Positions 1-64,000 of a stretch of 64,000 nt of DNA are shown here, one piece after another. The position numbers and the translations under genes were made by a program. The stretch is from Syntrophales bacterium (lineage in GTDB: Bacteria; Desulfobacterota; Syntrophia; Syntrophales; UBA2210): contig CAXXNF010000001.1 of NCBI GenBank assembly GCA_963666365.2, positions 672,001 through 736,000 on the forward strand, given 5' to 3'. The notes beneath the pieces are model-generated. The model saw only the letters and a program-made list of their open reading frames with translations. It did no database searches and was not told the origin of the DNA. Position 1 is the first letter of the stretch, and every line of letters starts with the position of its first letter.

Positions 1-132
1 GCACTTGAAAGGCCCGTCAATCTATGCTACACCTGCAGGGCAGTACCCAGTTGATATTATTCCTGTCTCACTAAAATTGCATGCTCATTCGCCGGATGTC
101 TTGTCGCATATACATGATTGAGGGATGTATAA

Positions 133-1491
133 ATGGAGCACCTGTCTTTTGAATGCTGTGAGGCAGTGCCCGTCGGTATCTTTGTCGTTGATGCCGGCAT
201 GGGCATCACTTTTTTTAACTCCACGGCTGAAAGGATTACCGGATACTCGAAGTCCGAGGCCCTCTCCTGCAAGTGTTTTGAGATCTTCCGGGCCGCACGA
301 TGCTTTGAGGAATGCCCGCTGAGAGCCGCTCTGGAAAAAAAGGACACCGTCCCTTTCAGGACAGGAAACACCATTCTGACAAAGGACAACAGGGAAATCC
401 CCATAGAGATATCCGCATCGGTCCTCTCCGATGAGAACGGCAATATTACCTGCGCCATCGAATGCTTTCAGGAACCGCTCCCCGATGCCGCCAGGGACAG
501 GGCAAAAAAAGGGGCGCCCCGAAACAGAGCATCCTTTGATGATATCATCGGAACTGATCCCACGATCAGGCACATTGTCGACATTCTCACCGTTGCATCG
601 AAGACGGACGCACATATACTTCTTACGGGAGAAACGGGCACAGGAAAGGACATTCTCGCCCGATCCATTCACCGTGCGAGCAACCGGCGAGAGGGTCGAT
701 TTGTCAAGGTGAATTGTGCGGCTATGCCGGGCGAACTGCTTGAATCGGAATTCTTCGGCTACAAAAAAGGCGCCTTTACCGACGCCAAAACCGATAAGCC
801 GGGGCGTTTTCAACTGGCCGAAGGAGGGACAATTTTTCTCGATGAGATAGGCGATCTCCCCCTTGCCCTTCAGGCGAAACTGCTTCAGGTTGTCGACGAG
901 AAAACCTTCTACCCTCTGGGCGCCTCAAAACCGCAGAGTGTGGACGTGCGCGTGATTTCATCAACCAACCGCAACCTTGCAGAAATGGTGGAAGAGGGCC
1001 TTTTCAGGGAAGACCTTTTCTACCGGCTGAACGTTATCGGTATCGAATTGCCGCCGCTGAGGGACCGTCCTTCGGATATACCCGCCCTGACAGATCATTT
1101 CCTCAGCAACTTTCGTCCTCATGACTGTGGCGCATCTTTCGAAGAGGCACTCTCCGCTGAGGCAAAAGATCTTCTTTTTCACTACAGCTACCCCGGAAAC
1201 ATACGGGAACTCAAACACATCCTTGAACATGCCTGTATCATGAGCCAGGGGAAGCCCATAACCGCCGCAATGCTCCCCCCACGTCTTACCGCGGGCGCGC
1301 CGTCGAAGCAGTCCGGCATCGACGGTCCCGGTGCGACAACCGATTTCATGGGCGCCGACGCTGAAGAACGGGAGCTCATTCTTGATACCCTCCGCCGCCA
1401 AAAATGGAATCGACAGAAGGCGGCGACAGCGCTTTCAATCGATCGTACAACCCTGTGGCGCAAGATGAAACGCCTGGGTCTCCGGACATGA
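133..1491 (+). CDS. PAS-domain sigma54-dependent transcriptional activator (OrpR-like)
   Basis: PAS domain with Cx8Cx3C (KCFEIFRAARCFEECP); Walker A GETGTGKD; ESEFFGYKKGAFTDA; FLDEIG; C-terminal Fis-type HTH. Confidence 0.92.
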   Translation: MEHLSFECCEAVPVGIFVVDAGMGITFFNSTAERITGYSKSEALSCKCFEIFRAARCFEECPLRAALEKKDTVPFRTGNTILTKDNREIPIEISASVLSDENGNITCAIECFQEPLPDAARDRAKKGAPRNRASFDDIIGTDPTIRHIVDILTVASKTDAHILLTGETGTGKDILARSIHRASNRREGRFVKVNCAAMPGELLESEFFGYKKGAFTDAKTDKPGRFQLAEGGTIFLDEIGDLPLALQAKLLQVVDEKTFYPLGASKPQSVDVRVISSTNRNLAEMVEEGLFREDLFYRLNVIGIELPPLRDRPSDIPALTDHFLSNFRPHDCGASFEEALSAEAKDLLFHYSYPGNIRELKHILEHACIMSQGKPITAAMLPPRLTAGAPSKQSGIDGPGATTDFMGADAEERELILDTLRRQKWNRQKAATALSIDRTTLWRKMKRLGLRT

Positions 1492-1500
1492 TCGCTACGC

Positions 1501-1534
1501 TGCAACATATGCAACACTGCCGCAGTATGTTGCA
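1501..1534. promoter_or_regulatory. Inverted repeat, candidate activator binding site (UAS)
   Basis: TGCAACATA (1501-1509) and TATGTTGCA (1526-1534); half-site GCAACATAT recurs at 1599-1607; about 150 bp upstream of a sigma54 promoter. Confidence 0.5.
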
Positions 1535-1676
1535 ACGACTCAACACCTTTATTTAATTAAATATTTATCGAAAGGCGCCTCTACTTGTCGGCGGATACGC
1601 AACATATCGGCCATACAGCCAGATGGTGCCGGCGCCTCGTCTTTATAACCACCTGATATCACTCAATTCATGATAG

Positions 1677-1692
1677 TGGCACGCCTATTGCT
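1677..1692 (+). promoter_or_regulatory. sigma54 -24/-12 promoter
   Basis: TGGCACGCCTATTGCT matches TGGCAC-N5-TTGC; directly downstream of an enhancer-binding protein gene. Confidence 0.88.
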
Positions 1693-1724
1693 GTACTTTG
1701 ATGTACGAAGGCAGGAGGAAGGCC

Positions 1725-2048
1725 ATGCATGCGATAGTATGCACACTCAACGGCAGAATTGCCCCCAAGTATTATGACGCAGCGCAACTGCTTTCCCTCG
1801 TCATAAAGGAAGGGAAGATCGCCCATCGAAAGGTGATCGCCGTTGATGCGCTTGATCCTGATGAGTTGTGTGCGCTGGTGCTCCACCTGAAGGCCGACGT
1901 GGTAATCTGCGGCGGGATTCGTCAGGACTACCAGCGCAAACTGGCCGGATCATCGGTGCAGCTCATCTACAATGTTATCGGAAATATCGACGATGTAGTG
2001 AAGCGCTTTGTGGAGGGCACACTCGGCACGGGCGATATTGTCACGTAA
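1725..2048 (+). CDS. NifB/NifX-family (dinitrogenase FeMo-cofactor / ORP-like) protein
   Basis: RIAPKYYDA and ADVVICGGI motifs; AGGAGG RBS before the ATG at 1725. Confidence 0.75.
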   Translation: MHAIVCTLNGRIAPKYYDAAQLLSLVIKEGKIAHRKVIAVDALDPDELCALVLHLKADVVICGGIRQDYQRKLAGSSVQLIYNVIGNIDDVVKRFVEGTLGTGDIVT

Positions 2049-2075
2049 CAACCACACATAAAGGAGGATTTGAGT

Positions 2076-3143
2076 ATGAAAAGAAGAGACTTCTTGAAGG
2101 GAATCGCCGCAACGGGCGCGGGCATCGCCGTTTCAGGGGGTGTGGGAACACTAACGACGGCACACGCGCGAAAGAAGGAAGATTTTGGAGAAGTTAAAAG
2201 CGTTAAAGTGTACTGCGTCTCCGAGACAAGCTGGTTCGACAATGCCACGCTCGGCAAAGACATCAAGGCCGCCGGCGGCATAAATACAAACCAGTATGAT
2301 GTCGCCTACAACATTGAAAATCTCGGCGGTTACTCTGCCGTCGTAGAAGTGGAGGCCCTTGACGGTAAGAAAACCAAATATCTTCTTGATACCGGCTGGA
2401 ACAACGACTGGATGGATTATGTCTTTGAAAAATCAGGCGTTGACAAGATGCTTAAGGGCAAAGAAATCGATACGATGATCATTTCCCACGATCATATCGA
2501 CCACTATTTCGGTCTTGAAAGCACGCTGAAGCATCAGCCTGACATCAAAATTTATTTCCCCGGCACCTCGATGAAAAAGAGTTTTGAGCTGCTCAAGGGC
2601 GCCGACTTTTCGGCAACGCCGGGCTGTCCGAAAAATACGGTTCCTCATACCGGTGAATTGATTGTGACCGAGACCAACAAACTCTACAAACTGCAGGAGG
2701 GCGCCGCCGTTGTGTTCTTCGACTGCCCGGCGACGCTGCAGGTTCGCGGCGAGAACGTCATGTACTTCAAACTGAAAGACAAGGGCTACGTCACCGTTAC
2801 CGGTTGCTGCCATCCCGGCATTCTCACACTGATCAACCACGCCCGCAGAAACTTCAAGGACGGCAACAAAAATTACGGGTGCTACGGCGGTCTGCATATC
2901 TCGGTCTTTGAGAACTGGGATCCGAAATTCGATGACATCATCAAAGGCATGAAGACGTACAATATGACCAAGATCGGTTGCAACCACTGCACCGGGTGGA
3001 TCTGGGCGGAGAAAGCCGCTGCCGCGGGACTGCCCATCGTCCACGGCACCAATAAAAATCTTTCTTACAAGAAGGTGGGATCACTTGCCAAAGCCAAAAC
3101 ATCCAATGTGTATCTAGGAAATGGCGACGAAATGGTGTTCTGA
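2076..3143 (+). CDS. Tat-exported metallo-beta-lactamase-fold protein (COG1237-like)
   Basis: KRRDFLK twin-arginine signal; LLDTG, SHDHIDH, TGCCHPG, GGLH and NHCTG motifs; AAGGAGG RBS. Confidence 0.85.
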   Translation: MKRRDFLKGIAATGAGIAVSGGVGTLTTAHARKKEDFGEVKSVKVYCVSETSWFDNATLGKDIKAAGGINTNQYDVAYNIENLGGYSAVVEVEALDGKKTKYLLDTGWNNDWMDYVFEKSGVDKMLKGKEIDTMIISHDHIDHYFGLESTLKHQPDIKIYFPGTSMKKSFELLKGADFSATPGCPKNTVPHTGELIVTETNKLYKLQEGAAVVFFDCPATLQVRGENVMYFKLKDKGYVTVTGCCHPGILTLINHARRNFKDGNKNYGCYGGLHISVFENWDPKFDDIIKGMKTYNMTKIGCNHCTGWIWAEKAAAAGLPIVHGTNKNLSYKKVGSLAKAKTSNVYLGNGDEMVF

Positions 3144-3190
3144 GTGGAGATCGACCAGGCAACAGACGAAATGAATCGATAATTGTCCCG

Positions 3191-3244
3191 AAGGGGTCGA
3201 ACACTCCTGAAAAATTATTTTCCGGGTATCGACCCCTTTCTTTC
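3191..3244 (+). terminator. Intergenic stem-loop followed by T-rich tract (terminator or mRNA stabiliser)
   Basis: AAGGGGTCGA...TCGACCCCTT 10-bp outer stem, then TCTTT. Confidence 0.5.
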
Positions 3245-3280
3245 ATCAACACGACATCTACACACACAAGGGGGGTATCT

Positions 3281-4525
3281 ATGGACAACAATCAATCCAA
3301 TGAAAACTGGCTCGCTACTCGGCAGCTGGAACCTCGATGGTCTATTGGTCTTTCGGGCATCGTCAATTTGATCGTGCTTATCATCGGCGTGTGTGCCATA
3401 TGGTGGATCTTTTTCTCAGAGGCAGGATTGTGTAAACTTTATACACCTCTTCTGGGTTTTTCTCTGGTTATATGGACACTGCTCATACTGCTCTGGCAGA
3501 CGGAACTGTTTGATTATTGGCCGTTCTCACGCACCTACCTGAAGAATACAAATCCCCTGGCCAAGGGAGCGACGATGACCGCACTGATGATTGTCATTTA
3601 CCTCGTCCTTGTTATCGGATGTGTATTTCTGATATTGGGAAAACTGGGCATCACCTATTTCAACTGGAACAGTCTGATGGCCTATGGCGAGCTGGGACAG
3701 GACGCCCTGTCCACCAGGGAAACAGCCTCCTGGGCAATGCTTTCACTCTCGGTTCCGTTCTTTCTTTTCAGCGTCTGGTTCATGTTCGGCATCGGAAGGG
3801 ACCTTTTCCCCGAGCTGAAACAGCCGAAACTCGGAATTGCCATGTGGGCGATTATAGCCGTATTCGGCATCTACTTTTTCTTCATCTTCTTTCACCCCCA
3901 TCTCGGCTCCATGTTCTATCCGAAGCAGGTCTATACGGCGATCCCGCCCTGGTGGGAAAGCATCGCCCACACAAACAGCGCCGAATACAGTCTGGGCATT
4001 CTTTTCTGCACCGTCGTAGCAACCTTTCTCGCCTTCCATCTCTGGGACGGCTGGCCCTTCCTCTACGTAAAAAAACAACCCTGGCGATTTATCATTTTTG
4101 CCGTAATCAGTCTTGTGCTCGGCTATATCCTGTTCCGCATTCAGCTCTTCGTGTTCGACTACTTATGGGATGAAGCCTATGTGGGCGGCCAGAACGATGC
4201 CAATTTCGGGTGGCGCTACGGTCACACCGTGACAATGGCGAATTTTATCCTTGTAATTGCCCTGATTCAGAACATATACTTCGGGCAGGCCTACGAAAAA
4301 TTGAATGGAATCGTACGGTCCGTCATCAAGACCGTCGTTGCCATCGTGATAGGTCTTCTTTTCGCATGGGCCTATTACGCATGGGGACCGACGCTTCTTG
4401 GCGTATGCGAGGGCGTGTCCCATCCATCGGAAAATGCCGCCGCCTTTTTGATCATGGTCATTAACCTGATTATGATACATGATTACTTTATGGACGGATG
4501 GCCGGGCTATCGACTGAAAAAATAA
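3281..4525 (+). CDS. Polytopic membrane protein, putative transporter
   Basis: About 10-11 hydrophobic segments; repeated (D/G)xWP motifs; no family confidently recognised. Confidence 0.7.
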   Translation: MDNNQSNENWLATRQLEPRWSIGLSGIVNLIVLIIGVCAIWWIFFSEAGLCKLYTPLLGFSLVIWTLLILLWQTELFDYWPFSRTYLKNTNPLAKGATMTALMIVIYLVLVIGCVFLILGKLGITYFNWNSLMAYGELGQDALSTRETASWAMLSLSVPFFLFSVWFMFGIGRDLFPELKQPKLGIAMWAIIAVFGIYFFFIFFHPHLGSMFYPKQVYTAIPPWWESIAHTNSAEYSLGILFCTVVATFLAFHLWDGWPFLYVKKQPWRFIIFAVISLVLGYILFRIQLFVFDYLWDEAYVGGQNDANFGWRYGHTVTMANFILVIALIQNIYFGQAYEKLNGIVRSVIKTVVAIVIGLLFAWAYYAWGPTLLGVCEGVSHPSENAAAFLIMVINLIMIHDYFMDGWPGYRLKK

Positions 4526-4542
4526 CCGAAGAGAAGAGAAGT

Positions 4543-5526
4543 ATGACCGTAACAGAGCACACCGATCCTGTCGCCGCCGCTGAATCGCTTATGCTTGAAC
4601 TGTTCCAGCATGTGTTTCAGAATGATGCAGCGCGGCGCCATTTCGGTTTTTCTCAGATATCTCAGGTGGTTGATGCGGATGGGCTGCCGCAGTGGTATCT
4701 CTGGTTTTCAGATAAGAGGGGCGCCTACTCCCTGACAATTGTCGAAGGGTGCACGTTGTCCGACAGTTTTGACGCGGCGGCCCACGGTTCAGGCGCCCCT
4801 TTGGTAGAAAGCAGAATCCTTCTCCGTTACTTTCCGGCCATCGAAGAGGACGACTTCGATGCACTGTCCTGTACCGAGCAGCTCTTCAGAATGAGCCCCA
4901 ACTGCGACGCAACCGGCACGCCCTCCTTCGAAGGAGGCGGCGCCATGCATCCAAGTTTCTTTGTCGCCGGACATATGGACATCATCGTCGATTCCTCGAA
5001 AAGGGATGTCGCGTTTTTTTGTGCCGCACCCGACAGATGGCGCGATTATCGTACCGACGGCCTGATTATGACTGATACAACAGGCACACCCCAGCAGGTG
5101 CTCTCGCCCGGAGACATTGACCGAGATTTTCCGGGATGGATGCTGACGTCCTTCTTTTTTGACAAAATAATCTCGGCATTCTGCTGTATGACCGCAGGAG
5201 CGCCCCGCATTGCGGGCGCTGCGATGAAGCGTTCCCGTCACTATGAGATCGACGGGGCGAACCACGTCACCGTCGTCGACGACGACACCATTATGGAACG
5301 GATTTTGGGCGCAGCGTTTTTCGACGCCGACGATGAAGAGACTGTACGAAAGAAGGCGGCATCTTTTACGGAAAGACTCAATTCGAGGGACTACGGACTG
5401 ATCGGCATATGGGAACGGCCCGACGATATACCTGCAGGATGGTGTAATCCGGCATGGTGGACAATCAGAGACAGACATTTTCATGCCGATTCGGACCGCC
5501 TGTGCTCCTGCTATCATGATCATTAG
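4543..5526 (+). CDS. Hypothetical protein with C-terminal CSCYHDH
   Basis: Long ORF co-oriented within the operon; no motif recognised. Confidence 0.65.
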   Translation: MTVTEHTDPVAAAESLMLELFQHVFQNDAARRHFGFSQISQVVDADGLPQWYLWFSDKRGAYSLTIVEGCTLSDSFDAAAHGSGAPLVESRILLRYFPAIEEDDFDALSCTEQLFRMSPNCDATGTPSFEGGGAMHPSFFVAGHMDIIVDSSKRDVAFFCAAPDRWRDYRTDGLIMTDTTGTPQQVLSPGDIDRDFPGWMLTSFFFDKIISAFCCMTAGAPRIAGAAMKRSRHYEIDGANHVTVVDDDTIMERILGAAFFDADDEETVRKKAASFTERLNSRDYGLIGIWERPDDIPAGWCNPAWWTIRDRHFHADSDRLCSCYHDH

Positions 5527-5553
5527 AGGGAAGTGAAAGGACGGCGCGCATCC

Positions 5554-5826
5554 ATGGTCGACAAATCACGTCGAAGCTTTTTTAACGATTATTTTCTGAA
5601 AACCGCAGTCAAATGCATTTCCGAAGGCCGTGAAGCCTATGAAAAGACGAAAAACGATCTGGACTACTTTGATTCTTTCGAATCGGCCTATCCTCTCATA
5701 TCGGAAAGCTATTCTTTTCTTGAGGACGAAGCACAGCGACTTGGAATCGACGTTACGGGCATGACAAAACTAGAGATTGTCAAAGAAATTTACCGAAAAG
5801 ACAATAAACGTTCCTCGCGAACCTAA
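5554..5826 (+). CDS. Small hypothetical protein
   Basis: Follows the previous gene; SRRSFF motif but no hydrophobic signal region. Confidence 0.55.
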   Translation: MVDKSRRSFFNDYFLKTAVKCISEGREAYEKTKNDLDYFDSFESAYPLISESYSFLEDEAQRLGIDVTGMTKLEIVKEIYRKDNKRSSRT

Positions 5827-5873
5827 CAGAATGAGTTCTTCGGCACAGGAATCAGCGTGTAAAAAATATTTAC

Positions 5874-5980
5874 ATGAATCTTCACGCATCTCTTCGCACC
5901 AAACTGTTCTTAATTCACCTGCTCATGGTCCTTCTTATTGCAGGCAGCATCGGCACATACTTCTCAATGTATACATCTGA
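5874..5980 (+). pseudogene. Possible N-terminal remnant of a membrane sensor protein
   Basis: MNLHASLRTKLFLIHLLMVLLIAGSIGTYF resembles the first TM helix of sensor kinases; ORF then runs into the gatB antisense strand. Confidence 0.3.
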
Positions 5981-6019
5981 GGGGAAATTTTATCTTTTCA
6001 TTCCATATGACCGGTGCGA

Positions 6020-7453
6020 TCATGACGATGACAATCGCCGGGTCAGCAATTCCCGGATCACTTTCGGATTGGCTTTTCCGCCGGAGGTCTGCATGATCTG
6101 ACCGATCAAAAAACCCAGGGCTTTTCCCTGGCCGCTTTTGTAATCGGCCACCGCCGCCGCCTGCGCCGCAAACACCTGATCAATCAGCGATTCGAGCGCG
6201 CCCGCGTCGGACACCTGACCCAGGCCTTTGACTTTCACAATGTCCCGGGGAGCATCACCGGAATCAAACATGCACGACAGCACATCGCGGGCCGCGTTGG
6301 CGTTGATCTCGTCTTTTGCCAGCATTTCCAGAAGTGCGGCCAGTCTTTCCGGCGTCACGGGCGTATGGGAAAGATCCTGGCGACGTTCACGCAGGGCGGG
6401 CAAAAGCTGGGTGGTCAGCCAGTGCATGGCTGCTCTGATCTGGGCGCCCGCGCGAATCAATTCTTCAAAATAGACGGCCGTTTCCGGATCAGTGCTCAGA
6501 TAGGTCGCCTCGTCGGTTGAAAGGCCATACTGGTTGACAAACCGTTCAGCGCGCACTGCGGGCATTTCCGGCAGACGGGCGCGCAGTACCGCAATTTCTT
6601 CGGGTGAAAGCTCAATGACCGGCACAGAGGGATCGGGAACACAGGGGCCCTCAAACTTCTGCCGCATGGGCAGCGTGACTTTCTTATCCGGATCCCACAA
6701 CCGGGTGTGCAGCACCACGGATTCGCCGGCCCGCACGGCCGCGCTCTGACGGCTGATTTCGTAAGAAATTGCATCCCCCACGTGTCGGACGGAATTCATA
6801 TTCTTCACTTCCACCTTGGTGTTCATACGGCCGTCGCCTTTGGGACGGATGGAGATGTTCGCATCGGCGCGCATCGTGCCGTTTTCCATACTGCATTCCG
6901 ATGATCCCACATAGCGCACCTGCGTACGCAGGGCCTTGAGAAACTCCATTGCATGGTGGGGCGTCCGGAAATCCGGCTCGGTGACGATTTCCACGAGCGG
7001 TGCACCGGCACGATTGAAATCCACCAGACTGATCGGCGTTCGTCCTTCCATTTCATGCACCAGTTTGGCGACGTCCTCCTCCATATGAATATGATGGATG
7101 CGCATCCTTTTGGGCGAGCCGTCTTCATCGGCAATGTCAACCCAGCCACCGCGGGCCAGCGGCAGATGCACCTGTGAAAGCTGATATCCCTTGGGCAGGT
7201 CCGGATAGTAGTAAACCTTTTGATCAAAGGCGCTTTTCGGCTGAAGTTCGGCATTGAGGCCCAGGCATAAAAGCGCCGCCTTTTCGAGCGCGGCCCCGCT
7301 CAAACGAGGCGCGGCGCCGGGATGCCACAGACAGACCGGACAGGTGTTAATGTTCGGGTCATCGCCGGGATTATTGGGACAATCGCAAAAGAGCTTTGTG
7401 GCACAGTTGAGTTCGACATGAATTTCCAATCCAATAACCGCTTCAAATTCCAT
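6020..7453 (-). CDS. gatB: Asp-tRNA(Asn)/Glu-tRNA(Gln) amidotransferase subunit B, divergent
   Basis: VIGLEIHVEL, YYPDLPKGYQ, HMEED, DFNRAGAPLVEIVTEPD, EVKNMNS; C-terminal Yqey-like GKANPK. Confidence 0.93.
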   Translation of the reverse strand: MEFEAVIGLEIHVELNCATKLFCDCPNNPGDDPNINTCPVCLWHPGAAPRLSGAALEKAALLCLGLNAELQPKSAFDQKVYYYPDLPKGYQLSQVHLPLARGGWVDIADEDGSPKRMRIHHIHMEEDVAKLVHEMEGRTPISLVDFNRAGAPLVEIVTEPDFRTPHHAMEFLKALRTQVRYVGSSECSMENGTMRADANISIRPKGDGRMNTKVEVKNMNSVRHVGDAISYEISRQSAAVRAGESVVLHTRLWDPDKKVTLPMRQKFEGPCVPDPSVPVIELSPEEIAVLRARLPEMPAVRAERFVNQYGLSTDEATYLSTDPETAVYFEELIRAGAQIRAAMHWLTTQLLPALRERRQDLSHTPVTPERLAALLEMLAKDEINANAARDVLSCMFDSGDAPRDIVKVKGLGQVSDAGALESLIDQVFAAQAAAVADYKSGQGKALGFLIGQIMQTSGGKANPKVIRELLTRRLSSS

Positions 7454-7455
7454 CA

Positions 7456-8655
7456 CTATTTACCTCCCCTGCGCTGCTGATAAAGATAGTCTCCCAGGGC
7501 AATCAGCCGCGCGTCCGCCTGCAACGCACCCACAATCTGCAGACCCGGCCGGTCGGGAGCTGAGGCCGGCGCCGTCAAAGCCGGCCAGCCTGCGACGTTG
7601 GCATGCACCGTGTGGATACACTGTTCGTAAAGGTGGCCCAATGCTTCCGATGTATCAATCAAGGCTGTGTTTTGCACCGGAAAAATCAGTGCGTCGGCCT
7701 GCCTTTCCAGACGTCGGGTATCCTTCACCAGGCGTGCACGGATGCGGCAGGCCTTTTCGTAGGCATCGTAACGCTCAAACTGAAAATAGGCACCCTGCAT
7801 CAGGTAACTTTTTAAAAGGGTTCCAAAAGACGCGCCGCGGCATTGCAGATACATATCGTTCCAGTTTTTGGCGCCCGGTACGCGCTTTCCGAAGCGCACG
7901 GAATCATACCGTCCGGCCGCGGATGAGGCCTCAACTGAACCGACAATCTTATGCACAACCAGACACAGGGCATAGTCCGGCCAGGAAAAAGATTTGACGA
8001 TGAACCCCAACTGACCGAGTCCATCCAATTCCCCGTCGAAGGCGCTCCGTTCGGACGCGGAGAGTGCAGACAGGGATTCTTCGATGACGCCCAGTGTCAT
8101 TTTTTTCGAGTCAAGGTCCTTCAATGGAATATCGGAGAAATCCAGATCGGGCTGAGAAAAATCCCGTTCGTCAACCCCGGCGACGCCTTTGACCACTGCA
8201 CGGATATCACCGGGCGTCTTTGCCAGAATCCCACAGACTTCCATCGATGGAATCAAGCCGGCAATCCCCAGACGGGGAATCAGGCCCCAGGACGGTTTGA
8301 ACCCCCAAAGCCCGGCACGCTCTGCGGCCAGGCGCGCCTCTCCTGCCAGATCCAGCATGATCTCCGCGTCCGCCTCTTTTTGTTCAACGGCCCTGCCGGC
8401 GCCGCTGCTTCCATTGATGCCGAAGCCGAATTCACTTGTGTGCGTCAAGCCCGATATCACCGCGCCGTTCCTTCTGAGTCGCTCTACGACAGCGGCGTCT
8501 TCCAGGGCCTTAAAACCGTTCAGCGCCTCTGAACCCGCCTCCATGGGCCAGCCTGCAACGGCGATGTTCGATTGAAGGGCAACTGCCATGCCGGCAAGCG
8601 GACCGCCGGCGCCTTCAGATACGTTCGGATTGCGATAGAAAAAACTTTTTTTCAT
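7456..8655 (-). CDS. gatA: GatA-like amidase-family protein with degenerate catalytic triad
   Basis: GPLAG, SEFGFG, GFKPSWG, EASSAAGRYDSVRFG; lies between aspS-gatC and gatB; catalytic K to Q and nucleophilic S to E. Confidence 0.8.
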   Translation of the reverse strand: MKKSFFYRNPNVSEGAGGPLAGMAVALQSNIAVAGWPMEAGSEALNGFKALEDAAVVERLRRNGAVISGLTHTSEFGFGINGSSGAGRAVEQKEADAEIMLDLAGEARLAAERAGLWGFKPSWGLIPRLGIAGLIPSMEVCGILAKTPGDIRAVVKGVAGVDERDFSQPDLDFSDIPLKDLDSKKMTLGVIEESLSALSASERSAFDGELDGLGQLGFIVKSFSWPDYALCLVVHKIVGSVEASSAAGRYDSVRFGKRVPGAKNWNDMYLQCRGASFGTLLKSYLMQGAYFQFERYDAYEKACRIRARLVKDTRRLERQADALIFPVQNTALIDTSEALGHLYEQCIHTVHANVAGWPALTAPASAPDRPGLQIVGALQADARLIALGDYLYQQRRGGK

Positions 8656-8665
8656 AGATAATCCC

Positions 8666-10786
8666 TTATTCCAGAATACTGGCAACTTTAAAAAAATTGC
8701 CTTTGACCGCCGGGGCGTTCTGGAGCAGAACGCCTGTTTCAGCCATAACCGAGCGTTTTGCGGTCAGCCCGGGCCGCGTGCGGTGCGTCGCGGGCAACAC
8801 CGAACGGATCGGTTCATCGTTTCCCGCCCTGTCGCAGGCAACCTCCGCCAGCGACTGAGCCTGCGAGAGCACCGCTTCCAAAATCGCCCGCTCCTCGGTC
8901 GCGATACCGATGCGCGACACCCAGGACAGACGGTCCAGCATATTTTCTTTTTCCGTGGTTCCGGGCAGCACATCCTTGCCGCCCAAATTCAGAAGGCCCA
9001 GTTCGGCCAACTGTTCCCGTTCAACGACGGACGGCGCCCCGGTGAGCGGGCAACCGGCGGAACGGTTTTTCGGGAAGGCGATGACCTCGCGAATGGACTG
9101 CGTTTTGAGAATCATCGACACCACACGGTCCATGCCCAGCGCGAGGCCCCCGTGGGGCGGCGCACCATAATCAAAAGCCCTCAGGAAGAAACCGAATTTT
9201 TCCCGCATGTCCTTTTCGGTAAGCCCCAGTGCCGTGAATATTTTACGCTGGAGGTCGCGGTTGCTGATACGAATGCTTCCGCCGCCCAGTTCCTCTCCGT
9301 TCATCACCAGGTCGTAGGCGCGGGAACGCAGGCTGAGCAGTTCTTCCACATTTTTCGGATCGAAATCCGTCCGGTCCGGCGCCGTGAAGGGATGGTGGCT
9401 CGATGTAACGGCGCCCTCCTCGGCGGCTTCAAAAAGGGGAAATTCCGTGATCCAGACCGGACAAAAGCTGTCTTCGGGAATGAGGTTCAAACGATGCGCC
9501 AGGTGCAGGCGCAGCTGCCCCAACGCGGAGGTGACGGTTGTGTAGGAGGGATCGGCCACCATAATCAGCACATCGCCGTCTTCCACGTCAAAACGCTTCT
9601 TGAGCAGGACCAGTTCCGCTTCGCTGAAAAACCGGACAATATTGGATTCCAATTTTCCGCCTTCGGCCCGCATCCAGGTCATACCTTTGGCGCCGAAAGA
9701 CGGCGCAATCTCCTTGGCATACTCATTTTGCAGCACATTTTTGCTTAACTGTTCGGATCGGCCCCTGATGTTGATGCCCTTGATGCAACCGCCGCGCTTC
9801 AGTATCTGTTGGAAAATTGAATACTTAGTGTCGGTAAATACATCCGTGACGTCCACGAAACGGAGGCCGAATCGCAAATCGGGCCGGTCAGAACCGGTGG
9901 CGTCCATCGCATCGGCGTAGGTCATGCGCGGAAAAGGCCTGGGAAGATCGATGTCACCCAGCGTAAACATCTGAACCGTCAGCTCCTCGATCAGCTCATA
10001 GAGAAATTCCTCGTCGATAAAAGACGCTTCCAGATCGAGCTGTGTGAATTCCGGCTGACGGTTGGGACGCAAATCCTCGTCGCGGAAACAGCGGGCCAGT
10101 TGAAAATAACGCTCCAGGCCGCCGATCATCAGCAGTTGCTTGAACAGCTGCGGCGACTGGGGCAGGGCGTAGAAGCTTCCCGGATGCACACGGCTGGGTA
10201 CCAGATAGTCGCGGGCGCCTTCGGGGGTGCTCATCGTAAGCACGGGCGTTTCCACTTCCACAAAGCCCCGCTCATCGAGAAACCGGCGTACACACTGGAA
10301 AATCTTGTGCCGCAACCGCAGATTGTTTTGCATGACGGGGCGGCGGATATCGAGGTAGCGGTACTGCAAGCGCAGCTCTTCCGAAACCTGCTCCGTGCCT
10401 GACGTTTCGGCGCCCGCTACCATGGCCTTGTCGGATATGACAAAGGGCAGAGGATCGGAGTCGGCCAGCACGGTTACATTCTGTGCAATGACTTCAACAT
10501 CTCCGGTTTCGATATGGGGGTTTTCCGTCCCGGAACGCCGCCTTGTGACTTCGCCTTCCACGGTGACGCAATACTCCGCCCGCAGTGCCGAGGCCGCCTC
10601 GCATACATCCCCGGGGGCAATCTCCGGATTAAAGACAATCTGCACGATGCCGCTGCGATCACGCAGATGAATGAAGATAAGACCGCCGTGATCGCGGTAG
10701 GCATCCACCCATCCGCACAGTTGTACCTGTTGACCAATTTTTTCAGCCGAAATGGCGCCGCAAAAAATCCTCCCGGAAAAGCTCAT
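8666..10786 (-). CDS. aspS: Non-discriminating aspartyl-tRNA synthetase fused to a C-terminal GatC-like domain
   Basis: RDHGG, STPEGARDYLVPSR, CFRDED..RQPEFTQLD, GAPPHGGLALG; tail LSWVSRIG...NAPAVKGNFFKVASILE is GatC-like. Confidence 0.93.
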   Translation of the reverse strand: MSFSGRIFCGAISAEKIGQQVQLCGWVDAYRDHGGLIFIHLRDRSGIVQIVFNPEIAPGDVCEAASALRAEYCVTVEGEVTRRRSGTENPHIETGDVEVIAQNVTVLADSDPLPFVISDKAMVAGAETSGTEQVSEELRLQYRYLDIRRPVMQNNLRLRHKIFQCVRRFLDERGFVEVETPVLTMSTPEGARDYLVPSRVHPGSFYALPQSPQLFKQLLMIGGLERYFQLARCFRDEDLRPNRQPEFTQLDLEASFIDEEFLYELIEELTVQMFTLGDIDLPRPFPRMTYADAMDATGSDRPDLRFGLRFVDVTDVFTDTKYSIFQQILKRGGCIKGINIRGRSEQLSKNVLQNEYAKEIAPSFGAKGMTWMRAEGGKLESNIVRFFSEAELVLLKKRFDVEDGDVLIMVADPSYTTVTSALGQLRLHLAHRLNLIPEDSFCPVWITEFPLFEAAEEGAVTSSHHPFTAPDRTDFDPKNVEELLSLRSRAYDLVMNGEELGGGSIRISNRDLQRKIFTALGLTEKDMREKFGFFLRAFDYGAPPHGGLALGMDRVVSMILKTQSIREVIAFPKNRSAGCPLTGAPSVVEREQLAELGLLNLGGKDVLPGTTEKENMLDRLSWVSRIGIATEERAILEAVLSQAQSLAEVACDRAGNDEPIRSVLPATHRTRPGLTAKRSVMAETGVLLQNAPAVKGNFFKVASILE

Positions 10787-10953
10787 ACAATATATATCCT
10801 TTCTGCTGGAATCGCGTGACGCATACCCGCCTCCCTGGCATGGCTAAAATCCTACCGCTACAGACGGGGATCTCTGCGCGCCGGCGTTGCATTCAACGGC
10901 GCGAGTACTTTTTTTCTTTTACCCCCCCCATCTCCGGGATCGCCGTCCGGGAC

Positions 10954-10982
10954 AGCATAATGCGCATGCCATCCATTGTCAA
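10954..10982 (-). promoter_or_regulatory. sigma70 promoter of the aspS-gatAB operon
   Basis: Minus strand TTGACA-17 nt-TATGCT. Confidence 0.65.
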
Positions 10983-11060
10983 GGCCGCAGAACCTTTAGA
11001 AAAGAAAACATGGTTGTAGTGTGTCGGATGGCCCGTTCCTCCGGTGTCTCGAGTGGGTCA

Positions 11061-11681
11061 TCAGGAGCAGTGCGCCGTCCACTGATCCATTTCGCGGAAA
11101 AAAGAGTCTGCATCCCTGTAGTGCACGGCCTTCCAACCTTTCTGCCGCGCCCGTTCGACATGCCCGGGGTGATCATCGACAAACACTATCCTTTCAGCAG
11201 GTCGCTTAATCCGGGCAGCGATATCGTCAAATAATGAGGCGTCGCGCTTGCCCTTCCCGATATGGTAGCTGTTGAACACATAGTCGAAGAACTTGAAGAA
11301 ATCATAGGCGGCGTTGAGTTCATCGAGCATATCGATCTGATCGCTCAAGATTCCCACAATCAGATTGCATCCCCTGAGTCGCTTCACGTAATCGATCATC
11401 CAGTCTCGTACCACAAAACGTGAAAAAATCTCCTGACGCAGGGCAGCTTCGTCACCGGAAATGCCCGTTTTCCCCTTGAGAACCCTCCAGAATTTTTTTT
11501 CAGCACCGACGCCGGTGAGATAACCCGTCTCGTAGGCTGTATCGGCTGCCGCTTCCGCAAGCCAATCGCCGTCCAGTCCCTGTGCGCGGGCGATCGCCGT
11601 AAAGCCGTTCTTCCACCCCTCTTCCGCCAGCACCCCTCCGAAATCGAACATCACCACATCAATTGTTTCAGTCTTCCCCAT
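11061..11681 (-). CDS. HAD-family hydrolase
   Basis: FDFGGVL motif I, ILSD, GKGK, FVDD..GHVERA. Confidence 0.88.
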   Translation of the reverse strand: MGKTETIDVVMFDFGGVLAEEGWKNGFTAIARAQGLDGDWLAEAAADTAYETGYLTGVGAEKKFWRVLKGKTGISGDEAALRQEIFSRFVVRDWMIDYVKRLRGCNLIVGILSDQIDMLDELNAAYDFFKFFDYVFNSYHIGKGKRDASLFDDIAARIKRPAERIVFVDDHPGHVERARQKGWKAVHYRDADSFFREMDQWTAHCS

Positions 11682-11760
11682 CGGTTTTTTCTGTCCTTTC
11701 TTCCCTGTCATACCGGTCACTGATTGCCTGAACTTCCCCCCTTTTACTCCCATAATGACC

Positions 11761-11789
11761 TTGACACAAAAAATTTCTCTTCATATAAT
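11761..11789 (+). promoter_or_regulatory. Consensus sigma70 promoter for the giant surface protein gene
   Basis: TTGACA-17 nt-TATAAT, perfect match. Confidence 0.8.
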
Positions 11790-11875
11790 GCAAAAAAAGT
11801 AAGTAAATCCTTATTATCACTTCAGACAGAACCTTCTGCCCGCTGACGTTACAAAGCAATGAAGGGACCTTTGTC

Positions 11876-14800
11876 ATGACGCGTACCATAATCAATGCAT
11901 TTTTCATTTCTGCAGTTTGCCTTTTTTGTCCGCTTTTTCTGACACAGAGTACCGCCCTTTCCTGCGCTGTCACTGCACAGTCTGTTCCTTACGGCGTCAA
12001 TTCAGCCGGCGAAACCACGACTGCCGATGCCTGTCTCGACAACTATCCCGGCCTGACCTTTTCTCAGGCGGATTTGTATATTCTGCGGCACCAGCTCGAC
12101 TCCCTCCGCTATAACTATGAAGCCTATCGATCAACCATGTTTCAGCATTTCGAAATGTTTCAAGGCGCCTCGCCTTACAGCAACAAAGTAAATCTGGAAA
12201 CCCTGGGACCGCTCTATTCCGAAGACTACAAAAAGATCCTTCAGTTCGCCTCCGGCAGCGGCAGTGATCCCTCCGCCGCCTCACTGATGGAAGAGGCCAA
12301 GGAAAAGATCAACATGGAGGAGATCGTCGCAACAGCGGGAAGCGAACTGTCGGAGAAACTGCTCGAAATGGCGGGGGTCTCCATCATCCTCATGCCGCTG
12401 GATAAATTCAAACAGTGCGCCCAGTTTCTGGCGACGGCGACACTCGACGGACTGAACGGCATGATGGACAACTTCTATACCGGTGCGGCCGAGCTGTACC
12501 TGTTTCAAGCCTGGGAAGATTCCCAGGGTGATGAAATATACAACCCCAACTACACGCTGGAAGAGAATGCCGATCAGACCGCCCGCGTGATCAACGGCAT
12601 GACGAACGCCATTAACCTGATCGAAACGGCCAACGGCCAGTCTTCTTTCAGTTACAGCGCGTCGGTAAGCGAAAACCAAGCGGCCTGGACGGCGCTGGAA
12701 ACGGCGCTGAACAACCAAAAAGGGCTTATTGCCACACTGGACAGCAAGGCACAGACCACGCGGGGAGAATACGGCCTCGGAAGATCAGTGGTGTGGCAGT
12801 GGACAAGCGAAGCCCTGCAAGCGGTCGATATGGATCCTTTGTCGGATGCGGGAGACGTCAACGGCGACGGCGTGACTGAAATGCTGGCCGATGCCATTCT
12901 GCTGGCCTGGAAGATGGAACTCGATTCGCTGCGCGGGACGATCGACCTGCAGCGCGAACTGATCGATGAGTACACCGTTCCGGAACTGGAACTTCTGTCA
13001 TTCATCGATCCGAATCCCGATTCGGAGATAGACCGATACCCCGTAAGCGATCACGGAAACCTTCCGGCATATACCCATGCACTACCGAACGCGCCGGACT
13101 GGACCGTCGGTCCCTCCGGTTGCGATTTCACCACCATACAGGCGGCCGTTGCCGCCGCTTCTCCCGGCGACGCGATCATGGTGTCGCCCAAAGAGAACAA
13201 TGCCTATTATCAGGAATCCGTCATCATTGATAAGGAAGGGGTGATCCTTTATGGAGATCCCGCGGCTCGCCCCTTTATCGGGACATCCGACGGAACGCCC
13301 CCTCTTCCGTTCGGAATCGAAATCGCCGCCGACAACGTGACGGTCTCCAATCTGATCATTCAACGGACCGTCCGGGGAATAATTGTGAAGGGCAACGGCG
13401 CCGCTGTCGTCAATAATCTCATTCAATGGACTATCTACGGCATTCTCGTCGAAGAGTGTCATGACGGCCTTTTTGCAGGGAATATCGTCGACGAGGCAGT
13501 GGGCCGGGCGATACGGCTAGAGCGCGGCGCCGGCAACACACTTTATTACAATTCATTCAATCTCAAATCGGACGTTGCTGGTACGGCCTGCGCCTACAGC
13601 AGCGGCGTCAATACCTGGGACGACGGCGTCGATACAGGCAACTTCTGGAGCGATTACGACGGATCGGGGATCTATCCCATTGCAGACGGACGAGAGAAAG
13701 ACGACCGTGTATATGGCGCTGCGGCCGTGACACCCGGCGCCACATTGACGGCAAAAACGCTTGTCAGGGGAGCAATGGGCGACGATACGATTGAAGTGGA
13801 TTTTTATTTCGGCAACCCGGACAACGGGGGAATTCTGCTTAATGCCTCGCCGGTCCTGGCCGAGATTCGGGGCAATTACGCCGTTGCCGTGTACGAGTGG
13901 GACACTGCAGGGTTTCTCGGCACACAGGATATTCACGTCCGCATACACGGTGCAGGCGACGGCGTTACGGAAAAAGTCAGAGTCTTTCCCTCCGGTCTAT
14001 GGCCGAGCTCGGCGGCCACTCTTTTCGTAACCGGGTTGCATCTGGAACCCGGGGACGACCTGACCCTTTTCAACGCTATACACTGGATCGATTCACCTTA
14101 CGAAAGTCCGGGAATTACGGTTCCGGACGGTGCATCCCTTTCCCTATCGGGTGTAATCTTTTCCGTACTGGAAAATCTCGCCGTTTCAGTTGCCGCCGAA
14201 GGAGCCTTCTTCTCCCACAATGACGTGAACTGGAATACGGATGTCGATCTCTTTCACAGAGGCGAACGCCTTCTGGAGGAAGGCTTTGCGCCGGTTGTCT
14301 CGAATACTTCCTTGAATCTGGAGCACAACGTTATCAATCTCAGGGGCTGCGGGAACATAGATTGGCAGGGCAGGGACTTTACCGGATATGAAATAACGCT
14401 TTCGAACCTCACCGACCTTAGAATGGAAAACGTGACGGCCGATGCCGTGACGATTACAGACTGCACTTTCGGCGCCTCCGCTCCCGGAACGATCACGAAC
14501 GCTCATATTCCGCTCATTACCCTGCGTAACAGCGATTCGTTCCATATCACCGACAGTGTCTTCGGCGGCAATGGGCGCATTGTCCTGGAACAGGGTATCG
14601 ATAATCTTCAAATCAGCGGAAATACCTTTACTGATATCGAGGGATACGCCATCAGTGGAACAGCCGTGACCGCCGGAAACCTTCTCGTGGAATCGAATAC
14701 CTTCGATAATTGTTTCGGCTGCTTCTCTCTGTCTCTGGCAAGCGACACGACCGGAATCAATTTCCAGGAAAACGACATCACCGGCCTTGCCACGGCGGGC

Positions 14801-17800
14801 TATGCCGGGGTCTATCTAAACGCCTCCACTCTTTTGAACAATAGGGACCTTACTATCACAGGCAACACCTTTGTCAACAGTAGTGCGCACACTGTCAAGG
14901 CAGTCCATCTCGTCAACCTGGACGGAGGGACAATCAAAAATAACACCTTCACCTATGTCGATTACGGGCTCTATCTTCAGGGGTGCCGCAACATCACCGC
15001 CACGGTGAACCGTTTTCTGGAAGGCAGCAACGGATACGACAGCTCAGGTTCAACGAACAACCGGTGGTATGAAAACCGTCTGGGCAACTACTGGAGCGGG
15101 TTTCGTTGCGAAACACCCAATGAGGCAAACCTTCAGGTATTCTCCTGCCCCTATGTCAATGGATTCGGGGTCAACGATCCCTATCCGCTCATCCGCGACA
15201 GGTTGATCGAATCGGTGGTTGCCGTGCCGACAACGGGAAGGACGGAAGAGACATCATCGGGGATATCATGGCCCAACCCGCGTTTTGAGATTCAGCACGA
15301 CGGAAACGTAGTGCTGGATCGCCTTACCGGCCTGATGTGGTGCGCTGAAGGAAACGCCATAGGCGATTTCTGTCCCGGGTTTGATACAGACGATGTTGAA
15401 GGGGACGGCAAAATCACATGGGCCAGGGCGCTCAATTTCATCAACTACGTGAACAGCGGCAACTGTGGCGAAATCTCGGCAGGGTATACCGACTGGCGCC
15501 TTCCTAACATGAACGAACTTGAGAGCCTATGGAATACATCATCTCTGACCATAAAGGATTTTCTGGATAACGCCGGTTTTTCCAATATGCAGTCAGGCAG
15601 ATACTGGTCTTCAACCACCCATTATCCGGATGGATTTGCCTATACTGTTGATTTTACGACAGGAGAAATTGTCATTGAATACTGGAATAACTGCACCTAT
15701 TCTCTAATGGTGCGAGGCGGCGCTGATGGCGGCACGGATCCCGCATATCCCGCAAATATCGCGCAAACCGGACAGATCACCAGTCACATGAACGGAGACG
15801 ACGGTGATCTGCAACGAGGGATTGCCTGGCCTTCCGACCGGTTTGTCGACAACGGCGATGGAACAGTAACGGATGTGCTTACCGGTCTGATGTGGTTTGC
15901 AGAAACCGGCAGGTCATACACCTGGCAGGAAATTCCGGCTGTCATGGAAGCGCTCAACAACGGCACATATCTATTTGACACCAACAGAGGGTACTCGGAC
16001 TGGCGGCTGCCCAGTGTCCAGGAGTTGCTCAGTCTCGATTGTTATTTCAATGTATATCCCGAAGGCTATCTGTATCCCAACGGCGGTATTCCCGATTCTG
16101 TCCTTTTGGATTATGTGTGGAGTGCCACGACCCGACCGGATGACACATCCAAAGCCTATGTCATGAATTTGGGGGACGGGCAGCTCATTTCCGAGAACAA
16201 ACTGGACCCGCACCTCGCATTCATACGATTCATACCCGTCCGCGGCGGCCTGTATCGTCCCGCCGCCGCCACGCGGCTACACATGACCCCCGAGGCACTT
16301 GACTTTGGGGCAGTGGCAATGCTGGGCAGCCAAACGGAACTGTTGGAAGTGCGCAATGACGGAATCAATTCTGCCGCGATTTTCTTAGTTTCACTGATCG
16401 GGGAGCATGCCGACAGCTTTTCCCTGCTCAGCGAGCCGATGCCTCACAGCCTGATTCCGGGAGGAGGAAGCGATACGATAGAAGTAGTGTTCAATCCGAC
16501 GAGCCCCGGTGAAAAACAGGCCCGTCTGATCATCTATTCAGACGATCCGATTACCCTCTGGGACGAGATCCCCCTGAGGGGAACATCGACAGAGCATACC
16601 GTCTCCATCGGGTTCCAGGGTAACGGCAGTGGAGTCATCGAGGCCCATTCCCACTATGACAATCAGACATACAGCTTCTCTGAAAGCGGCACGCTGCAAG
16701 TCGTACCCGGCACCGATGTAACCTTCACGGCAACCCCCGCCGCCGGGTCGCACTTTGACTGCTGGACGGGTCTTCCCGAGGACGTGTCACGCAGTAACCC
16801 CATAACCGTGCGTATCAATGCGGATACGACCGTAACCGCTACGTTTGCCCTGGATACGTTCACGGTGCGCGGGAGCGTCGCCACAGCCGGCGGCGCCATC
16901 AGTCCCTCGGGATCGGTGACGGTAGATTACGGACAGGACCAGGCCTTTACCTTTGCCGCCGATCCTCACTATTTCCTGTCAGACGTCCGTGTCGATGGGG
17001 CATCCGTTGGGACGCCGGACGCGTACACCTTCGAAAACATCAGCGGGGATCACAGCATTACCGCAGATTTTACGTTGATCCCCTACAGCGTCGCTGCAAG
17101 CGCCGGCAATGGCGGCGCCATATCTCCCTCGGGCACTCTGGAGATGAATGTTACCCAAGAGCAGATCTTTGCGATAACACCCGAACCAGGTTATGCCATC
17201 TCCGATCTGCTGGTCGATGGCGTGTCCCAGGGCGCCGTTTCCTCTTACACACTTTCAAACCCGGAAGAAAATCACACCATCGAGGCGGTCTTCGAGACAA
17301 TCGAGTATGCCGTTTCAATTACCCACAGCGGTTTAGGTACGATAGACCCGGCAGGACCTCTGACCATGACGGTGGAGGATACACAGACGCTTCTATTCAC
17401 CCCTGACGCATATTACTGGTATGTCCAGGATGTCCTTGTCAATGGTCAATCCCAGGGGGCAAGTGATGTCTACGAGATCGCAGGCGTAACTGAAAATCTG
17501 GATATTCAGGTGATATTCGAAACGGACTGGCACAGGTTTGAAGCAACGGCAGGAGAAGGGGGAACGGTCTTGCCTATCGGTGAATATTACGTCGCGCCCG
17601 GTGAAACTCGACGCGTTATTATTACCCCCGATGACGGCTATCTGATCGCCGATGTCGTGGTGGACGGCGTCTCTCTTGGGGTGATAGACCGCTATACTTT
17701 TACGAATGTGGACGCGGTCCACTCAATCGAGGCCTCCTTTGTCGCCCATGACCCGTTGCCCCTCTCCCTTCCCAGGACCGGCGCCGATATTTCCTGGTAT

Positions 17801-20800
17801 GAAGGTGACGACGGCGATCTACAGGAAGGCATCGAATGGCCTGATCCCCGATTTACCGATAACGGAGATGGAACCATTACCGATAATCTGACGGGTCTTA
17901 TCTGGCTTAAAGACAGCGCCGCACTGGGCGCGCACAGCTGGGAAAATGCCTTGGTTGCCATCGAAACGCTCAACACCTCCCCCCAGAGCATCGCTCCAAC
18001 CGGCTATGACGGAGATTATCCAGACTGGCGCATGCCCAATCAATTCGAGCTGCTCAGCCTCTTTGTCAACGCAGGGGAGGGGGACTTGACCGCATGGCTC
18101 GCACGCGCCGGATTTACCTGCGGTTCATCGATATGGTCGTCCACAACGGCACAAAGTTACTTTCTCCCTGCTTTTTATGTCGAATCGGGTACGTCCGGAT
18201 TCACGTACCTCACGGCAAACAAAACCGACGTCAAGGGAATACTTGCGGTACGGGGCACATCAACGGGCCCGTTTACGGTTCCCAAAACCGGTCAAACAAT
18301 ATCCTATGCGCCGGGAGACGATGGCGATCTGCAAAAAGGGGCAACCTGGCCTTCCCCCCGCTTTGTCGACAACGGAGACGGCACGGTCACGGATCAGCTT
18401 ACCAATCTGATGTGGCTGAAGACGGCCAACCCCTTAAAGTCATACAACACTCCTTCTTTGGGCGATTCCGACGGATGTGCCAACTGGCACAACTCGTTGC
18501 TTTTTATCAATAAACTTAACGATGGCGATTATTCCGAAAAAACGGACCTTTTCGACGACTGGCATCTTCCCAATGCCTGGGAGTTTTTAAGTCTCTACAA
18601 TCCCTCACAGAGCGTGCCGGTCTTTGCGGAGCGCCCCTTTACCGAAACCAGCGGTTCGACCGGAACCGTTCCACGAGACGACCTGTACTGGACGGGAACG
18701 ATCAGTCCGGTTGACGGCGATTTCGGTGGACGCGTGCTGACAAAAATCGACGGGAGCAATTACCAGCGAAGCTACTACGAATGGAATGAACTTTCAACCG
18801 CGGCCGCCGTGGCCTGGGTCGTGCGCGATGCATCGAAAGTGACCGTGCATACCTGCGTTTCAGGAAACGGCAGCGTTTCACCGTCGGGCGACATCAGGGT
18901 GGATATCGACGGGAACCAGACCTTTACCATTGCCGCCGACAGGGGCTACGAAATCGCCGATGTCATCGTTGACGGTGTGTCCGTCGGCGCGGTGAATTCC
19001 TACACCTTCGAAAACCTTACGGAACCGCACACATTGGAAGTGCAGTTCGCACCATTGACCTACACGATTACCACGGGCGTCACGGGAAACGGATCGATCC
19101 TGCCTGAGGGGAATCAGGCAGTGGAATACGGTCAGTCCCTGCGCCTCACCTTCACCCCGGATTACGGGTCGGTGGTTGCCGACGTGCTGGTGGACGGCCT
19201 TTCAGTTGGAAATTCTTCATATTATATATTCGACAGCGTAACCGAACACCACGACGTTGCCGTGGTGTTTGAAGAGATGTCCGGCCAGCGTGCCGAGGCG
19301 CCTGCCACGGGTCAAACAATTTCCTACGCCGCCGGGGACGATGGCGCGCATCAAAGCGGTGTTGTCTGGCCTGAACCACGGTTTGTCGATAACGGCGACG
19401 GCACGATTACGGATATGCTCACGGGCCTCATGTGGCTGAAGCACGCCAATCTGGGAACACTGGAAAGAGGTTGGTCCCATACGTGGAACGGCGCACTGGC
19501 TGAAGTGGCGGCCTTCAACAGTGATCCAGCATCTTTCGCCCGTGAAGAATACACGGCTGACTATACAGACTGGCGGCTTCCTAGCATTGTTGAACTCAGC
19601 AGCATTCTGCGCAACGCAGGCGTTTCGGATATTAAAACCTGGCTCGAGGATGCGGGATTTCTTTACGTGCCGTCCGGCAATTCCTGGACGTCTACCACGC
19701 TGACGCTCGGTCCGACCACCTATGCCTACTATGCCGCGATTTATTCCAATTCCGGACTTGATGAGGTCGGTTATCATGATGTGTCTCAGAGCTTCTACAC
19801 ATGGCCTGTCCGGGGGACCGCCAGCGGTGCGATCTACCTGCCGTCGACCGGGCAGACTGTAAGTTATGCCGACGGCGACGACGGGAACCTCAAAAAAGGG
19901 CTTGCCTGGCCCGAACCGCGCTTTATTGACAACGGCAACGGAACCATTACCGATGAGCTGACCGGCCTGATGTGGCTGAAAAACGCAGATCTCGCTTCAG
20001 GGGAAGTTGAATGGTCTTCGGCCCTGAACACCGTCGCCGGAATCAACAACGGCAGTATCAGCGGTGCCTGCGGCTACAGGGACTGGCGGCTTCCCACGCT
20101 CGCCGAACAGATGAGCCTGATAGACTGGTCTGCCGCATACCCGCCCTTGCCTGCAGGGCACCCCTTTGTGAATTTGCAACTGGCTGAGTATTGGACCTCC
20201 ACCACCGACGCAAGCTCCGACATTTCAGCATATATCGTTGATTCCCGTTTTGCCGAAATTCATAATTATCCCAAAACCGGTTCTTACTATTCAGACAATT
20301 ATGTCATGGCTGTTCGAAATACCTATTACACGATCACTTACAGTCCGCCGACGTTGACAAATCGGGATGTGACGGCCGCAATCACCTTCAGCGACGAAAC
20401 GTTGACCGTCACCAGCGAGGGCGGCGCCGCGCACGTATTCACCGAAAACGGTACATGGGACTTTACCTTCGAAGACGGGGAAAGCGCTACCGGTACGGTG
20501 ACGGCCACCGTCGACTGGATCGACAAAGCGCCGCCCACGGCGACCATTGCCTATTCAACCACCGATACGACAAACCAGGATGTCGTGGCAACGATCACAT
20601 TAAGCGACGGCTCGGTGACCAGCGAGGGCGGCGCCACACACACCTTCACAGAAAATGGTGACTGGACCTTTACGTTTGAAGACGATCTCGGTAACAGCGG
20701 CACAGCGTCAGCAACAGTGAACTGGATTGACAAGGCGCCGCCCACGGCGACCATCGCCTACTCAACCGTGTATTCCACCAATCAGGATGTGACAGCCACA

Positions 20801-23443
20801 TTAAGGCCGACAGAAACGGTCACGGTCATCAATAATGATGGACTGGATACGTACAGGTTTACCGACAATGGGACGTTTACGTTCTCTTTCGAAGATGAAG
20901 CCGGCAACGCCGGCACGGCAGTAGCCGCCGTTGACTGGATCGACAGAACGCCACCGGCGGCATCAATCGAATACTCGCCCGCGTCGTCCACATTCCAGAA
21001 TGTCGAAGCAACTATCACGTTGAGTGACGGCATCGTCACAAGCGACGGCGGGGCCACACACATCTTCACCGATAATGGCGCCTGGACATTTACCTATGAG
21101 GATATCGCCGGTAATGCAGGCACTGCAGAAGCGACAGTGGACTGGATCGACAGAACGGCGCCCGCGGCGACCATCGTCTATTCGCCCGCCACATCGACCA
21201 ATCAGAACGTCATCGCCACATTGCAGCCAAATGAAACGGTGGCCGTGACCAACAACGGCGGACTGGATACGTACACATTCGTCGGTAACGGAACATTTAC
21301 CTTCCAGTTTGAAGACGCGGCCGGAAATGCCGGAACGGCGGAGGCTGCGGTGGACTGGATCGACAGAACGCCGCCGACGGCAACCATCGTGTATTCAAAC
21401 ACCGATCTCACAAACCAGGATGTAGTCGCAACAATTTCTCTCAGTGACGGCACAGTGACCAGTGCAGGCGGCGACACACACATCTTCAGAGAAAACGGCG
21501 TCTGGACCTTTACTTTTGAAGACTCTGCCGGGAATACCGGCGCTGCGGATGCCATGGTTGACTGGATCGACAAAGAGGCACCGGCATACGAGATCAGCTA
21601 CACTCCTTCAACGCCGACCAACGGAGACACGGTGGTGGCAACCATCACACTAAGCGATGGCTCGGTAACCAGCGACGGCGGCGCCACGCACACCTTTACC
21701 GAAAACGGTACCTGGGTATTTGAATTTGCCGATGCCCTGGGTAACACGGGTACGGCGGAGGCGATGGTGGACTGGATCGACAGAACGCCTCCGACGGCAG
21801 AGATCTGGTATTTCACAACAGATCCTACCAATCAGGACGTAAGCGCCGGATTGCTGATTTCGGAGCCGGTAACGGTGACCAACAATGGAGGATCGGGCTT
21901 TTATATCTTTAAAGAAAACGGGACATTTGAATTTCAGTTTGTGGATGCGGCCGGAAATGCAGGTGCGGCAGTCGCGACGGTGGATTGGATCGACAAAGAG
22001 GCGCCGACCTGCGAAATCATCTACACACCTTCAACACCGACCAACGGAGACACGGTGGCGGCAACCATCACATTAAGCGATGGTTCGGTGACCAGCGACG
22101 GCGGCGCCACACACACCTTCACCGAAAACGGTACCTGGGTATTTGAATTCGCCGATGCCCTGGGTAACACTGGCACGGCCGTGGCGACGGTGGACTGGAT
22201 CGACAGGATGCCGCCGACAGCGTCCATTGTCTACTCTACCACCACTCTGACCAATAAGGATGTAACCGCCGCGCTACAGCCTTCCGAGCCGGTAGAGGTA
22301 ACCAATAATGGGGGATTGGACACGTATTCATTTGTCCAAAACGGAACCTTTACCTTTACTTTCAAAGACGCGGCGGGCAATACGGGTGAAGCCCCCGCTA
22401 CGGTGGACTGGATCGATAAAACGCCGCCGACGGCGACAGTCACATATTCTATCACCGAGCCGACCACCCAGAATGTTGTGGCAACCATCACATTAAGCGA
22501 TGGTGCGATCACAAGTGACGGCGGCGCCACGCACACCTTTACCGACAATGGTTCATGGACCTTTTTATTTGAAGATGCCCTCGGCAATACCGGCACGGTG
22601 GTGGCCGAGGTCAATTGGATAGACAAGGAGGCCCCGACCTGCACGATCAGCTATAATCCGGCGACGGCGACCAACCAGGATGTAGTCGCGACGATCGTCC
22701 TCAGTGACGGCACCGTAACGAGCGACGGCGGCGCCACTCACGTATTCACAAGAAATGGCGTGTGGACCTTTAATTTTACCGATGATCTGGGCAACGCAGG
22801 TACCGCAACCGCCGTCGTTGACTGGATCGACAAGACGCCGCCGACGGCAACTGTCAGTTACTCAACCGTAAGTCCGACCAACCAGGATGTCGTGGCGACC
22901 GTTACATTAAGCGACGGTTCGGTAACCAGCGACGGCGGCGCCACATATACCTTTAGAGAAAACGGTGCATGGACATTCGCCTATGAGGACGAAGCAGGCA
23001 ACAGTGGTACGGCAGTGGCAACCGTTGACTGGATCGACAAAACGCCACCGACGGCGACCGTCCTCTATTCTACCACCGATCCGACCAACCAGGATGTCGT
23101 TGCCACATTACAGCCCAGTGAAACGATAACTGTGTCCAATAATGGCGGATCGCTCAGTTACACCTTTACAGCAAACGGCACATTCACCTTTGAATTTAAA
23201 GATGAAGCCGGCAATGCAGGCGTCGCTACGGCAGAGGTACACAACATTGTGTTTCTTGCCGGTGACGTGGATGGCAATGGAGAGCTCGCACTCGCAGACG
23301 CAATACTTTCGATGCGCGCCTGCCTCGGAGCAGGTTCCAATGAAATGTATAATAAAAAGGCCGATGTGAACAACGATCAACGTATCGGCATTGAAGAAGT
23401 GATATTTATTCTGCGATCATTGGCATATGGTGAATTGCCATAG
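11876..23443 (+). CDS. Giant secreted multidomain surface protein (3855 aa)
   Basis: Signal peptide; two parallel beta-helix (NosD/CASH-like) regions; six DUF1566/Lcl-like domains (RFxDNGDGTxTDxLTGLMW...DWRLP); ASH-like Ig domain; InlB-B-like bacterial repeats; 14 Ig-like repeats; C-terminal dockerin-like domain. Confidence 0.88.
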   Translation: MTRTIINAFFISAVCLFCPLFLTQSTALSCAVTAQSVPYGVNSAGETTTADACLDNYPGLTFSQADLYILRHQLDSLRYNYEAYRSTMFQHFEMFQGASPYSNKVNLETLGPLYSEDYKKILQFASGSGSDPSAASLMEEAKEKINMEEIVATAGSELSEKLLEMAGVSIILMPLDKFKQCAQFLATATLDGLNGMMDNFYTGAAELYLFQAWEDSQGDEIYNPNYTLEENADQTARVINGMTNAINLIETANGQSSFSYSASVSENQAAWTALETALNNQKGLIATLDSKAQTTRGEYGLGRSVVWQWTSEALQAVDMDPLSDAGDVNGDGVTEMLADAILLAWKMELDSLRGTIDLQRELIDEYTVPELELLSFIDPNPDSEIDRYPVSDHGNLPAYTHALPNAPDWTVGPSGCDFTTIQAAVAAASPGDAIMVSPKENNAYYQESVIIDKEGVILYGDPAARPFIGTSDGTPPLPFGIEIAADNVTVSNLIIQRTVRGIIVKGNGAAVVNNLIQWTIYGILVEECHDGLFAGNIVDEAVGRAIRLERGAGNTLYYNSFNLKSDVAGTACAYSSGVNTWDDGVDTGNFWSDYDGSGIYPIADGREKDDRVYGAAAVTPGATLTAKTLVRGAMGDDTIEVDFYFGNPDNGGILLNASPVLAEIRGNYAVAVYEWDTAGFLGTQDIHVRIHGAGDGVTEKVRVFPSGLWPSSAATLFVTGLHLEPGDDLTLFNAIHWIDSPYESPGITVPDGASLSLSGVIFSVLENLAVSVAAEGAFFSHNDVNWNTDVDLFHRGERLLEEGFAPVVSNTSLNLEHNVINLRGCGNIDWQGRDFTGYEITLSNLTDLRMENVTADAVTITDCTFGASAPGTITNAHIPLITLRNSDSFHITDSVFGGNGRIVLEQGIDNLQISGNTFTDIEGYAISGTAVTAGNLLVESNTFDNCFGCFSLSLASDTTGINFQENDITGLATAGYAGVYLNASTLLNNRDLTITGNTFVNSSAHTVKAVHLVNLDGGTIKNNTFTYVDYGLYLQGCRNITATVNRFLEGSNGYDSSGSTNNRWYENRLGNYWSGFRCETPNEANLQVFSCPYVNGFGVNDPYPLIRDRLIESVVAVPTTGRTEETSSGISWPNPRFEIQHDGNVVLDRLTGLMWCAEGNAIGDFCPGFDTDDVEGDGKITWARALNFINYVNSGNCGEISAGYTDWRLPNMNELESLWNTSSLTIKDFLDNAGFSNMQSGRYWSSTTHYPDGFAYTVDFTTGEIVIEYWNNCTYSLMVRGGADGGTDPAYPANIAQTGQITSHMNGDDGDLQRGIAWPSDRFVDNGDGTVTDVLTGLMWFAETGRSYTWQEIPAVMEALNNGTYLFDTNRGYSDWRLPSVQELLSLDCYFNVYPEGYLYPNGGIPDSVLLDYVWSATTRPDDTSKAYVMNLGDGQLISENKLDPHLAFIRFIPVRGGLYRPAAATRLHMTPEALDFGAVAMLGSQTELLEVRNDGINSAAIFLVSLIGEHADSFSLLSEPMPHSLIPGGGSDTIEVVFNPTSPGEKQARLIIYSDDPITLWDEIPLRGTSTEHTVSIGFQGNGSGVIEAHSHYDNQTYSFSESGTLQVVPGTDVTFTATPAAGSHFDCWTGLPEDVSRSNPITVRINADTTVTATFALDTFTVRGSVATAGGAISPSGSVTVDYGQDQAFTFAADPHYFLSDVRVDGASVGTPDAYTFENISGDHSITADFTLIPYSVAASAGNGGAISPSGTLEMNVTQEQIFAITPEPGYAISDLLVDGVSQGAVSSYTLSNPEENHTIEAVFETIEYAVSITHSGLGTIDPAGPLTMTVEDTQTLLFTPDAYYWYVQDVLVNGQSQGASDVYEIAGVTENLDIQVIFETDWHRFEATAGEGGTVLPIGEYYVAPGETRRVIITPDDGYLIADVVVDGVSLGVIDRYTFTNVDAVHSIEASFVAHDPLPLSLPRTGADISWYEGDDGDLQEGIEWPDPRFTDNGDGTITDNLTGLIWLKDSAALGAHSWENALVAIETLNTSPQSIAPTGYDGDYPDWRMPNQFELLSLFVNAGEGDLTAWLARAGFTCGSSIWSSTTAQSYFLPAFYVESGTSGFTYLTANKTDVKGILAVRGTSTGPFTVPKTGQTISYAPGDDGDLQKGATWPSPRFVDNGDGTVTDQLTNLMWLKTANPLKSYNTPSLGDSDGCANWHNSLLFINKLNDGDYSEKTDLFDDWHLPNAWEFLSLYNPSQSVPVFAERPFTETSGSTGTVPRDDLYWTGTISPVDGDFGGRVLTKIDGSNYQRSYYEWNELSTAAAVAWVVRDASKVTVHTCVSGNGSVSPSGDIRVDIDGNQTFTIAADRGYEIADVIVDGVSVGAVNSYTFENLTEPHTLEVQFAPLTYTITTGVTGNGSILPEGNQAVEYGQSLRLTFTPDYGSVVADVLVDGLSVGNSSYYIFDSVTEHHDVAVVFEEMSGQRAEAPATGQTISYAAGDDGAHQSGVVWPEPRFVDNGDGTITDMLTGLMWLKHANLGTLERGWSHTWNGALAEVAAFNSDPASFAREEYTADYTDWRLPSIVELSSILRNAGVSDIKTWLEDAGFLYVPSGNSWTSTTLTLGPTTYAYYAAIYSNSGLDEVGYHDVSQSFYTWPVRGTASGAIYLPSTGQTVSYADGDDGNLKKGLAWPEPRFIDNGNGTITDELTGLMWLKNADLASGEVEWSSALNTVAGINNGSISGACGYRDWRLPTLAEQMSLIDWSAAYPPLPAGHPFVNLQLAEYWTSTTDASSDISAYIVDSRFAEIHNYPKTGSYYSDNYVMAVRNTYYTITYSPPTLTNRDVTAAITFSDETLTVTSEGGAAHVFTENGTWDFTFEDGESATGTVTATVDWIDKAPPTATIAYSTTDTTNQDVVATITLSDGSVTSEGGATHTFTENGDWTFTFEDDLGNSGTASATVNWIDKAPPTATIAYSTVYSTNQDVTATLRPTETVTVINNDGLDTYRFTDNGTFTFSFEDEAGNAGTAVAAVDWIDRTPPAASIEYSPASSTFQNVEATITLSDGIVTSDGGATHIFTDNGAWTFTYEDIAGNAGTAEATVDWIDRTAPAATIVYSPATSTNQNVIATLQPNETVAVTNNGGLDTYTFVGNGTFTFQFEDAAGNAGTAEAAVDWIDRTPPTATIVYSNTDLTNQDVVATISLSDGTVTSAGGDTHIFRENGVWTFTFEDSAGNTGAADAMVDWIDKEAPAYEISYTPSTPTNGDTVVATITLSDGSVTSDGGATHTFTENGTWVFEFADALGNTGTAEAMVDWIDRTPPTAEIWYFTTDPTNQDVSAGLLISEPVTVTNNGGSGFYIFKENGTFEFQFVDAAGNAGAAVATVDWIDKEAPTCEIIYTPSTPTNGDTVAATITLSDGSVTSDGGATHTFTENGTWVFEFADALGNTGTAVATVDWIDRMPPTASIVYSTTTLTNKDVTAALQPSEPVEVTNNGGLDTYSFVQNGTFTFTFKDAAGNTGEAPATVDWIDKTPPTATVTYSITEPTTQNVVATITLSDGAITSDGGATHTFTDNGSWTFLFEDALGNTGTVVAEVNWIDKEAPTCTISYNPATATNQDVVATIVLSDGTVTSDGGATHVFTRNGVWTFNFTDDLGNAGTATAVVDWIDKTPPTATVSYSTVSPTNQDVVATVTLSDGSVTSDGGATYTFRENGAWTFAYEDEAGNSGTAVATVDWIDKTPPTATVLYSTTDPTNQDVVATLQPSETITVSNNGGSLSYTFTANGTFTFEFKDEAGNAGVATAEVHNIVFLAGDVDGNGELALADAILSMRACLGAGSNEMYNKKADVNNDQRIGIEEVIFILRSLAYGELP
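20325..23249 (+). repeat. 14 tandem 69-71 aa Ig-like repeats (207/210/213 bp period)
   Basis: Units end in V(D/N)WID(K/R); two subtypes, ITLSDG..GGATHTF and LQPxE.V..NNGG. Confidence 0.9.
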
Positions 23444-23492
23444 TGCGGCCTTCACTGCCTTTATCGCAGGCGGTTTCCTTTTGCGGCCCTGT

Positions 23493-23516
23493 CTGTTGCT
23501 GCAACAGGATTTTTTT
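23493..23516 (+). terminator. Possible intrinsic terminator
   Basis: CTGTTG-CTG-CAACAG followed by a T7 run. Confidence 0.35.
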
Positions 23517-23564
23517 CACTGTTGGAGATCACACCGCGGCGACACATTGAATTACTGAAAAACC

Positions 23565-24317
23565 ATGCTAAAAGAAGAAACAGTCGATGAAATTCTTGAG
23601 GGGAGCCTGAAAATCCGACAGAGCAGGCGCGGATACCGGTTCAACCTTGATTCGCTGATCCTTGCGCACTTTGTGACGGCGAAACCCCGCAGTGTGAATC
23701 TCGATATCGGCTGCGGGAACGGCGTGATCGCGCTGGTGCTGGCCAGGCGCTTTCCGGAATCTCGCTGGCACGGGCTGGAACTTCAGCCGGCCCTTGCGGA
23801 ACTTGCGAAAAAAAATGCGGAAGACAATGGCCTGGACCGCCGCGTGACGATCGATCAGGCCGACGCAGGGGATATCAAAAATATATATGCCGCGCGGACC
23901 TTTGACAATGTAGTGTTCAATCCTCCTTATAGAAAAATCAATTCGGGCCGCATTAATCCTCTGGCCCAGAAGGCAATCGCCCGTCACGAGATTCATGGAT
24001 CGCTTGCGCTGTTTCTCGAGGCGGCCCGACATGCGTTAAACCCGACAGGTCGCGTATTCACGATCTATCCCGCCTCCAGGATGGTTACACTGATCACGCA
24101 TTTCCGCACCAGTGGAATTGAACCGAAGAGAATGAAACTGGTATTTTCCGATGCGGAATCAGTGGCTCAGTTCGTTGTGGTGGAAGGTCGAAGAGGATCG
24201 CGTGAAGAGTTAAAGATGGAGCCGCCTCTCTATATCTATGAAAGGGGCAGGGCCTATACGGAGGCGATGAAGCGGATTTTCACCGACCTGACCTTTTACC
24301 CGACCGCCGGCGGATGA
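23565..24317 (+). CDS. tRNA1(Val) adenine(37)-N6 methyltransferase family (YfiC/TrmM-like)
   Basis: QSRRGYRFNLDSLILA, LDIGCGNG, NPPY, IARHEI. Confidence 0.85.
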   Translation: MLKEETVDEILEGSLKIRQSRRGYRFNLDSLILAHFVTAKPRSVNLDIGCGNGVIALVLARRFPESRWHGLELQPALAELAKKNAEDNGLDRRVTIDQADAGDIKNIYAARTFDNVVFNPPYRKINSGRINPLAQKAIARHEIHGSLALFLEAARHALNPTGRVFTIYPASRMVTLITHFRTSGIEPKRMKLVFSDAESVAQFVVVEGRRGSREELKMEPPLYIYERGRAYTEAMKRIFTDLTFYPTAGG

Positions 24318-24459
24318 TGCCTTTTTTATACCCGTGCATGAAGTGTTCGCTGAAGAACAAATGAATTTCATTTTCCAGAGTTACTGTTTACATACCCGGC
24401 CTTATCGTGGTTCTATCCTTTGACGGCTCATATACCCGATAGTTCCGGCATACACACAA

Positions 24460-24486
24460 GGGGCCATATCCGGCAGATATGGCCCC
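24460..24486. terminator. Perfect GC-rich hairpin between convergent genes
   Basis: GGGGCCATATC-CGGCA-GATATGGCCCC (11-bp stem). Confidence 0.55.
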
Positions 24487-24632
24487 AGTCATTACGCAGT
24501 ACGTCTGTTGTTTCTCTTCAGGAAAACCAGTGCGCAAGATTTGCCCCTCCCCGGCTTTTCGCGCCCTCCAGAGGATCTCCTCTCCTGCAGACCGGGGAAA
24601 AATCTGTCCTTGTCTCGCTGCCCTGCCCTATC

Positions 24633-25040
24633 CTAAGCAAATGCCGTCACAAGGGCTGCCCGGCATATGGATACATCTTCCTCGGGCGTTCCCCCGCTCA
24701 CCCCGATCGCGCCTATGACCCGGTCGCCGGCCGTAATGGGCAACCCGCCGGGAATAGTCGTCAGGCGATCATTCCAGTTCTGGGTATTAAATCCATAGCC
24801 CGGGGTTGAGGGATCACCGAACTGCCCGATATCCGCACTCGGCATCCTGAATGTAGAAGCCGTCCACGCCTTATCCCGGGCGATATCAACGGTCGGAATC
24901 GGCGCACAGTCCATCCGGTGGAGGGCGACCAAAAATCCCCTGTCATCAACAACGGCGACACTGCACAACCGATCCATTTCCCGGGCCTGCTCGATCGCAG
25001 CCCGAATCACCTTCTTGGCTAACTCTATATTCATCACCAT
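24633..25040 (-). CDS. GlcG/HbpS-family heme-binding protein
   Basis: VAVVDDRG, RMD, IARDKAWTA, GGLPI, IGAIGVSGG. Confidence 0.88.
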   Translation of the reverse strand: MVMNIELAKKVIRAAIEQAREMDRLCSVAVVDDRGFLVALHRMDCAPIPTVDIARDKAWTASTFRMPSADIGQFGDPSTPGYGFNTQNWNDRLTTIPGGLPITAGDRVIGAIGVSGGTPEEDVSICRAALVTAFA

Positions 25041-25076
25041 AGTACTGGCCCTCTCAATGTCTCGTTTTTCGCTCGG

Positions 25077-25529
25077 CTAATCGTATTCTTCGTAGATGGC
25101 GGCATACCCGGCCTGCACAACGGTAGTGTCGCTTATTTCACCGACGCCGTCAGGAACGCCGCTGCAGCCGATCCCACCGATCACCTTCATCTCTTCATCC
25201 CTGATCGGATTGCCGCCGGGGATAAACATAATACGGAGTTTCGCCTGTGTCAGCAGTCCAAGTCCACCGCTGCCCGGTGTGGGGCCCGCCATGCGCGGGT
25301 CGATCATTCGCGCCAGCATCAGGGTAGGCGCGGTTGAATACACCGCCGAAAAGGCCTTGTTGATAGAAATATCGGTGGTCATCGGCCCGGCGCCGTCCAT
25401 TCGATGCACGGCAATAACCGCTCCTGCGTTATCAACGACCGCGATACTGCTCGGATAGCCGCAGAGAGTGGCCCACCGCTCAGCAGCATCGAGCATCTTC
25501 TCAGCCATTTCCAGAGTTACTTCTTTCAT
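25077..25529 (-). CDS. GlcG/HbpS-family heme-binding protein (second paralog)
   Basis: IAVVDNAG, RMDGA, NKAFSA, GGNPI, IGGIGCSG. Confidence 0.85.
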   Translation of the reverse strand: MKEVTLEMAEKMLDAAERWATLCGYPSSIAVVDNAGAVIAVHRMDGAGPMTTDISINKAFSAVYSTAPTLMLARMIDPRMAGPTPGSGGLGLLTQAKLRIMFIPGGNPIRDEEMKVIGGIGCSGVPDGVGEISDTTVVQAGYAAIYEEYD

Positions 25530-25643
25530 GAGACCATTACCCCCTCATTGTTTCGCTGTTATCAAAAGCATTTCCTGTTTTCGTTGCGTCACTCCGTCGG
25601 CGCCCCCAGGGGCGCCTTTGCCTGCCGACGTTATCCTTTTCGG

Positions 25644-26012
25644 CTAGGAAAGCAGATCGCTGCTCGCCACGATATCGACGCCGGTACCGAGAAGATCGGG
25701 AATAACGACCTCTCCCATCTTCAGGGGGGGCTTCGCTTTTACCCCGGCTATTACCTGCATGCCTTCCATCTGTTTTGTCTTCAATATCGGCTTGCTGGTC
25801 CTTACCGCCAGCAGGGGGTAGGTACTGCCTTCGGTCAGAACGGTAGCCGTCAAGGTACGGACCGGGTTTTGATATTCTTCCAGTACATACTTCTTGCCTT
25901 CCTTGCATTTATTTCCGGTAAATTCCTGCACATCGCCTTTGTTGTCGATGGTCAGCGTGACCGCACATCCCAAGGGACAACCGATGCAGATGAATGTCTT
26001 TTTCTGTGCCAC
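25644..26012 (-). CDS. DUF1667 family CxxC metal-binding protein
   Basis: CIGCPLGC, GNKCKEG, NPVRTLTATV. Confidence 0.85.
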   Translation of the reverse strand: MAQKKTFICIGCPLGCAVTLTIDNKGDVQEFTGNKCKEGKKYVLEEYQNPVRTLTATVLTEGSTYPLLAVRTSKPILKTKQMEGMQVIAGVKAKPPLKMGEVVIPDLLGTGVDIVASSDLLS

Positions 26013-26013
26013 C

Positions 26014-27273
26014 TTACTTCCCTCCCCTCTTCTCGCAGTCTATGACCAGTTCTCCTGTACCTTCTTTCAGTTTCTTCAGCTTCTCTGCGGACAGCTCAAT
26101 TTTCAGCATCTCACTGGGTTTGACCGCCTTTATCGCTTTGGTCATAATATCGCCTATTTTGATCCTGACAGTCTCTTCCGGCTCTGCAACCCTCATATAG
26201 AGGGTGGTGTCTCTTGTACCGCTTATGGTCTGGGGCACAACGTATCTGATGTTTCTTCCCGCCGTGACCTTGATCTTTCCTCTTCCTTCCTGTGTTCCTT
26301 CCATTGCAAACCGGGCGGCACTCTCGCCCGCCAGCTCGCTCTCCCAGGAAACGTTATCAACAAGGTCGTGGACATGAAGGACATTTCCCCCTGCAAATAC
26401 ACCGTTAATATTCGTCTGTCTCGTCTCATCGACAAGGGCCCCTCCGGTCACCGGGTCCAGTTGCACTCCCGCCATGATGGACAGTTCGTTTTCCGGAATG
26501 AGACCGACCGACAGAAGGAGCGTATCACATTCAATCGTCCTCTCGGTGCCGGGGATCGGCGCCCTGTTGCCGTTGACCTGTGCCACGGTCACGGCCTCCA
26601 CCCGCTCTTCGCCATAAATCTGCGTCACGGTGTGGTTGAGAAATAACGGGATATCAAAATCATGGAGGCACTGCACCTCATTCCTGATCAAACCGCCTAT
26701 GTAGGGGAGTATCTCCACCACCGCCTCTACTCGCGCCCCTTCCAGGGTCATACGGCGGGCCATGATCATCCCGATATCCCCCGACCCCAATATCACCACC
26801 CTTTTCCCCGGGATAAACCCTTCAACATTGACATACCGCTGGGCGGTGCCGGCAGTGAGCACGCCGCCCGGCCTCGAGCCGGGGATATTCAACGCCCCGC
26901 GGCTCCGCTCGCGGCATCCCATGGCCAGCACGACCGACTTCGGTCTGAAGCTGATAAACCCCTCCCGTGTATTCACCGCACCGATCTGACGGTCCTTGCC
27001 AAGCCTGACGACCATGGTTTCCAGGAGCGGCGTAACACCGGTATCCATGACTTTCTCGATAAAGCGATGACCGTACTCCGGACCCGTGAGATCCTGATTA
27101 AAGTAGAGCACCCCGAACCCGTTGTGTACGCACTGATGCAACAATCCTCCCAACTCTTCCGCCCGCTCCATCAGAACGACACGCTCCGCCCCCGCTTCCT
27201 TCGCCCTGATCGCGGCGGCCATTCCGGCCGGTCCGGCGCCTATCACGGCTACATCTATGTCTTTGAGCTTCAT
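26014..27273 (-). CDS. NAD(P)/FAD-dependent oxidoreductase
   Basis: GAGPAG, QCVHNGFG, AMGCRER, GSGDIG, GNVLHVHDLVD. Confidence 0.9.
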   Translation of the reverse strand: MKLKDIDVAVIGAGPAGMAAAIRAKEAGAERVVLMERAEELGGLLHQCVHNGFGVLYFNQDLTGPEYGHRFIEKVMDTGVTPLLETMVVRLGKDRQIGAVNTREGFISFRPKSVVLAMGCRERSRGALNIPGSRPGGVLTAGTAQRYVNVEGFIPGKRVVILGSGDIGMIMARRMTLEGARVEAVVEILPYIGGLIRNEVQCLHDFDIPLFLNHTVTQIYGEERVEAVTVAQVNGNRAPIPGTERTIECDTLLLSVGLIPENELSIMAGVQLDPVTGGALVDETRQTNINGVFAGGNVLHVHDLVDNVSWESELAGESAARFAMEGTQEGRGKIKVTAGRNIRYVVPQTISGTRDTTLYMRVAEPEETVRIKIGDIMTKAIKAVKPSEMLKIELSAEKLKKLKEGTGELVIDCEKRGGK

Positions 27274-28757
27274 CGTTGCGCCTCCAGTAATTCCTTGCTT
27301 TTGTACTTGAGATGCCGGGATTCCCCGCCCTTTTTCGTCACTTCTTCCTCAGGAATACCCAGTTCCCGTGACAGAATCTTGGTTATTCGCGGGCCGCAGA
27401 ACCCACCCTGACAGCGCCCCATACCCGGCCTGCACCTGAACTTCACCCCGTCAAGGGTTCTGGCGCCCCGCCTGATTGCCTCGACGATTTCACCCTCGGT
27501 CACCGTCTCACAGCGACAGACTACATGCCCGTACCGTGGATCCTTGGCAATAAGCCGGCTTTTTTCCTTGTCGGAAAGCTCACTGAAATCGGGCAGCGCT
27601 TTTTCATATGGATCGAACTTCGGGTTTTCCTCCAAGGCCAACCCTTCCTTCTTCAGGATATCGATCATCTCCTTGCCAACCGCCGGCGCGGCACAGATCC
27701 CGGGGAACCCGATACTGGCATTAATAAAGCGAGGCACCCATCGCGACACACCGACGGTGCACTCATGCCACCCGACTTCAAAATTCCTGAACACGATAAA
27801 GCCGACAAAGGCGTTGATGATATCTTTCTCCGATATGGAAGGCACCAGCGCCCGGGCGTGCTTCAGTGCGGCATCGGCCAACTTTTGGTCGGTGGAGTGA
27901 TCATGGGCCCTCCCCAGCCGCTGCGTCCCCGGTGATATGCCGAAGAAAAGATTGCCGTGGATCGTGGGAGAAACCATGCCGTGTTTCGTCGAAAGGACCA
28001 TGTGATTGATCAGGCCGCCCACTTTCTTGTCCAGAACAGCCTGGTAGCTCTTGACCGGATACATGGCGAAATCGTCGGCATTGGCCATCCGCGCCACATC
28101 GTTCACATATTCCCCCGCCGCATTGATCAGATACCGGCACTTGATAGAGCCCTTATTCGTCTGCACTTCAAAATCATCGGTACCCACCGCTATGTCCAGC
28201 ACCTCGGTTCCCAGCAGGACGTTGATCCCGTTTTTTGCGGCATTGTCAACCAGGGCGATGGTGAGTCGAACAGGGTCATTTACTGCGATATTAGGATCAT
28301 AGACAGCGCCGGCATACTTCTTGTCGACATTCGGCTCCCATTCTCGAAGGGTATCCCTGTCGATAAACCGGAGCGGTTCTATGTCGGCAGGCAGATACTT
28401 GCCGTGCCAGTCATTGAATCGTCGCACCATCTTTTCAGGATGCTTCATCCCCGCCTGGTTCTCCACCAGCTCCAGCGACCCTATCTTCTTGAAGGGAATA
28501 TCCAGCTCCCGGCAGAGCGGCTCCATCATAGGCATGCCGGCCCAGACCAGCCGACTGTTATGGTACTCGGATCTGAACTCGAGGACATTCGCCCCCTGAC
28601 ACATGATGGTGGAGCTGTACTTGGTAATTCCCTGGCCGACATCCTCCCCCTTTTCAACCAGGGTCGCGTCAACCTTGTACCTGGACAGCTCCCTGGCTAT
28701 GGCAGCACCGCCGATCCCGCCTCCGATAATCAGCACCTCGGTTTGCAGCTGACTCAT
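27270..28757 (-). CDS. FAD-dependent oxidoreductase with C-terminal BFD-like [2Fe-2S] domain (GlpA/LhgO-like)
   Basis: GGGIGG, INAAG, VCRCETVTEGEI, GMGRCQGGFC. Confidence 0.88.
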   Translation of the reverse strand: MSQLQTEVLIIGGGIGGAAIARELSRYKVDATLVEKGEDVGQGITKYSSTIMCQGANVLEFRSEYHNSRLVWAGMPMMEPLCRELDIPFKKIGSLELVENQAGMKHPEKMVRRFNDWHGKYLPADIEPLRFIDRDTLREWEPNVDKKYAGAVYDPNIAVNDPVRLTIALVDNAAKNGINVLLGTEVLDIAVGTDDFEVQTNKGSIKCRYLINAAGEYVNDVARMANADDFAMYPVKSYQAVLDKKVGGLINHMVLSTKHGMVSPTIHGNLFFGISPGTQRLGRAHDHSTDQKLADAALKHARALVPSISEKDIINAFVGFIVFRNFEVGWHECTVGVSRWVPRFINASIGFPGICAAPAVGKEMIDILKKEGLALEENPKFDPYEKALPDFSELSDKEKSRLIAKDPRYGHVVCRCETVTEGEIVEAIRRGARTLDGVKFRCRPGMGRCQGGFCGPRITKILSRELGIPEEEVTKKGGESRHLKYKSKELLEAQR

Positions 28758-28869
28758 AATTGTGCCTCCCTTTCAGTTTGATTGACCACCTCGGACCCTC
28801 TTTTAACTACCTACGGGTTGTTGCCTGTCAATGATTTTTACTCGATGAAACGCCGGTTCCTGTGTCGGC

Positions 28870-28899
28870 AGTGTAGACGTCTATTATTCCATGTGTCAA
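28870..28899 (-). promoter_or_regulatory. Candidate sigma70 promoter of the oxidoreductase operon
   Basis: Minus strand TTGACA-18 nt-TACACT. Confidence 0.45.
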
Positions 28900-29032
28900 G
28901 AAAATATTGCCCATCACATATCTTTGAGGTCTGAAAAAAAATCTAGTCCGATGACAAAATCAGCAATTTAAAATAATTACAACTCGCAGGACAACGTGAT
29001 TGTTTTTTAATTCTGCCATCTCTTACCGGAAA

Positions 29033-30178
29033 TTATTTGAAGGATATATATATCGCCTCCTGCAGACCGAATACATTGTCGCCATTGATATCTTTGTCCA
29101 TAACTATGTTTGATATGCTCAGGGGATCGACCAGAAGCCGCAAGGCGAGCACCGCATCCGCCATATCGATTGCACTGTCGTTATTCAGATCAGCCCCGAA
29201 ATGGGGGGACGCCTCTCCCCCCGCCGAGAAAAGAAAGGTGGTGTCAATATGCTTCTGAGCGCTCATGCCGCCGAAAAACAGGACATCGATAGAAAGATAG
29301 GGATTTTTCTGGTCGTGTAGCACCGCCGATGCCCCGCAAGAATAGGGAAAGGGCATCCTGTTCTCTCTCTGTGACAGGGTTTTCGCTGTGGTGTTATAGT
29401 CATAGACAATATCGCTTTCAACACCTCCTTCGGCAACTCCCCCGAAAATAATAATAATTTTCTCACCCTGTTCGTTGTCTCTCACCGCGGAAGCAGCATG
29501 CCCCCAAATCGGCGGACCGCCTTCTTGTGCGTTCCATTTTTTCGTGGAAACGTTGTAGGTAACAACCTTTCCCGGTTCATCGAAAATGAAAATAGTGTCT
29601 CCCGCGAGCTCCGCCGAATGGTTTGAGAATGCGAAGGGGCAAGGGAGCGATGTGTACGATTTGTCAGGGTTCAGCTTCCAGCAGTCGTGAAAGGAGTTTC
29701 CCTCGGTATCCGTTCCGCCCATAAGAATGACACTGCCGTCGGAAAGGACGGTGGCCGAATGTCCATGCCTCGGGGAGGGTTTCGTCTCGGAAGTCTGCTC
29801 TTCATTCCACTCATTCTTCCCTGGATCGAATGACCACAGATCATTCATCAGTTGCTGATTTCTTCCCGCGCCACCGTGTATGTAAAGCTTCCCGTCAATG
29901 TACCAGGCGCGGTGCCCTCTTCGGGCCGGCGGGAGTTTTACTGGAGGGTTTATGGGGCTCCATGATCCGCTGTCATAGGCAAAAAGATCGTTATAAATAT
30001 CCTGCGCGTCGTTTTCTCAGCCGAACATGATGATCCTGCCGTCGGGCAGCGTGGTCATGGTATGCCTGGCACGTGCTGAAGGAGGATCTGCGGCCTGCAA
30101 CGTCCGCCAGTCTCCTTCGGCATGAAGATTCGTGATAAACCCAAAGAAGGACGCACATACCAGCATCACTGTTTTCAT
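29033..30178 (-). pseudogene. Secreted Kelch-repeat protein with C-terminal dockerin-like domain; one in-frame TGA at 30017-30019
   Basis: GGAGG RBS and signal peptide; reads IMFG*ENDAQDIYNDLF...IHGGAG...MNDLWSF in one frame; the TGA sits at the second Gly of a Kelch GG motif. Confidence 0.8.
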
Positions 30179-30244
30179 GGATGAGTCCTCCCGCTGCAAA
30201 AAGATAGTATCCAATGCACAGGCATACTTCATCTTTCGTGTCCC

Positions 30245-33200
30245 TCAATTCTCCATAGTACCGAGAAGGAACACCGCATCTCCCAGATCAATTCTGTCGT
30301 TCCCGGTGATGTCGGCCAGGGTTGTATCCAGCTCATCGGGACCTTTATTGACAATGATCCTCAGGATCGTGATCAAATCCGCCAGATCGGCAACGCCGTC
30401 GCCGTTGATGTCGCCCCAGCTGACCGTGCGTTCCGCCCGAAGGGGATAGCGGTGAAGCTGGGTTACTCCCGACGCCGCCTGAAAGAGCGCCGTCAGCTCC
30501 AGGGCGCCCTCCGTTCCGATGCACTGGAGATGGGGCTGACGAAAATCACCCTCGACAGGGGCGGCAATCTTTCTGAAGCCCCGGATGACCATGTTACTCA
30601 GGTCGACACCCCTGTAACAGAGATGCGTCCAATACCCGTCGCTTTCGGTCCAGGCCGCAACGAGATATTCCTTCCCGCCGTCACCGGCCGCTACCAGCGA
30701 AAGCTCCCGGGGCGCGGCGCCGGGAATGAGATTCTCATACTCCGCCCAGGCGCCCGTTCCTCCATCCCGGTAAAAAACCCCGATGCCGCCATTCTTCATT
30801 GCATAGGCAAGATAGGTCCGGTTGTTGTAACGGCAGAAGGCAAGTCCGCTGCCCGCCGACTCCCAGATGAGCAGGGAATCGGAAACTGCATCGGCCCACT
30901 CGATGAGGCGGAGCCCTCCCCTGTCGTCCCGATATGCCACCAGCGTGGGCCGCCGGGTAAGGTCATCGCTGCCGAGGGCATCAAAGCGTTCCAGGGCGGA
31001 CGGCGTCAGACTCAGGGGTGCGGACCAGGCGCTGCCGTTCCACAGCACGGCGCTGATGCCGGAACTGCCGGCGGCCGGCCCTTCTTTCTTTTCGCTGTAG
31101 ATCAGCGCGACGCTGTCGCCGTGGGGGACGAGCGTGGCGGCATCGGCCACATTCTCCAGGACAAGAACCGGCGCGGCGGCCGACCACTGGCTCCCTTCAG
31201 CATCCCCCAGGGCGTACATGAGTTTCGACGGTGGATAGAGTCCCTCTGCCTGATCCCGGGCAATCTCGGTCCAGAGCACAAGCCAGCCGCCCTGCGGAAG
31301 GGCAATGGCGTCGGCGGCCACCACGATACCCTGCACGGAAGCGACGGCGACCGGCGCACCCCGGCTCTGATCGCCTTTGCGCAGCGACGCCTTCAGCACC
31401 ATATCGCCCCCGGAGACGGCCATGTCGGTATAGAGCAGCAGGTCGCCGTCCGGCCGCGAGGCGCCCTGCGACAGGAGCAGGGGTAATGCCTTGTCAACAA
31501 CAACAGTAAGCTCATTTTTGAATTCCGCGGGGGTGCCGGCCGTCAGGTCCTGACGCTGGAGGGAAATTTCCATTTCAATGAGATCCATGGACGACTCCGT
31601 GCCGAACTGATGGTCGATTGGCCAGAGCTTCCAGAACCAGAGTTTTCTGAACTTCACCATCCATGCCTGCAGGTAGGCCTCCAGTGTGCCCCGCAAATCC
31701 CCCTTGATCTGTTTTATGATCGGCCAATCGGCATTGGGATTCACATCGATGAGCAGGGACGGGACGCCTGACCAGGGAGCGTCATCTCCGGAAACCTGTA
31801 CGGCGCCCTTGGCCCCCAGGACTCCCTTGAATGCGCTTACATGCATGCCGACGCCAAAATTAAAGGCGATCTCCAGCTTTTGGGGCTTCTCGGGATCCTG
31901 CTGTTTCGCCAGATAGGCAATTCCCGCTTCATCACCGCCGAGGAAATGCCGACGGCGCTGTTTCGTCCCGAGGTCGGGCTGTGATATATACGACGACGCC
32001 GTCGAATGTTCCTCCTCGTGGGGGAAGGTGGTTTTGAATCCGCTCAGGGAACGAACCCCGAGCAGCCCGCTGGTCGTCGCTCTGATGTCCGCGGCGCCCG
32101 TCTTGTAGATCATGAGATATATCACAGGGCCTATCTTGGGAATGTATTTCAGGTAGGGGAAGATGCTCGCCGACACCTCGACACCGGCGCTGCCTTCGAC
32201 GCCGTAAAAGACGGCCTGCTCGCAGGGTCTGTTGGCAGGATCGAATTTCACACTGTAGAGGCTCTGAAATGCGCCTCGCGGCGTCGGCGTCAGCTTTACA
32301 TCCAGCCCTTCCACATTCTTCATGAATGAGGGTGTGTAGTCCCCTTTGTTGACACTCTGTGGGGCAATGCCTCCCTTCAATCTCACGTAAAACTCTCTGG
32401 CTTCCCCCTTAAGCGTGGCCTCCACACCGCCGAAGAGGCTCAGTCCCATGAACCCCGGCGCCAAGCCGAGGATGCCGCCCAGGGAGTTGGCCATGCCTTC
32501 CTTGACCTGCGTGTCAATGCTGTAGATGTAATCAATGCTGTTGGTGGCCCGCAGGATCACTTTGCCCGTGAAGGTGGGAAGCGCGATGATTTTCCCCTCG
32601 GGCAGAAACTCTCTCAAGTCTTTATCTATCATGACCTGGGCGCCTGAAACGGCCCCCATGATCTCCGCCATGCCGGCAAAGAAAGGCGGCAGTCGGATCC
32701 CTGTCAGCTCCTTGCCCTTCCAGTTGCCCGTGTATTCATGCTGATAGATATGAACCGCGCCCAGAGCAGTCACCACGAAAAAGGCCGGACGAAACTGGTC
32801 CGGCGGGAGTTGCCAGAGCTTGACCTGCCCCGTGACCCTGGTAATGTCCGGATTGTCGCCATCGACAGTAAAATCCGTCACACGCCGATAGTAGACATTC
32901 TTGAACCCCTCCGCCTGAAGGCGTATATTTTCAAGAAAGGCCCTCGCCTCGAAGGGTTCCGGCGCCGGCGGCGGGGCAAGCATAAGAGGAGGTTCGTCAT
33001 AGCGGTTCTTCGAAAAGCTCTTCATGTCGATCAGCCAGACTTCCTTTACGCTGTCCTTGAGAACGAAGGTCCGGTCCGCACCGGGCGAACCATCGGGGCG
33101 ATCAAAGTCCGGCAGTGTAAACGTGTATTCTTTTTGCCCCAGTCCCACATCGAGGCGCCAGGTCATGGTGAGGGCGCCGGCAGCGGTGAACTCGTTGAAT

Positions 33201-36200
33201 AGGTGCTGGTTCCCCGACCTCTTCACTCCCGGAAGAAAGGCGCCCCAGCGGTTCATCGTCAGGGTGTCTGAGGCAATGAGGGGTTTTTTAAGCGGTGTCA
33301 GCGTGAGGGCGTTGTCGCCTTCCAGAATGAACTGGCCTCTTTCAGGATAGTCGGGATAGGGGACGGCATCGCCGGGCCTGAGCAGCTTTCCAAAAGGTTC
33401 GAACCCGTCTGCGCGGACCTGAAGCAGATAGGGCACATTTCGCGACAATCCGAAATCGAAGGTTCCATCCGTGTGTGTCAACGTTGAATATGAGAGTCCC
33501 TGTGCAACTATTTCCACGGTGGCGCCCGGCACATTTTTTCCGGTCTCGCTGTTGACCACGACGCCCTTCAGATAATTGGATCGCTGCATGTAGGCGGTGT
33601 ACAGCAGCATCTGCTTCCCTTCCACGGTGACGAAGGTGAGGGAGTCGTAGCCGGTTACACGGATCCATGCCTTGTGGGCGACCGACGGACAGAGGGAAGT
33701 GGTCCCGAAGGTGATCTCGGCGCCCTCAATCAATTCGTTCGGATTGTCAATATTTCTCACCTCCACCAGCATGTCGTAATAAGGCTGTGGCGGCGGGCTC
33801 AGCGGCGTTCTTTCGTCCCCTCCCTTATAAATCTCATAGGACTCTTGATCAGCATCGTAACGCAGTGAGTGCCAGACATAGCCATCCCCGTCGCGAGGTT
33901 CTTCCCATTTGCCGGCTTCGTACATTGCAGATCTCTTATACCACATCACTATGCCGGTCTCAGAGATGGCACTGGTCCGGAGGCGTGTAAATAATCGATT
34001 CCCCAGATTGCCGTAACTGAAATATTGGGGGTGTGCCACGCCCAGCAGTACGTACTTCCCCAGAGCGGCAGACCATTCATATACATCAATGTCCACCTGC
34101 GAAGCCTTGATTTCCAGTTCCGCGCTGAGGGGATGGTGGGACAGGGGGAAGAGACCCTGGTAAGGACTGTCCCATTCACTAAAGTTTTCCGGAAACTGGG
34201 TGTCCGGGAAGACACCCGGATCGGGAAAGTCATACCAGACAAATGTATCGCTGATCGCGCTATACCACTTTTTTAAACTTCCCGGCTTTATGGTGTAATC
34301 GGGATGGTTGAATTCGACGGTATAGCTGCCGGGTGTTGTGCCCACCAGTGAAGCGAAGTGGGTATACCCCTCAGCACGTTTCATGTCGGGAAAGGCGGCG
34401 CTGATATTTTCGGGACCCTTTAAATTCAGATAATGTTCACCCTCGTTATGAAAATAATAGGACAAATGGCCCGTTTCCCCCGACGTACGGTTTAATAATT
34501 CAAACATTGTGTTCTGCACAGAAACATTCAAGCTGAAGAAGAACTGCTTTTGGGGCAGCAGGAACCATCCTTCCAGACGCTGTCCCGATGAAAGACCTAC
34601 GCCGCCGATGCCGCCCGGCATAGACCAGCCTGAGTCCCATTTGGGAAATGCATACCCCTGCATAAACATCTCAGCCGATTTTTTACTGTAGGGCCACTCC
34701 TGATAATAGGGCCAACTGAGGTGTCTCCTGAAATTTGTTCCATTTGCACAATCTTCCAGGGTCAGTGCGCCGCCGAAATAATCGGTCAAGCCGGGAATGA
34801 CCACGCCATACAGGCCGGGGAGAAGGGATACCGTGAACGCACCCTTGTCATCGGTTATTACCTCAATCAGCCGGCACTCGGCGGGCATGTGGGACGCATA
34901 ATACTGGGAGGCGCGGATTTCCACTTTCTGGCGGGGCGCGGTATGCCAATCGAGACAATCTTGTTGATAATTCTGCGTGAAGTAATTATACGCGCCATCC
35001 TTGATGCCTACAAGGTGGAGGATGCCGGTAAACGTCATGGGCTCCGGCGTGAGGAACATCTGAATTTCGCGGTGTGCATCGGCGACCGCATCCACATATT
35101 CCACGGAGGTAAAATGCACGGAAAATCGATTCGACGGTCTGAAATCGCGTTTGTTCTGAAGGACGACGTCCTGAATGTCTTCCCCCTCGACCAGTATCGG
35201 AACCGTTTTAATGACACTGTCGTCCACCGTCATGAGGTAATTTCCCGGCAGGAGTTTGTCGAAGACAACCACGGCCCGGTCCTTTTCGGTTTCGTGGACG
35301 ACACTGCGGATCCGATTTATGCCGGCGGTGTTGCTGTCTTTCAGGCCCTGAAGGCGCACTTTAAGGCCGACCAGCATATCCGGGTCGTTGTAGGGACTGC
35401 TGACGATAACGGTGAGTTGCGTATCCTGAAGGGCCATATTGATGCGCACCGCATCGTTCGGCAGGGATTCAACGGTGGTTTCACTGAGCGCATAACCCAG
35501 GCGCTTGCCCCGCAGGCGCCAGTGAACGTGCGGAAGGCCCTCAAACAACACCTTGCCGAACATGTTGTGGTTCCAATTCGGGTCGTTCGCCTTCAAGAGG
35601 CCGCTGATCCCCACCTGGGCGGGTACGAGCACGTTCGTCGGGTCGTCGGGGTGGACTCCCTCGCACTCAACAATTACGGATTCAAGAATCTGGCCATCTC
35701 TTTCGGTGACGGGATTGAATCCATAGACCGACGCGATGATCCGGCTGGTTTCCGGCTTCAGCCGCACCGCAGCCCAGTGAGGGCCGGTCACTTCCTTGCC
35801 CACGTCCTCACTGTAGGATTCCCACCCAAAAATGCGATTGTCGCCCTCGTTAATGGAAAAGCGGTAGGCGCCACGGGGCATGCCCCCGAACTGTACAAAT
35901 CCCAAATCGTCGGTGGCGCCTGTCACCACGACGGCGCCGCTGCCAGATGAGGGCGCCACGGTCACGGCGACGGGGACATGTTTCAGTTTCATGCCTGTCG
36001 TGACGCAGGAAACCTCCACAAATATGTCGAAGAACGCCTCAGTGTCCTTCCGGGCAAGCTCCGCCTGCCAGCGGTTCTGCTGACCGGCGGCAATGGAGAT
36101 TCCGCTCTCGCCATTGGCGAGGTAGGCAGGGTGCCGTGTCTCCACGCTGTAGGTCCCCGGCTCGATGTTGTCCATGCGATACAGGCCGAAACCGTCCGTC

Positions 36201-36415
36201 CGGGTTGTATAAGTCCGTTCACCGGAGAGGGCGTTGACGGAAGCGCCGTCTATGGGGAGTTTCGTCTCTTCATCCACAATCATGCCGTAGAGGCTCGCCT
36301 GCTGCGCGTCCTGGGCGAAGGCGGTCTCTCCGATGGCGCAGAGACCCGAGAGAAGCAGCATGCATATAACAGTACCCCACCGAAACCACGTTGTTGTCTT
36401 TGAACCTGACGTCAT
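30245..36415 (-). CDS. Large secreted protein (~2050 aa): carboxypeptidase-regulatory-like domains, C-terminal beta-rich region and dockerin-like domain
   Basis: Signal peptide; LYGMIVDEETKLPIDGASV and LKGVVVNSETGKNVPGATV; GDINGDGVADLAD...ADITGNDRIDLGD. Confidence 0.8.
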   Translation of the reverse strand: MTSGSKTTTWFRWGTVICMLLLSGLCAIGETAFAQDAQQASLYGMIVDEETKLPIDGASVNALSGERTYTTRTDGFGLYRMDNIEPGTYSVETRHPAYLANGESGISIAAGQQNRWQAELARKDTEAFFDIFVEVSCVTTGMKLKHVPVAVTVAPSSGSGAVVVTGATDDLGFVQFGGMPRGAYRFSINEGDNRIFGWESYSEDVGKEVTGPHWAAVRLKPETSRIIASVYGFNPVTERDGQILESVIVECEGVHPDDPTNVLVPAQVGISGLLKANDPNWNHNMFGKVLFEGLPHVHWRLRGKRLGYALSETTVESLPNDAVRINMALQDTQLTVIVSSPYNDPDMLVGLKVRLQGLKDSNTAGINRIRSVVHETEKDRAVVVFDKLLPGNYLMTVDDSVIKTVPILVEGEDIQDVVLQNKRDFRPSNRFSVHFTSVEYVDAVADAHREIQMFLTPEPMTFTGILHLVGIKDGAYNYFTQNYQQDCLDWHTAPRQKVEIRASQYYASHMPAECRLIEVITDDKGAFTVSLLPGLYGVVIPGLTDYFGGALTLEDCANGTNFRRHLSWPYYQEWPYSKKSAEMFMQGYAFPKWDSGWSMPGGIGGVGLSSGQRLEGWFLLPQKQFFFSLNVSVQNTMFELLNRTSGETGHLSYYFHNEGEHYLNLKGPENISAAFPDMKRAEGYTHFASLVGTTPGSYTVEFNHPDYTIKPGSLKKWYSAISDTFVWYDFPDPGVFPDTQFPENFSEWDSPYQGLFPLSHHPLSAELEIKASQVDIDVYEWSAALGKYVLLGVAHPQYFSYGNLGNRLFTRLRTSAISETGIVMWYKRSAMYEAGKWEEPRDGDGYVWHSLRYDADQESYEIYKGGDERTPLSPPPQPYYDMLVEVRNIDNPNELIEGAEITFGTTSLCPSVAHKAWIRVTGYDSLTFVTVEGKQMLLYTAYMQRSNYLKGVVVNSETGKNVPGATVEIVAQGLSYSTLTHTDGTFDFGLSRNVPYLLQVRADGFEPFGKLLRPGDAVPYPDYPERGQFILEGDNALTLTPLKKPLIASDTLTMNRWGAFLPGVKRSGNQHLFNEFTAAGALTMTWRLDVGLGQKEYTFTLPDFDRPDGSPGADRTFVLKDSVKEVWLIDMKSFSKNRYDEPPLMLAPPPAPEPFEARAFLENIRLQAEGFKNVYYRRVTDFTVDGDNPDITRVTGQVKLWQLPPDQFRPAFFVVTALGAVHIYQHEYTGNWKGKELTGIRLPPFFAGMAEIMGAVSGAQVMIDKDLREFLPEGKIIALPTFTGKVILRATNSIDYIYSIDTQVKEGMANSLGGILGLAPGFMGLSLFGGVEATLKGEAREFYVRLKGGIAPQSVNKGDYTPSFMKNVEGLDVKLTPTPRGAFQSLYSVKFDPANRPCEQAVFYGVEGSAGVEVSASIFPYLKYIPKIGPVIYLMIYKTGAADIRATTSGLLGVRSLSGFKTTFPHEEEHSTASSYISQPDLGTKQRRRHFLGGDEAGIAYLAKQQDPEKPQKLEIAFNFGVGMHVSAFKGVLGAKGAVQVSGDDAPWSGVPSLLIDVNPNADWPIIKQIKGDLRGTLEAYLQAWMVKFRKLWFWKLWPIDHQFGTESSMDLIEMEISLQRQDLTAGTPAEFKNELTVVVDKALPLLLSQGASRPDGDLLLYTDMAVSGGDMVLKASLRKGDQSRGAPVAVASVQGIVVAADAIALPQGGWLVLWTEIARDQAEGLYPPSKLMYALGDAEGSQWSAAAPVLVLENVADAATLVPHGDSVALIYSEKKEGPAAGSSGISAVLWNGSAWSAPLSLTPSALERFDALGSDDLTRRPTLVAYRDDRGGLRLIEWADAVSDSLLIWESAGSGLAFCRYNNRTYLAYAMKNGGIGVFYRDGGTGAWAEYENLIPGAAPRELSLVAAGDGGKEYLVAAWTESDGYWTHLCYRGVDLSNMVIRGFRKIAAPVEGDFRQPHLQCIGTEGALELTALFQAASGVTQLHRYPLRAERTVSWGDINGDGVADLADLITILRIIVNKGPDELDTTLADITGNDRIDLGDAVFLLGTMEN

Positions 36416-36898
36416 CCTATGAATCCTTTCTTCCGAGAGACGGATTACAGGCGGCACGGGGTCATTCGATCAATAGAACCCTTCTGTCCATCGTCGCGCT
36501 CCCCGGTGTCCTCGCGTTGTCTCGGATAACGTACTACGGTTGGTTGCAAATGTTCTGTTTTATGGGATAGTTATCTACGGAAACTGATTGTTGCGGTGCC
36601 ATTATAAAAGAAGCAAAATTGTACGTCAACAGGAAAGAACAGGGGGAAATAGTGAGGGCTTCTCGGTGGCATTTTTTGTAAATATTATCCGAAGGGGGGT
36701 TATCGGACCGAAAAGCTCAGTCAATTCCTGCCGCACTTCCACAATTGCCCACACCGCTTCGGCGGAAATTCGATGGCCGGACCTTCCCGAGTTTACCCTG
36801 CCTACCCGTCCGCAGCGGTCCATGGCAGCGAGCCTATCGCTGGGCTTCGACCATTACTCGGCAGCATTGTCAAAACAAATACGTCCCATAAATATTGT

Positions 36899-36931
36899 TT
36901 GACATATAAATTTGAAGTTGTAATATACAAC
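36899..36931 (+). promoter_or_regulatory. sigma70 promoter overlapped by a palindromic operator (marR-hgcAB)
   Basis: TTGACA 36899-36904, TAATAT 36921-36926; palindrome GTTGTA-ATA-TACAAC 36917-36931. Confidence 0.6.
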
Positions 36932-36935
36932 CATT

Positions 36936-37418
36936 ATGCGCAACTCGATACACTACTCCCAGGAATTGCTCTTTCTTTTGGCGGAACTTTCCCGGGCTGT
37001 GCGCTTCTGCCGACAGGACGCGGTTTTTTGCGAAGGTGTAAGCTTCACCCAGTTTCTCATCCTCGACACGATCGCTGAGGGTAAGGGTGTTACCATGACC
37101 GACCTCAACACGATTCTTTCCATTGAAAAGAGCACCGGCACGCGTCTGGTAAAACCGCTGATCGACAAAAACCTGGTGGAACGGAAGCAATCGGACAAGG
37201 ATCGGCGGACAGTCCTTTTGGAGCTGACCCAAGAGGGGATCGCAACACACAGGCGGGTATGGGATTGTTTCATCGGTTTCGCGGAAACAATAAAAAAGGA
37301 GATACCGGAAGATAAAAGCGAACAAATACGCAACGCATTAAGAATTTTTGCGCGGGCTGTGCGTACCGCATCATCGGCCTGTACCTGCTGCGATCTTTCG
37401 GAAGAATTAACACAATGA
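36936..37418 (+). CDS. MarR-family transcriptional regulator with Cys-rich C-terminus (CTCC)
   Basis: TQFLIL, IEKSTGTRLVKPL, DKDRRTVLLELTQEG winged helix. Confidence 0.9.
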   Translation: MRNSIHYSQELLFLLAELSRAVRFCRQDAVFCEGVSFTQFLILDTIAEGKGVTMTDLNTILSIEKSTGTRLVKPLIDKNLVERKQSDKDRRTVLLELTQEGIATHRRVWDCFIGFAETIKKEIPEDKSEQIRNALRIFARAVRTASSACTCCDLSEELTQ

Positions 37419-38602
37419 AACAATTTACAATAATAGATCCGAAGAGCCTAAAATCGGCCAATGGCGTTCCGTACATGGCGTCGGTCAACGAGAAGCCTGA
37501 ACCAACCTGAGGACCCACATGCGGGGTTCAGGTGAACCCGCTTCCACCGCCGAGGATTGATCAACCTTTTGTAGAAAAGGCTTTTGACACCGCAATAGGT
37601 TGTGTGCCTCAGGTCCTGTCATGCCTCACCTGGCGTGACCACGCAGGAACGCTTCGTGTACGATCGAACATAGGCCGTTTTCGTTATATCGTCGATCCAG
37701 GGCTTTATGCTCTGGGAACACCGGACGAAACTTCTCCCGTTCTGATAACGGCAAATTATAAATTAAGTTTTGACATCCTTCGTTCGTCTCTTCCGGAACG
37801 ACATGCCTGGATTCTTGTCCTGGACACGCGGGGAATCAACGTCTGGTGCGCCGCCGGAAAGGGCACTTTCAGTACCGAAGAGCTGGTCTGGCGGATTGCC
37901 GAAAGCGGTTTAACCAACGTGGTCTCTCATAAAAAAATCATCCTGCCGCAGCTAAGCGCCCCCGGCATTGCAGCGCATCTTGTGAAAAAGCGAAGCGGCT
38001 TTACAGTTCACTACGGACCGGTGCATGCGAAAGACCTTCCCGCCTACCTCGATGGGGGTTTGAAGGCCACGCCCGCCATGCGCCGCATGACATTCTCGCT
38101 GAGAGAACGGGCACTTTTAATACCGGTTGAACTGGCGTTGGCCCTTAAGGTCGGCTGTATCATTGCCGCAGTGTTTGTCCTTATGGGCGGTTTGGGAGGA
38201 CCAGCCCAATACTGGAACAATGTCGCACACTACGGTCTATATGCGGGACTCGCTTTTATCTGCAGCGTCCTGGCCGGAACGATTTTGATCCCCCTTTTAC
38301 TGCCCGTAATTCCGGGAAGGGCCTTTTCACTAAAGGGTATTATAGTGGGGCTGGGAATGGCATGCGCTCTGCTCCTCTTTCGGAATCCCGACATAAATGG
38401 CTGGTCGGGACTTCTGGAAACGATAGGCGTTGTCTTCTTTGTCACAGCCGTCACCGCCTACCTGGCGATGAATTTTACCGGCTCGTCAACCTACACCTCT
38501 CTCTCGGGGGTCAGAAAAGAGATGCGCTGGGCACTTCCCTTTGAAATCATCGCAGGCTCGGCAGGCTTTCTTATCTGGCTGGGCTCACGTTTTACAGCAT
38601 AG
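37415..38602 (+). CDS. hgcA: Mercury methylation corrinoid protein HgcA, probably with selenocysteine at codon 32 (TGA 37508-37510)
   Basis: Cap-helix motif GINVWCAAGKG, TANYKLSFD, LPQLSAPG, C-terminal TM domain with NFTGSSTYTSLSGV; followed by hgcB; ATG at 37415 overlaps the marR stop (ATGA) and is in frame through the TGA. Confidence 0.93.
37521..37541 (+). promoter_or_regulatory. Putative bacterial SECIS element
   Basis: GCGGG-G(bulge)-TTC-[AGGT]-GAA-CCCGC hairpin starting 10 nt after the in-frame TGA. Confidence 0.7.
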
Positions 38603-38616
38603 GAGAAGTATGAAAG

Positions 38617-38898
38617 ATGGCACAACTGGCATATTTGAGAAATGTAGCCACTCTCGCTCTCAATGAGAAGAAATGCACCGGCTGCGGCGTCTGTCTCGAT
38701 GTCTGCCCCCATGAGGTGCTCGCCATGAATGGCAGTCGTCGAATCACCATTATAGATCTCGATGCCTGCATGGAATGCGGGGCCTGTATGCGCAACTGCC
38801 CTGCGGAAGCCCTTTTCGTCCAGACCGGCGTAGGATGCGCCGCGGCCGTGATCAATTCGCTTCTGGGCCTGAAAGGTTTCTGCTGCACTATCGAATGA
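38617..38898 (+). CDS. hgcB: Mercury methylation 2[4Fe-4S] ferredoxin HgcB
   Basis: CTGCGVCLDVCPH, CMECGACMRNCP, GVGCAA and a vicinal CC near the C-terminus; 14 bp downstream of hgcA. Confidence 0.93.
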   Translation: MAQLAYLRNVATLALNEKKCTGCGVCLDVCPHEVLAMNGSRRITIIDLDACMECGACMRNCPAEALFVQTGVGCAAAVINSLLGLKGFCCTIE

Positions 38899-38968
38899 AA
38901 CGAGTGTTCGGGAAAAAAGAGAGTTAACGACTGACTGCTTCCTCACTTCGGAGCATAGGAGGAAAAGG

Positions 38969-40576
38969 ATGCATCTTCTGAACAGGTTGTCGAAAAGAGA
39001 AATCATAGGATTTATTTTTGCGATGTCTGTCCTTCTGTTGACACCTGCCATGACAATGGCGCTCGATTTCGACGGCAATTGGAACGGTTCCTGGACAAGC
39101 GTATACGGAACAACGGGAAGCGTCTACGGATCGATGTATCTGTCAGGAAACTCGGTCAGCGGGATGCTTACCATTACCAATACCGATTGCGGTACGGTGA
39201 GTCTGTCGATATCAGGGACACTGATTAACAACGTCCTTACCATAAATGGCTCAAAATATTGTGGCGGTTCGAACAACGAATTTCGTTTCACCCAGGGATA
39301 CTTCTCGGGAAGCACAATAAACGGAAACTATAACATTATCAGCGATGGGGACTTGTACGATTCAGGCGCCTTTACGCTCGTTCATCAACCTACCGCACCG
39401 ACTGCCAATTTCACGGCGAACACGACTTCCGGGATTGCCCCTCTGACAGTTACTTTTACCGATCAGAGTAGCGGTACCGTCAGCACCTACGCCTGGTCTT
39501 TCGGCGACGGACAGACAAGCACCCTGCAAAATCCCTCGCATATCTATCCGACACCGGGGACTTACACGGTCCAGCTCACAGTCAACGGGCCAGGCGGAAG
39601 TAATACCCAAACGCGCTCCGGCTATATCACCGTTACCTATCCCGCTCCGGTGGCTGGTTTCACTGTCGATACAACGACCGGCAACGCGCCTCTTCAGGTC
39701 AGTTTTACCGATCAGAGTACCGGTACCGTCAGCACCTACGCCTGGTCTTTCGGCGACGGACAGACAAGCTCTCTGCAAAATCCCTCGCATATCTATCCGA
39801 CACCGGGGACTTACACGGTCCAGCTCACAGTCAACGGGCCAGGCGGAAGTAATACCCAAACGCGCTCCGGCTATATCACCGTTACCTATCCCGCTCCGGT
39901 GGCTGGTTTCACTGTCGATACAACGACCGGCAACGCGCCTCTTCAGGTCAGCTTTACCGATCAGAGTACCGGTACCGTCAGCACCTACGCCTGGTCTTTC
40001 GGCGACGGACAGACAAGCTCTCTGAAAAATCCCTCGCATATCTATCCGACACCGGGGACTTACACGGTCCAGCTCACAGTCAACGGGCCAGGCGGAAGTA
40101 ATACCCAAACGCGCTCCGGCTATATCACCGTTACCTATCCCGCTCCGGTGGCTGGTTTCACTGTCGATACAACGACCGGCAACGCGCCTCTTCAGGTCAG
40201 CTTTACCGATCAGAGTACCGGTACCGTCAGCACCTACGCCTGGTCTTTCGGCGACGGACAGACAAGCACCCTGCAAAATCCCTCGCATACTTATCAGACA
40301 CCAGGATGGTACACGGTCCGTTTGAGTATCAGCGGACCGGGTGGAGAGGATACTGTAACCAAGGATTCCCTGATTGGAGCAGCCGATCCTTTATCGGATC
40401 TCAATGATGACGGAACAGTCGATCTGGCCGATGCATTGCTTGGGTTGAAAATTCTAAGCCGTTCCACAGTGTCGACCGGCCTTGACTCTCTTTCACAAAA
40501 AGATATTGACGGTGACAACAGGCTCGGGCTCGGGGAAACCATCCACATACTTCAATGGCTTGCAAAATTATTGTGA
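38969..40576 (+). CDS. Secreted PKD-repeat protein with C-terminal dockerin-like domain
   Basis: Signal peptide; four PKD domains (WSFGDG..S.LQNPSH.Y..PG.YTV.L); DLNDDGTVDLAD...DIDGDNRLGLGE. Confidence 0.9.
   Translation: MHLLNRLSKREIIGFIFAMSVLLLTPAMTMALDFDGNWNGSWTSVYGTTGSVYGSMYLSGNSVSGMLTITNTDCGTVSLSISGTLINNVLTINGSKYCGGSNNEFRFTQGYFSGSTINGNYNIISDGDLYDSGAFTLVHQPTAPTANFTANTTSGIAPLTVTFTDQSSGTVSTYAWSFGDGQTSTLQNPSHIYPTPGTYTVQLTVNGPGGSNTQTRSGYITVTYPAPVAGFTVDTTTGNAPLQVSFTDQSTGTVSTYAWSFGDGQTSSLQNPSHIYPTPGTYTVQLTVNGPGGSNTQTRSGYITVTYPAPVAGFTVDTTTGNAPLQVSFTDQSTGTVSTYAWSFGDGQTSSLKNPSHIYPTPGTYTVQLTVNGPGGSNTQTRSGYITVTYPAPVAGFTVDTTTGNAPLQVSFTDQSTGTVSTYAWSFGDGQTSTLQNPSHTYQTPGWYTVRLSISGPGGEDTVTKDSLIGAADPLSDLNDDGTVDLADALLGLKILSRSTVSTGLDSLSQKDIDGDNRLGLGETIHILQWLAKLL
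39454..40289 (+). repeat. Near-perfect 249-bp tandem repeat (~3.4 copies) encoding PKD domains
   Basis: GTTACCTATCCCGCTCCGG recurs at 39632, 39881 and 40130; only a few substitutions between units. Confidence 0.95.
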
Positions 40577-40592
40577 GCAAAAAAATAGGGGG

Positions 40593-40724
40593 GCACTTTC
40601 CGTACAGGCTTGTGTAGGATGCGCCGCTGCCGTAATCAATTCGCTTCTGGGTCGAAAAGGTTTCTGCTGCACTATCGGAGAAAGCGAAATAGAGTCGGAA
40701 TCCGGCGCATCTGGATGCTGCTGG
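40593..40724 (+). pseudogene. hgcB: Relic second copy of the hgcB 3' end
   Basis: 40593-40677 matches 38809-38893 at 73/85 nt by hand count; reads ALSVQACVGCAAAVINSLLGRKGFCCTIGESEIESESGASGCC. Confidence 0.8.
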
Positions 40725-40739
40725 AGGCTCTGTCTGACC

Positions 40740-42191
40740 TTAGTAATAGTCAGCAAGTCCCTCCGGATAGCGTTCGAAGCGCCTTAGATCTGCTATTTTC
40801 CGTTCCACCTCCTTGGGAACATCGGTGGCAATGCCATTTTCTCCATCTTCATGTCGAGCAAGAAAAATTCTTCCAAACCATTCTATTTCATTTTCCTTTA
40901 AGACAGTTTCCTTACCAAGGGGCCGCCGCTCGACATAAAGTTTTCTTCTTTTGTTCAATTCCACTGTTTTAAAGACATAGCCGTAGGAAAGCTCCGGCAT
41001 TATTGCCGTGACATCGTAGCGGACGCAGAGGGAACCTCCTGTAAAATTGATATATTTCCAGAGAGGCGCCGCAAAGTACAGACGGTCCCTGGCGGCTGAC
41101 AGCGTCCACAGCCCCTGCGCCTCGGGAATACGGAAAAGACGGTCGGCAGACGCACCGATACCCTCGGAACATCCCCGGAGGGAAATAGTTCTGATCAGAC
41201 CCGTCTCCGTCAGGTCTTCATGGGCCTTTTTTATTAACTCCCCCCCTCTGCGCCGGGCCGCTGCTTTCTGATAGGTGTTTTTGTAAATAAAGGAACAATA
41301 ATTGACAGGCAGGTCCACTCCGCGCTCCAGAATCGATCGCATTACCTTCAGGGCCGTCAGTTCCGATTCGAGCACCGTTACCTTGGGACCGTGAAGGAAG
41401 GTATAGTTCCGCTTTGAAAGCTGACTGAAATTGTACGGCGTCAACCGCAGCTGGTGAAGGTTGAGGTAGTCAACGCCGATCTCCTTCATTATACCCGCCA
41501 GTTCGACAAGCCGATCGGCATCCTCCGGCACGGCAGGAATCTCGACGGTTACCACGTCGAAAATGCCTGCGGCAAGGGATATCGGTTCCAGGCGGTACCC
41601 CAGCGCCCCGATGTCGAAACGGACCTCGTTGAGCCCGGCGTCGCGGAGGACGCGGAAACGTTCTTTCGTAGCCAGGCTCCCGTTGGTGTACATCCACAGG
41701 TGGACGCCCTCACCCAGGTGCGTTCGTACCATTTTGAGATAACGGAGTGTCTTTTCATAGGTCATCAGCGGCTCGCCGCCGCTCATGCTGACACCGGTAA
41801 ACCCTAACCTTTTCAGGTAATCCACATAGTCCCGGGGATCGGCAAAGGGTACCGTGTTTGTCTGGGGCACACCTTCATCCGACTGTCCCGCAGGGCAGTA
41901 AAAACAGTGCATGTTGCATATGCCATTGATAAACAGACAGGACCAGTTCCCGCTGCCGCAGGCGCGGCATCCCGGCGACAGACGACGGACGTCAAGTTTT
42001 GTTCCTCCATGACTGAAGAGCGCTCCCTGGGCCATCAGGTCCTTCAAAATTCCGGCACGTTCACTTTCGGCGCGGGCGGCCGTTGCATCATCAACCCAGC
42101 GCACCACAGCGTAGCCTTCGGTATATTCATGCCTGTTCAGTGCAATGATTCCCTCCCGCTCGGAAGGATCAACTCCATGGGAAACCGACAT
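40740..42191 (-). CDS. Radical SAM protein, uncharacterised
   Basis: LSPGCRAC, CNMHCFYC, SGGEPL, YTNG, EVRFD, VNYCS. Confidence 0.88.
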   Translation of the reverse strand: MSVSHGVDPSEREGIIALNRHEYTEGYAVVRWVDDATAARAESERAGILKDLMAQGALFSHGGTKLDVRRLSPGCRACGSGNWSCLFINGICNMHCFYCPAGQSDEGVPQTNTVPFADPRDYVDYLKRLGFTGVSMSGGEPLMTYEKTLRYLKMVRTHLGEGVHLWMYTNGSLATKERFRVLRDAGLNEVRFDIGALGYRLEPISLAAGIFDVVTVEIPAVPEDADRLVELAGIMKEIGVDYLNLHQLRLTPYNFSQLSKRNYTFLHGPKVTVLESELTALKVMRSILERGVDLPVNYCSFIYKNTYQKAAARRRGGELIKKAHEDLTETGLIRTISLRGCSEGIGASADRLFRIPEAQGLWTLSAARDRLYFAAPLWKYINFTGGSLCVRYDVTAIMPELSYGYVFKTVELNKRRKLYVERRPLGKETVLKENEIEWFGRIFLARHEDGENGIATDVPKEVERKIADLRRFERYPEGLADYY

Positions 42192-42371
42192 CGTTCATTC
42201 TCCTCACAATAATCGAGGCACGCCGTACCGGAGAACAGACTTGCCTCAAGACGGCGGGATTATAGTTCAAAAGCCGAAAATTAAACATTAATTTTTTCTT
42301 GTTCTATTTCAAAATTAGGCATAAAAGGAACCATAATTTATAGAACGGTATGGTAGTATAGAAAGGTATTA

Positions 42372-43787
42372 ATGAAGTCATTTCTTATAGTGACGAAGGA
42401 ACAGGCGGTGTTTCAGCACATTCAGGCCTGCTTTCGATCGAAGCAACGCGTCGATTCGGCTGGGGATATGGCAGGGGCATTGGAGATGCTCCGCCGGCAT
42501 CATCATGATTTTATCTTCATCGACCTCGAGATACTGCGCCGGTCGGCCGCCGATGTCGGCTACAAAGGGGCGCTGCAGTCGCTGTGGGTGGTCTATCCCG
42601 ATGTAGAGATCGTCGTCATGGCCGAACAGTCGATGATCAGAGAGGCCGTGCAGGTCGTAAAAGCCGGGGCAAGTAATTACCTGACCTATCCTCTCAACGC
42701 AGATGAAGTCAAATACGTAACCGACAGCATTTATGAATCGATCATCGTCCAGTCGGCCCTCGACTACCTGCGCGATAAGTTCTGGGAGGGCGAGGCCCTT
42801 GAAATCGTCCAGACAAAAAGTCCCGCTATGATAAAGGTATTTGATAAAGTCCGTTCCGTGGCGACCACCAAGAGCACAGTCCTGCTGGCGGGAGAAACGG
42901 GCACGGGCAAGGGTGTGCTGGCAAAACTCATCCACCGGCACAGCAGCAGGAGAAAGGGACAGTTTATAAGCATTCACTGCGGCGCCATTCCCGACAGCCT
43001 TCTCGAAAGCGAGCTTTTCGGTCATGAGCGCGGCGCCTTTACCGGCGCCGTACGGCGCCAGATGGGAAAATTCGAAATCGCCAAGGGGGGAACGATCTTT
43101 CTCGACGAAATCGGCACCATCACCCCTTCGGCACAAATCAAGCTTCTCCAGGTGCTTCAGGACGGCATCTTCCAGCGCGTAGGCGGTGAAGAAACGATAG
43201 AGGCGGATGTACGGGTCATCGCGGCAACCAATATCGATCTGAAACAATTGATCAATGAAAACCGCTTCAGGCGGGATCTTTATTACCGCCTGAATGTATT
43301 CCCCATCGAAATTCCCCCCTTAAGGGAGCGGCAAGAAGACATTCCGCTTCTCATCGAAATTTTCCTGAGAAAACTGAATAAATTTTCCGCCAGGGAAATC
43401 CATGACGTCCATCCCGACGTGGTAGCGGCCTTTCGGCGCTACAGCTGGCCGGGTAATATACGGGAACTGCAGAACCTGATCGAGCGGGCCCATATCATCG
43501 AAACCTCATCGGTGCTTACCCCCGAAAGCTTCCCAAGCGAACTTTTCGACTCCGACGGCGCCTCGCCGTCCTTTGCAGTCGACACCCTGAAAACACTTGC
43601 AGAAACACGGCAGAGTGCATGGGAAAAAATCGAAAAACGCTACCTGCAGGAACTCCTGACGGAAGAGCGGGGAAGCATCAAAGAGGCATCCAAAAGAGCA
43701 GGTATTTCCACACGTCAGCTTTCCAAGCTGATGCACAAGCACGCGCTGCAAAAAGAGTCTTTCAAGTCCTCCCGGCGCCTGCGGTAG
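42372..43787 (+). CDS. sigma54-dependent response regulator (NtrC family)
   Basis: Atypical REC domain; GETGTGKG; ESELFGHERGAFTGA; WPGNIREL; HTH. Confidence 0.92.
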   Translation: MKSFLIVTKEQAVFQHIQACFRSKQRVDSAGDMAGALEMLRRHHHDFIFIDLEILRRSAADVGYKGALQSLWVVYPDVEIVVMAEQSMIREAVQVVKAGASNYLTYPLNADEVKYVTDSIYESIIVQSALDYLRDKFWEGEALEIVQTKSPAMIKVFDKVRSVATTKSTVLLAGETGTGKGVLAKLIHRHSSRRKGQFISIHCGAIPDSLLESELFGHERGAFTGAVRRQMGKFEIAKGGTIFLDEIGTITPSAQIKLLQVLQDGIFQRVGGEETIEADVRVIAATNIDLKQLINENRFRRDLYYRLNVFPIEIPPLRERQEDIPLLIEIFLRKLNKFSAREIHDVHPDVVAAFRRYSWPGNIRELQNLIERAHIIETSSVLTPESFPSELFDSDGASPSFAVDTLKTLAETRQSAWEKIEKRYLQELLTEERGSIKEASKRAGISTRQLSKLMHKHALQKESFKSSRRLR

Positions 43788-43826
43788 CATATTTTTCTCC
43801 TCTTCTTTTACCAACCTTCTATTATC

Positions 43827-43961
43827 GGAATTGCCGGTTCGCCTTGCCCTGCAAGGGGAACAACGAGTTCCGCTTTTAAAACATAATTGTTTTCAATACA
43901 TTAGGTCATACCATCGGCACATATCGTATAAGGCCGGGGGAATAGCGGAATCAATAGTTCC
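43827..43961. promoter_or_regulatory. Three GGAA-N6-GTTC imperfect palindromes, candidate UAS
   Basis: Copies at 43827-43840, 43857-43870 and 43947-43960, upstream of a sigma54 promoter. Confidence 0.6.
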
Positions 43962-44015
43962 GATTTCATATCGCCTGCCAAATGATTAATCTGTAATTTC
44001 AATATGTTTTACACA

Positions 44016-44031
44016 TGGCATATTCTTTGCT
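44016..44031 (+). promoter_or_regulatory. sigma54 -24/-12 promoter
   Basis: TGGCATATTCTTTGCT. Confidence 0.8.
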
Positions 44032-44066
44032 CACTGACACCCGTCGGAGAGCTTTATCTTCCCATA

Positions 44067-44147
44067 GTCATTCCGGGTAAGCGAAGCGCAACCCGGAATC
44101 CAGGAAATATCTGAAAATACTGGATGCCGGATCAAGTCCGGCATGAC
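44067..44147. repeat. REP/RPE-like composite palindromic element
   Basis: GTCATTCCGGGT...ACCCGGAATCCAG...CTGGATGCCGGATCAAGTCCGGCATGAC nested stems. Confidence 0.7.
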
Positions 44148-44232
44148 AATATTAAAGTTAAAGGGGATTTTTCAAAACTCTCCCGTCGAAAGAAGACAGG
44201 GCACAGGGGTGTGCAAGGAGGACAGGACAACA

Positions 44233-44568
44233 ATGACCGGCATTATAAAGGTCCCTATTGTGGGGGTAATCGTCGCGGTAATAATCCTGCTGAGTATCGG
44301 CATTGCCGGTGCGGCATTAATCACAGGAGCGATAAATGACGATTTTCAGATCATTTCCGATTCCGGGGAGGCGTACAATATCTACGCCAATGACATGGGC
44401 AACCAGGTGGTCGAACAGGTCGGCCTAAGAATGACCGTAACGGCGGATATCGAAATTGTTGAAGGCGAAAAATGGATCAATGTCATTTCCTATAAAGTGC
44501 TGGAAGAGAGCCAGGACAGTGCCGATGAAGACGATAACAATGACACAAAAGACAAGGATGAGGAATAA
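44233..44568 (+). CDS. Small exported or membrane-anchored hypothetical protein with acidic tail
   Basis: AAGGAGG RBS; hydrophobic N-terminus; first gene after the sigma54 promoter. Confidence 0.6.
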   Translation: MTGIIKVPIVGVIVAVIILLSIGIAGAALITGAINDDFQIISDSGEAYNIYANDMGNQVVEQVGLRMTVTADIEIVEGEKWINVISYKVLEESQDSADEDDNNDTKDKDEE

Positions 44569-44586
44569 CTGAGCACGGCTGAACAC

Positions 44587-45957
44587 ATGCAACCGTTCAG
44601 CCTGCCATCGGAAGCGGAGAGGAAGAAAAAAATGGAGCAGGACTACATCATTGAAGAAACGGAGCCTCCTGGTAGTAAGAATGTGTGCGACTGCCAGGGG
44701 TACGAGGCTGCACAACAGATCGTAACGGGGAATCTGATTCTTTCCGCAAGGAAACGCAGTACCTTCCCGAAACTCAGACGAGCTTCGGGCTTTTTCATCA
44801 GCCCGGAAAGGCGATTGTTCAGGAAGACTTTTTTCAAGGGAGTGACGGATGCGGAGTGGACCGACTGGCACTGGCAGGTACGGCACAGCATCTCATCGAC
44901 CATGGAGCTGGAGCGCATCATTCGGCTTTCCGACGACGAAAGAGCGGCCCTCTCCGATCGGAGCGGCAAATTTCCCTTCTTGATCACCCCTTATTACGCG
45001 AGTCTGCTTGATCCTATCGATCCGCAGCACCCGCTGAGAAGGACCGTGGTCCCCGTACAGGCGGAACAGGTCCATTCGCACGGAGAGGAAGACGATCCTC
45101 TTGGAGAAGAAGCAGAAAGCCCCGTCCCGGGAGTGGTCCATCGCTATCCCGACAGGGTGCTGTTTCTCGTCTCCGACTTCTGCTCTACCTACTGCCGCTA
45201 TTGCACACGCTCTCGGCTGGTGGGAAGGTCGAATTGTCATGGAGGTTTCAAAGATCGGCTGAGCAGGGGTATCGACTACATCGCCTCGAACCATCGGATC
45301 AGGGACGTGCTTGTATCGGGTGGCGATCCCCTCATGCTTTCCGACGACAGACTGGAATGGATTCTGGCGCAACTGCGCCGCATCCCCCATGTGGAGGTGA
45401 TTCGAATCGGCACGAAGACCCCCGCAGTGCTGCCGCAAAGGATCACGGCGCCGCTGGTTCGCATGCTGAAACGCTATAATCCCCTCTGGATGAGCATTCA
45501 CTTCACCCATCCGGAGGAATTGACCGAAGAAACCGGACAGGCCTGCGGACGGCTTGCCGATGCAGGCATTCCGCTGCAGAGCCAGACAGTACTTTTGTCG
45601 GGCATTAACGATACCGCGGCCACTATGATGAAGCTCTTTCACGGTCTTGTTCAGAAAAGGGTTCGCCCCTACTATCTCTACCAGTGCGACCCGATCTCGG
45701 GGTCCGCTCATTTCAGAACCCCCGTTGCAACGGGACTTGCAATCATGAAGGAATTGCGGGGCTACACAAGCGGCTTTGCCGTTCCGCTCTATGTGATCGA
45801 TACCCCCGGCGGCGGCGGCAAGGTGCCGATCATGCCGGAATATGTGGCAGGGCATGAAGGCGCCACGCTTCTGCTTAAAAATTATGAAGGAAAAATATAT
45901 CGTTATGAGGACGCACCCGGATTGTCCCGGGCGATTTGCAACGATTCAGAAGGCTAA
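44587..45957 (+). CDS. kamA: KamA-family radical SAM aminomutase (lysine 2,3-aminomutase-like)
   Basis: DWHWQ, HRYPDRVL, CSTYCRYCTR, SGGDPL, YLYQCD, YVIDTPGGGGK. Confidence 0.88.
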   Translation: MQPFSLPSEAERKKKMEQDYIIEETEPPGSKNVCDCQGYEAAQQIVTGNLILSARKRSTFPKLRRASGFFISPERRLFRKTFFKGVTDAEWTDWHWQVRHSISSTMELERIIRLSDDERAALSDRSGKFPFLITPYYASLLDPIDPQHPLRRTVVPVQAEQVHSHGEEDDPLGEEAESPVPGVVHRYPDRVLFLVSDFCSTYCRYCTRSRLVGRSNCHGGFKDRLSRGIDYIASNHRIRDVLVSGGDPLMLSDDRLEWILAQLRRIPHVEVIRIGTKTPAVLPQRITAPLVRMLKRYNPLWMSIHFTHPEELTEETGQACGRLADAGIPLQSQTVLLSGINDTAATMMKLFHGLVQKRVRPYYLYQCDPISGSAHFRTPVATGLAIMKELRGYTSGFAVPLYVIDTPGGGGKVPIMPEYVAGHEGATLLLKNYEGKIYRYEDAPGLSRAICNDSEG

Positions 45958-45967
45958 GGACGGGATA

Positions 45968-46963
45968 ATGAATATCGGCATGACCTATGATCTGAAGGAC
46001 GACTATCTCCGTGCAGGCTACGACAAGGAAGCCGCCGCGGAGTTCGACGGCGAGGATACGATCCAGGCCATCGAAGGCGCCCTTAAAGAACGGGGCTATC
46101 GGACCGGGAGGATCGGCAATATCAAGGCCCTCACCCGGCGGCTTGCCGCCGGAGACCGCTGGGATCTGGTATTCAATATCGCAGAGGGAATCGCCGGCTT
46201 CGGTCGCGAGGCCCAGGTGCCCGCCCTTCTCGATGCCTACGGCATCCCTTATACATTCTCAGATCCTCTGGTGCTCGCGCTTACACTCCACAAGGGGATG
46301 GCAAAGCACATCGTCCGCGATATGGGCGTCGCCACGCCCGACTTCGCTGTGGTGGAAAGGGTGGAAGATATCGCGCATATCCACCTTCCCTACCCCCTTT
46401 TCGCCAAACCCGTTGCGGAAGGTACGAGTAAGGGCATTGCGGCCACATCGAAGATTAACGGTCCTCAGGAACTGGAGAAGGAATGCATACGAATTCTGAA
46501 TGCCTTTCGCCAGCCGGTCCTGGTTGAGACCTATCTGCCGGGAAGGGAATTTACCGTAGGGATTATCGGCACAGGCCGTGAAGCGGCGCCACTGGGCGTG
46601 CTCGAGGTGCTCCTGAACGGCAACGCCGAGGAGGGCGTCTACTCCTACCAGAACAAGGAACACTATAAGGAGCGGGTTACCTACCGTCTGGTACAGGACG
46701 GCGACGCCCAAAAAGCCGCCCGTGTCGCCCTTGATGTATGGCGCGGTCTGGGATGCCGCGATGGCGGACGCGTGGATGTCAGAAACGACGACAGGGGAAG
46801 GCCCCATTTTATCGAGGTCAATCCCCTGGCGGGACTGCATCCGGAAAATTCCGATCTCTGCATCCTGGCCTCACACAGGGGGATGACCTACGGCATGCTG
46901 ATCGAAAAACTCGTAAACGCCGCCCTGAGCCGGACAAAAATACCGGACAGGGCGCTCGAATAA
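45968..46963 (+). CDS. D-Ala-D-Ala ligase-like ATP-grasp protein
   Basis: VFNIAEG, FAKPVAEGTSKG, VETYLPGREF, GRVDVR, IEVNPLAG. Confidence 0.88.
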   Translation: MNIGMTYDLKDDYLRAGYDKEAAAEFDGEDTIQAIEGALKERGYRTGRIGNIKALTRRLAAGDRWDLVFNIAEGIAGFGREAQVPALLDAYGIPYTFSDPLVLALTLHKGMAKHIVRDMGVATPDFAVVERVEDIAHIHLPYPLFAKPVAEGTSKGIAATSKINGPQELEKECIRILNAFRQPVLVETYLPGREFTVGIIGTGREAAPLGVLEVLLNGNAEEGVYSYQNKEHYKERVTYRLVQDGDAQKAARVALDVWRGLGCRDGGRVDVRNDDRGRPHFIEVNPLAGLHPENSDLCILASHRGMTYGMLIEKLVNAALSRTKIPDRALE

Positions 46964-46973
46964 GGATTTGACT

Positions 46974-47990
46974 ATGCAGAAACCTCTTATTGCACTGGTG
47001 CACAATATCCCTTCCGAATCGGATGCGTCCCTGGACATCCTCGATCAGGTGGATGCCATCGAAAAGGCGCTGACGGAACGGGGATTCCACTCGCGGCGCA
47101 TTCCCTTCACAAAGGATCTCGATCTGTTTCTGACGCAGTTCAGGAACGCACAGGCGGATGCCGTTTTCAACCTGGTGGAGACGGTGGACGAAGAGGCCGC
47201 AATGGCGGCCCACCCGGCCGCGGTATTCGAACTCCTCCAGGTCCCTTTTACCGGTTCTTCCGCCGCAGCCTTGACCTGCACCACCGACAAGGTGACGGCA
47301 AAGCGATTGATGCGGGCCTGCGGGATCAGGACACCCGATTACATGATCTATGAGGGATCGGCGTCGTTCAATGCCTCTCATCTTACTTTTCCCGTCATCG
47401 TCAAACCCCGATTCGAAGACGCCAGCATCGGCATCGATCAGGATTCTATTTTTGAAGACGAACGGCAATTGCGAAAGGGCATTCAAAACTGCTACGCCCG
47501 ATACGGGAGTCTCCTTGTAGAAGAGTATATCGAGGGAAGGGAGTTTAATATTTCCCTTTTCGGCTACCCCGTGCCGCACCCGTTGCCGCTTGCGGAAATT
47601 GATTTTTCCTCTTTTCCCCATAATCTCTATCCCATCGTGGGCTATCGGGCAAAATGGGACCACTCTTCCTTTGAGTACGCCCACACCCCCCGCATCTTCC
47701 CCGTCGGGGTCCAGCCGTCCCTTGTCAATGAAATCACCAAAACGGCCCTGGACTGTTTTCGCCTTTTCGGACTTCGTGATTACGGGAGGGTGGATATGAG
47801 AATAAACCTGCACAACAAACCCTACATCCTGGAAGTGAATGCAAACCCCTGCCTCAGCCCGGATGCAGGCATGGCGGCGTCTCTGTCCCATGCAGGCATA
47901 GGCTACGCCGATATGGTCGAACGGCTTGTCCACTTCGCCCTCCAACGGGCCCATCATGACGCGTTTCCCGGCACGGCGGGGTGTGCCTGA
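46974..47990 (+). CDS. D-Ala-D-Ala ligase-like ATP-grasp protein (second)
   Basis: VFNLVE, IVKPRFEDASIG, VEEYIEGREF, YGRVDMR, LEVNANP. Confidence 0.88.
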   Translation: MQKPLIALVHNIPSESDASLDILDQVDAIEKALTERGFHSRRIPFTKDLDLFLTQFRNAQADAVFNLVETVDEEAAMAAHPAAVFELLQVPFTGSSAAALTCTTDKVTAKRLMRACGIRTPDYMIYEGSASFNASHLTFPVIVKPRFEDASIGIDQDSIFEDERQLRKGIQNCYARYGSLLVEEYIEGREFNISLFGYPVPHPLPLAEIDFSSFPHNLYPIVGYRAKWDHSSFEYAHTPRIFPVGVQPSLVNEITKTALDCFRLFGLRDYGRVDMRINLHNKPYILEVNANPCLSPDAGMAASLSHAGIGYADMVERLVHFALQRAHHDAFPGTAGCA

Positions 47991-48001
47991 TTATCCATGC
48001 T

Positions 48002-48487
48002 ATGATCACTTCACTCGTTTTAAAGGATATACCGCAGATTCATCGGATCATCAGAAGCACGGGCGTCTTCACCGACGATGAAATTGCCGTCGCTATGGAA
48101 CTCGTCGATCACTACCTTACCGAAGAGGACGGCGGAGGCTACCGGATGTATTGCTGCCGCCTTGAAGGAAACGTCGTCGCCGGCTATGTGTGCTTCGGCC
48201 CCATTCCCATGACCCAGTCCTGCTTCGATTTCTACTGGATTGCCGTCGATCCCTCAATGGGGCGGCGTCATGTAGGATCACAGCTTATGGCATTCATGGA
48301 ATCGGAAATCGCACGGGAAGGGGGACAAAAGATCTTTATCGACACCTCTTCGACGGCACCCTACGAGCCGGCCCGATCCCTTTATCTGAAGAGGGGATAC
48401 AGGGTGGCCGCGAAATTCGACGATTTTTACCGCCCCGGCGATCACAAACTTGTGTTTGTAAAAAATATTATACCACACACACGTTAG
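48002..48487 (+). CDS. GNAT-family N-acetyltransferase
   Basis: YWIAVDPSMGRRHVGSQLM, ARSLYLKRGY, DFYRPGD. Confidence 0.85.
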   Translation: MITSLVLKDIPQIHRIIRSTGVFTDDEIAVAMELVDHYLTEEDGGGYRMYCCRLEGNVVAGYVCFGPIPMTQSCFDFYWIAVDPSMGRRHVGSQLMAFMESEIAREGGQKIFIDTSSTAPYEPARSLYLKRGYRVAAKFDDFYRPGDHKLVFVKNIIPHTR

Positions 48488-48496
48488 AGGAACAGC

Positions 48497-48691
48497 ATGG
48501 ACAAGACTATCAGATGCATTCAGTGCAATTCCGAGTTTCTTTTTACCGAACGCGAGCAGAAATACTACCAGGACCGGGGGTTCAGCATTCCGAAGCGCTG
48601 CCCCGACTGCAGGAAAGAACGAAAGCTGAACCGCGAAACCGCACAGCAGGCGCGAAGGACCAAAAAATTCGAATACGGCGACGAATACTAG
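48497..48691 (+). CDS. Zinc-ribbon protein (zf-trcl-like)
   Basis: DKTIRCIQCNSEFLFT..EQ....PKRCPDCR. Confidence 0.85.
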   Translation: MDKTIRCIQCNSEFLFTEREQKYYQDRGFSIPKRCPDCRKERKLNRETAQQARRTKKFEYGDEY

Positions 48692-48776
48692 CGGAACATA
48701 ATCGCACCCTGCGTTTTTTGATGACTACGCAAATAGTCATATCCCCCCCGGAAGGTTGTGTCACCACTACTGGCTT

Positions 48777-48839
48777 GTCATTGCGAGCGACCGCAGGGAG
48801 CGCGGCAATCTCTCAGCATCAGTGATTTATGAGATTGCC
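48777..48839. repeat. REP-like palindromic element
   Basis: GTCATTGCGAGCGACCGCAGGGAGCGCGGCAATCTC...GAGATTGCC. Confidence 0.5.
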
Positions 48840-49723
48840 TCTGTCGTGATACTCCCTTGCACTGCCCGACTCAGAAAGTCGTTGACCACAGCGCGAAATA
48901 TGACCGGCTGTTCAAGGTGATGTAAGTGGGAGGCATTGGGGAGCACCGCCATTTCAGCCCGGGGAAACCGGTCCCGGTATGCCTTGACCGTTCCTGGCGC
49001 GGCTTCGTCGTGTTCCCCGCATATCAGCAATACCGGACACTCGATTTCCGGCAGCCGGGGCATGAGATCGGCGCCCTTCAGGGCGCCGGTGACGGTAAAT
49101 TCGCTGGGTCCCCACATGGTGAGATAGACATCCGCATTTAATTTCCCCAACGCCTCGGTCACGTCGTCCGGCCAGGGATCGAGCCGCAAGACGTGCCGGC
49201 GGTAGTATTCCATCATTGCTTCCTCATAGTCGTCGCCAAACCGGCCCGACTCTTCCGCGGCAGCGACAATCCGGAGGACTTCGGCGGGCATATCGGCCAG
49301 GTAGACGCGCTGATCCCGCTCCCACAGAGGACTGCTGAGCAAGGGCCCGCTGAAGATCAGGCTCTGCACGCCCGCAGGTCCGCGGCGCAGCATATACTCC
49401 ACCGCCAGCATCGTGCCCCAGGATTGTCCCATGATGTGCAGCCGCTCCAGTTGCAACTGCTCCCGCACCAGCGCCAGCTCGTCTACATAGTGCGTTACCG
49501 TGTAGCGGTCGTTGGTCGCCGGCCTCTCGGAACGGCCGCATCCGAGCTGATCGTAGAAAATCACCGGACGTCTGTCGGCCAGATCGCATATTTCGCGGGG
49601 CATGCTCAGGAAACCGGGGCCGCCATGCACCACCAAAAGCGGTATACCCGATTGCGCTTCACCGTAGATGCCGACCCATATCTGTCCATACTCCGTTTCG
49701 ATGTATCGCTCTTTTGCCTTCAT
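48827..49723 (-). CDS. Proline iminopeptidase-family alpha/beta hydrolase
   Basis: HGGPG, YDQLGCGRS, GQSWG, WGPSEF, GEHDE, SHLHH. Confidence 0.9.
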   Translation of the reverse strand: MKAKERYIETEYGQIWVGIYGEAQSGIPLLVVHGGPGFLSMPREICDLADRRPVIFYDQLGCGRSERPATNDRYTVTHYVDELALVREQLQLERLHIMGQSWGTMLAVEYMLRRGPAGVQSLIFSGPLLSSPLWERDQRVYLADMPAEVLRIVAAAEESGRFGDDYEEAMMEYYRRHVLRLDPWPDDVTEALGKLNADVYLTMWGPSEFTVTGALKGADLMPRLPEIECPVLLICGEHDEAAPGTVKAYRDRFPRAEMAVLPNASHLHHLEQPVIFRAVVNDFLSRAVQGSITTEAIS

Positions 49724-50034
49724 GATTGCTCCTCTGCGGTGTTTACTTCCATGTGTCCATTTCCCTGGTGGGAGGGGATGAAGAGATGGGGGATCAAAGC
49801 GTTCATAATAACGTTATGAATCACCCTCTCCCCTCAAGGAAATGATAATTTTAGACTTTTTGCATGACCACCAAAACTGAAATTCTATAAATAGTTCGCC
49901 ATGGAGGTCCGCTGAACGGTCTTTCCGTCATGCTTACCCTCCGGATCTCAATACCTTTGACGGCTTCAACGAACACAAAATATGCCCGCCTGAATAAGCG
50001 ACCTGTCGTACAGGCAACGTCACCACAGTGTGGC

Positions 50035-53000
50035 TCATATCAACCTCCCTACGTTTGTCTGATCTCGCCCCAGAATCTCTCGCACTTTGACAGTCAAATC
50101 ACCCTTTGAGAAAGGTTTCTCAATAAAGTTGACGACTTCATCCAGAACGCCGTGACGGGCAATCACGTCTGCCGTGTACCCCGACATGAACAGGCACCTC
50201 AGATGGGGATAAAAAGATAGAATGTTTTTGGCAAGGTCGCGGCCGTTCATCTCAGGCATCACCACGTCGGAAATGAGGAGGTCTATATTACCGTGATGTT
50301 CGTTCGCCAGACGAATTGCCTCGCCCGGCGTGCCGGCCGCCAGCACGGTATATCCCTCCAATTCGAGTATCATGGTGGTAATTTCCAGAATTGCCGGTTC
50401 ATCTTCTACCAGCAGAACCGTCTCATGACCGCGCGTGCGCGGCCAGTCAGTCCCCTTCTCCGGCATCGGGGACGCCTTTGCACTGTGGCGCGGAAGGTAG
50501 ACCTTGAAAGTCGTTCCCTGTCCAGGCTCACTGTACACATTAATAAAACCGTTGTTTTGTTTTACCACACCATAGACCGTGGCCAGGCCCAGGCCGGTGC
50601 CTTTGCCCAATTCCTTGGTCGTAAAAAAGGGCTCGAACAGGTGCGGCAGTGCTTCGGGATCTATGCCGCAGCCGTTGTCGCTCACGGCCAGCATCACATA
50701 TTCCCCGGGCAAAAACACCCTGTGATCCAGGGATGAGTCCTCGTCGAAAACAACCTTACCCGTCTGAATAGTCACCTTACCGACACCGGCGATGGCGTCC
50801 CGGGCGTTCACGCACAGGTTGGCCAGGATCTGGTCGATCTGGCCGGGATCGATTTTTACCGGCCACACCTGCTCATCCGGAATCCAGACCATTTCAATAT
50901 CTTCACCGATCAGTCGCTGCAGCATATCGGTCATTCCCGCCACGGCATTGTTCAGATCGATCACCTTGGGAGCCACGGTCTGTTTGCGGGCAAACGCCAG
51001 GAGTTGCCGCGTCAGAACGGCAGAGCGCTCACCTGCCTTTCTGATTTCCGTAAGGTTATCATAAAAAGGGTGCTCCTGGGTTATCTGATCCAGTGTTATT
51101 TCCGCATATCCTAAAATAATCCCCAGCATGTTGTTGAAGTCGTGGGCCACTCCCCCGGCCAAGCGACCGATCGACTCCATCTTCCGGGCCTGCTGAAGCT
51201 GCTCCTGAAGCTTGGCCTGTTCCACTTCGAACCGTTTTTGTTCATTGATATCCTGAAATGACCCTTCAACGCGGGTGATCTCACCTTTTTCATCTTTCAC
51301 CGCTCTGCCGATCGTACGCACCCAGACGCGCTTTCCAGTTTTGGTGATGATTTCCATTTCCTCATCGTAGGAAATGCCTCTTTGGGCGCAATCGTTGAAA
51401 ACCTGAGTGATCTTATCCCGCCATTCAGGCGCATAAAATCTGATGCCTTCTTCTACTTCCGGCGCATAGCCGCGGGGCATTTCATGTATATCCGCTACCT
51501 CATCCGACCAGGTACAGGTATAATCACGCATATCGACACTCCACCCTCCGAACCGGGCACTTTCACCAGCTATATGCAAAAGGGCTAATTTCGATTTCAG
51601 TGCTTCTTCCGCTTCTTTTCTGGCGGTAATATCTTGCAGGATTCCTTTCAGTTTAACCACTCTGCCATCCACAATCTGCGGCTCGCACACCGTACGCGTC
51701 CAACGCTGTTTTCCTTTTCCGGTAATAAATCGAAGTTCAAAATCGTATGCCTCTCCCCTTTCTATTGCGCGTTCAATGGCGCCGGCCAATTTACCCCGGT
51801 CTTCAGGATGAAAAAATTCGATGGCTTTCTCTAACGGTGGTTCATAGTCCGACGGCACCTCATGCATACGGTATGTCTCTTCCGTCCAAGTCACTTTCCT
51901 GGTTTGCACATCCAGTTCCCAACCGCCGACCTTGGCAATATTCCCTGTTGCCTTCAGCAGATCTTCTCTCTCCTTAAGCGCTTCTTCCGCTTGCTTGCGT
52001 TCGGTGATATCTCTGAATACGGCGTTGATGCCCCCGGGTCGGCCCCGATCGTCCGTGTTCATATCCAGCGTAATTTCCACAGGCACGCGTCGGCCATCGA
52101 CGGTCAACACTTCAGTTTCATAGCCGGACAAAGTTCCGGCTTCATGTGCGCGGCGCATCATTTCTGTCTGCTCCCCTAGGCGGTCTTCCGGGCAGAAGCG
52201 CGTGACGGGCATGCCTATGGCCTCATCCGCCGTACATCCAAACAGCTTTTCAGCACCGGCGTTGAACACCGTGATGGCGCCGTCCGAATCGCAGGCCAAC
52301 ACCGCATCGCTGGTGGTGGCAAGCACGGCGGCGTATCTCTGGGAAAGGGTCCCCCGCTTTGTTTCTGTTTCGATAGCCCACAGGGCAAAGGCAATGTCAC
52401 CCGCCATCTCTTCCAGCAGGTCATGCTCTTCGGTACTGCGGGCAAATCGGCCCGGGCACGACAGACTCATCCAACCGAAAATGCAGCCCCCGTGTTCGAG
52501 GCGCAGACTCAACCCTGCACGGTCGGCGTAGGTTGCTGACAACGGACACTCCGCGCACTGGACGGACGGGTTGTCCTTTACCTGCACTCCGTCGAAATGC
52601 AGCGCCGTCTTTGCACAGGGAGGAAGATACCCGGCGCGTAACCTCTCGGTCATGGGCGCCAAGTCGCTGTCAAAACCCGCGTGAAAAAACGGTTCCCTGG
52701 GACAATCATTTTCCGTCGGAACGATCCAGACATTGTAATATCCCCGGGTTTCCACCAGCAGGCGGCAGGCTTCATCGAGGAGGCGGATCGGATCCTTTTC
52801 CCGCACAACAAGCTGATTAATATTGCGAATGGCCGCCAGGACACGGTTCCGGTGATCCAGAAGTTCCTGCAGTTCTACACGACGGCGATTTAAGCGTGCC
52901 AGCACGAGTCCCGCAAGCATGGCGGCCGCTACGTACACGGAGCGCATGAACACCTCATGCGCACTTGCCCCATGCACTGCGACAGCCCAGAAGGTTTGCC

Positions 53001-53688
53001 CCTCACAGGGAAAAACGAAACACTGCACCAGCGCGTCCAGCACCCACAGGAGGAGTCCGAAAAGTGCTGCACCTGCGTAGATAACCATGGTGTCGCGCTG
53101 GGCAGGCCGGGAGGGCAGGCCGAAAAAACGTCGAACGGGACCCAGGTTGAGCGCCACATACGCCGCTGTCACCAGGATGTAGGCCGTCACGATGTGCTTG
53201 ATCACCACCGTTTGCAGCCAGGGGACACTCACATAGTTCCAGGCAACTGCGGGATCCCATGGTGGCGGATTTAATGACACAAGCCATCGGAACACCACCA
53301 GGAAGCCCAGTTCCACGACGATACGAAAAGGTACCTCCACGGCGAATGAGGCCAAATACCAGGGATGGCCTTCGTACCGCTGCTCGGCCCACCAGCCGTG
53401 CCAGACAATCCACAGGGTAAAGACCGGAACCGAATAAAGAATTCCCCAGCCGTCGCCGGACCAGAGCCACCACATGGCCTGACACCCACCCGCCAGGGCC
53501 GAAAGGAGACCGTAACGCCAGCCCCAGGCTAGCGCAATCACCAGTGGAAAGAACAGTCCGGCCAGGATGCTGATTTTAAAGGCAGCACCTTCCATGAATT
53601 CGATGTCCAGAAAGTTGACCCCGAATCCGATCAAACCAAATATGACCGCCACGGCTACTCGATAGGCGCGGGTCTCAGGACTGTTCAT
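50035..53688 (-). CDS. Hybrid sensor histidine kinase (membrane domain, GAF, three PAS, HisKA, HATPase, REC)
   Basis: AGGVAHDFNN, NARDA, FEPFFTTK, GTGLGL, LLVEDE, SDVVMP. Confidence 0.92.
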   Translation of the reverse strand: MNSPETRAYRVAVAVIFGLIGFGVNFLDIEFMEGAAFKISILAGLFFPLVIALAWGWRYGLLSALAGGCQAMWWLWSGDGWGILYSVPVFTLWIVWHGWWAEQRYEGHPWYLASFAVEVPFRIVVELGFLVVFRWLVSLNPPPWDPAVAWNYVSVPWLQTVVIKHIVTAYILVTAAYVALNLGPVRRFFGLPSRPAQRDTMVIYAGAALFGLLLWVLDALVQCFVFPCEGQTFWAVAVHGASAHEVFMRSVYVAAAMLAGLVLARLNRRRVELQELLDHRNRVLAAIRNINQLVVREKDPIRLLDEACRLLVETRGYYNVWIVPTENDCPREPFFHAGFDSDLAPMTERLRAGYLPPCAKTALHFDGVQVKDNPSVQCAECPLSATYADRAGLSLRLEHGGCIFGWMSLSCPGRFARSTEEHDLLEEMAGDIAFALWAIETETKRGTLSQRYAAVLATTSDAVLACDSDGAITVFNAGAEKLFGCTADEAIGMPVTRFCPEDRLGEQTEMMRRAHEAGTLSGYETEVLTVDGRRVPVEITLDMNTDDRGRPGGINAVFRDITERKQAEEALKEREDLLKATGNIAKVGGWELDVQTRKVTWTEETYRMHEVPSDYEPPLEKAIEFFHPEDRGKLAGAIERAIERGEAYDFELRFITGKGKQRWTRTVCEPQIVDGRVVKLKGILQDITARKEAEEALKSKLALLHIAGESARFGGWSVDMRDYTCTWSDEVADIHEMPRGYAPEVEEGIRFYAPEWRDKITQVFNDCAQRGISYDEEMEIITKTGKRVWVRTIGRAVKDEKGEITRVEGSFQDINEQKRFEVEQAKLQEQLQQARKMESIGRLAGGVAHDFNNMLGIILGYAEITLDQITQEHPFYDNLTEIRKAGERSAVLTRQLLAFARKQTVAPKVIDLNNAVAGMTDMLQRLIGEDIEMVWIPDEQVWPVKIDPGQIDQILANLCVNARDAIAGVGKVTIQTGKVVFDEDSSLDHRVFLPGEYVMLAVSDNGCGIDPEALPHLFEPFFTTKELGKGTGLGLATVYGVVKQNNGFINVYSEPGQGTTFKVYLPRHSAKASPMPEKGTDWPRTRGHETVLLVEDEPAILEITTMILELEGYTVLAAGTPGEAIRLANEHHGNIDLLISDVVMPEMNGRDLAKNILSFYPHLRCLFMSGYTADVIARHGVLDEVVNFIEKPFSKGDLTVKVREILGRDQTNVGRLI

Positions 53689-54072
53689 GACTGTTCTCCG
53701 CTTCCCTGAATCATAGTACTGCCCATTGTGCAGGGGGCAAGGGGCACGGAGTAAAAGGAGATCTGATTGTGTCCTCCGTGCCCAACACGGCCACCAGCGG
53801 AACGATTTGCGGATGTCCCCTCTAATATTCCATGACAGTATAGTGATTAAATATTTGAACGTCAACCGCTCTTAAAATCAACTTGATATTCGACATAAGT
53901 CCAAGCTCAGAAAGCAAGTCGCGCTATAAGTTGCGTCATGGGGCCACAGATGCTGCATAGAGCGTTCTTCGCGCCACGGCAAGGCAAGTAATAGCTTGGA
54001 TAAAAATACAGCGGCTGAGGATGACCGACATTTTTTGGAAAAAACCCGGGATGCTGGAAAAAGCTTGCGGGT

Positions 54073-55720
54073 CTACAGAAAATACGAGAGAAAAGCATCA
54101 GATGGGAAGCGGAACAAAGGCAGGACGGATAATCCGCCTGGATCGGAACACGCGCAATGGTTAATCAATGCCCCGTTTCTACTCCATATATCTTCCCGCG
54201 TGATTTTGTCGGGAACTCCGCGGGGTTTCAAAACTGTCTTACCGCAGAGGATCAGGATTTCATAGAGATAAAATATGGCGTAGCGATCATGGTGAAAGAC
54301 ACTACATTTGTTGGAGTTTTCCTGCCGCACTTTCTGGCGGAACTTCCTGATACCGGTATCTTCGCCTGCGTCTTCAAGCTTTTCCTGATGAATCATCCAG
54401 TCACGGAAGGCCCTGGTCAGCGCCATGGTCAGAATGGTGAGATAGGCATGGACAAGAAAACCGGCCTTGCTGTTTTCCGGCGATCTTTTAATAAACCATC
54501 CCTGTTTTGATTCCCGGAACAGAGCGTTCTCGATTTCACTGCGGTCGTCATAACCGTCGTAAACCTTCAGCGGCTTGCCGACAGGCCCATTGGTCAGGAT
54601 AACCAGTGTTTGTGGACGTCAGGATTATTTTCCCTGTATGGATCATGCAAATCAACTGCCGCGTTAATGAGATGTGGCATGGAATCGCTTCTGTTTTCAT
54701 GGCGGCTGCTGCCAAGCTCACTGTAAAACCCGGCAGAGGTCAGCCCCTCAAGTCCTGCAACATCCCAAGTGTCGATGATTTGCTTCCTGTTCTTGCCATG
54801 CCCCGTGATTCTTTTACGCTCTCTTGTGACGCGCAAGCCGGTTTCCACCAGCGAAAGGGCATCATCCTACACATGTTGGCTTGATTTTGCCGGGATATAA
54901 AAGATGATTCCCCTGCTATTGAGCCACCATAGCAGCTTGCCGCACATAAAACCGCGATCCATGGCAATAGAGACAATCACGGCATGTTCTCCAAGGTTGG
55001 CAATTGCCTGCTCTATAATCTCTTTTGCAAGCAGCACATCGTGGGTCTCAATAGTGGCAAAACGCATGGCGATGGGAAGACCGCTGTTCGCATCCCAGAC
55101 CACCCATATCTTGAAGCCAAACACCGTGACCCTGATTTTCTTGATTCTTCCCCCTCGTCGCCTGAGCTCAGGCGCTTTTTCCTTGGTCACCGCGCCCCGG
55201 CCCTTGCATTGCTCGGTGGATTCAAGGTCGGAAGCATCAAGCAATGCCTTTATTTTACGAGGGAAAAATGAGTTCGCCGCTAATATCGAAATGATTGTAT
55301 TGAATCCCCGTTCAAGGTTCCTGCCGGCAATGGCGACAATAAACGATGCGATAAATTCCGGACACACCGGCCCTCTTATCTCAGCATTGTTTTTGTCCTG
55401 CCAGTCCGTTTTCGATTTATCAAGACTTCGCCGATTCACACCCTGCTTGATCTCATGGCCATTAAATCCTACGAGATGCATAAGGGATTGAGATTGCAAT
55501 AACACCGGACCGGCATGGTAAAAAAACTTCAACCCTGCGACAATGCGCATTACGTAGATGAGCATAACTGCAGAAAAAGGGACCGGGCTCTGCCGCTGCA
55601 ATGACGCCGCGGGGCAAGCTGTTCAAGAACTTTCATGATGCCGAGTTCGTCCAAAAAACAGAAAAATTCATCGAATAATCCGGCATCGCCAAGACCTTAT
55701 ATTTCTTGGACTTCCTGGTC
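54073..55720 (-). pseudogene. Frameshifted DDE transposase (IS4/IS5-like)
   Basis: FGFKIWVVWD, IAMDRGF, YIPAK and, in another frame, YDDRSEIEN..FRESKQGW; split across several frames; ends approximate. Confidence 0.7.
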
Positions 55721-55825
55721 ATTGGCAAGGGTTGCAGCGATTCCGGCCTGATCTCTTTTTGCAGTGTGCAAGACAAGCCGCTTGAATATGGTTTCTGATG
55801 CGTTTTTGGTAAAAAAGGGTGGTAA

Positions 55826-56594
55826 AAAAGGGGACAGATTTATTTATTTGCTTTGCTCGGTCTTCCCGGTCCGCGAAATTCCACCCGCCTGGCAATTCTC
55901 TTTGCAATCTCGTCAACAAATCGGGAACTGCCGGTCAACTGTCCCCGTTGAACCGATTGACGGATCAAACTCCATTCACCTTCCGGAATTGTCCCTTTCA
56001 CCCACAACGCATACGCTTTTGAACGATCTTCTTCATTTGCGGTCAGCGCTTTGTAGCAAGGATCAAAATCCAGCCATTCTCTTTCATGCTTGCCTATTTT
56101 GACACCGTAACTGGACCACCGATAGTCGGCGGGATCAGCAACAATTCCTGCTCGCACAGGATTCAATTCAACGTACCGGCAACATGACAAGAGATATTCG
56201 TCTGTGCTGATCGGACTTGATTTATAGCGGCCCTCCCATAAGCATCCGGTCCTCCGTTCAATCTTGTTCACATATCTCGTCTGTCGTCCGCCTACCCGTT
56301 TCATTAGCTGCGCAAGGCTGCCTTCCTCATTGCCGGGATCAACAATGAGGTGAATATGATTCGTCATCAGGCAATACGCATAAACCCGGCAGCACAGCTT
56401 CTCTTTCCATTCCCCCAGATTGTCAAGGTAATACAAATAATCGTCGTCGGAAACAAAGACAACCTGCCTGTTGTGCCCTCGCTGTATTATGTGGTGCGGG
56501 TATCCGCTTATGACAATACGGGATTTTCTGGGCATGTTCCCTTCACCATCACAGCAATTTCTATTTCTAAGAATAAATAAATCTGTCCCCTTTT
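55826..56594. mobile_element. RAYT element bounded by 23-bp perfect inverted repeats
   Basis: AAAAGGGGACAGATTTATTTATT at 55826-55848 and its reverse complement at 56572-56594. Confidence 0.75.
55840..56535 (-). CDS. REP-associated tyrosine (Y1/HUH) transposase
   Basis: MPRKSR..HIIQRG, YCLMTNHIHL, WEGRY, YVELNPVRAG, YRWSSY. Confidence 0.9.
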   Translation of the reverse strand: MPRKSRIVISGYPHHIIQRGHNRQVVFVSDDDYLYYLDNLGEWKEKLCCRVYAYCLMTNHIHLIVDPGNEEGSLAQLMKRVGGRQTRYVNKIERRTGCLWEGRYKSSPISTDEYLLSCCRYVELNPVRAGIVADPADYRWSSYGVKIGKHEREWLDFDPCYKALTANEEDRSKAYALWVKGTIPEGEWSLIRQSVQRGQLTGSSRFVDEIAKRIARRVEFRGPGRPSKANK

Positions 56595-56608
56595 ACCTTG
56601 CTTTTACC

Positions 56609-58978
56609 TTATAAAGAGTTAACGCCACGACCAACAGCATTGCTTAAAGCTTCAGTTACAAATATCCCCCTCAGGATGGCCTCTCCTGTCTTTGAATTAA
56701 GACCAGGACCAAAATTTTGATAAAACTGTGAAAATGAGTAGTTGTTATTCAGATGCGGAGAAGCTGCATTGAGTGCAATGTTAGCTGTGAATCCCCCTAT
56801 AAATGTTCCTGGAACGTTTTGCATTATACTCCTTCCTTCTATTACATTGCCTATAATTTTACCTGTTACAGCTCCTAAGCCAGCAATAAATGATTCACCG
56901 ATCACACGGGTACTAACAGAAAGGCCATCACCAAGTATTGAGCCTAAAATCGGTGATGCAGCTACAGAAGCAGCACCGGATCCAAATCCGGTAAAAAGTG
57001 AATTTAGCGTATTACCAAAAGTTATTTCTTGATCAGTAAGGGCACGAAATGCCGTATCAAAATTAGTTGTAATTTGCATTCCTAGATTTCCACCCCGAAT
57101 GATAATAGCCGTACCTTTTGAGATGCCTGCCAAGGTACTAGCCCCTTCAATGGCTGCACCGATTATACGTGTTCCTCCAGCAACACCCAAAATGGAGATA
57201 GTTTCATCTGCGGTCTCTGGAGTCCAAAGTGATGCAAGTACTCCTCCAACAAAATAAAGAGGATTTCCAGTTTCAATGTATTTATCGGCATACCATTGCG
57301 CACCATCTGTACCAAGACCGGTAGTGTAATCCCATGCAGCTTTAGTCATCAGGCCTTCAGGGTCAGTAAATATAATAGGATTATTCCTCACGTAGGCATA
57401 AAGGTTCAACCCGTCCATGTAGCCTGCCGGGTCGCGCTGCATAAAGCGGCCCAGTTTTGCCGAGTACATGCGGTTCCGGTAGTACCAGAGTCCTGATTCG
57501 CCATCCCAACGCCTGCCTGTGTAGCCGTAGGGATTATCGACTGTACTTTCACTGATCGTCACTCCCTGGCCGTTCAAGATCGTCATCAAGCCGAAAGCGG
57601 TGTATTCGTAAGTCTCAACTATGTTTCCGTTCTCATCGGTCAGGGCCGTCACACTGTACTGCCGATCTTTGAGGTAGTAGTAACGGTTCCCGGCATTGTC
57701 TTCCATCATGATCGGGTCGTCGATGTAGATGCCATAAACAAAGGACCGCTGGAATTGGCCATCCTCGTATTCCTCGATCACCTGCCCGCCGTCATAAATG
57801 TAGGCAGTCGTTTGGCCCCCGTATGATTGAGTTACACGCCTGTTCAGGGCGTCGTACCTGTATGTCGCAATGGCGATGCCATCCGAGGTTTTGACCGCAA
57901 CCAGCCGATTTGCCCAGTCGTACTCGTAGGTCTTAGCGCCATCTGAAGTCATGTTGCCCCTTGCGTCATAGCCCGGGGTCATGCCCGTAACATTTGAATA
58001 TTCGTTCACCTCGTTCGGAACCCGCTCTTCCGGACTGCCGTTCTGATTCGTATAGGTCCAGTTTCCCACGGGATCATGCTGCCATTGCACGGTATCTGCA
58101 GTTCCTTTCTGTTCAAATGTCAGACGGTTCAGATCGTCGTAGCCGTATTGTTTTTCGTATTGTTCCGTCGCAAGGGTGGGCGTCGTGGAGATCGCCCGTT
58201 CAATAGTTTCTGAAAATATGTTGCCCATGCCGTCATAGACTGTTTCCATACTGTAAAGGGTAGTGTTGTTAATGTCCGCATAGATCCGATTCCCTTCCAT
58301 GCCCCGGTCATTATAGGAAAGACTCTCTTCTATCCCGTTGCCCAATGTCATGGCGGCAACGCGGCCGTTCAGGTTGTAGGCAAAGCCAGCGATATTGTTT
58401 TGGGATTGGTCCTTGATCGAATCGGGAAGGTTAAGGCCGTTGTACGTGCGGTGAACCACAAATCCTCCCGTATCGGGGTATACAAGGTCTTCCAAGTTTC
58501 CATTATCATCATAAAATTTTTCAATCCGTCTCCCGTCCTGTACCTCAGCCGTCACTTGATTAAATGCATTGTACTCGAATATCACGGAATGCGTTGCATT
58601 TCCTTCATTGTAGTCATCGGCGAGAATCATTCTGGAAAGCGAATCGTATTCAAAATGCTGGGCTTCCTGATTATTCGCATATACATCCGCAAGCCGGTTC
58701 ATACCGTCATACGATTTGGTGATGGCGCTCCCGTCGGGACGGGTTTCCTGAACCATGTTGCCTGCCTCGTCATAATCGTAGGTTGTCACATCGCCTGCCG
58801 CATCTTCCACGCCCACGGGACGGTTCAGGGCGTCGTAATAGGTGCGCGTCTCATTGCCGCGGGGATCTATCACGGCGGTTACGTTGCCGTTCGCATCGTA
58901 CTGATACACCGTTGTTTGCTCTAATGCGTCTATGGTCTTGATCCGGCGCTTGGCCATATTGTAAAAATGTTTTATCAC
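56609..58978 (-). CDS. N-terminally truncated (orphan) Rhs/YD-repeat protein with variable C-terminal tip
   Basis: YD repeats; core YGYTGRRWD..GLWYYRNRMY..GRFMQRDP..NLYAYVRNNP..TDPEG; AT-rich Gly/hydrophobic tip. Confidence 0.88.
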   Translation of the reverse strand: MIKHFYNMAKRRIKTIDALEQTTVYQYDANGNVTAVIDPRGNETRTYYDALNRPVGVEDAAGDVTTYDYDEAGNMVQETRPDGSAITKSYDGMNRLADVYANNQEAQHFEYDSLSRMILADDYNEGNATHSVIFEYNAFNQVTAEVQDGRRIEKFYDDNGNLEDLVYPDTGGFVVHRTYNGLNLPDSIKDQSQNNIAGFAYNLNGRVAAMTLGNGIEESLSYNDRGMEGNRIYADINNTTLYSMETVYDGMGNIFSETIERAISTTPTLATEQYEKQYGYDDLNRLTFEQKGTADTVQWQHDPVGNWTYTNQNGSPEERVPNEVNEYSNVTGMTPGYDARGNMTSDGAKTYEYDWANRLVAVKTSDGIAIATYRYDALNRRVTQSYGGQTTAYIYDGGQVIEEYEDGQFQRSFVYGIYIDDPIMMEDNAGNRYYYLKDRQYSVTALTDENGNIVETYEYTAFGLMTILNGQGVTISESTVDNPYGYTGRRWDGESGLWYYRNRMYSAKLGRFMQRDPAGYMDGLNLYAYVRNNPIIFTDPEGLMTKAAWDYTTGLGTDGAQWYADKYIETGNPLYFVGGVLASLWTPETADETISILGVAGGTRIIGAAIEGASTLAGISKGTAIIIRGGNLGMQITTNFDTAFRALTDQEITFGNTLNSLFTGFGSGAASVAASPILGSILGDGLSVSTRVIGESFIAGLGAVTGKIIGNVIEGRSIMQNVPGTFIGGFTANIALNAASPHLNNNYSFSQFYQNFGPGLNSKTGEAILRGIFVTEALSNAVGRGVNSL

Positions 58979-59199
58979 TCTCCCTTGTTAGTGTCATTTG
59001 TCTCGACGATAAGATGAAAATGGTTGTTCATGAGGACGTAGCCATGAAGCGACACATCGAAGTTTTTCAGGCTTGCACCAAGAATATCGAGAAATTTGTA
59101 GCGATCAACATCATCCTGAAAGATGAGTCTGCGCTCATTTCCCCGGCAGGTTACATGATAAAAGGCACCGGGGTATTCTATGCGAATCGCTCGTGCCAT
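58975..59199 (-). pseudogene. Truncated Y1/RAYT transposase fragment
   Basis: MARAIRIEYPGAFYHVTCRGN...YVLMNNHFHL, ends after 74 aa. Confidence 0.8.
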
Positions 59200-60546
59200 A
59201 GTGCCTGTATATACACCCCCTTCTCAGTCAATAGTCAACGGCCTGTTGCCCAAATCCCCTATGCCGAATAGACGCGAATAGGATTAAGTAAGTATTCCGT
59301 TGTATTTTTGTTGCGTCAGATGATCGACAAACGCATTTAACACATTGTATTAATTGCCATATTATGGTATATAAGGTCCGTTATATTCTTCAACAGCGAG
59401 GGTCTTGCCATGATGGGTCGCCAACCTGATTTTCAGTCAAAGCTCTTTCACTATCACATCAATCTTGAAGACAGGATTCCACAGGATCATGTGCTGCGGA
59501 AGATGCGGGATCGCATTGATTTCGATTTCGTATCCGATGCTGTGAAGGACACCTATGGAGAACGGGGCAATGTTTCCGTTCCCCCGCCGGTAATCCTTAA
59601 AATGATGCTCCTGCTGATTTTCTATAATGTTCGATCGGAGCGGGAACTCATGAAGACGATTCCCTTGCGCCTGGATTGGTTATGGTTTCTCGGGTACGAC
59701 GTTGACGACGAAGTTCCCAATCACAGCGTCTTGAGCAAAGCCCGCAATCGATGGGGGACTGCGGCATTTAAGCTCTTTTTTGAGCGGATTGTGTGGCAGT
59801 GCGTCGAAGCAGGACTGATTGAGGGCGGCAAGCTTTTTGTGGATGCGAGTCTTATCGATGCGGACGCATCCAATAATTCGGTAGTGGATACCCACAAGCT
59901 CAAAAAGTATCTGAACAAAGGGTACCGGCGTCTTGAAAAGCGATTGGATGACATAGAGGCGTCAAAGACGACCCCCGCAGACAAACGGTATATCTCCACG
60001 ACCGATCCTGACGCTTCCGTTACCCGTCACCGGGGGAGTAAATCAAAGGTACGATACAAGACGCATCGCGCCGTCGATGAAAAACATGAGATCATCACTG
60101 CCACAAAAGTGACCGCCGGGTCCGTGGATGACGGTCACGTTTTGGACGATATGATTGATGCTCACGAGCGGAACACAGACCGTAAGGTGAAAACGGCGGT
60201 GGGCGACAGCAAATACGGGACGATCGACAATTTCCTTCTCTGCCGCGACAGAAAGATAAAGGTGCACATGCCTTCCCTTGAAAAGACCGGCCGCGGGTCG
60301 GGAAGACAAAAAGGCATTTTCCCGAAGGAAGATTTCATCTACGACCCTGTGAAGGACGCCTTCCTCTGCCCTGCTGGTCGCATGCTGCAAAGACGGAATT
60401 ACAACAAGAAACGAAACTACTATGAATACAAAGCTTCATCGGCAATCTGCTCTGCCGTAACCGTACGACCAACTCATCTTTCGCTTGAACGCACATTGGA
60501 TTATAGCTTCCCGTCATGAACACATTTCATGATTGGAGGATGCCCT

Positions 60547-60858
60547 ATGACACAACAAGAACGCACCGCCCACTGGTCGGCCATCGTAGAGCGGCAGATC
60601 GCAAGCGGGATGAGCGGTCTGGCCTGGTGCCAGATGCATCAGATCAATACGGCAAGTTTCTACTCCTGGCGCCGGAAACTCACTGAACCGCAAGGACAAC
60701 AGGGATTTATCGAACTTGCATCCTCGACGGCCGACTATGCCGGCATTCGCATTTGCATGGGGCCGCTTCTTTCCATCGAAGTGGAACGCGGCTTCGATCC
60801 CGTTACCCTGCGCACCGTTATTGAAACGCTTCATAATGGTTCCCCATGTTCGGCCTGA
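60547..60858 (+). CDS. tnpA: IS66 accessory protein TnpA
   Basis: W...SGMS..WC....FYSWRRKL. Confidence 0.85.
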   Translation: MTQQERTAHWSAIVERQIASGMSGLAWCQMHQINTASFYSWRRKLTEPQGQQGFIELASSTADYAGIRICMGPLLSIEVERGFDPVTLRTVIETLHNGSPCSA

Positions 60859-61187
60859 CAGCATCGGCACGCATCTATCTTTATCGCAGCCCCTGCGACA
60901 TGCGCAAGTCCTTCGACGGCCTGTGCGGCATTGTCCGCGCCGAACTTAGCGCCGATCCCCTTTCGGGATCACTCTTCGTCTTCGTCAACCGGCGGCGGAA
61001 CATGGTGAAGCTCCTGTACTGGGACAGCGACGGCATGGCCATCTGGCTGAAACGTCTGGAGCAGGGGTCCTTCGTGCTGCCTTCCCGGCAGTCCCGCGAC
61101 GGTCATATCGAGCGCCGGGATCTGGCCATGCTCCTTGAGGGAATCGTGCCGAAAAAAGTGGGAAAACGGTACAAAATATGTGCATAA
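60846..61187 (+). CDS. tnpB: IS66 accessory protein TnpB
   Basis: DMRKSFDGL, LFVFVNRR, KLLYWD, KRLEQG. Confidence 0.93.
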   Translation: MFGLTASARIYLYRSPCDMRKSFDGLCGIVRAELSADPLSGSLFVFVNRRRNMVKLLYWDSDGMAIWLKRLEQGSFVLPSRQSRDGHIERRDLAMLLEGIVPKKVGKRYKICA

Positions 61188-61239
61188 AAAATAATATAAA
61201 CACTTGACATTATTATAGTTATGTGCTATACGCCCGCTC

Positions 61240-62850
61240 ATGATATTGACGGAAGCACAAGAGATTATCGACCGAAAAGATGCTGCCTGGATTCTGGAAT
61301 TTGCCGCCCAAAAGGATGCCCAGATCGAAGCGCTTACCCAGAAGCTCGAATCCGCCCAGCGCCAGTTGACCACCCTGCAGCATCAGATGGAACAGCTGCT
61401 GAAACGGCTCTACGGCCGCAAGTCCGAAAAGATCAACCCCGGTCAGCTGATGTTCGACGACATGGTGCTTCAATCATTAGAGCAGAATGCGGCGGTGAAA
61501 GCACAGTTCGAAGACGCTTCTGCCACAGAGACTGTCAAGAAGCCCCGCAAGGCCTCCCGGCATCACGGCCGGGTTCCCATTCCGGAGCATCTCGAACGGG
61601 TGGAGATTCTGCTGGACGTGCCCGAGGATGAAAAGATCGATGCGGACACGGGCGCACCCCTGAAGGTCATTTCCGTGGAAGTCTCGGAGAAGCTGGAATA
61701 CCGGCCGGGGAGACTGATCGTCAACGTCTACAAGCGGCCCCAGTATGCGCTGCCGGAGGCATCGGAATCTACCGCCGGCGTCATCGCCGCCTCGCTGCCC
61801 GATCACCCCATCGCCAAGTGCAAAGCCGACGTGGGGCTGCTTTCTCATCTGATCGTCAGCAAGTACGCCGATCATCTGCCTCTCTACCGACAGAACAGCA
61901 TTCTGGAGCGGGAAGGAGTGGACATTCCCCGGGCCACCCAAACCAGCTGGCTCATGCAGGTCTATGAGAGCATTCGTCCCTTGGAAACAGTGCTTCAAAA
62001 GGCCGTCCTTGAGAGGGACGTGCTCTTTACCGACGATACGCCCGTTCCTCTGCAGGTCAAGGGAAACGGCAAGGTAAAGAAGGCCCGTCTCTGGGTCTAT
62101 CTGCGGGGCGGTCCGGGACCGCCGCTGACGGCCTATGACTTCTCCATTGATCGGAGCAAGACGCGCCCACTGGAGTATCTCAATGATTACCAGGGGTACG
62201 TCCATGCCGACGCCTACGGCGGCTACGACGAACTTTTCAAAAAAGAAGAGATTATCGAAGTGGGTTGCTGGGCCCATACCAGACGGAAGTTCGACGAGGC
62301 GGTTTCATCGCGTCCTCAAGAGGCCACGGACATCCTTGCCCGCATCGCCCGGCTCTATCACGAGGTGGAGACCCCCTGTGCCGAGATGACGCCCGAGGAG
62401 CGGCGCCGTTTCCGGCAGGCGCATGCAACGCCGCTGCTTGAGGGAATCTTTGCAAAGATTGAGGAACTGAGGCCCCGGACGACGCCCTCGGAGCCGTTGC
62501 GGACGGCCATCAACTACGCCCTGAATCAGCGGGAGGCGCTCTGCCGCTATCTGAAAGACGGACGGTTAAGACCCGACAACAACCTGGCGGAAAACGCCAT
62601 TCGGCCCATAGCGGTAGGTCGAAAAAACTGGCTCTTCGTGGGCAGCGAACGGGGCGGCCGGGCGGCGGCCCTTTATATGGGTCTCGTTCAATCTTGCAAA
62701 AACTGCGACGTCAACCCCTGGGAGTACTTTGACGACATGCTTCGGCGGATCATGAGCCATCCCGTAAACCGCCTGCGGGAACTGCTTCCCGATCAGTGGA
62801 AGCCTGTGCCCAGGGATGAACGGGGCCTGATCATCCAGGGAAAACAATAA
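61240..62850 (+). CDS. tnpC: IS66 transposase TnpC
   Basis: LYGRKSEK, KYADHLPLYRQ, DDTPV, ADAYGGY, CWAHTRRKF, DNNLAENAIR, GRKNWLF. Confidence 0.95.
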   Translation: MILTEAQEIIDRKDAAWILEFAAQKDAQIEALTQKLESAQRQLTTLQHQMEQLLKRLYGRKSEKINPGQLMFDDMVLQSLEQNAAVKAQFEDASATETVKKPRKASRHHGRVPIPEHLERVEILLDVPEDEKIDADTGAPLKVISVEVSEKLEYRPGRLIVNVYKRPQYALPEASESTAGVIAASLPDHPIAKCKADVGLLSHLIVSKYADHLPLYRQNSILEREGVDIPRATQTSWLMQVYESIRPLETVLQKAVLERDVLFTDDTPVPLQVKGNGKVKKARLWVYLRGGPGPPLTAYDFSIDRSKTRPLEYLNDYQGYVHADAYGGYDELFKKEEIIEVGCWAHTRRKFDEAVSSRPQEATDILARIARLYHEVETPCAEMTPEERRRFRQAHATPLLEGIFAKIEELRPRTTPSEPLRTAINYALNQREALCRYLKDGRLRPDNNLAENAIRPIAVGRKNWLFVGSERGGRAAALYMGLVQSCKNCDVNPWEYFDDMLRRIMSHPVNRLRELLPDQWKPVPRDERGLIIQGKQ

Positions 62851-63052
62851 TCAGTGCACCGTATTCCGGCGGTTGAATCCCGTAATCATATTATCAAAGA
62901 GCACCGGCTGTACCGGTTTTAGGTACAGCGTACTTCATGTAAAATTCTTTTGCTATATGAGTTGGTCGTACGCTTACGCTCTGCCTGTCCGCTGAGAGAA
63001 CAGTGTACGCGGGCAAAGGACGGACGATCGCTTAAACGACACGCACGGCACG

Positions 63053-64000
63053 TGTCAATGGTCTTTTAAAAATGAGCCATTTTCGGTCGTGAAAACTGAG
63101 CCACTCGCCTCTTAACCATGGTCCATTTTTTCCTCCCCTTGCTCAGTGTTTTTCCGAAGTCTGTAACTGTTGCCCCGGATATTTATTATAATGCTGTGAT
63201 GGAGCAGGCGATCCAGAAACGCCGTGACGATGACCGGATCGTGAAACAGCTCGGTCCAGTCGGAAAAGGCCTTGTTGGACGTGATCACAGTGCTGGCCTT
63301 CTCATAGCGGTTGGCAATGAATCTGAAAAAAAGGTTGCATTCCTCTCTGTCGATTGGTGTATAGCCGACCTCGTCAACGATCACCAGTGCCGATTTGTAA
63401 TAGCTTCTTCCTCTGCCTTTGCGTCCTGCCTCGTGATCTTTTTTCAGTTTCCCGATTAGATCCTCCATCGTCGTAAAGTAAATGCTCATGCCCGCCTGAC
63501 AGGCCTTCAATGCGAGAGAGACGGCCAGGTGGGTCTTGCCCACGCCCGGAGGCCCCAAAAAGATGACATTCCCTTTCTCACGGATAAAGGTCAGATCGAA
63601 AAGCGACATGACTTTCTGACGATCCAGCTTGGGTTGAAAGGTAAAGTCGAATTCATCAATGCTCTTGATAAAGGGGAGCCCCGATATCTTCAGCGCCGTT
63701 TCCACCCGTCGCTGTTCCTTGCAGGCGATTTCCTCTTCCAGCAGTTCGTCGAGAAAGGAAAGATAGCTTGCGCTTTTTTCCTCGGCCGTTTTGGTCGCCT
63801 GTACAAGTATGGCGCCCATTCGGGAGAGCCGAAGCCGCGTGAGACTGGACTGTATGCGATCGACAAGCAATGTCTCGTTCATAGGCCCATCTCCCCGACG
63901 AGCGAGTCATACAGCGCTGTGGGACGGATTTCAACGTCCATGGTGGCATAGGACGACTTCAAGGGACTGATGGTGCATTTGGCGCGTCCCTTACCGTGTC
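63053..64000 (-). mobile_element. IS21-family element, partial (runs off the window)
   Basis: End begins TGTCAATGG with internal repeats AAAA(A/C)TGAGCCA; carries istB and the probable 3' end of istA. Confidence 0.85.
63112..63882 (-). CDS. istB: IS21 helper ATPase IstB
   Basis: FDFTFQP, GPPGVGKTHLA, IVDEVGY, ITSN, LDRLLHH, GNSYR. Confidence 0.95.
   Translation of the reverse strand: MNETLLVDRIQSSLTRLRLSRMGAILVQATKTAEEKSASYLSFLDELLEEEIACKEQRRVETALKISGLPFIKSIDEFDFTFQPKLDRQKVMSLFDLTFIREKGNVIFLGPPGVGKTHLAVSLALKACQAGMSIYFTTMEDLIGKLKKDHEAGRKGRGRSYYKSALVIVDEVGYTPIDREECNLFFRFIANRYEKASTVITSNKAFSDWTELFHDPVIVTAFLDRLLHHSIIINIRGNSYRLRKNTEQGEEKMDHG

Follow-up and report, generated by a model that had tools for sequence, protein, structure and literature searches.

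To our knowledge, all tRNA-dependent amidotransferases studied so far obtain their nitrogen from an amide donor, which a subunit with glutaminase or asparaginase activity releases and a tunnel passes on as ammonia. The locus described here, part of a 64,000-nucleotide stretch of the genome of a Syntrophales bacterium (the window), raises the question of what such an enzyme may do once the subunit is kept and its glutaminase chemistry is dropped, with GatC welded to an aspartyl-tRNA synthetase (AspRS) and invariant GatB residues rewritten in a cassette that is conserved, under selection and spreading.

Layout of the cassette and the fused synthetase

The atypical transamidosome operon originally predicted at positions 6020..10786 is confirmed, and consists of three translationally coupled minus-strand open reading frames, at 8666..10786 (706 aa), 7456..8685 and 6020..7456 (478 aa), here named aspS2::gatC', gatA' and gatB' (Table 1). 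The ATG at 8655 is the most likely start of gatA', giving a predicted protein of 399 aa, because the same start position is found in all 120 relatives among the matches listed, which are 375–405 aa in length. At the aspS2-gatA' junction the TAA of AspRS2 is followed by 10 nt and the ATG of GatA', and at the gatA'-gatB' junction the TAG of GatA' overlaps a GTG, with an ATG of GatB' lying 2 nt downstream and a GGAGG preceding. Four promoter-like sites were observed in the region against 3.2 expected, lending weak support to the TTGACA-17-TATGCT site upstream of aspS2. An Rfam scan returned no match upstream of the operon at E ≤ 1, including no T-box, and, with gathering scores applied, no family in the whole window. 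A sigma-54 promoter, considered for a conserved upstream box in relatives, was rejected, with its -12 GC unmatched on inspection.

Table 1. Positions of the cassette genes and of features within and upstream of them.
Feature	Position	Strand	Description
aspS2::gatC'	8666..10786	-	706 aa; bacterial-type AspRS (OB anticodon-binding domain, GAD domain, class II core) with C-terminal GatC-like domain
GatC-like domain inside the fusion, residues about 636-701	8684..8881	-	Pfam PF02686
gatA'	7456..8655	-	399 aa; amidase-fold GatA look-alike without glutaminase triad
Gln28 codon, catalytic Lys position of GatA	8572..8574	-	PDB and family alignments
Glu106 codon, nucleophile Ser position of GatA	8338..8340	-	PDB and family alignments
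gatB'	6020..7456	-	478 aa, or 477 aa if the ATG at 7453 is used; full-length GatB, remodelled set of otherwise invariant residues
Promoter-like site TTGACA-17-TATGCT	10954..10982	-	about 170 nt upstream of aspS2; consensus scan, 10/12 matches

Residues 1–598 of the fusion match bacterial AspRS, with the Pfam domains tRNA-synt_2, GAD and tRNA_anti-codon, and the protein passes the curated AspRS cut-offs of TIGR00459 (702.8 bits against 373.85) and NF001750 (764.9 against 443). AspRS2 retains the class II motifs and QSPQ, and looks like a working AspRS by these motifs, with fixed changes, namely D242N in the loop of motif 2 and an insertion of 12 residues at the hinge. Both RDHGG and RSGTENP are present, which the original prediction read as hallmarks of a non-discriminating AspRS; the His of RDHGG also stands in the consensus of the canonical AspRS from these genomes. 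The sole Pfam match of the C-terminal extension (roughly 106 aa) is GatC PF02686, at 16.8 bits (E 0.0081), below the 23-bit cut-off, with the tails of five relatives scoring 18.3–34.8 bits, and two of the six tail pieces scanned (window and five relatives) reaching the cut-off at 34.8 and 25.7 bits. In the window's genome, TIGR00135 found canonical gatC alone at E ≤ 0.01. The extension is kept in 21/21 aligned relatives with a mean column identity of 74%. The predicted GatC-like domain of ~95 aa stands as regards the fusion, with GatC being the only Pfam match of the tail and its cut-off being reached in two of the relatives, whilst the window's own tail falls short.

The AspRS-GatC fusion is already catalogued as NCBIfam NF009460 (PRK12820), [quoted passage not shown], a name that is annotation only. 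This is by far the best family match of the fusion and extends end to end (residues 1–706 to model positions 18–723 of 723), with the same architecture and a score of 1288.5 bits, just short of the curated equivalog cut-off of 1379. Our literature searches found no paper on an AspRS-GatC fusion or on a GatA partner lacking the triad.

The GatA and GatB subunits

GatA' belongs to the amidase signature fold (Pfam Amidase PF01425, 164.4 bits against 27) and falls outside GatA as defined by TIGR00132 (212.7 bits against a cut-off of 481.1). HMMER alignments of GatA' to the GatA proteins of Aquifex, Thermus and Thermotoga begin near GatA residue 55, consistent with the predicted absence of the usual N-terminal helices, the N-terminus being deleted. 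In these alignments Gln28 falls on the catalytic Lys and Glu106 on the nucleophile Ser, and about 20 residues are skipped, corresponding to the loop that bears the cis-Ser. The Lys position is occupied by Gln in 85, Ser in 1, Gly in 2 and Lys in none of 88 GatA' sequences, compared with Lys in 31/31 canonical GatA, and the nucleophile position by Glu in 88/88, compared with Ser in 31/31. GatA' is also altered where canonical GatA reads ..KRRI.. and ..LsD.., stretches which presumably hold the glutamine-binding Arg and Asp. With Lys absent, Ser replaced by Glu and the cis-Ser loop deleted, GatA' cannot, on these alignments, be a glutaminase, and the loss of the amidase triad claimed in the original prediction holds on a proper alignment, with no intact Lys-Ser-Ser and all 88 relatives alike. 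The EASS..RYD motif and the intact reading frame were both seen, as had been noted.

The GatA fold itself is retained in the model of GatA', with the AlphaFold2 prediction (pTM 0.83, from a shallow alignment of 17 sequences) having GatA chains as its ten best PDB matches (TM 0.70–0.76). Glu106 is retained in a further 7/7 more distant family representatives (39–51% identity). A Glu that never varies where the nucleophile used to be points to a function under selection, beyond what mere scaffolding would require.

GatB' is within GatB by TIGR00133 (494.1 bits against 314.8), carries the Pfam domains GatB_N and GatB_Yqey, and aligns end to end with solved PDB GatB chains. Residues E11, H13, E126, E127, E156, T159, N200 and S202 are invariant in 21/21 GatB' sequences; they lie, as mapped by motif, in the stretches that hold the GatB ligands of ATP and Mg2+ (PMC4027206), and agree with the prediction that the metal and ATP motifs are kept. 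Judged by these residues, GatB' seems competent as a kinase. Alignment to the PDB chains also bears out the predicted changes, with QKVY replacing RKNY and FEGP-CVPDPSV replacing the ..DYRYFPEPD.. stretch with a 3-residue gap.

GatB' is about 40% identical to canonical GatB, and some 30 sites at which 31 canonical GatB sequences show no variation carry fixed replacements in it, including G44W, N53S, R79Q, N81V, R122H, Q249L, E250H, E268F, loss of H-D-Y, R271P, Y272C and F273V. Fixation across 74 GatB' against the 31 canonical sequences is 85–100% for R79Q, N81V, Q249L, E250H, the loss of H-D-Y, R271P, Y272C and F273V, such that the canonical R-K-N-Y strand, Q-E-T-R and D-Y-R-Y-F-P-E-P-D sets are missing from GatB'. 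The remodelling may be deeper than a change of nitrogen source alone would call for, and the chemistry or substrate could differ.

Housekeeping genes, spread and selection

The window's genome carries a canonical gatC-gatA-gatB set (G000:C2:2039496-2042664), homologous subunit by subunit to the cassette, and a canonical aspS (C2:837272-839020), as expected from the prediction that the cassette is a paralog of a housekeeping gatCAB. The canonical GatCAB copies score above the curated cut-offs and retain the Lys-Ser-Ser triad. AsnRS was not found in this genome, and is over cut-off in 7/30 cassette genomes. Canonical GatB is present in 30/30 cassette genomes, and canonical GatA and canonical AspRS each in 30/30 and 34/36 (64/66), with the misses falling in incomplete assemblies. 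The cassette is an accessory addition beside the housekeeping set and replaces none of it. The single tRNA(Asn) of the genome has a U1-A72 pair, and its tRNA(Asp) G1-C72. A 98-nt "tRNA-His(atg)" that ARAGORN called in another part of the genome has poor base pairing and is likely spurious.

A relative of the cassette is present in 237 species genomes, which span many phyla. Because cassettes are ~77% identical whether the canonical GatB or AspRS of their hosts are 47% or 74% identical, the cassette is judged to move horizontally between phyla. The cassette GatB clade is consistent with such movement, with a long stem branch followed by a shallow radiation in which phyla are mixed. The three genes are kept together in 78/80 loci, the remaining two being cut by contig ends, and in 10/10 loci of a more distant subclade. 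Across 60 cassette loci there is no Asn or Asp tRNA, with 10 ordinary tRNA genes in 9 loci, no dedicated tRNA lies within the window, and no neighbour is conserved among 80 loci, the largest flanking gene family occurring in 7; the cassette is thus self-sufficient, lacking both a linked Asn or Asp tRNA and a common flanking family. The genes that flank the cassette in the window are unrelated to it.

Purifying selection acts on the cassette, with dN/dS values of 0.12–0.32 for GatA' (29 pairs), 0.05–0.14 for GatB' and 0.04–0.17 for AspRS2, the most constrained of the three. The GatA' substitutions flagged in the original prediction are fixed in 88/88 relatives, and neutral decay is not seen.

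Possible functions of the cassette

The best explanation, held tentatively and falling a little short of what we would call probable, is a self-contained Asn-transamidosome with hard-wired parts that works without glutamine and draws on free ammonia. AspRS2 would load aspartate onto tRNA(Asn), the fused GatC' domain would tether GatA' and GatB' to the synthetase, and GatB' would phosphorylate the tRNA-bound aspartate with ATP before its amidation to asparagine, giving Asn-tRNA(Asn) as the presumed product. GatA' would serve as a structural pseudo-enzyme without glutamine hydrolysis, and since it appears unable to hydrolyse glutamine, free ammonia or ammonium would be the most likely nitrogen source. 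Of the original interpretation, namely a covalently tethered complex that uses free ammonia or another amine, or makes a non-canonical product, the paralogy, the lack of glutaminase function in GatA', the purifying selection and the AspRS-GatC fusion stand; the assembly of the complex, tRNA(Asn) as substrate, the donor and the product are inferred.

The same four protein modules are found in the non-covalent Asn-transamidosome of non-discriminating AspRS, GatCAB and tRNA(Asn) (PDB 3KFU from Thermus, 4WJ3 from Pseudomonas), chains of which are among the best structural and sequence matches of GatA' and GatB'. The likeness extends to the U1-A72 tRNA(Asn) of the genome and to the 3-10 turn region of GatB', which aligns without a gap to S. 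aureus GatB, this turn being the element of GatB that reads U1-A72 of the tRNA (PMC2811023). In contrast to 3KFU and 4WJ3, the cassette has GatC joined covalently to AspRS, a GatA without glutaminase residues, a GatB with about 30 fixed replacements, and is an extra copy beside a canonical set. An extra AspRS and an extra amidotransferase are likewise encoded together, beside other routes, in the aspS-gatCAB operon of Clostridium acetobutylicum, whose extra copies are mentioned in a 2014 survey (PMC4206432) that lists one aspS and one gatCAB for Syntrophus aciditrophicus (Table S1 therein).

Several observations count against a free-ammonia Asn-transamidosome. Canonical AspRS and GatCAB already supply Asn-tRNA(Asn) in this genome, which is without AsnRS, and other cassette genomes do carry an AsnRS over cut-off. 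Both the GatC' domain of the window and the whole fusion lie below curated cut-offs, and neither the fixed GatB' replacements nor the invariant Glu106 of GatA' sit easily with this reading. Were the cassette to run on free ammonium, it would be a natural case of an amidotransferase uncoupled from glutamine, possibly as an energy-saving adaptation in anaerobes; were the product other than asparagine, it would represent a new tRNA-dependent amino-acid transformation.

Such new chemistry is unlikely overall, and would have GatB' activate tRNA-bound aspartate with ATP whilst its pocket takes a nucleophile other than ammonia, or another acyl-tRNA, yielding a non-canonical aminoacyl-tRNA outside ordinary decoding. 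It would account for the coordinated, fixed replacement of canonical-invariant GatB residues beside preserved ATP and Mg motifs, for a long stem branch and shallow radiation such as follow a change of function, and for a housekeeping set that the cassette never replaces. However, neither a tailoring, export or consumer gene nor a dedicated tRNA is linked to the cassette, and AspRS2 retains its aspartate and class II motifs. In a related and somewhat more doubtful proposal, GatB' would have kept its kinase core intact while the rest was rebuilt, so that the ATP-activated aspartate on the tRNA is attacked by something other than ammonia derived from glutamine, and GatA', with its invariant Glu, would act as a capture or gating module. 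The outcome would be either a non-canonical aminoacyl-tRNA or a tRNA amidotransferase dedicated to capturing ammonium, the first of its kind. That homologues of GatA and GatC can take up other work is shown by AtzE-AtzG, recruited to s-triazine catabolism. AtzE is an active amidase that works without GatB, in contrast to the cassette, which has lost the amidase site but still has GatB. The AtzE-AtzG structure (PDB 6C62) comes 17th when the GatA' model is matched against known structures.

The spread of an extra synthetase copy between phyla is a pattern of resistance-type synthetase paralogs. The cassette might accordingly be a back-up or inhibitor-insensitive supply, in which AspRS2 is the selected part, resistant for example to a natural AspRS or amidotransferase inhibitor, and GatC', GatA' and GatB' serve mainly to keep tRNA bound or pass it on, or work solely as a kinase or chaperone, and form no efficient amidotransferase. 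The strong constraint on AspRS2 and its fixed D242N and hinge insertion would fit; however, the constraint on GatB' matches that on AspRS2 and the catalytic motifs of GatB' are preserved, the three genes stay together in nearly all loci, and no producer or immunity genes lie nearby, making this improbable.

Quite improbable, too, is an amide donor acting in trans, whereby GatA' is a scaffold for some other glutaminase or asparaginase that binds to it, or canonical GatA takes a place in the complex by exchange. Canonical GatA is available in nearly all cassette genomes, and residues 249–295 of GatA' are its best-conserved stretch yet are modelled with the lowest confidence in the monomer, which could be the mark of an interface. 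Low model confidence may, however, stem only from the shallow alignment, the cassette has no linked gene for a partner of this kind, and the GatA position is already taken by GatA'.

That a duplicated operon has left in the cassette a non-functional remnant in decay, as the lost catalytic residues of GatA' might imply, is hardly credible, with all frames intact, identical substitutions fixed in 88/88 sequences and the cassette present in 237 species genomes, and since each of the three genes has a dN/dS far under 1 the pseudogene reading was rejected. The cassette is also carried by a cultured organism, Syntrophus buswellii DM-2 (locus L068), and since E. coli complementation assays are established (PMC4206432), it is directly testable.

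Layout and spread of the cassette

The three genes of the cassette follow one another in tandem, all on the minus strand, with the aspS2 stop codon (TAA) followed after 10 nt by the gatA' ATG; the gatA' TAG overlaps a GTG and is itself 2 nt ahead of a gatB' ATG, with GGAGG just 5'. These spacings and overlaps suggest translational coupling of all three genes. The gatA' reading frame could also start at a TTG (8685); all 120 relatives listed are of 375–405 aa and alignable from the ATG at 8655.

Features of the cassette, its surroundings and the canonical amidotransferase genes
Feature	Position	Strand	Description
AspRS2-GatC' gene (aspS2::gatC')	8666..10786	-	706 aa, first of three head-to-tail genes
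gatA'	7456..8655	-	399 aa, middle gene
gatB'	6020..7456	-	478 aa, third gene
Adjoining ORF	4498..5526	+	342 aa
Adjoining ORF	5533..5826	+	97 aa
Large ORF	11876..23443	+	3855 aa
Canonical gatC-gatA-gatB	C2:2039496-2042664		on C2, the other contig of the window's genome

When one genome per species was scanned with a pattern, 237 proved to encode a GatA' relative; among the best 80 are Smithella, Syntrophus, Desulfobacterales, Dehalococcoidia, Verrucomicrobia, Planctomycetes, Acidobacteria, Actinobacteria, and others. Among these best 80 loci, the AspRS2 tail is encoded directly 5' of GatA' in 78 and GatB' directly 3' in 78, with the exceptions to the three-gene order cut by contig ends, and the order is kept in all ten loci of a more distant subclade. 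No conserved neighbour gene was found around the 80 loci, the largest flanking family occurring in only seven, and a search of 60 cassette loci for Asn or Asp tRNA genes returned none, with 10 ordinary tRNA genes present in nine loci.

GatB' and AspRS2 hold at ~77% identity both between hosts that share 47% identity in their canonical copies and between hosts that share 74%, and this plateau, reached whatever the divergence of the hosts, argues for transfer between phyla. Between close hosts the cassette (~82% identity) is no better conserved than housekeeping genes (84–85%). In a GatB tree, unrooted and drawn with no statistical test, canonical GatB groups by taxonomy, on long branches; all GatB' fall into a single shallow clade, mixing phyla, behind a long stem. 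Estimated in 29 close pairs, dN/dS is 0.12–0.32 for GatA', 0.04–0.17 for the AspRS2 core, and 0.05–0.14 for GatB', with GatA' less constrained than the other two proteins, yet clearly under selection. Neutral decay is not seen, and decay of the cassette is rejected by the low dN/dS of all three genes and by the same changes being fixed across the family. The cassette is an accessory operon, kept under selection and spread horizontally.

The three cassette proteins

By Pfam, AspRS2 comprises the OB anticodon-binding, GAD, and class II core domains of a bacterial-type AspRS (TIGR00459, 702.8 bits; cut-off 373.85), and bears an extension of ~106 residues. The originally predicted AspRS-GatC fusion is supported by an end-to-end match to NCBIfam NF009460 ('bifunctional aspartyl-tRNA synthetase/...amidotransferase subunit C') at 1288.5 bits, just below the curated 1379, and by the extension alone, whose sole Pfam match is GatC. 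This match is weak in the window (16.8 bits, under the 23-bit cut-off) and reaches 18.3–34.8 bits in five relatives, with two of the six pieces, that of the window counted, above the cut-off; judged from these profiles, the extension is probably a divergent GatC domain. AspRS2 retains the class II motifs; set against 29 canonical AspRS, it has 12 extra residues in the hinge and fixed substitutions that include D242N, in the motif 2 loop.

By Pfam (164.4 bits), GatA' belongs to the amidase fold, but it does not pass the GatA equivalog model (212.7 bits vs 481.1). HMMER alignment to solved GatA chains starts ~55 residues into GatA, skips ~20 residues forming the loop that bears the cis-Ser, and places Gln28 at the catalytic Lys and Glu106 at the nucleophile Ser, so the amidase triad is altered as had been claimed. 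The substitutions are also conserved in relatives: in 88 GatA' sequences (78 from the window's subclade and 10 from the more distant one) the place of the Lys is taken by Gln in 85, Gly in two, Ser in one, and Lys in none, with Glu at the nucleophile position in all 88, whereas the canonical GatA of the same genomes have Lys and Ser intact in 31 of 31. Glu is likewise present in all seven still more distant representatives (39–51% identity). From these residues, GatA' is predicted to be unable to hydrolyse glutamine. An AlphaFold2 model (mean pLDDT 76.6, pTM 0.83) has only GatA chains among its ten best PDB matches (TM 0.70–0.76). Residues 249–295, where model confidence is lowest, are also where the family is best conserved, which may mark an interface or be a mere effect of a shallow alignment.

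Seven proteins of short GatA-like lineages (P0149, P0157, P0198, P0207, P0210, P0219, and P0263; 385–416 aa), 23–28% identical to GatA', all lack the catalytic Lys and mostly lack the nucleophile Ser. Since these distant lineages are without catalytic residues, the glutaminase site may have been lost repeatedly in GatA-like proteins.

GatB' is a full-length GatB (494.1 bits; cut-off 314.8) to which solved GatB chains align end to end. It was expected to keep its metal and ATP motifs and to be changed in others, and both parts hold. E11, H13, E126, E127, E156, T159, N200, and S202 are kept in 21 of 21 sequences and, mapped by motif, fall in the motifs with ATP and Mg2+ ligands described for GatB in PMC4027206. 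Comparison of 74 GatB' with 31 canonical GatB, with 36 columns listed, gives fixed replacements at positions otherwise invariant in canonical GatB, among them G44W, N53S, R79Q, N81V, R122H, Q249L, E250H, and E268F, with a three-residue loss (H-D-Y), R271P, Y272C, and F273V as further fixed changes. The alignment is ungapped across the stretch of the 3-10 turn, which reads the U1-A72 pair according to PMC2811023. At the level of its motifs, GatB' is a GatB with the kinase motifs kept and otherwise rebuilt.

Canonical copies and possible function

The window's genome (94% complete) also encodes canonical GatCAB, AspRS, and GlnRS, confirming the cassette as a paralog of housekeeping genes; a search of this genome for AsnRS found none. 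Its only tRNA(Asn) carries U1-A72, and its only tRNA(Asp) G1-C72. Canonical GatB, GatA, and AspRS are each present in 30 of 30 cassette genomes from many phyla, seven of which have AsnRS above the cut-off. Of another 36 cassette genomes, all from the window's order, 34 have canonical GatA and 34 have canonical-length AspRS, the two genomes without the former being 77% and 90% complete, and the two without the latter 87% and 68%. The cassette is an extra copy, never a replacement of the canonical set, and its spread within the order is patchy (37 of 151 genomes and 23 of 63 genera; one of 11 other genomes in the window's own family).

The AspRS/GatC fusion already has a curated database name (NF009460), full-text literature searches found no paper on it, and a 2014 survey of 547 genera credits Syntrophus aciditrophicus with one copy each of aspS and gatCAB (PMC4206432, Table S1). 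The systematic co-occurrence of the cassette with the canonical set, the identity plateau showing transfer between phyla, the dN/dS values, and the list of fixed GatB' replacements are new.

Tentatively, the cassette can be read as a hard-wired Asn-transamidosome, a reading for which we hold slightly less than even confidence, in which AspRS2-GatC', GatA', and GatB' would assemble and nitrogen would enter as free ammonia. At the normal site of ammonia release, the replacement of Lys by Gln and of Ser by Glu would take away one positive charge and introduce a negative one. GatA' also lacks the N-terminus and cis-Ser loop, which normally cover this pocket. Caution is needed because GatB' is deeply remodelled and the canonical route is redundant with the cassette, two points that leave room for three other readings. 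New chemistry, in place of ammonia-fed Asn-tRNA formation, is unlikely, and a back-up or inhibitor-insensitive role is more doubtful still. Delivery of a nitrogen donor in trans is the least probable.

Four genomes with the label Smithella or Deltaproteobacteria (genome:contig G001:C8, G002:C2, G007:C3, and G009:C1; cassette loci L137, L142, L132, and L129) have canonical aspS on the contig of the cassette and within ~0.3–3 kb of it; in the window's genome the two are on different contigs. Outside the window, a 98-nt 'tRNA-His(atg)' called by ARAGORN (G000:C2:790224-790321, minus strand) is probably a false call, given its mismatched stems and unpaired long arm.

Adjoining sequence and upstream region

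No Pfam family matches the 342-aa or the 97-aa ORF adjoining the cassette (E <= 0.001), and at the 80 related loci neither ORF has a counterpart next to the cassette. The 3855-aa ORF contains six Lcl C-terminal domains, NosD/beta-helix repeats, and InlB-type B-repeats, with a weak dockerin match at its C-terminal end, and probably encodes a giant surface protein. The G+C content of the cassette, taken over 6001..10000, is somewhat higher at 0.57, compared with 0.50 in the preceding 4 kb and 0.54 in the following 2 kb, which fits an acquired segment and is no proof alone.

A promoter-like TTGACA-17-TATGCT lies ~170 nt 5' of aspS2 in the window; such sites are not commoner in this region than in shuffled sequence (4 found vs 3.2 expected). 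AT-rich boxes with palindromic symmetry, of the ACAAATTTGT type, occur, one or two per locus, in 25 of the 64 cassette loci whose upstream sequence extends for 300 nt (L018, L021, L022, L025, L026, L028-L032, L034, L037, L042, L046, L052, L053, L055, L059, L065-L067, L071, L074, L078, and L097), ~40–110 nt 5' of aspS2 and placed at -62 to -16, mostly -62 to -39; none is present 5' of aspS2 in the window. The boxes could act as an operator or form a 5' hairpin. In most box-bearing loci they lie 3' of a conserved promoter-like CTTGAAAC-N17-TACGCT, and a short AGAAAGGA ribosome-binding stretch is common to cassettes across phyla.

Follow-up and report, generated by a model that had tools for sequence, protein, structure and literature searches.

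The window, which is the whole 64-kb stretch of DNA that was analysed, carries a MarR-family regulator gene, hgcA and the ferredoxin gene hgcB, and hgcB adjoins hgcA directly on its 3' side (Table 1). The ATG at 37415 from which hgcA can be read overlaps the stop codon TGA of marR in a shared ATGA, and a GGAAGA lies 9 nt ahead of it. The MarR protein has a C-terminal tail rich in Cys, and a marR homologue was located directly upstream of hgcA in 33 distinct loci of the 103 loci of relatives. The frame from 37415 reads MKQFTIIDPKSLKSANGVPYMASVNEKPEPT-TGA(37508-37510)-GPTCGVQVNPLP..., with no further stop until the HgcA stop at 38602, and mechanical ORF calling placed the start of HgcA at GTG 37532. 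A first-pass annotation made from the letters of this DNA had pointed to the ATG overlapping the marR stop, to the in-frame TGA and to the GTG of the ORF list, and all three were confirmed on the sequence.

Table 1. Features of the marR-hgcA-hgcB locus in the window.
Feature	Position	Strand	Basis
MarR-family regulator gene	36936..37418	+	ORF; Pfam MarR, 48.8 bits (cut-off 24.6)
Full-length hgcA, 395 codons and stop, with UGA 37508 read as selenocysteine (predicted)	37415..38602	+	NF040863 profile; AlphaFold2
N-terminal arm, codons 1-31, upstream of the putative Sec codon	37415..37507	+	Frame translation; ATG in relatives
In-frame UGA, predicted selenocysteine 32, context P-T-U-G-P	37508..37510	+	Translation and relatives
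Putative SECIS hairpin	37521..37541	+	Covariation across relatives
GTG, HgcA start by mechanical ORF calling	37532..37534	+	Inside the loop and 3' arm of the hairpin
hgcB (ferredoxin)	38617..38898	+	NCBIfam NF040864, 110.3 bits (cut-off 99)

The encoded protein matched the NCBIfam profile NF040863 with 433.7 bits (cut-off 275), the profile spanning residues 64-393 only. Residues 142-149 form the cap-helix motif NVWCAAGK, whose residues were invariant in all 46 aligned Sec forms; the general motif N(V/I)WCA(A/G)GK contains the cobalt-ligand Cys. An AlphaFold2 model built with a 46-row alignment had a mean pLDDT of 84.1 and a pTM of 0.77. In this model, five long C-terminal helices (236-257, 266-295, 304-323, 330-357 and 363-394) correspond to the predicted transmembrane domain, and residues 1-37 have a pLDDT below 50, which fits a flexible arm.

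The TGA within this frame could be a true stop, so that the 31-codon upstream ORF would be a leader peptide or noise and HgcA would be made from GTG 37532, as the mechanical ORF call has it. To place the codon in context, we compared the locus with those of relatives. The search covered 61 genomes (the window's own and 60 relatives), with the protein matched in 28. In 14 of the 21 relatives' loci that contain the cap-helix motif NVWCAAGK, the first in-frame stop met on going upstream from it was a TGA at a distance of exactly 107 codons, and such a fixed codon position speaks against a true stop. The distance is 110 codons in the window because of a 3-codon insert after the hairpin. PCUGP-type relatives have the same UGA-to-cap-helix codon distance.

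We then added 80 further loci from named genome records, mostly of Syntrophales, Smithella and other Thermodesulfobacteriota MAGs. The cap-helix motif was present in 102 of 104 loci, and 99 distinct rows were kept; the rows left out were those without the cap-helix motif (L040 and L043), those that were N-masked (L075 and L108) and one identical to L024 (L053). A TGA was found in 53 of these 99 HgcA loci, a sample biased toward the window's kin, and 36 of the 53 encode C-U and 17 another residue before U. One locus with a TGA at 113 codons (L112) was left out of the Sec count. The loci without TGA have CC or CxC (34), one Cys (6) or no arm Cys (6), and it follows from the last group that a selenolate or thiol in the arm cannot be indispensable to every HgcA. 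Sec and Cys are exchanged at the same place in sister rows (SCUP in L110, SCCP in L074; CUP in L104 and L109, CCC in L100). Alternation of Sec and Cys at one site is the usual signature of a true selenoprotein, and Cys at this place in homologues without the stop argues against termination. The comparison of homologous hgcA loci for Cys or TGA at this codon, which had been suggested with the first-pass annotation, thus came out in favour of the selenoprotein reading. Cys-only arms (CC, CxC, CCC) resemble the Sec arms in position and length and form neighbouring tree groups in a 42-row set, but differ from them in having neither the UGA nor a conserved hairpin at that place.

The region upstream of the UGA also appeared to be coding. 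Each of the 17 non-CU Sec loci has an ATG 25-35 codons before U, in most cases preceded by an AGGA-like motif that would serve for ribosome binding, and in several of these loci a stop is located just upstream of the candidate start. Conservation extends to residues on either side of the UGA, which is not what a true stop would predict. In seven close relatives, substitutions at the three codon positions numbered 157/136/223 upstream of U and 115/97/168 downstream, so that the upstream pattern looks coding-like, with the third position favoured. A contig from another study, 95-99% similar and spanning 37380-37640, showed five differences, none of them in the TGA or the hairpin. Three lie inside the arm and by codon reading all change the amino acid, which suggests that the arm sequence is loosely constrained.

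Protein databases largely lack this arm. When residues 1-70, the window's own arm, served as the query, a database search returned three candidates, none of which scored, and the arm profile of the clade matched 18 database proteins, of which 17 start after the UGA, as they would if the UGA were a stop. One of those starting after the UGA is named HgcA by NCBI, and a full-length one (P0004) has Pro in place of Sec, a further sign that the selenolate is not indispensable to every HgcA. Because every database protein observed from this clade begins downstream of the UGA, surveys of hgcA miss the arm and, with it, any selenium dependence.

The hairpin GCGGG(G)TTC-AGGT-GAACCCGC begins 10 nt past the TGA. 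The first-pass annotation had described it with a G-containing apical loop, and it is present as described, with the loop AGGU at 37530-37533. Its conserved 5-bp core pairs 37525-37529 with 37534-37538, the lower stem has one bulged G, and the GTG called as the start takes its first two bases from the loop, its third being the base that opens the 3' arm. In elements of the E. coli fdhF type, the hairpin starts about 10 nt after the UGA, its stem is bulged and GGU is part of its apical loop; one mark of bacterial SECIS elements is an apical-loop G (GU) whose distance from the UGA is fixed. The hgcA hairpin shares the spacing, the GGU-containing loop and the bulged stem with the fdhF type, but differs in sequence and has no Rfam model. 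Folding of the window's sequence by itself did not distinguish it: single-sequence folding gave z = -0.51 for 61 nt, no better than chance, and z = -0.27 for 40 nt, where the minimum-energy fold chooses a competing pairing, and an Rfam scan of 37350-37700 gave no match at E values up to 10. The lack of significance in folding would suit a true stop, and the hairpin is judged real because of the comparison with relatives rather than the folding of the window alone.

For that comparison, 46 Sec loci, including the window and three PCUGP-type loci with the hairpin in another register, were aligned without gaps over the 40 nt starting at the UGA. The arms at nt 18-22 and 27-31 were found to covary, as GGUUC/GAACC, GGCUC/GAGCC, GGCCC/GGGCC and GACUC/GAGUC, and G24 of the apical loop was at least 90% conserved. 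The loop region AGGUG of the window is AGUUG or AGGCG in other Sec loci. In the 7-pair structure, 80.4% of the cells were paired compared with 69.5% after shuffling, and the covariation score was 0.412 compared with 0.216 after shuffling; the observed score was reached by none of 500 shuffles, and slid controls scored at most 0.286. RNAalifold alone recovered the 5-bp core, with double changes in all five pairs; pair 20-29 was CG in 29 loci, UA in 11 and UG in 4, and pair 21-28 was UA in 31 and CG in 13. The consensus of the large group, GGYYC-AGKU-GRRCC (nt 18-31), lies in a different register from the hairpin of the PCUGP-type loci L039, L041 and L042.

All five pairs formed in 38 of the 46 Sec loci, and in 5 of the 53 loci without TGA at the arm codon, four of which are Sec loci in a shifted register; the fifth (L080) has TCA in place of TGA and was the only one of 45 rows truly without Sec to form all five. 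In an independent metagenome sample, from which two loci cut at the 5' end were dropped before counting, all five pairs formed in 38 of 44 Sec loci. Searched against 291,792 bases, a covariance model of the 46 Sec loci recovered five of seven held-out Sec loci and L080, and gave a single match in the 64-kb window, at 37508. One weak match (L066, E = 0.28) came from a locus without TGA at the arm position; placed from its coordinates alone, it lies within hgcA away from the homologous site, and was judged off-target. On these sequence comparisons, the hairpin is essentially restricted to TGA-bearing hgcA genes, which, together with its covariation, runs counter to the UGA being a stop.

The genome also encodes the machinery for selenocysteine insertion. 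Profile searches found selA (608 bits), selB (361.5 bits) and selD (382.8 bits), and a tRNA-Sec was found with 76.3 bits (gathering score 47) and the anticodon tca according to ARAGORN, so the sel genes for which the first-pass annotation had advised a search are all present. At least five UGA-containing selenoprotein genes besides hgcA were identified, including selD, with one in-frame TGA of its own, and four formate-dehydrogenase-type (FDH-type) genes with one TGA each. The UGAs of selD and the FDH-type genes are followed by hairpins with GGU-containing loops at about nt 22-26, a layout that agrees with that of hgcA, where the loop AGGU occupies nt 23-26 after U and GGU nt 24-26. The selD and FDH-type elements were not matched by the hgcA covariance model, which indicates that what they have in common is the layout and the loop, not the sequence. 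Among the 61 genomes searched, selA was above its cut-off in 15 of 15 genomes with UGA-type hgcA, although this co-occurrence is a weak, uninformative discriminator because 56 of the 61 have selA. A complete Sec machinery is nevertheless not what a true stop would lead one to expect.

Sequence and comparison establish the reading frame, the fixed position of the UGA, the Sec machinery of the genome, a clade with T-U, and a hairpin that covaries and is specific to UGA-type genes. We consider it very likely, at roughly 0.88, that hgcA here encodes a selenoprotein with Sec at residue 32 inserted by means of the SECIS hairpin, and that it represents the published N-terminal arm in a lineage-specific T-U form. 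The 395-aa selenoprotein proposed in the first-pass annotation thus gains support from the covariation of the SECIS, the fixed UGA and the full Sec machinery, and we give almost no credence to a true stop at 37508. Initiation at ATG 37415 would probably be coupled to termination of marR, and the ribosome would read 31 codons before meeting the UGA. The hairpin 10 nt downstream would serve as a bacterial SECIS, recruiting SelB with Sec-tRNA(Sec), and after insertion of Sec translation would proceed via the hairpin-encoded residues into the corrinoid-binding domain. At the N-terminus of the predicted product, some 40 residues would form a flexible arm with one selenolate and no other Cys consistently near it.

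That HgcA can bear a hidden Sec arm is not new in itself. An N-terminal Sec extension of the protein was described by Haft and Gwadz (bioRxiv 10.1101/2022.07.06.499078), who reported PCUGP to be perfectly conserved in 20 of the 20 genes that they examined. The window shares many features with their Sec HgcA, such as one in-frame UGA upstream of the formerly annotated start, an ORF extending to an upstream ATG, a total length within 363-400 aa, an arm ahead of the corrinoid domain, Sec machinery in the genome, U-G-P retained after Sec, and Cys instead of Sec in some homologues. A 2026 review (PMC13188914) lists HgcA under NF040863 with the motif CU. Unlike the PCUGP form of the preprint, the window has P-T-U-G-P and lacks the C-U dipeptide, so the first-pass annotation was right to read T-U rather than C-U. 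A full-text literature search on selenocysteine or SECIS in hgcA yielded no other relevant paper and no T-U variant, and the HgcA alignment of the preprint (Figure S7) may contain non-CU rows.

Phylogenetic analysis shows that the replacement is not confined to the window. The window's clade comprises 11 HgcAs, the window and 10 relatives of its family, of which 10 have T-U and one N-U, with a support of 92 in FastTree and an SH-aLRT of 82 in IQ-TREE. Thr in place of the pre-Sec Cys is thus a clade-wide variant, and it seems to be undescribed. Across the whole family, the 13 relatives with an HgcA match have T-U (9), N-U (1), L-U (1), a CC-type fragment (1) and a PCUGP-type protein (1), the last being the HgcA of the same-genus genome, with only 49% identity to that of the window. 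Non-CU forms were also observed elsewhere on the tree, at least five changes being required, and all 17 comprise 12 T-U, 2 G-U, 1 N-U, 1 L-U and 1 S-U. G-U is encoded at loci L107 and L118, from the records of the cultured Desulfacinum hydrothermale DSM 13146 and D. infernum DSM 9756. They make up only 2 of the 44 Sec loci in the metagenome sample, which marks them as a minority form concentrated in the window's family. The UxxxC motif that the first-pass annotation had suggested as a substitute for C-U did not hold up, as Cys at U+4 occurs in just 6 of the 11 clade members and 6 of the 17 non-CU forms. Position U+4 toggles between Cys and Ser in close relatives, a Cys within six residues of Sec is lacking from 9 of the 17 non-CU arms, and 5 of the 17 contain no Cys at any position.

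HgcA makes methylmercury, and the route of Hg to the cobalt-methyl site is still unsettled. The C-U pair, as the sole known form of the Sec arm, invites a chelation model. The whole clade of the window keeps Sec and the SECIS yet drops the adjacent Cys, which suggests that Sec is under selection and the vicinal Cys dispensable. The SAO system proteins SaoL, SaoB and SaoC with C-U, and HgcB with its C-terminal CC, likewise carry a short chalcogen-rich motif in a terminal segment, and are thought to handle organometallic or heavy-metal species, as is supposed for HgcA. Unlike these vicinal pairs, the arm studied here has a single Sec, accompanied at most by a variable Cys at U+4. The selenolate may act as a soft-metal ligand that takes up Hg(II) or CH3Hg+ and, in concert with the cysteine tail of HgcB, hands it to the cobalt-methyl site or receives it from there; both this part in Hg handling and the tie of methylmercury production to selenium supply that the first-pass annotation had proposed are inferences. 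More tentatively, and as a somewhat doubtful proposal, this HgcA lineage might work with a lone arm selenocysteine and no vicinal-pair chelation of Hg(II). A lone selenolate would have one-ligand chemistry, and could capture or release the product CH3Hg+, for which one ligand suffices, or it could instead be linked for a short time to the HgcB cysteine tail by an Se-Hg-S bridge. Sec held without a vicinal Cys would narrow the possible mechanisms, and if the lone-Sec reading is true, the natural series C-U, T-U, CC and none permits a direct test of arm function.

HgcA could also function with or without the arm, with the Sec read-through long form being made when selenium is present and an internal start at GTG 37532 or further downstream otherwise yielding a working arm-less protein, in which case the annotated short form would be a real product as well. 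In a 2024 biochemical study, which cites the Sec-arm idea, an arm-less ND132 HgcA construct made from the old start methylated Hg in E. coli lysates. The homologues with Cys- and Sec-free arms, the position of the GTG in the hairpin, and an ATG 13 codons past U in relatives, which annotators used as the start, would all be compatible with such a dual product. The GTG is however accounted for by the conserved loop AGGUG, in whose place other Sec loci have AGUUG or AGGCG, and in the hgcA of the window no ATG follows the UGA ahead of the folded domain. We regard an optional arm as unlikely here, and keep to the selenoprotein read from ATG 37415 as the preferred reading.

Some features of the locus raise the question of whether hgcAB is decaying in this genome, which would make the Sec arm a functionless relic. 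The 3' end of hgcB is present twice, and the expressed copy lacks the terminal CC found in relatives. The window's HgcB, which is the Cys form at the GVGC site, has a tail that ends in FCCTIE and is shorter than those of relatives, leaving the state of the whole hgcAB system here uncertain. Its HgcA has the longest end branch in the clade (0.47 and 0.38) besides the 3-codon insert. Decay is nonetheless very unlikely in our view, given that hgcA is intact over 395 codons with a strong profile score, that the TGA, hairpin and start codon are intact and preserved in the contig from the other study, and that HgcB passes its profile threshold and still has a CC pair close to its end.

Compensation by HgcB for the lost arm Cys was considered and rejected. 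GVGC was present in all 16 non-CU loci in which hgcB was found, and their tails resemble those of C-U loci; in the remaining locus (L126), hgcB was not found within 500 nt by sequence pattern.

The stem of the hairpin also leaves its mark on the protein. It couples the amino-acid changes at arm positions U+6 and U+9, which occur as V..N, A..S and A..G, and these coupled residues are a clear example of RNA structure moulding protein sequence.

Residues of the HgcA arm were found to covary in pairs, a pattern that is imposed by the SECIS stem (window 37523-37540, alignment A1), in which the stem pairing GUU..AAC gives V..N, GCU..AGC gives A..S and GCC..GGC gives A..G. Conservation of the xQVx peptide was limited to Sec-type genes. 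At L080 (1522-1561), a relative's hgcA locus, the exact place of the TGA of its sister loci was occupied by TCA, encoding Ser, and the hairpin was intact; either Sec was lost here recently or the sequence contains an error. In the database protein P0004, the arm is full-length and has Pro in place of Sec.

The only genome of the window's genus included in the search, G001, carried at L041 an HgcA of the PCUGP type, with 49% identity, rather than the T-U type of the window, which indicates that two close genomes harbor different HgcA lineages. One G-U and one G-U-C arm were located at the hgcA loci L107 and L118, whose record titles name the cultured strains Desulfacinum hydrothermale DSM 13146 and D. 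infernum DSM 9756.

Comparisons of the region downstream of hgcA showed that the final 95 nt of hgcB share 83% identity with a second copy 1784 nt downstream. The HgcB encoded in the window ends in FCCTIE and lacks the approximately 20 additional residues, with CC at the end, that are found in the HgcB of relatives, whereas the downstream copy continues to ...GASGCC, followed by TGG. This arrangement suggests that the 3' end of hgcB received a 1.8-kb insertion.

Features surrounding hgcA in the window.
Feature	Position	Strand	Context
MarR-family regulator gene	36936-37418		overlaps hgcA start
ORF, 2070 aa	30245-36457	minus	a short way upstream of marR-hgcAB unit
hgcB 3'-end repeat, copy 1	38809-38903		end of hgcB
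Gene for 535-aa protein, four PKD domains	38969-40576		flanked by both hgcB repeat copies
hgcB 3'-end repeat, copy 2	40593-40687		downstream of hgcB

A marR homologue was located immediately 5' of hgcA at 33 distinct loci among the 103 of relatives, which makes marR-hgcA-hgcB a conserved unit. The MarR-family regulator in the window, which is possibly metal-sensing, has a Cys-rich tail (…ACTCC…).
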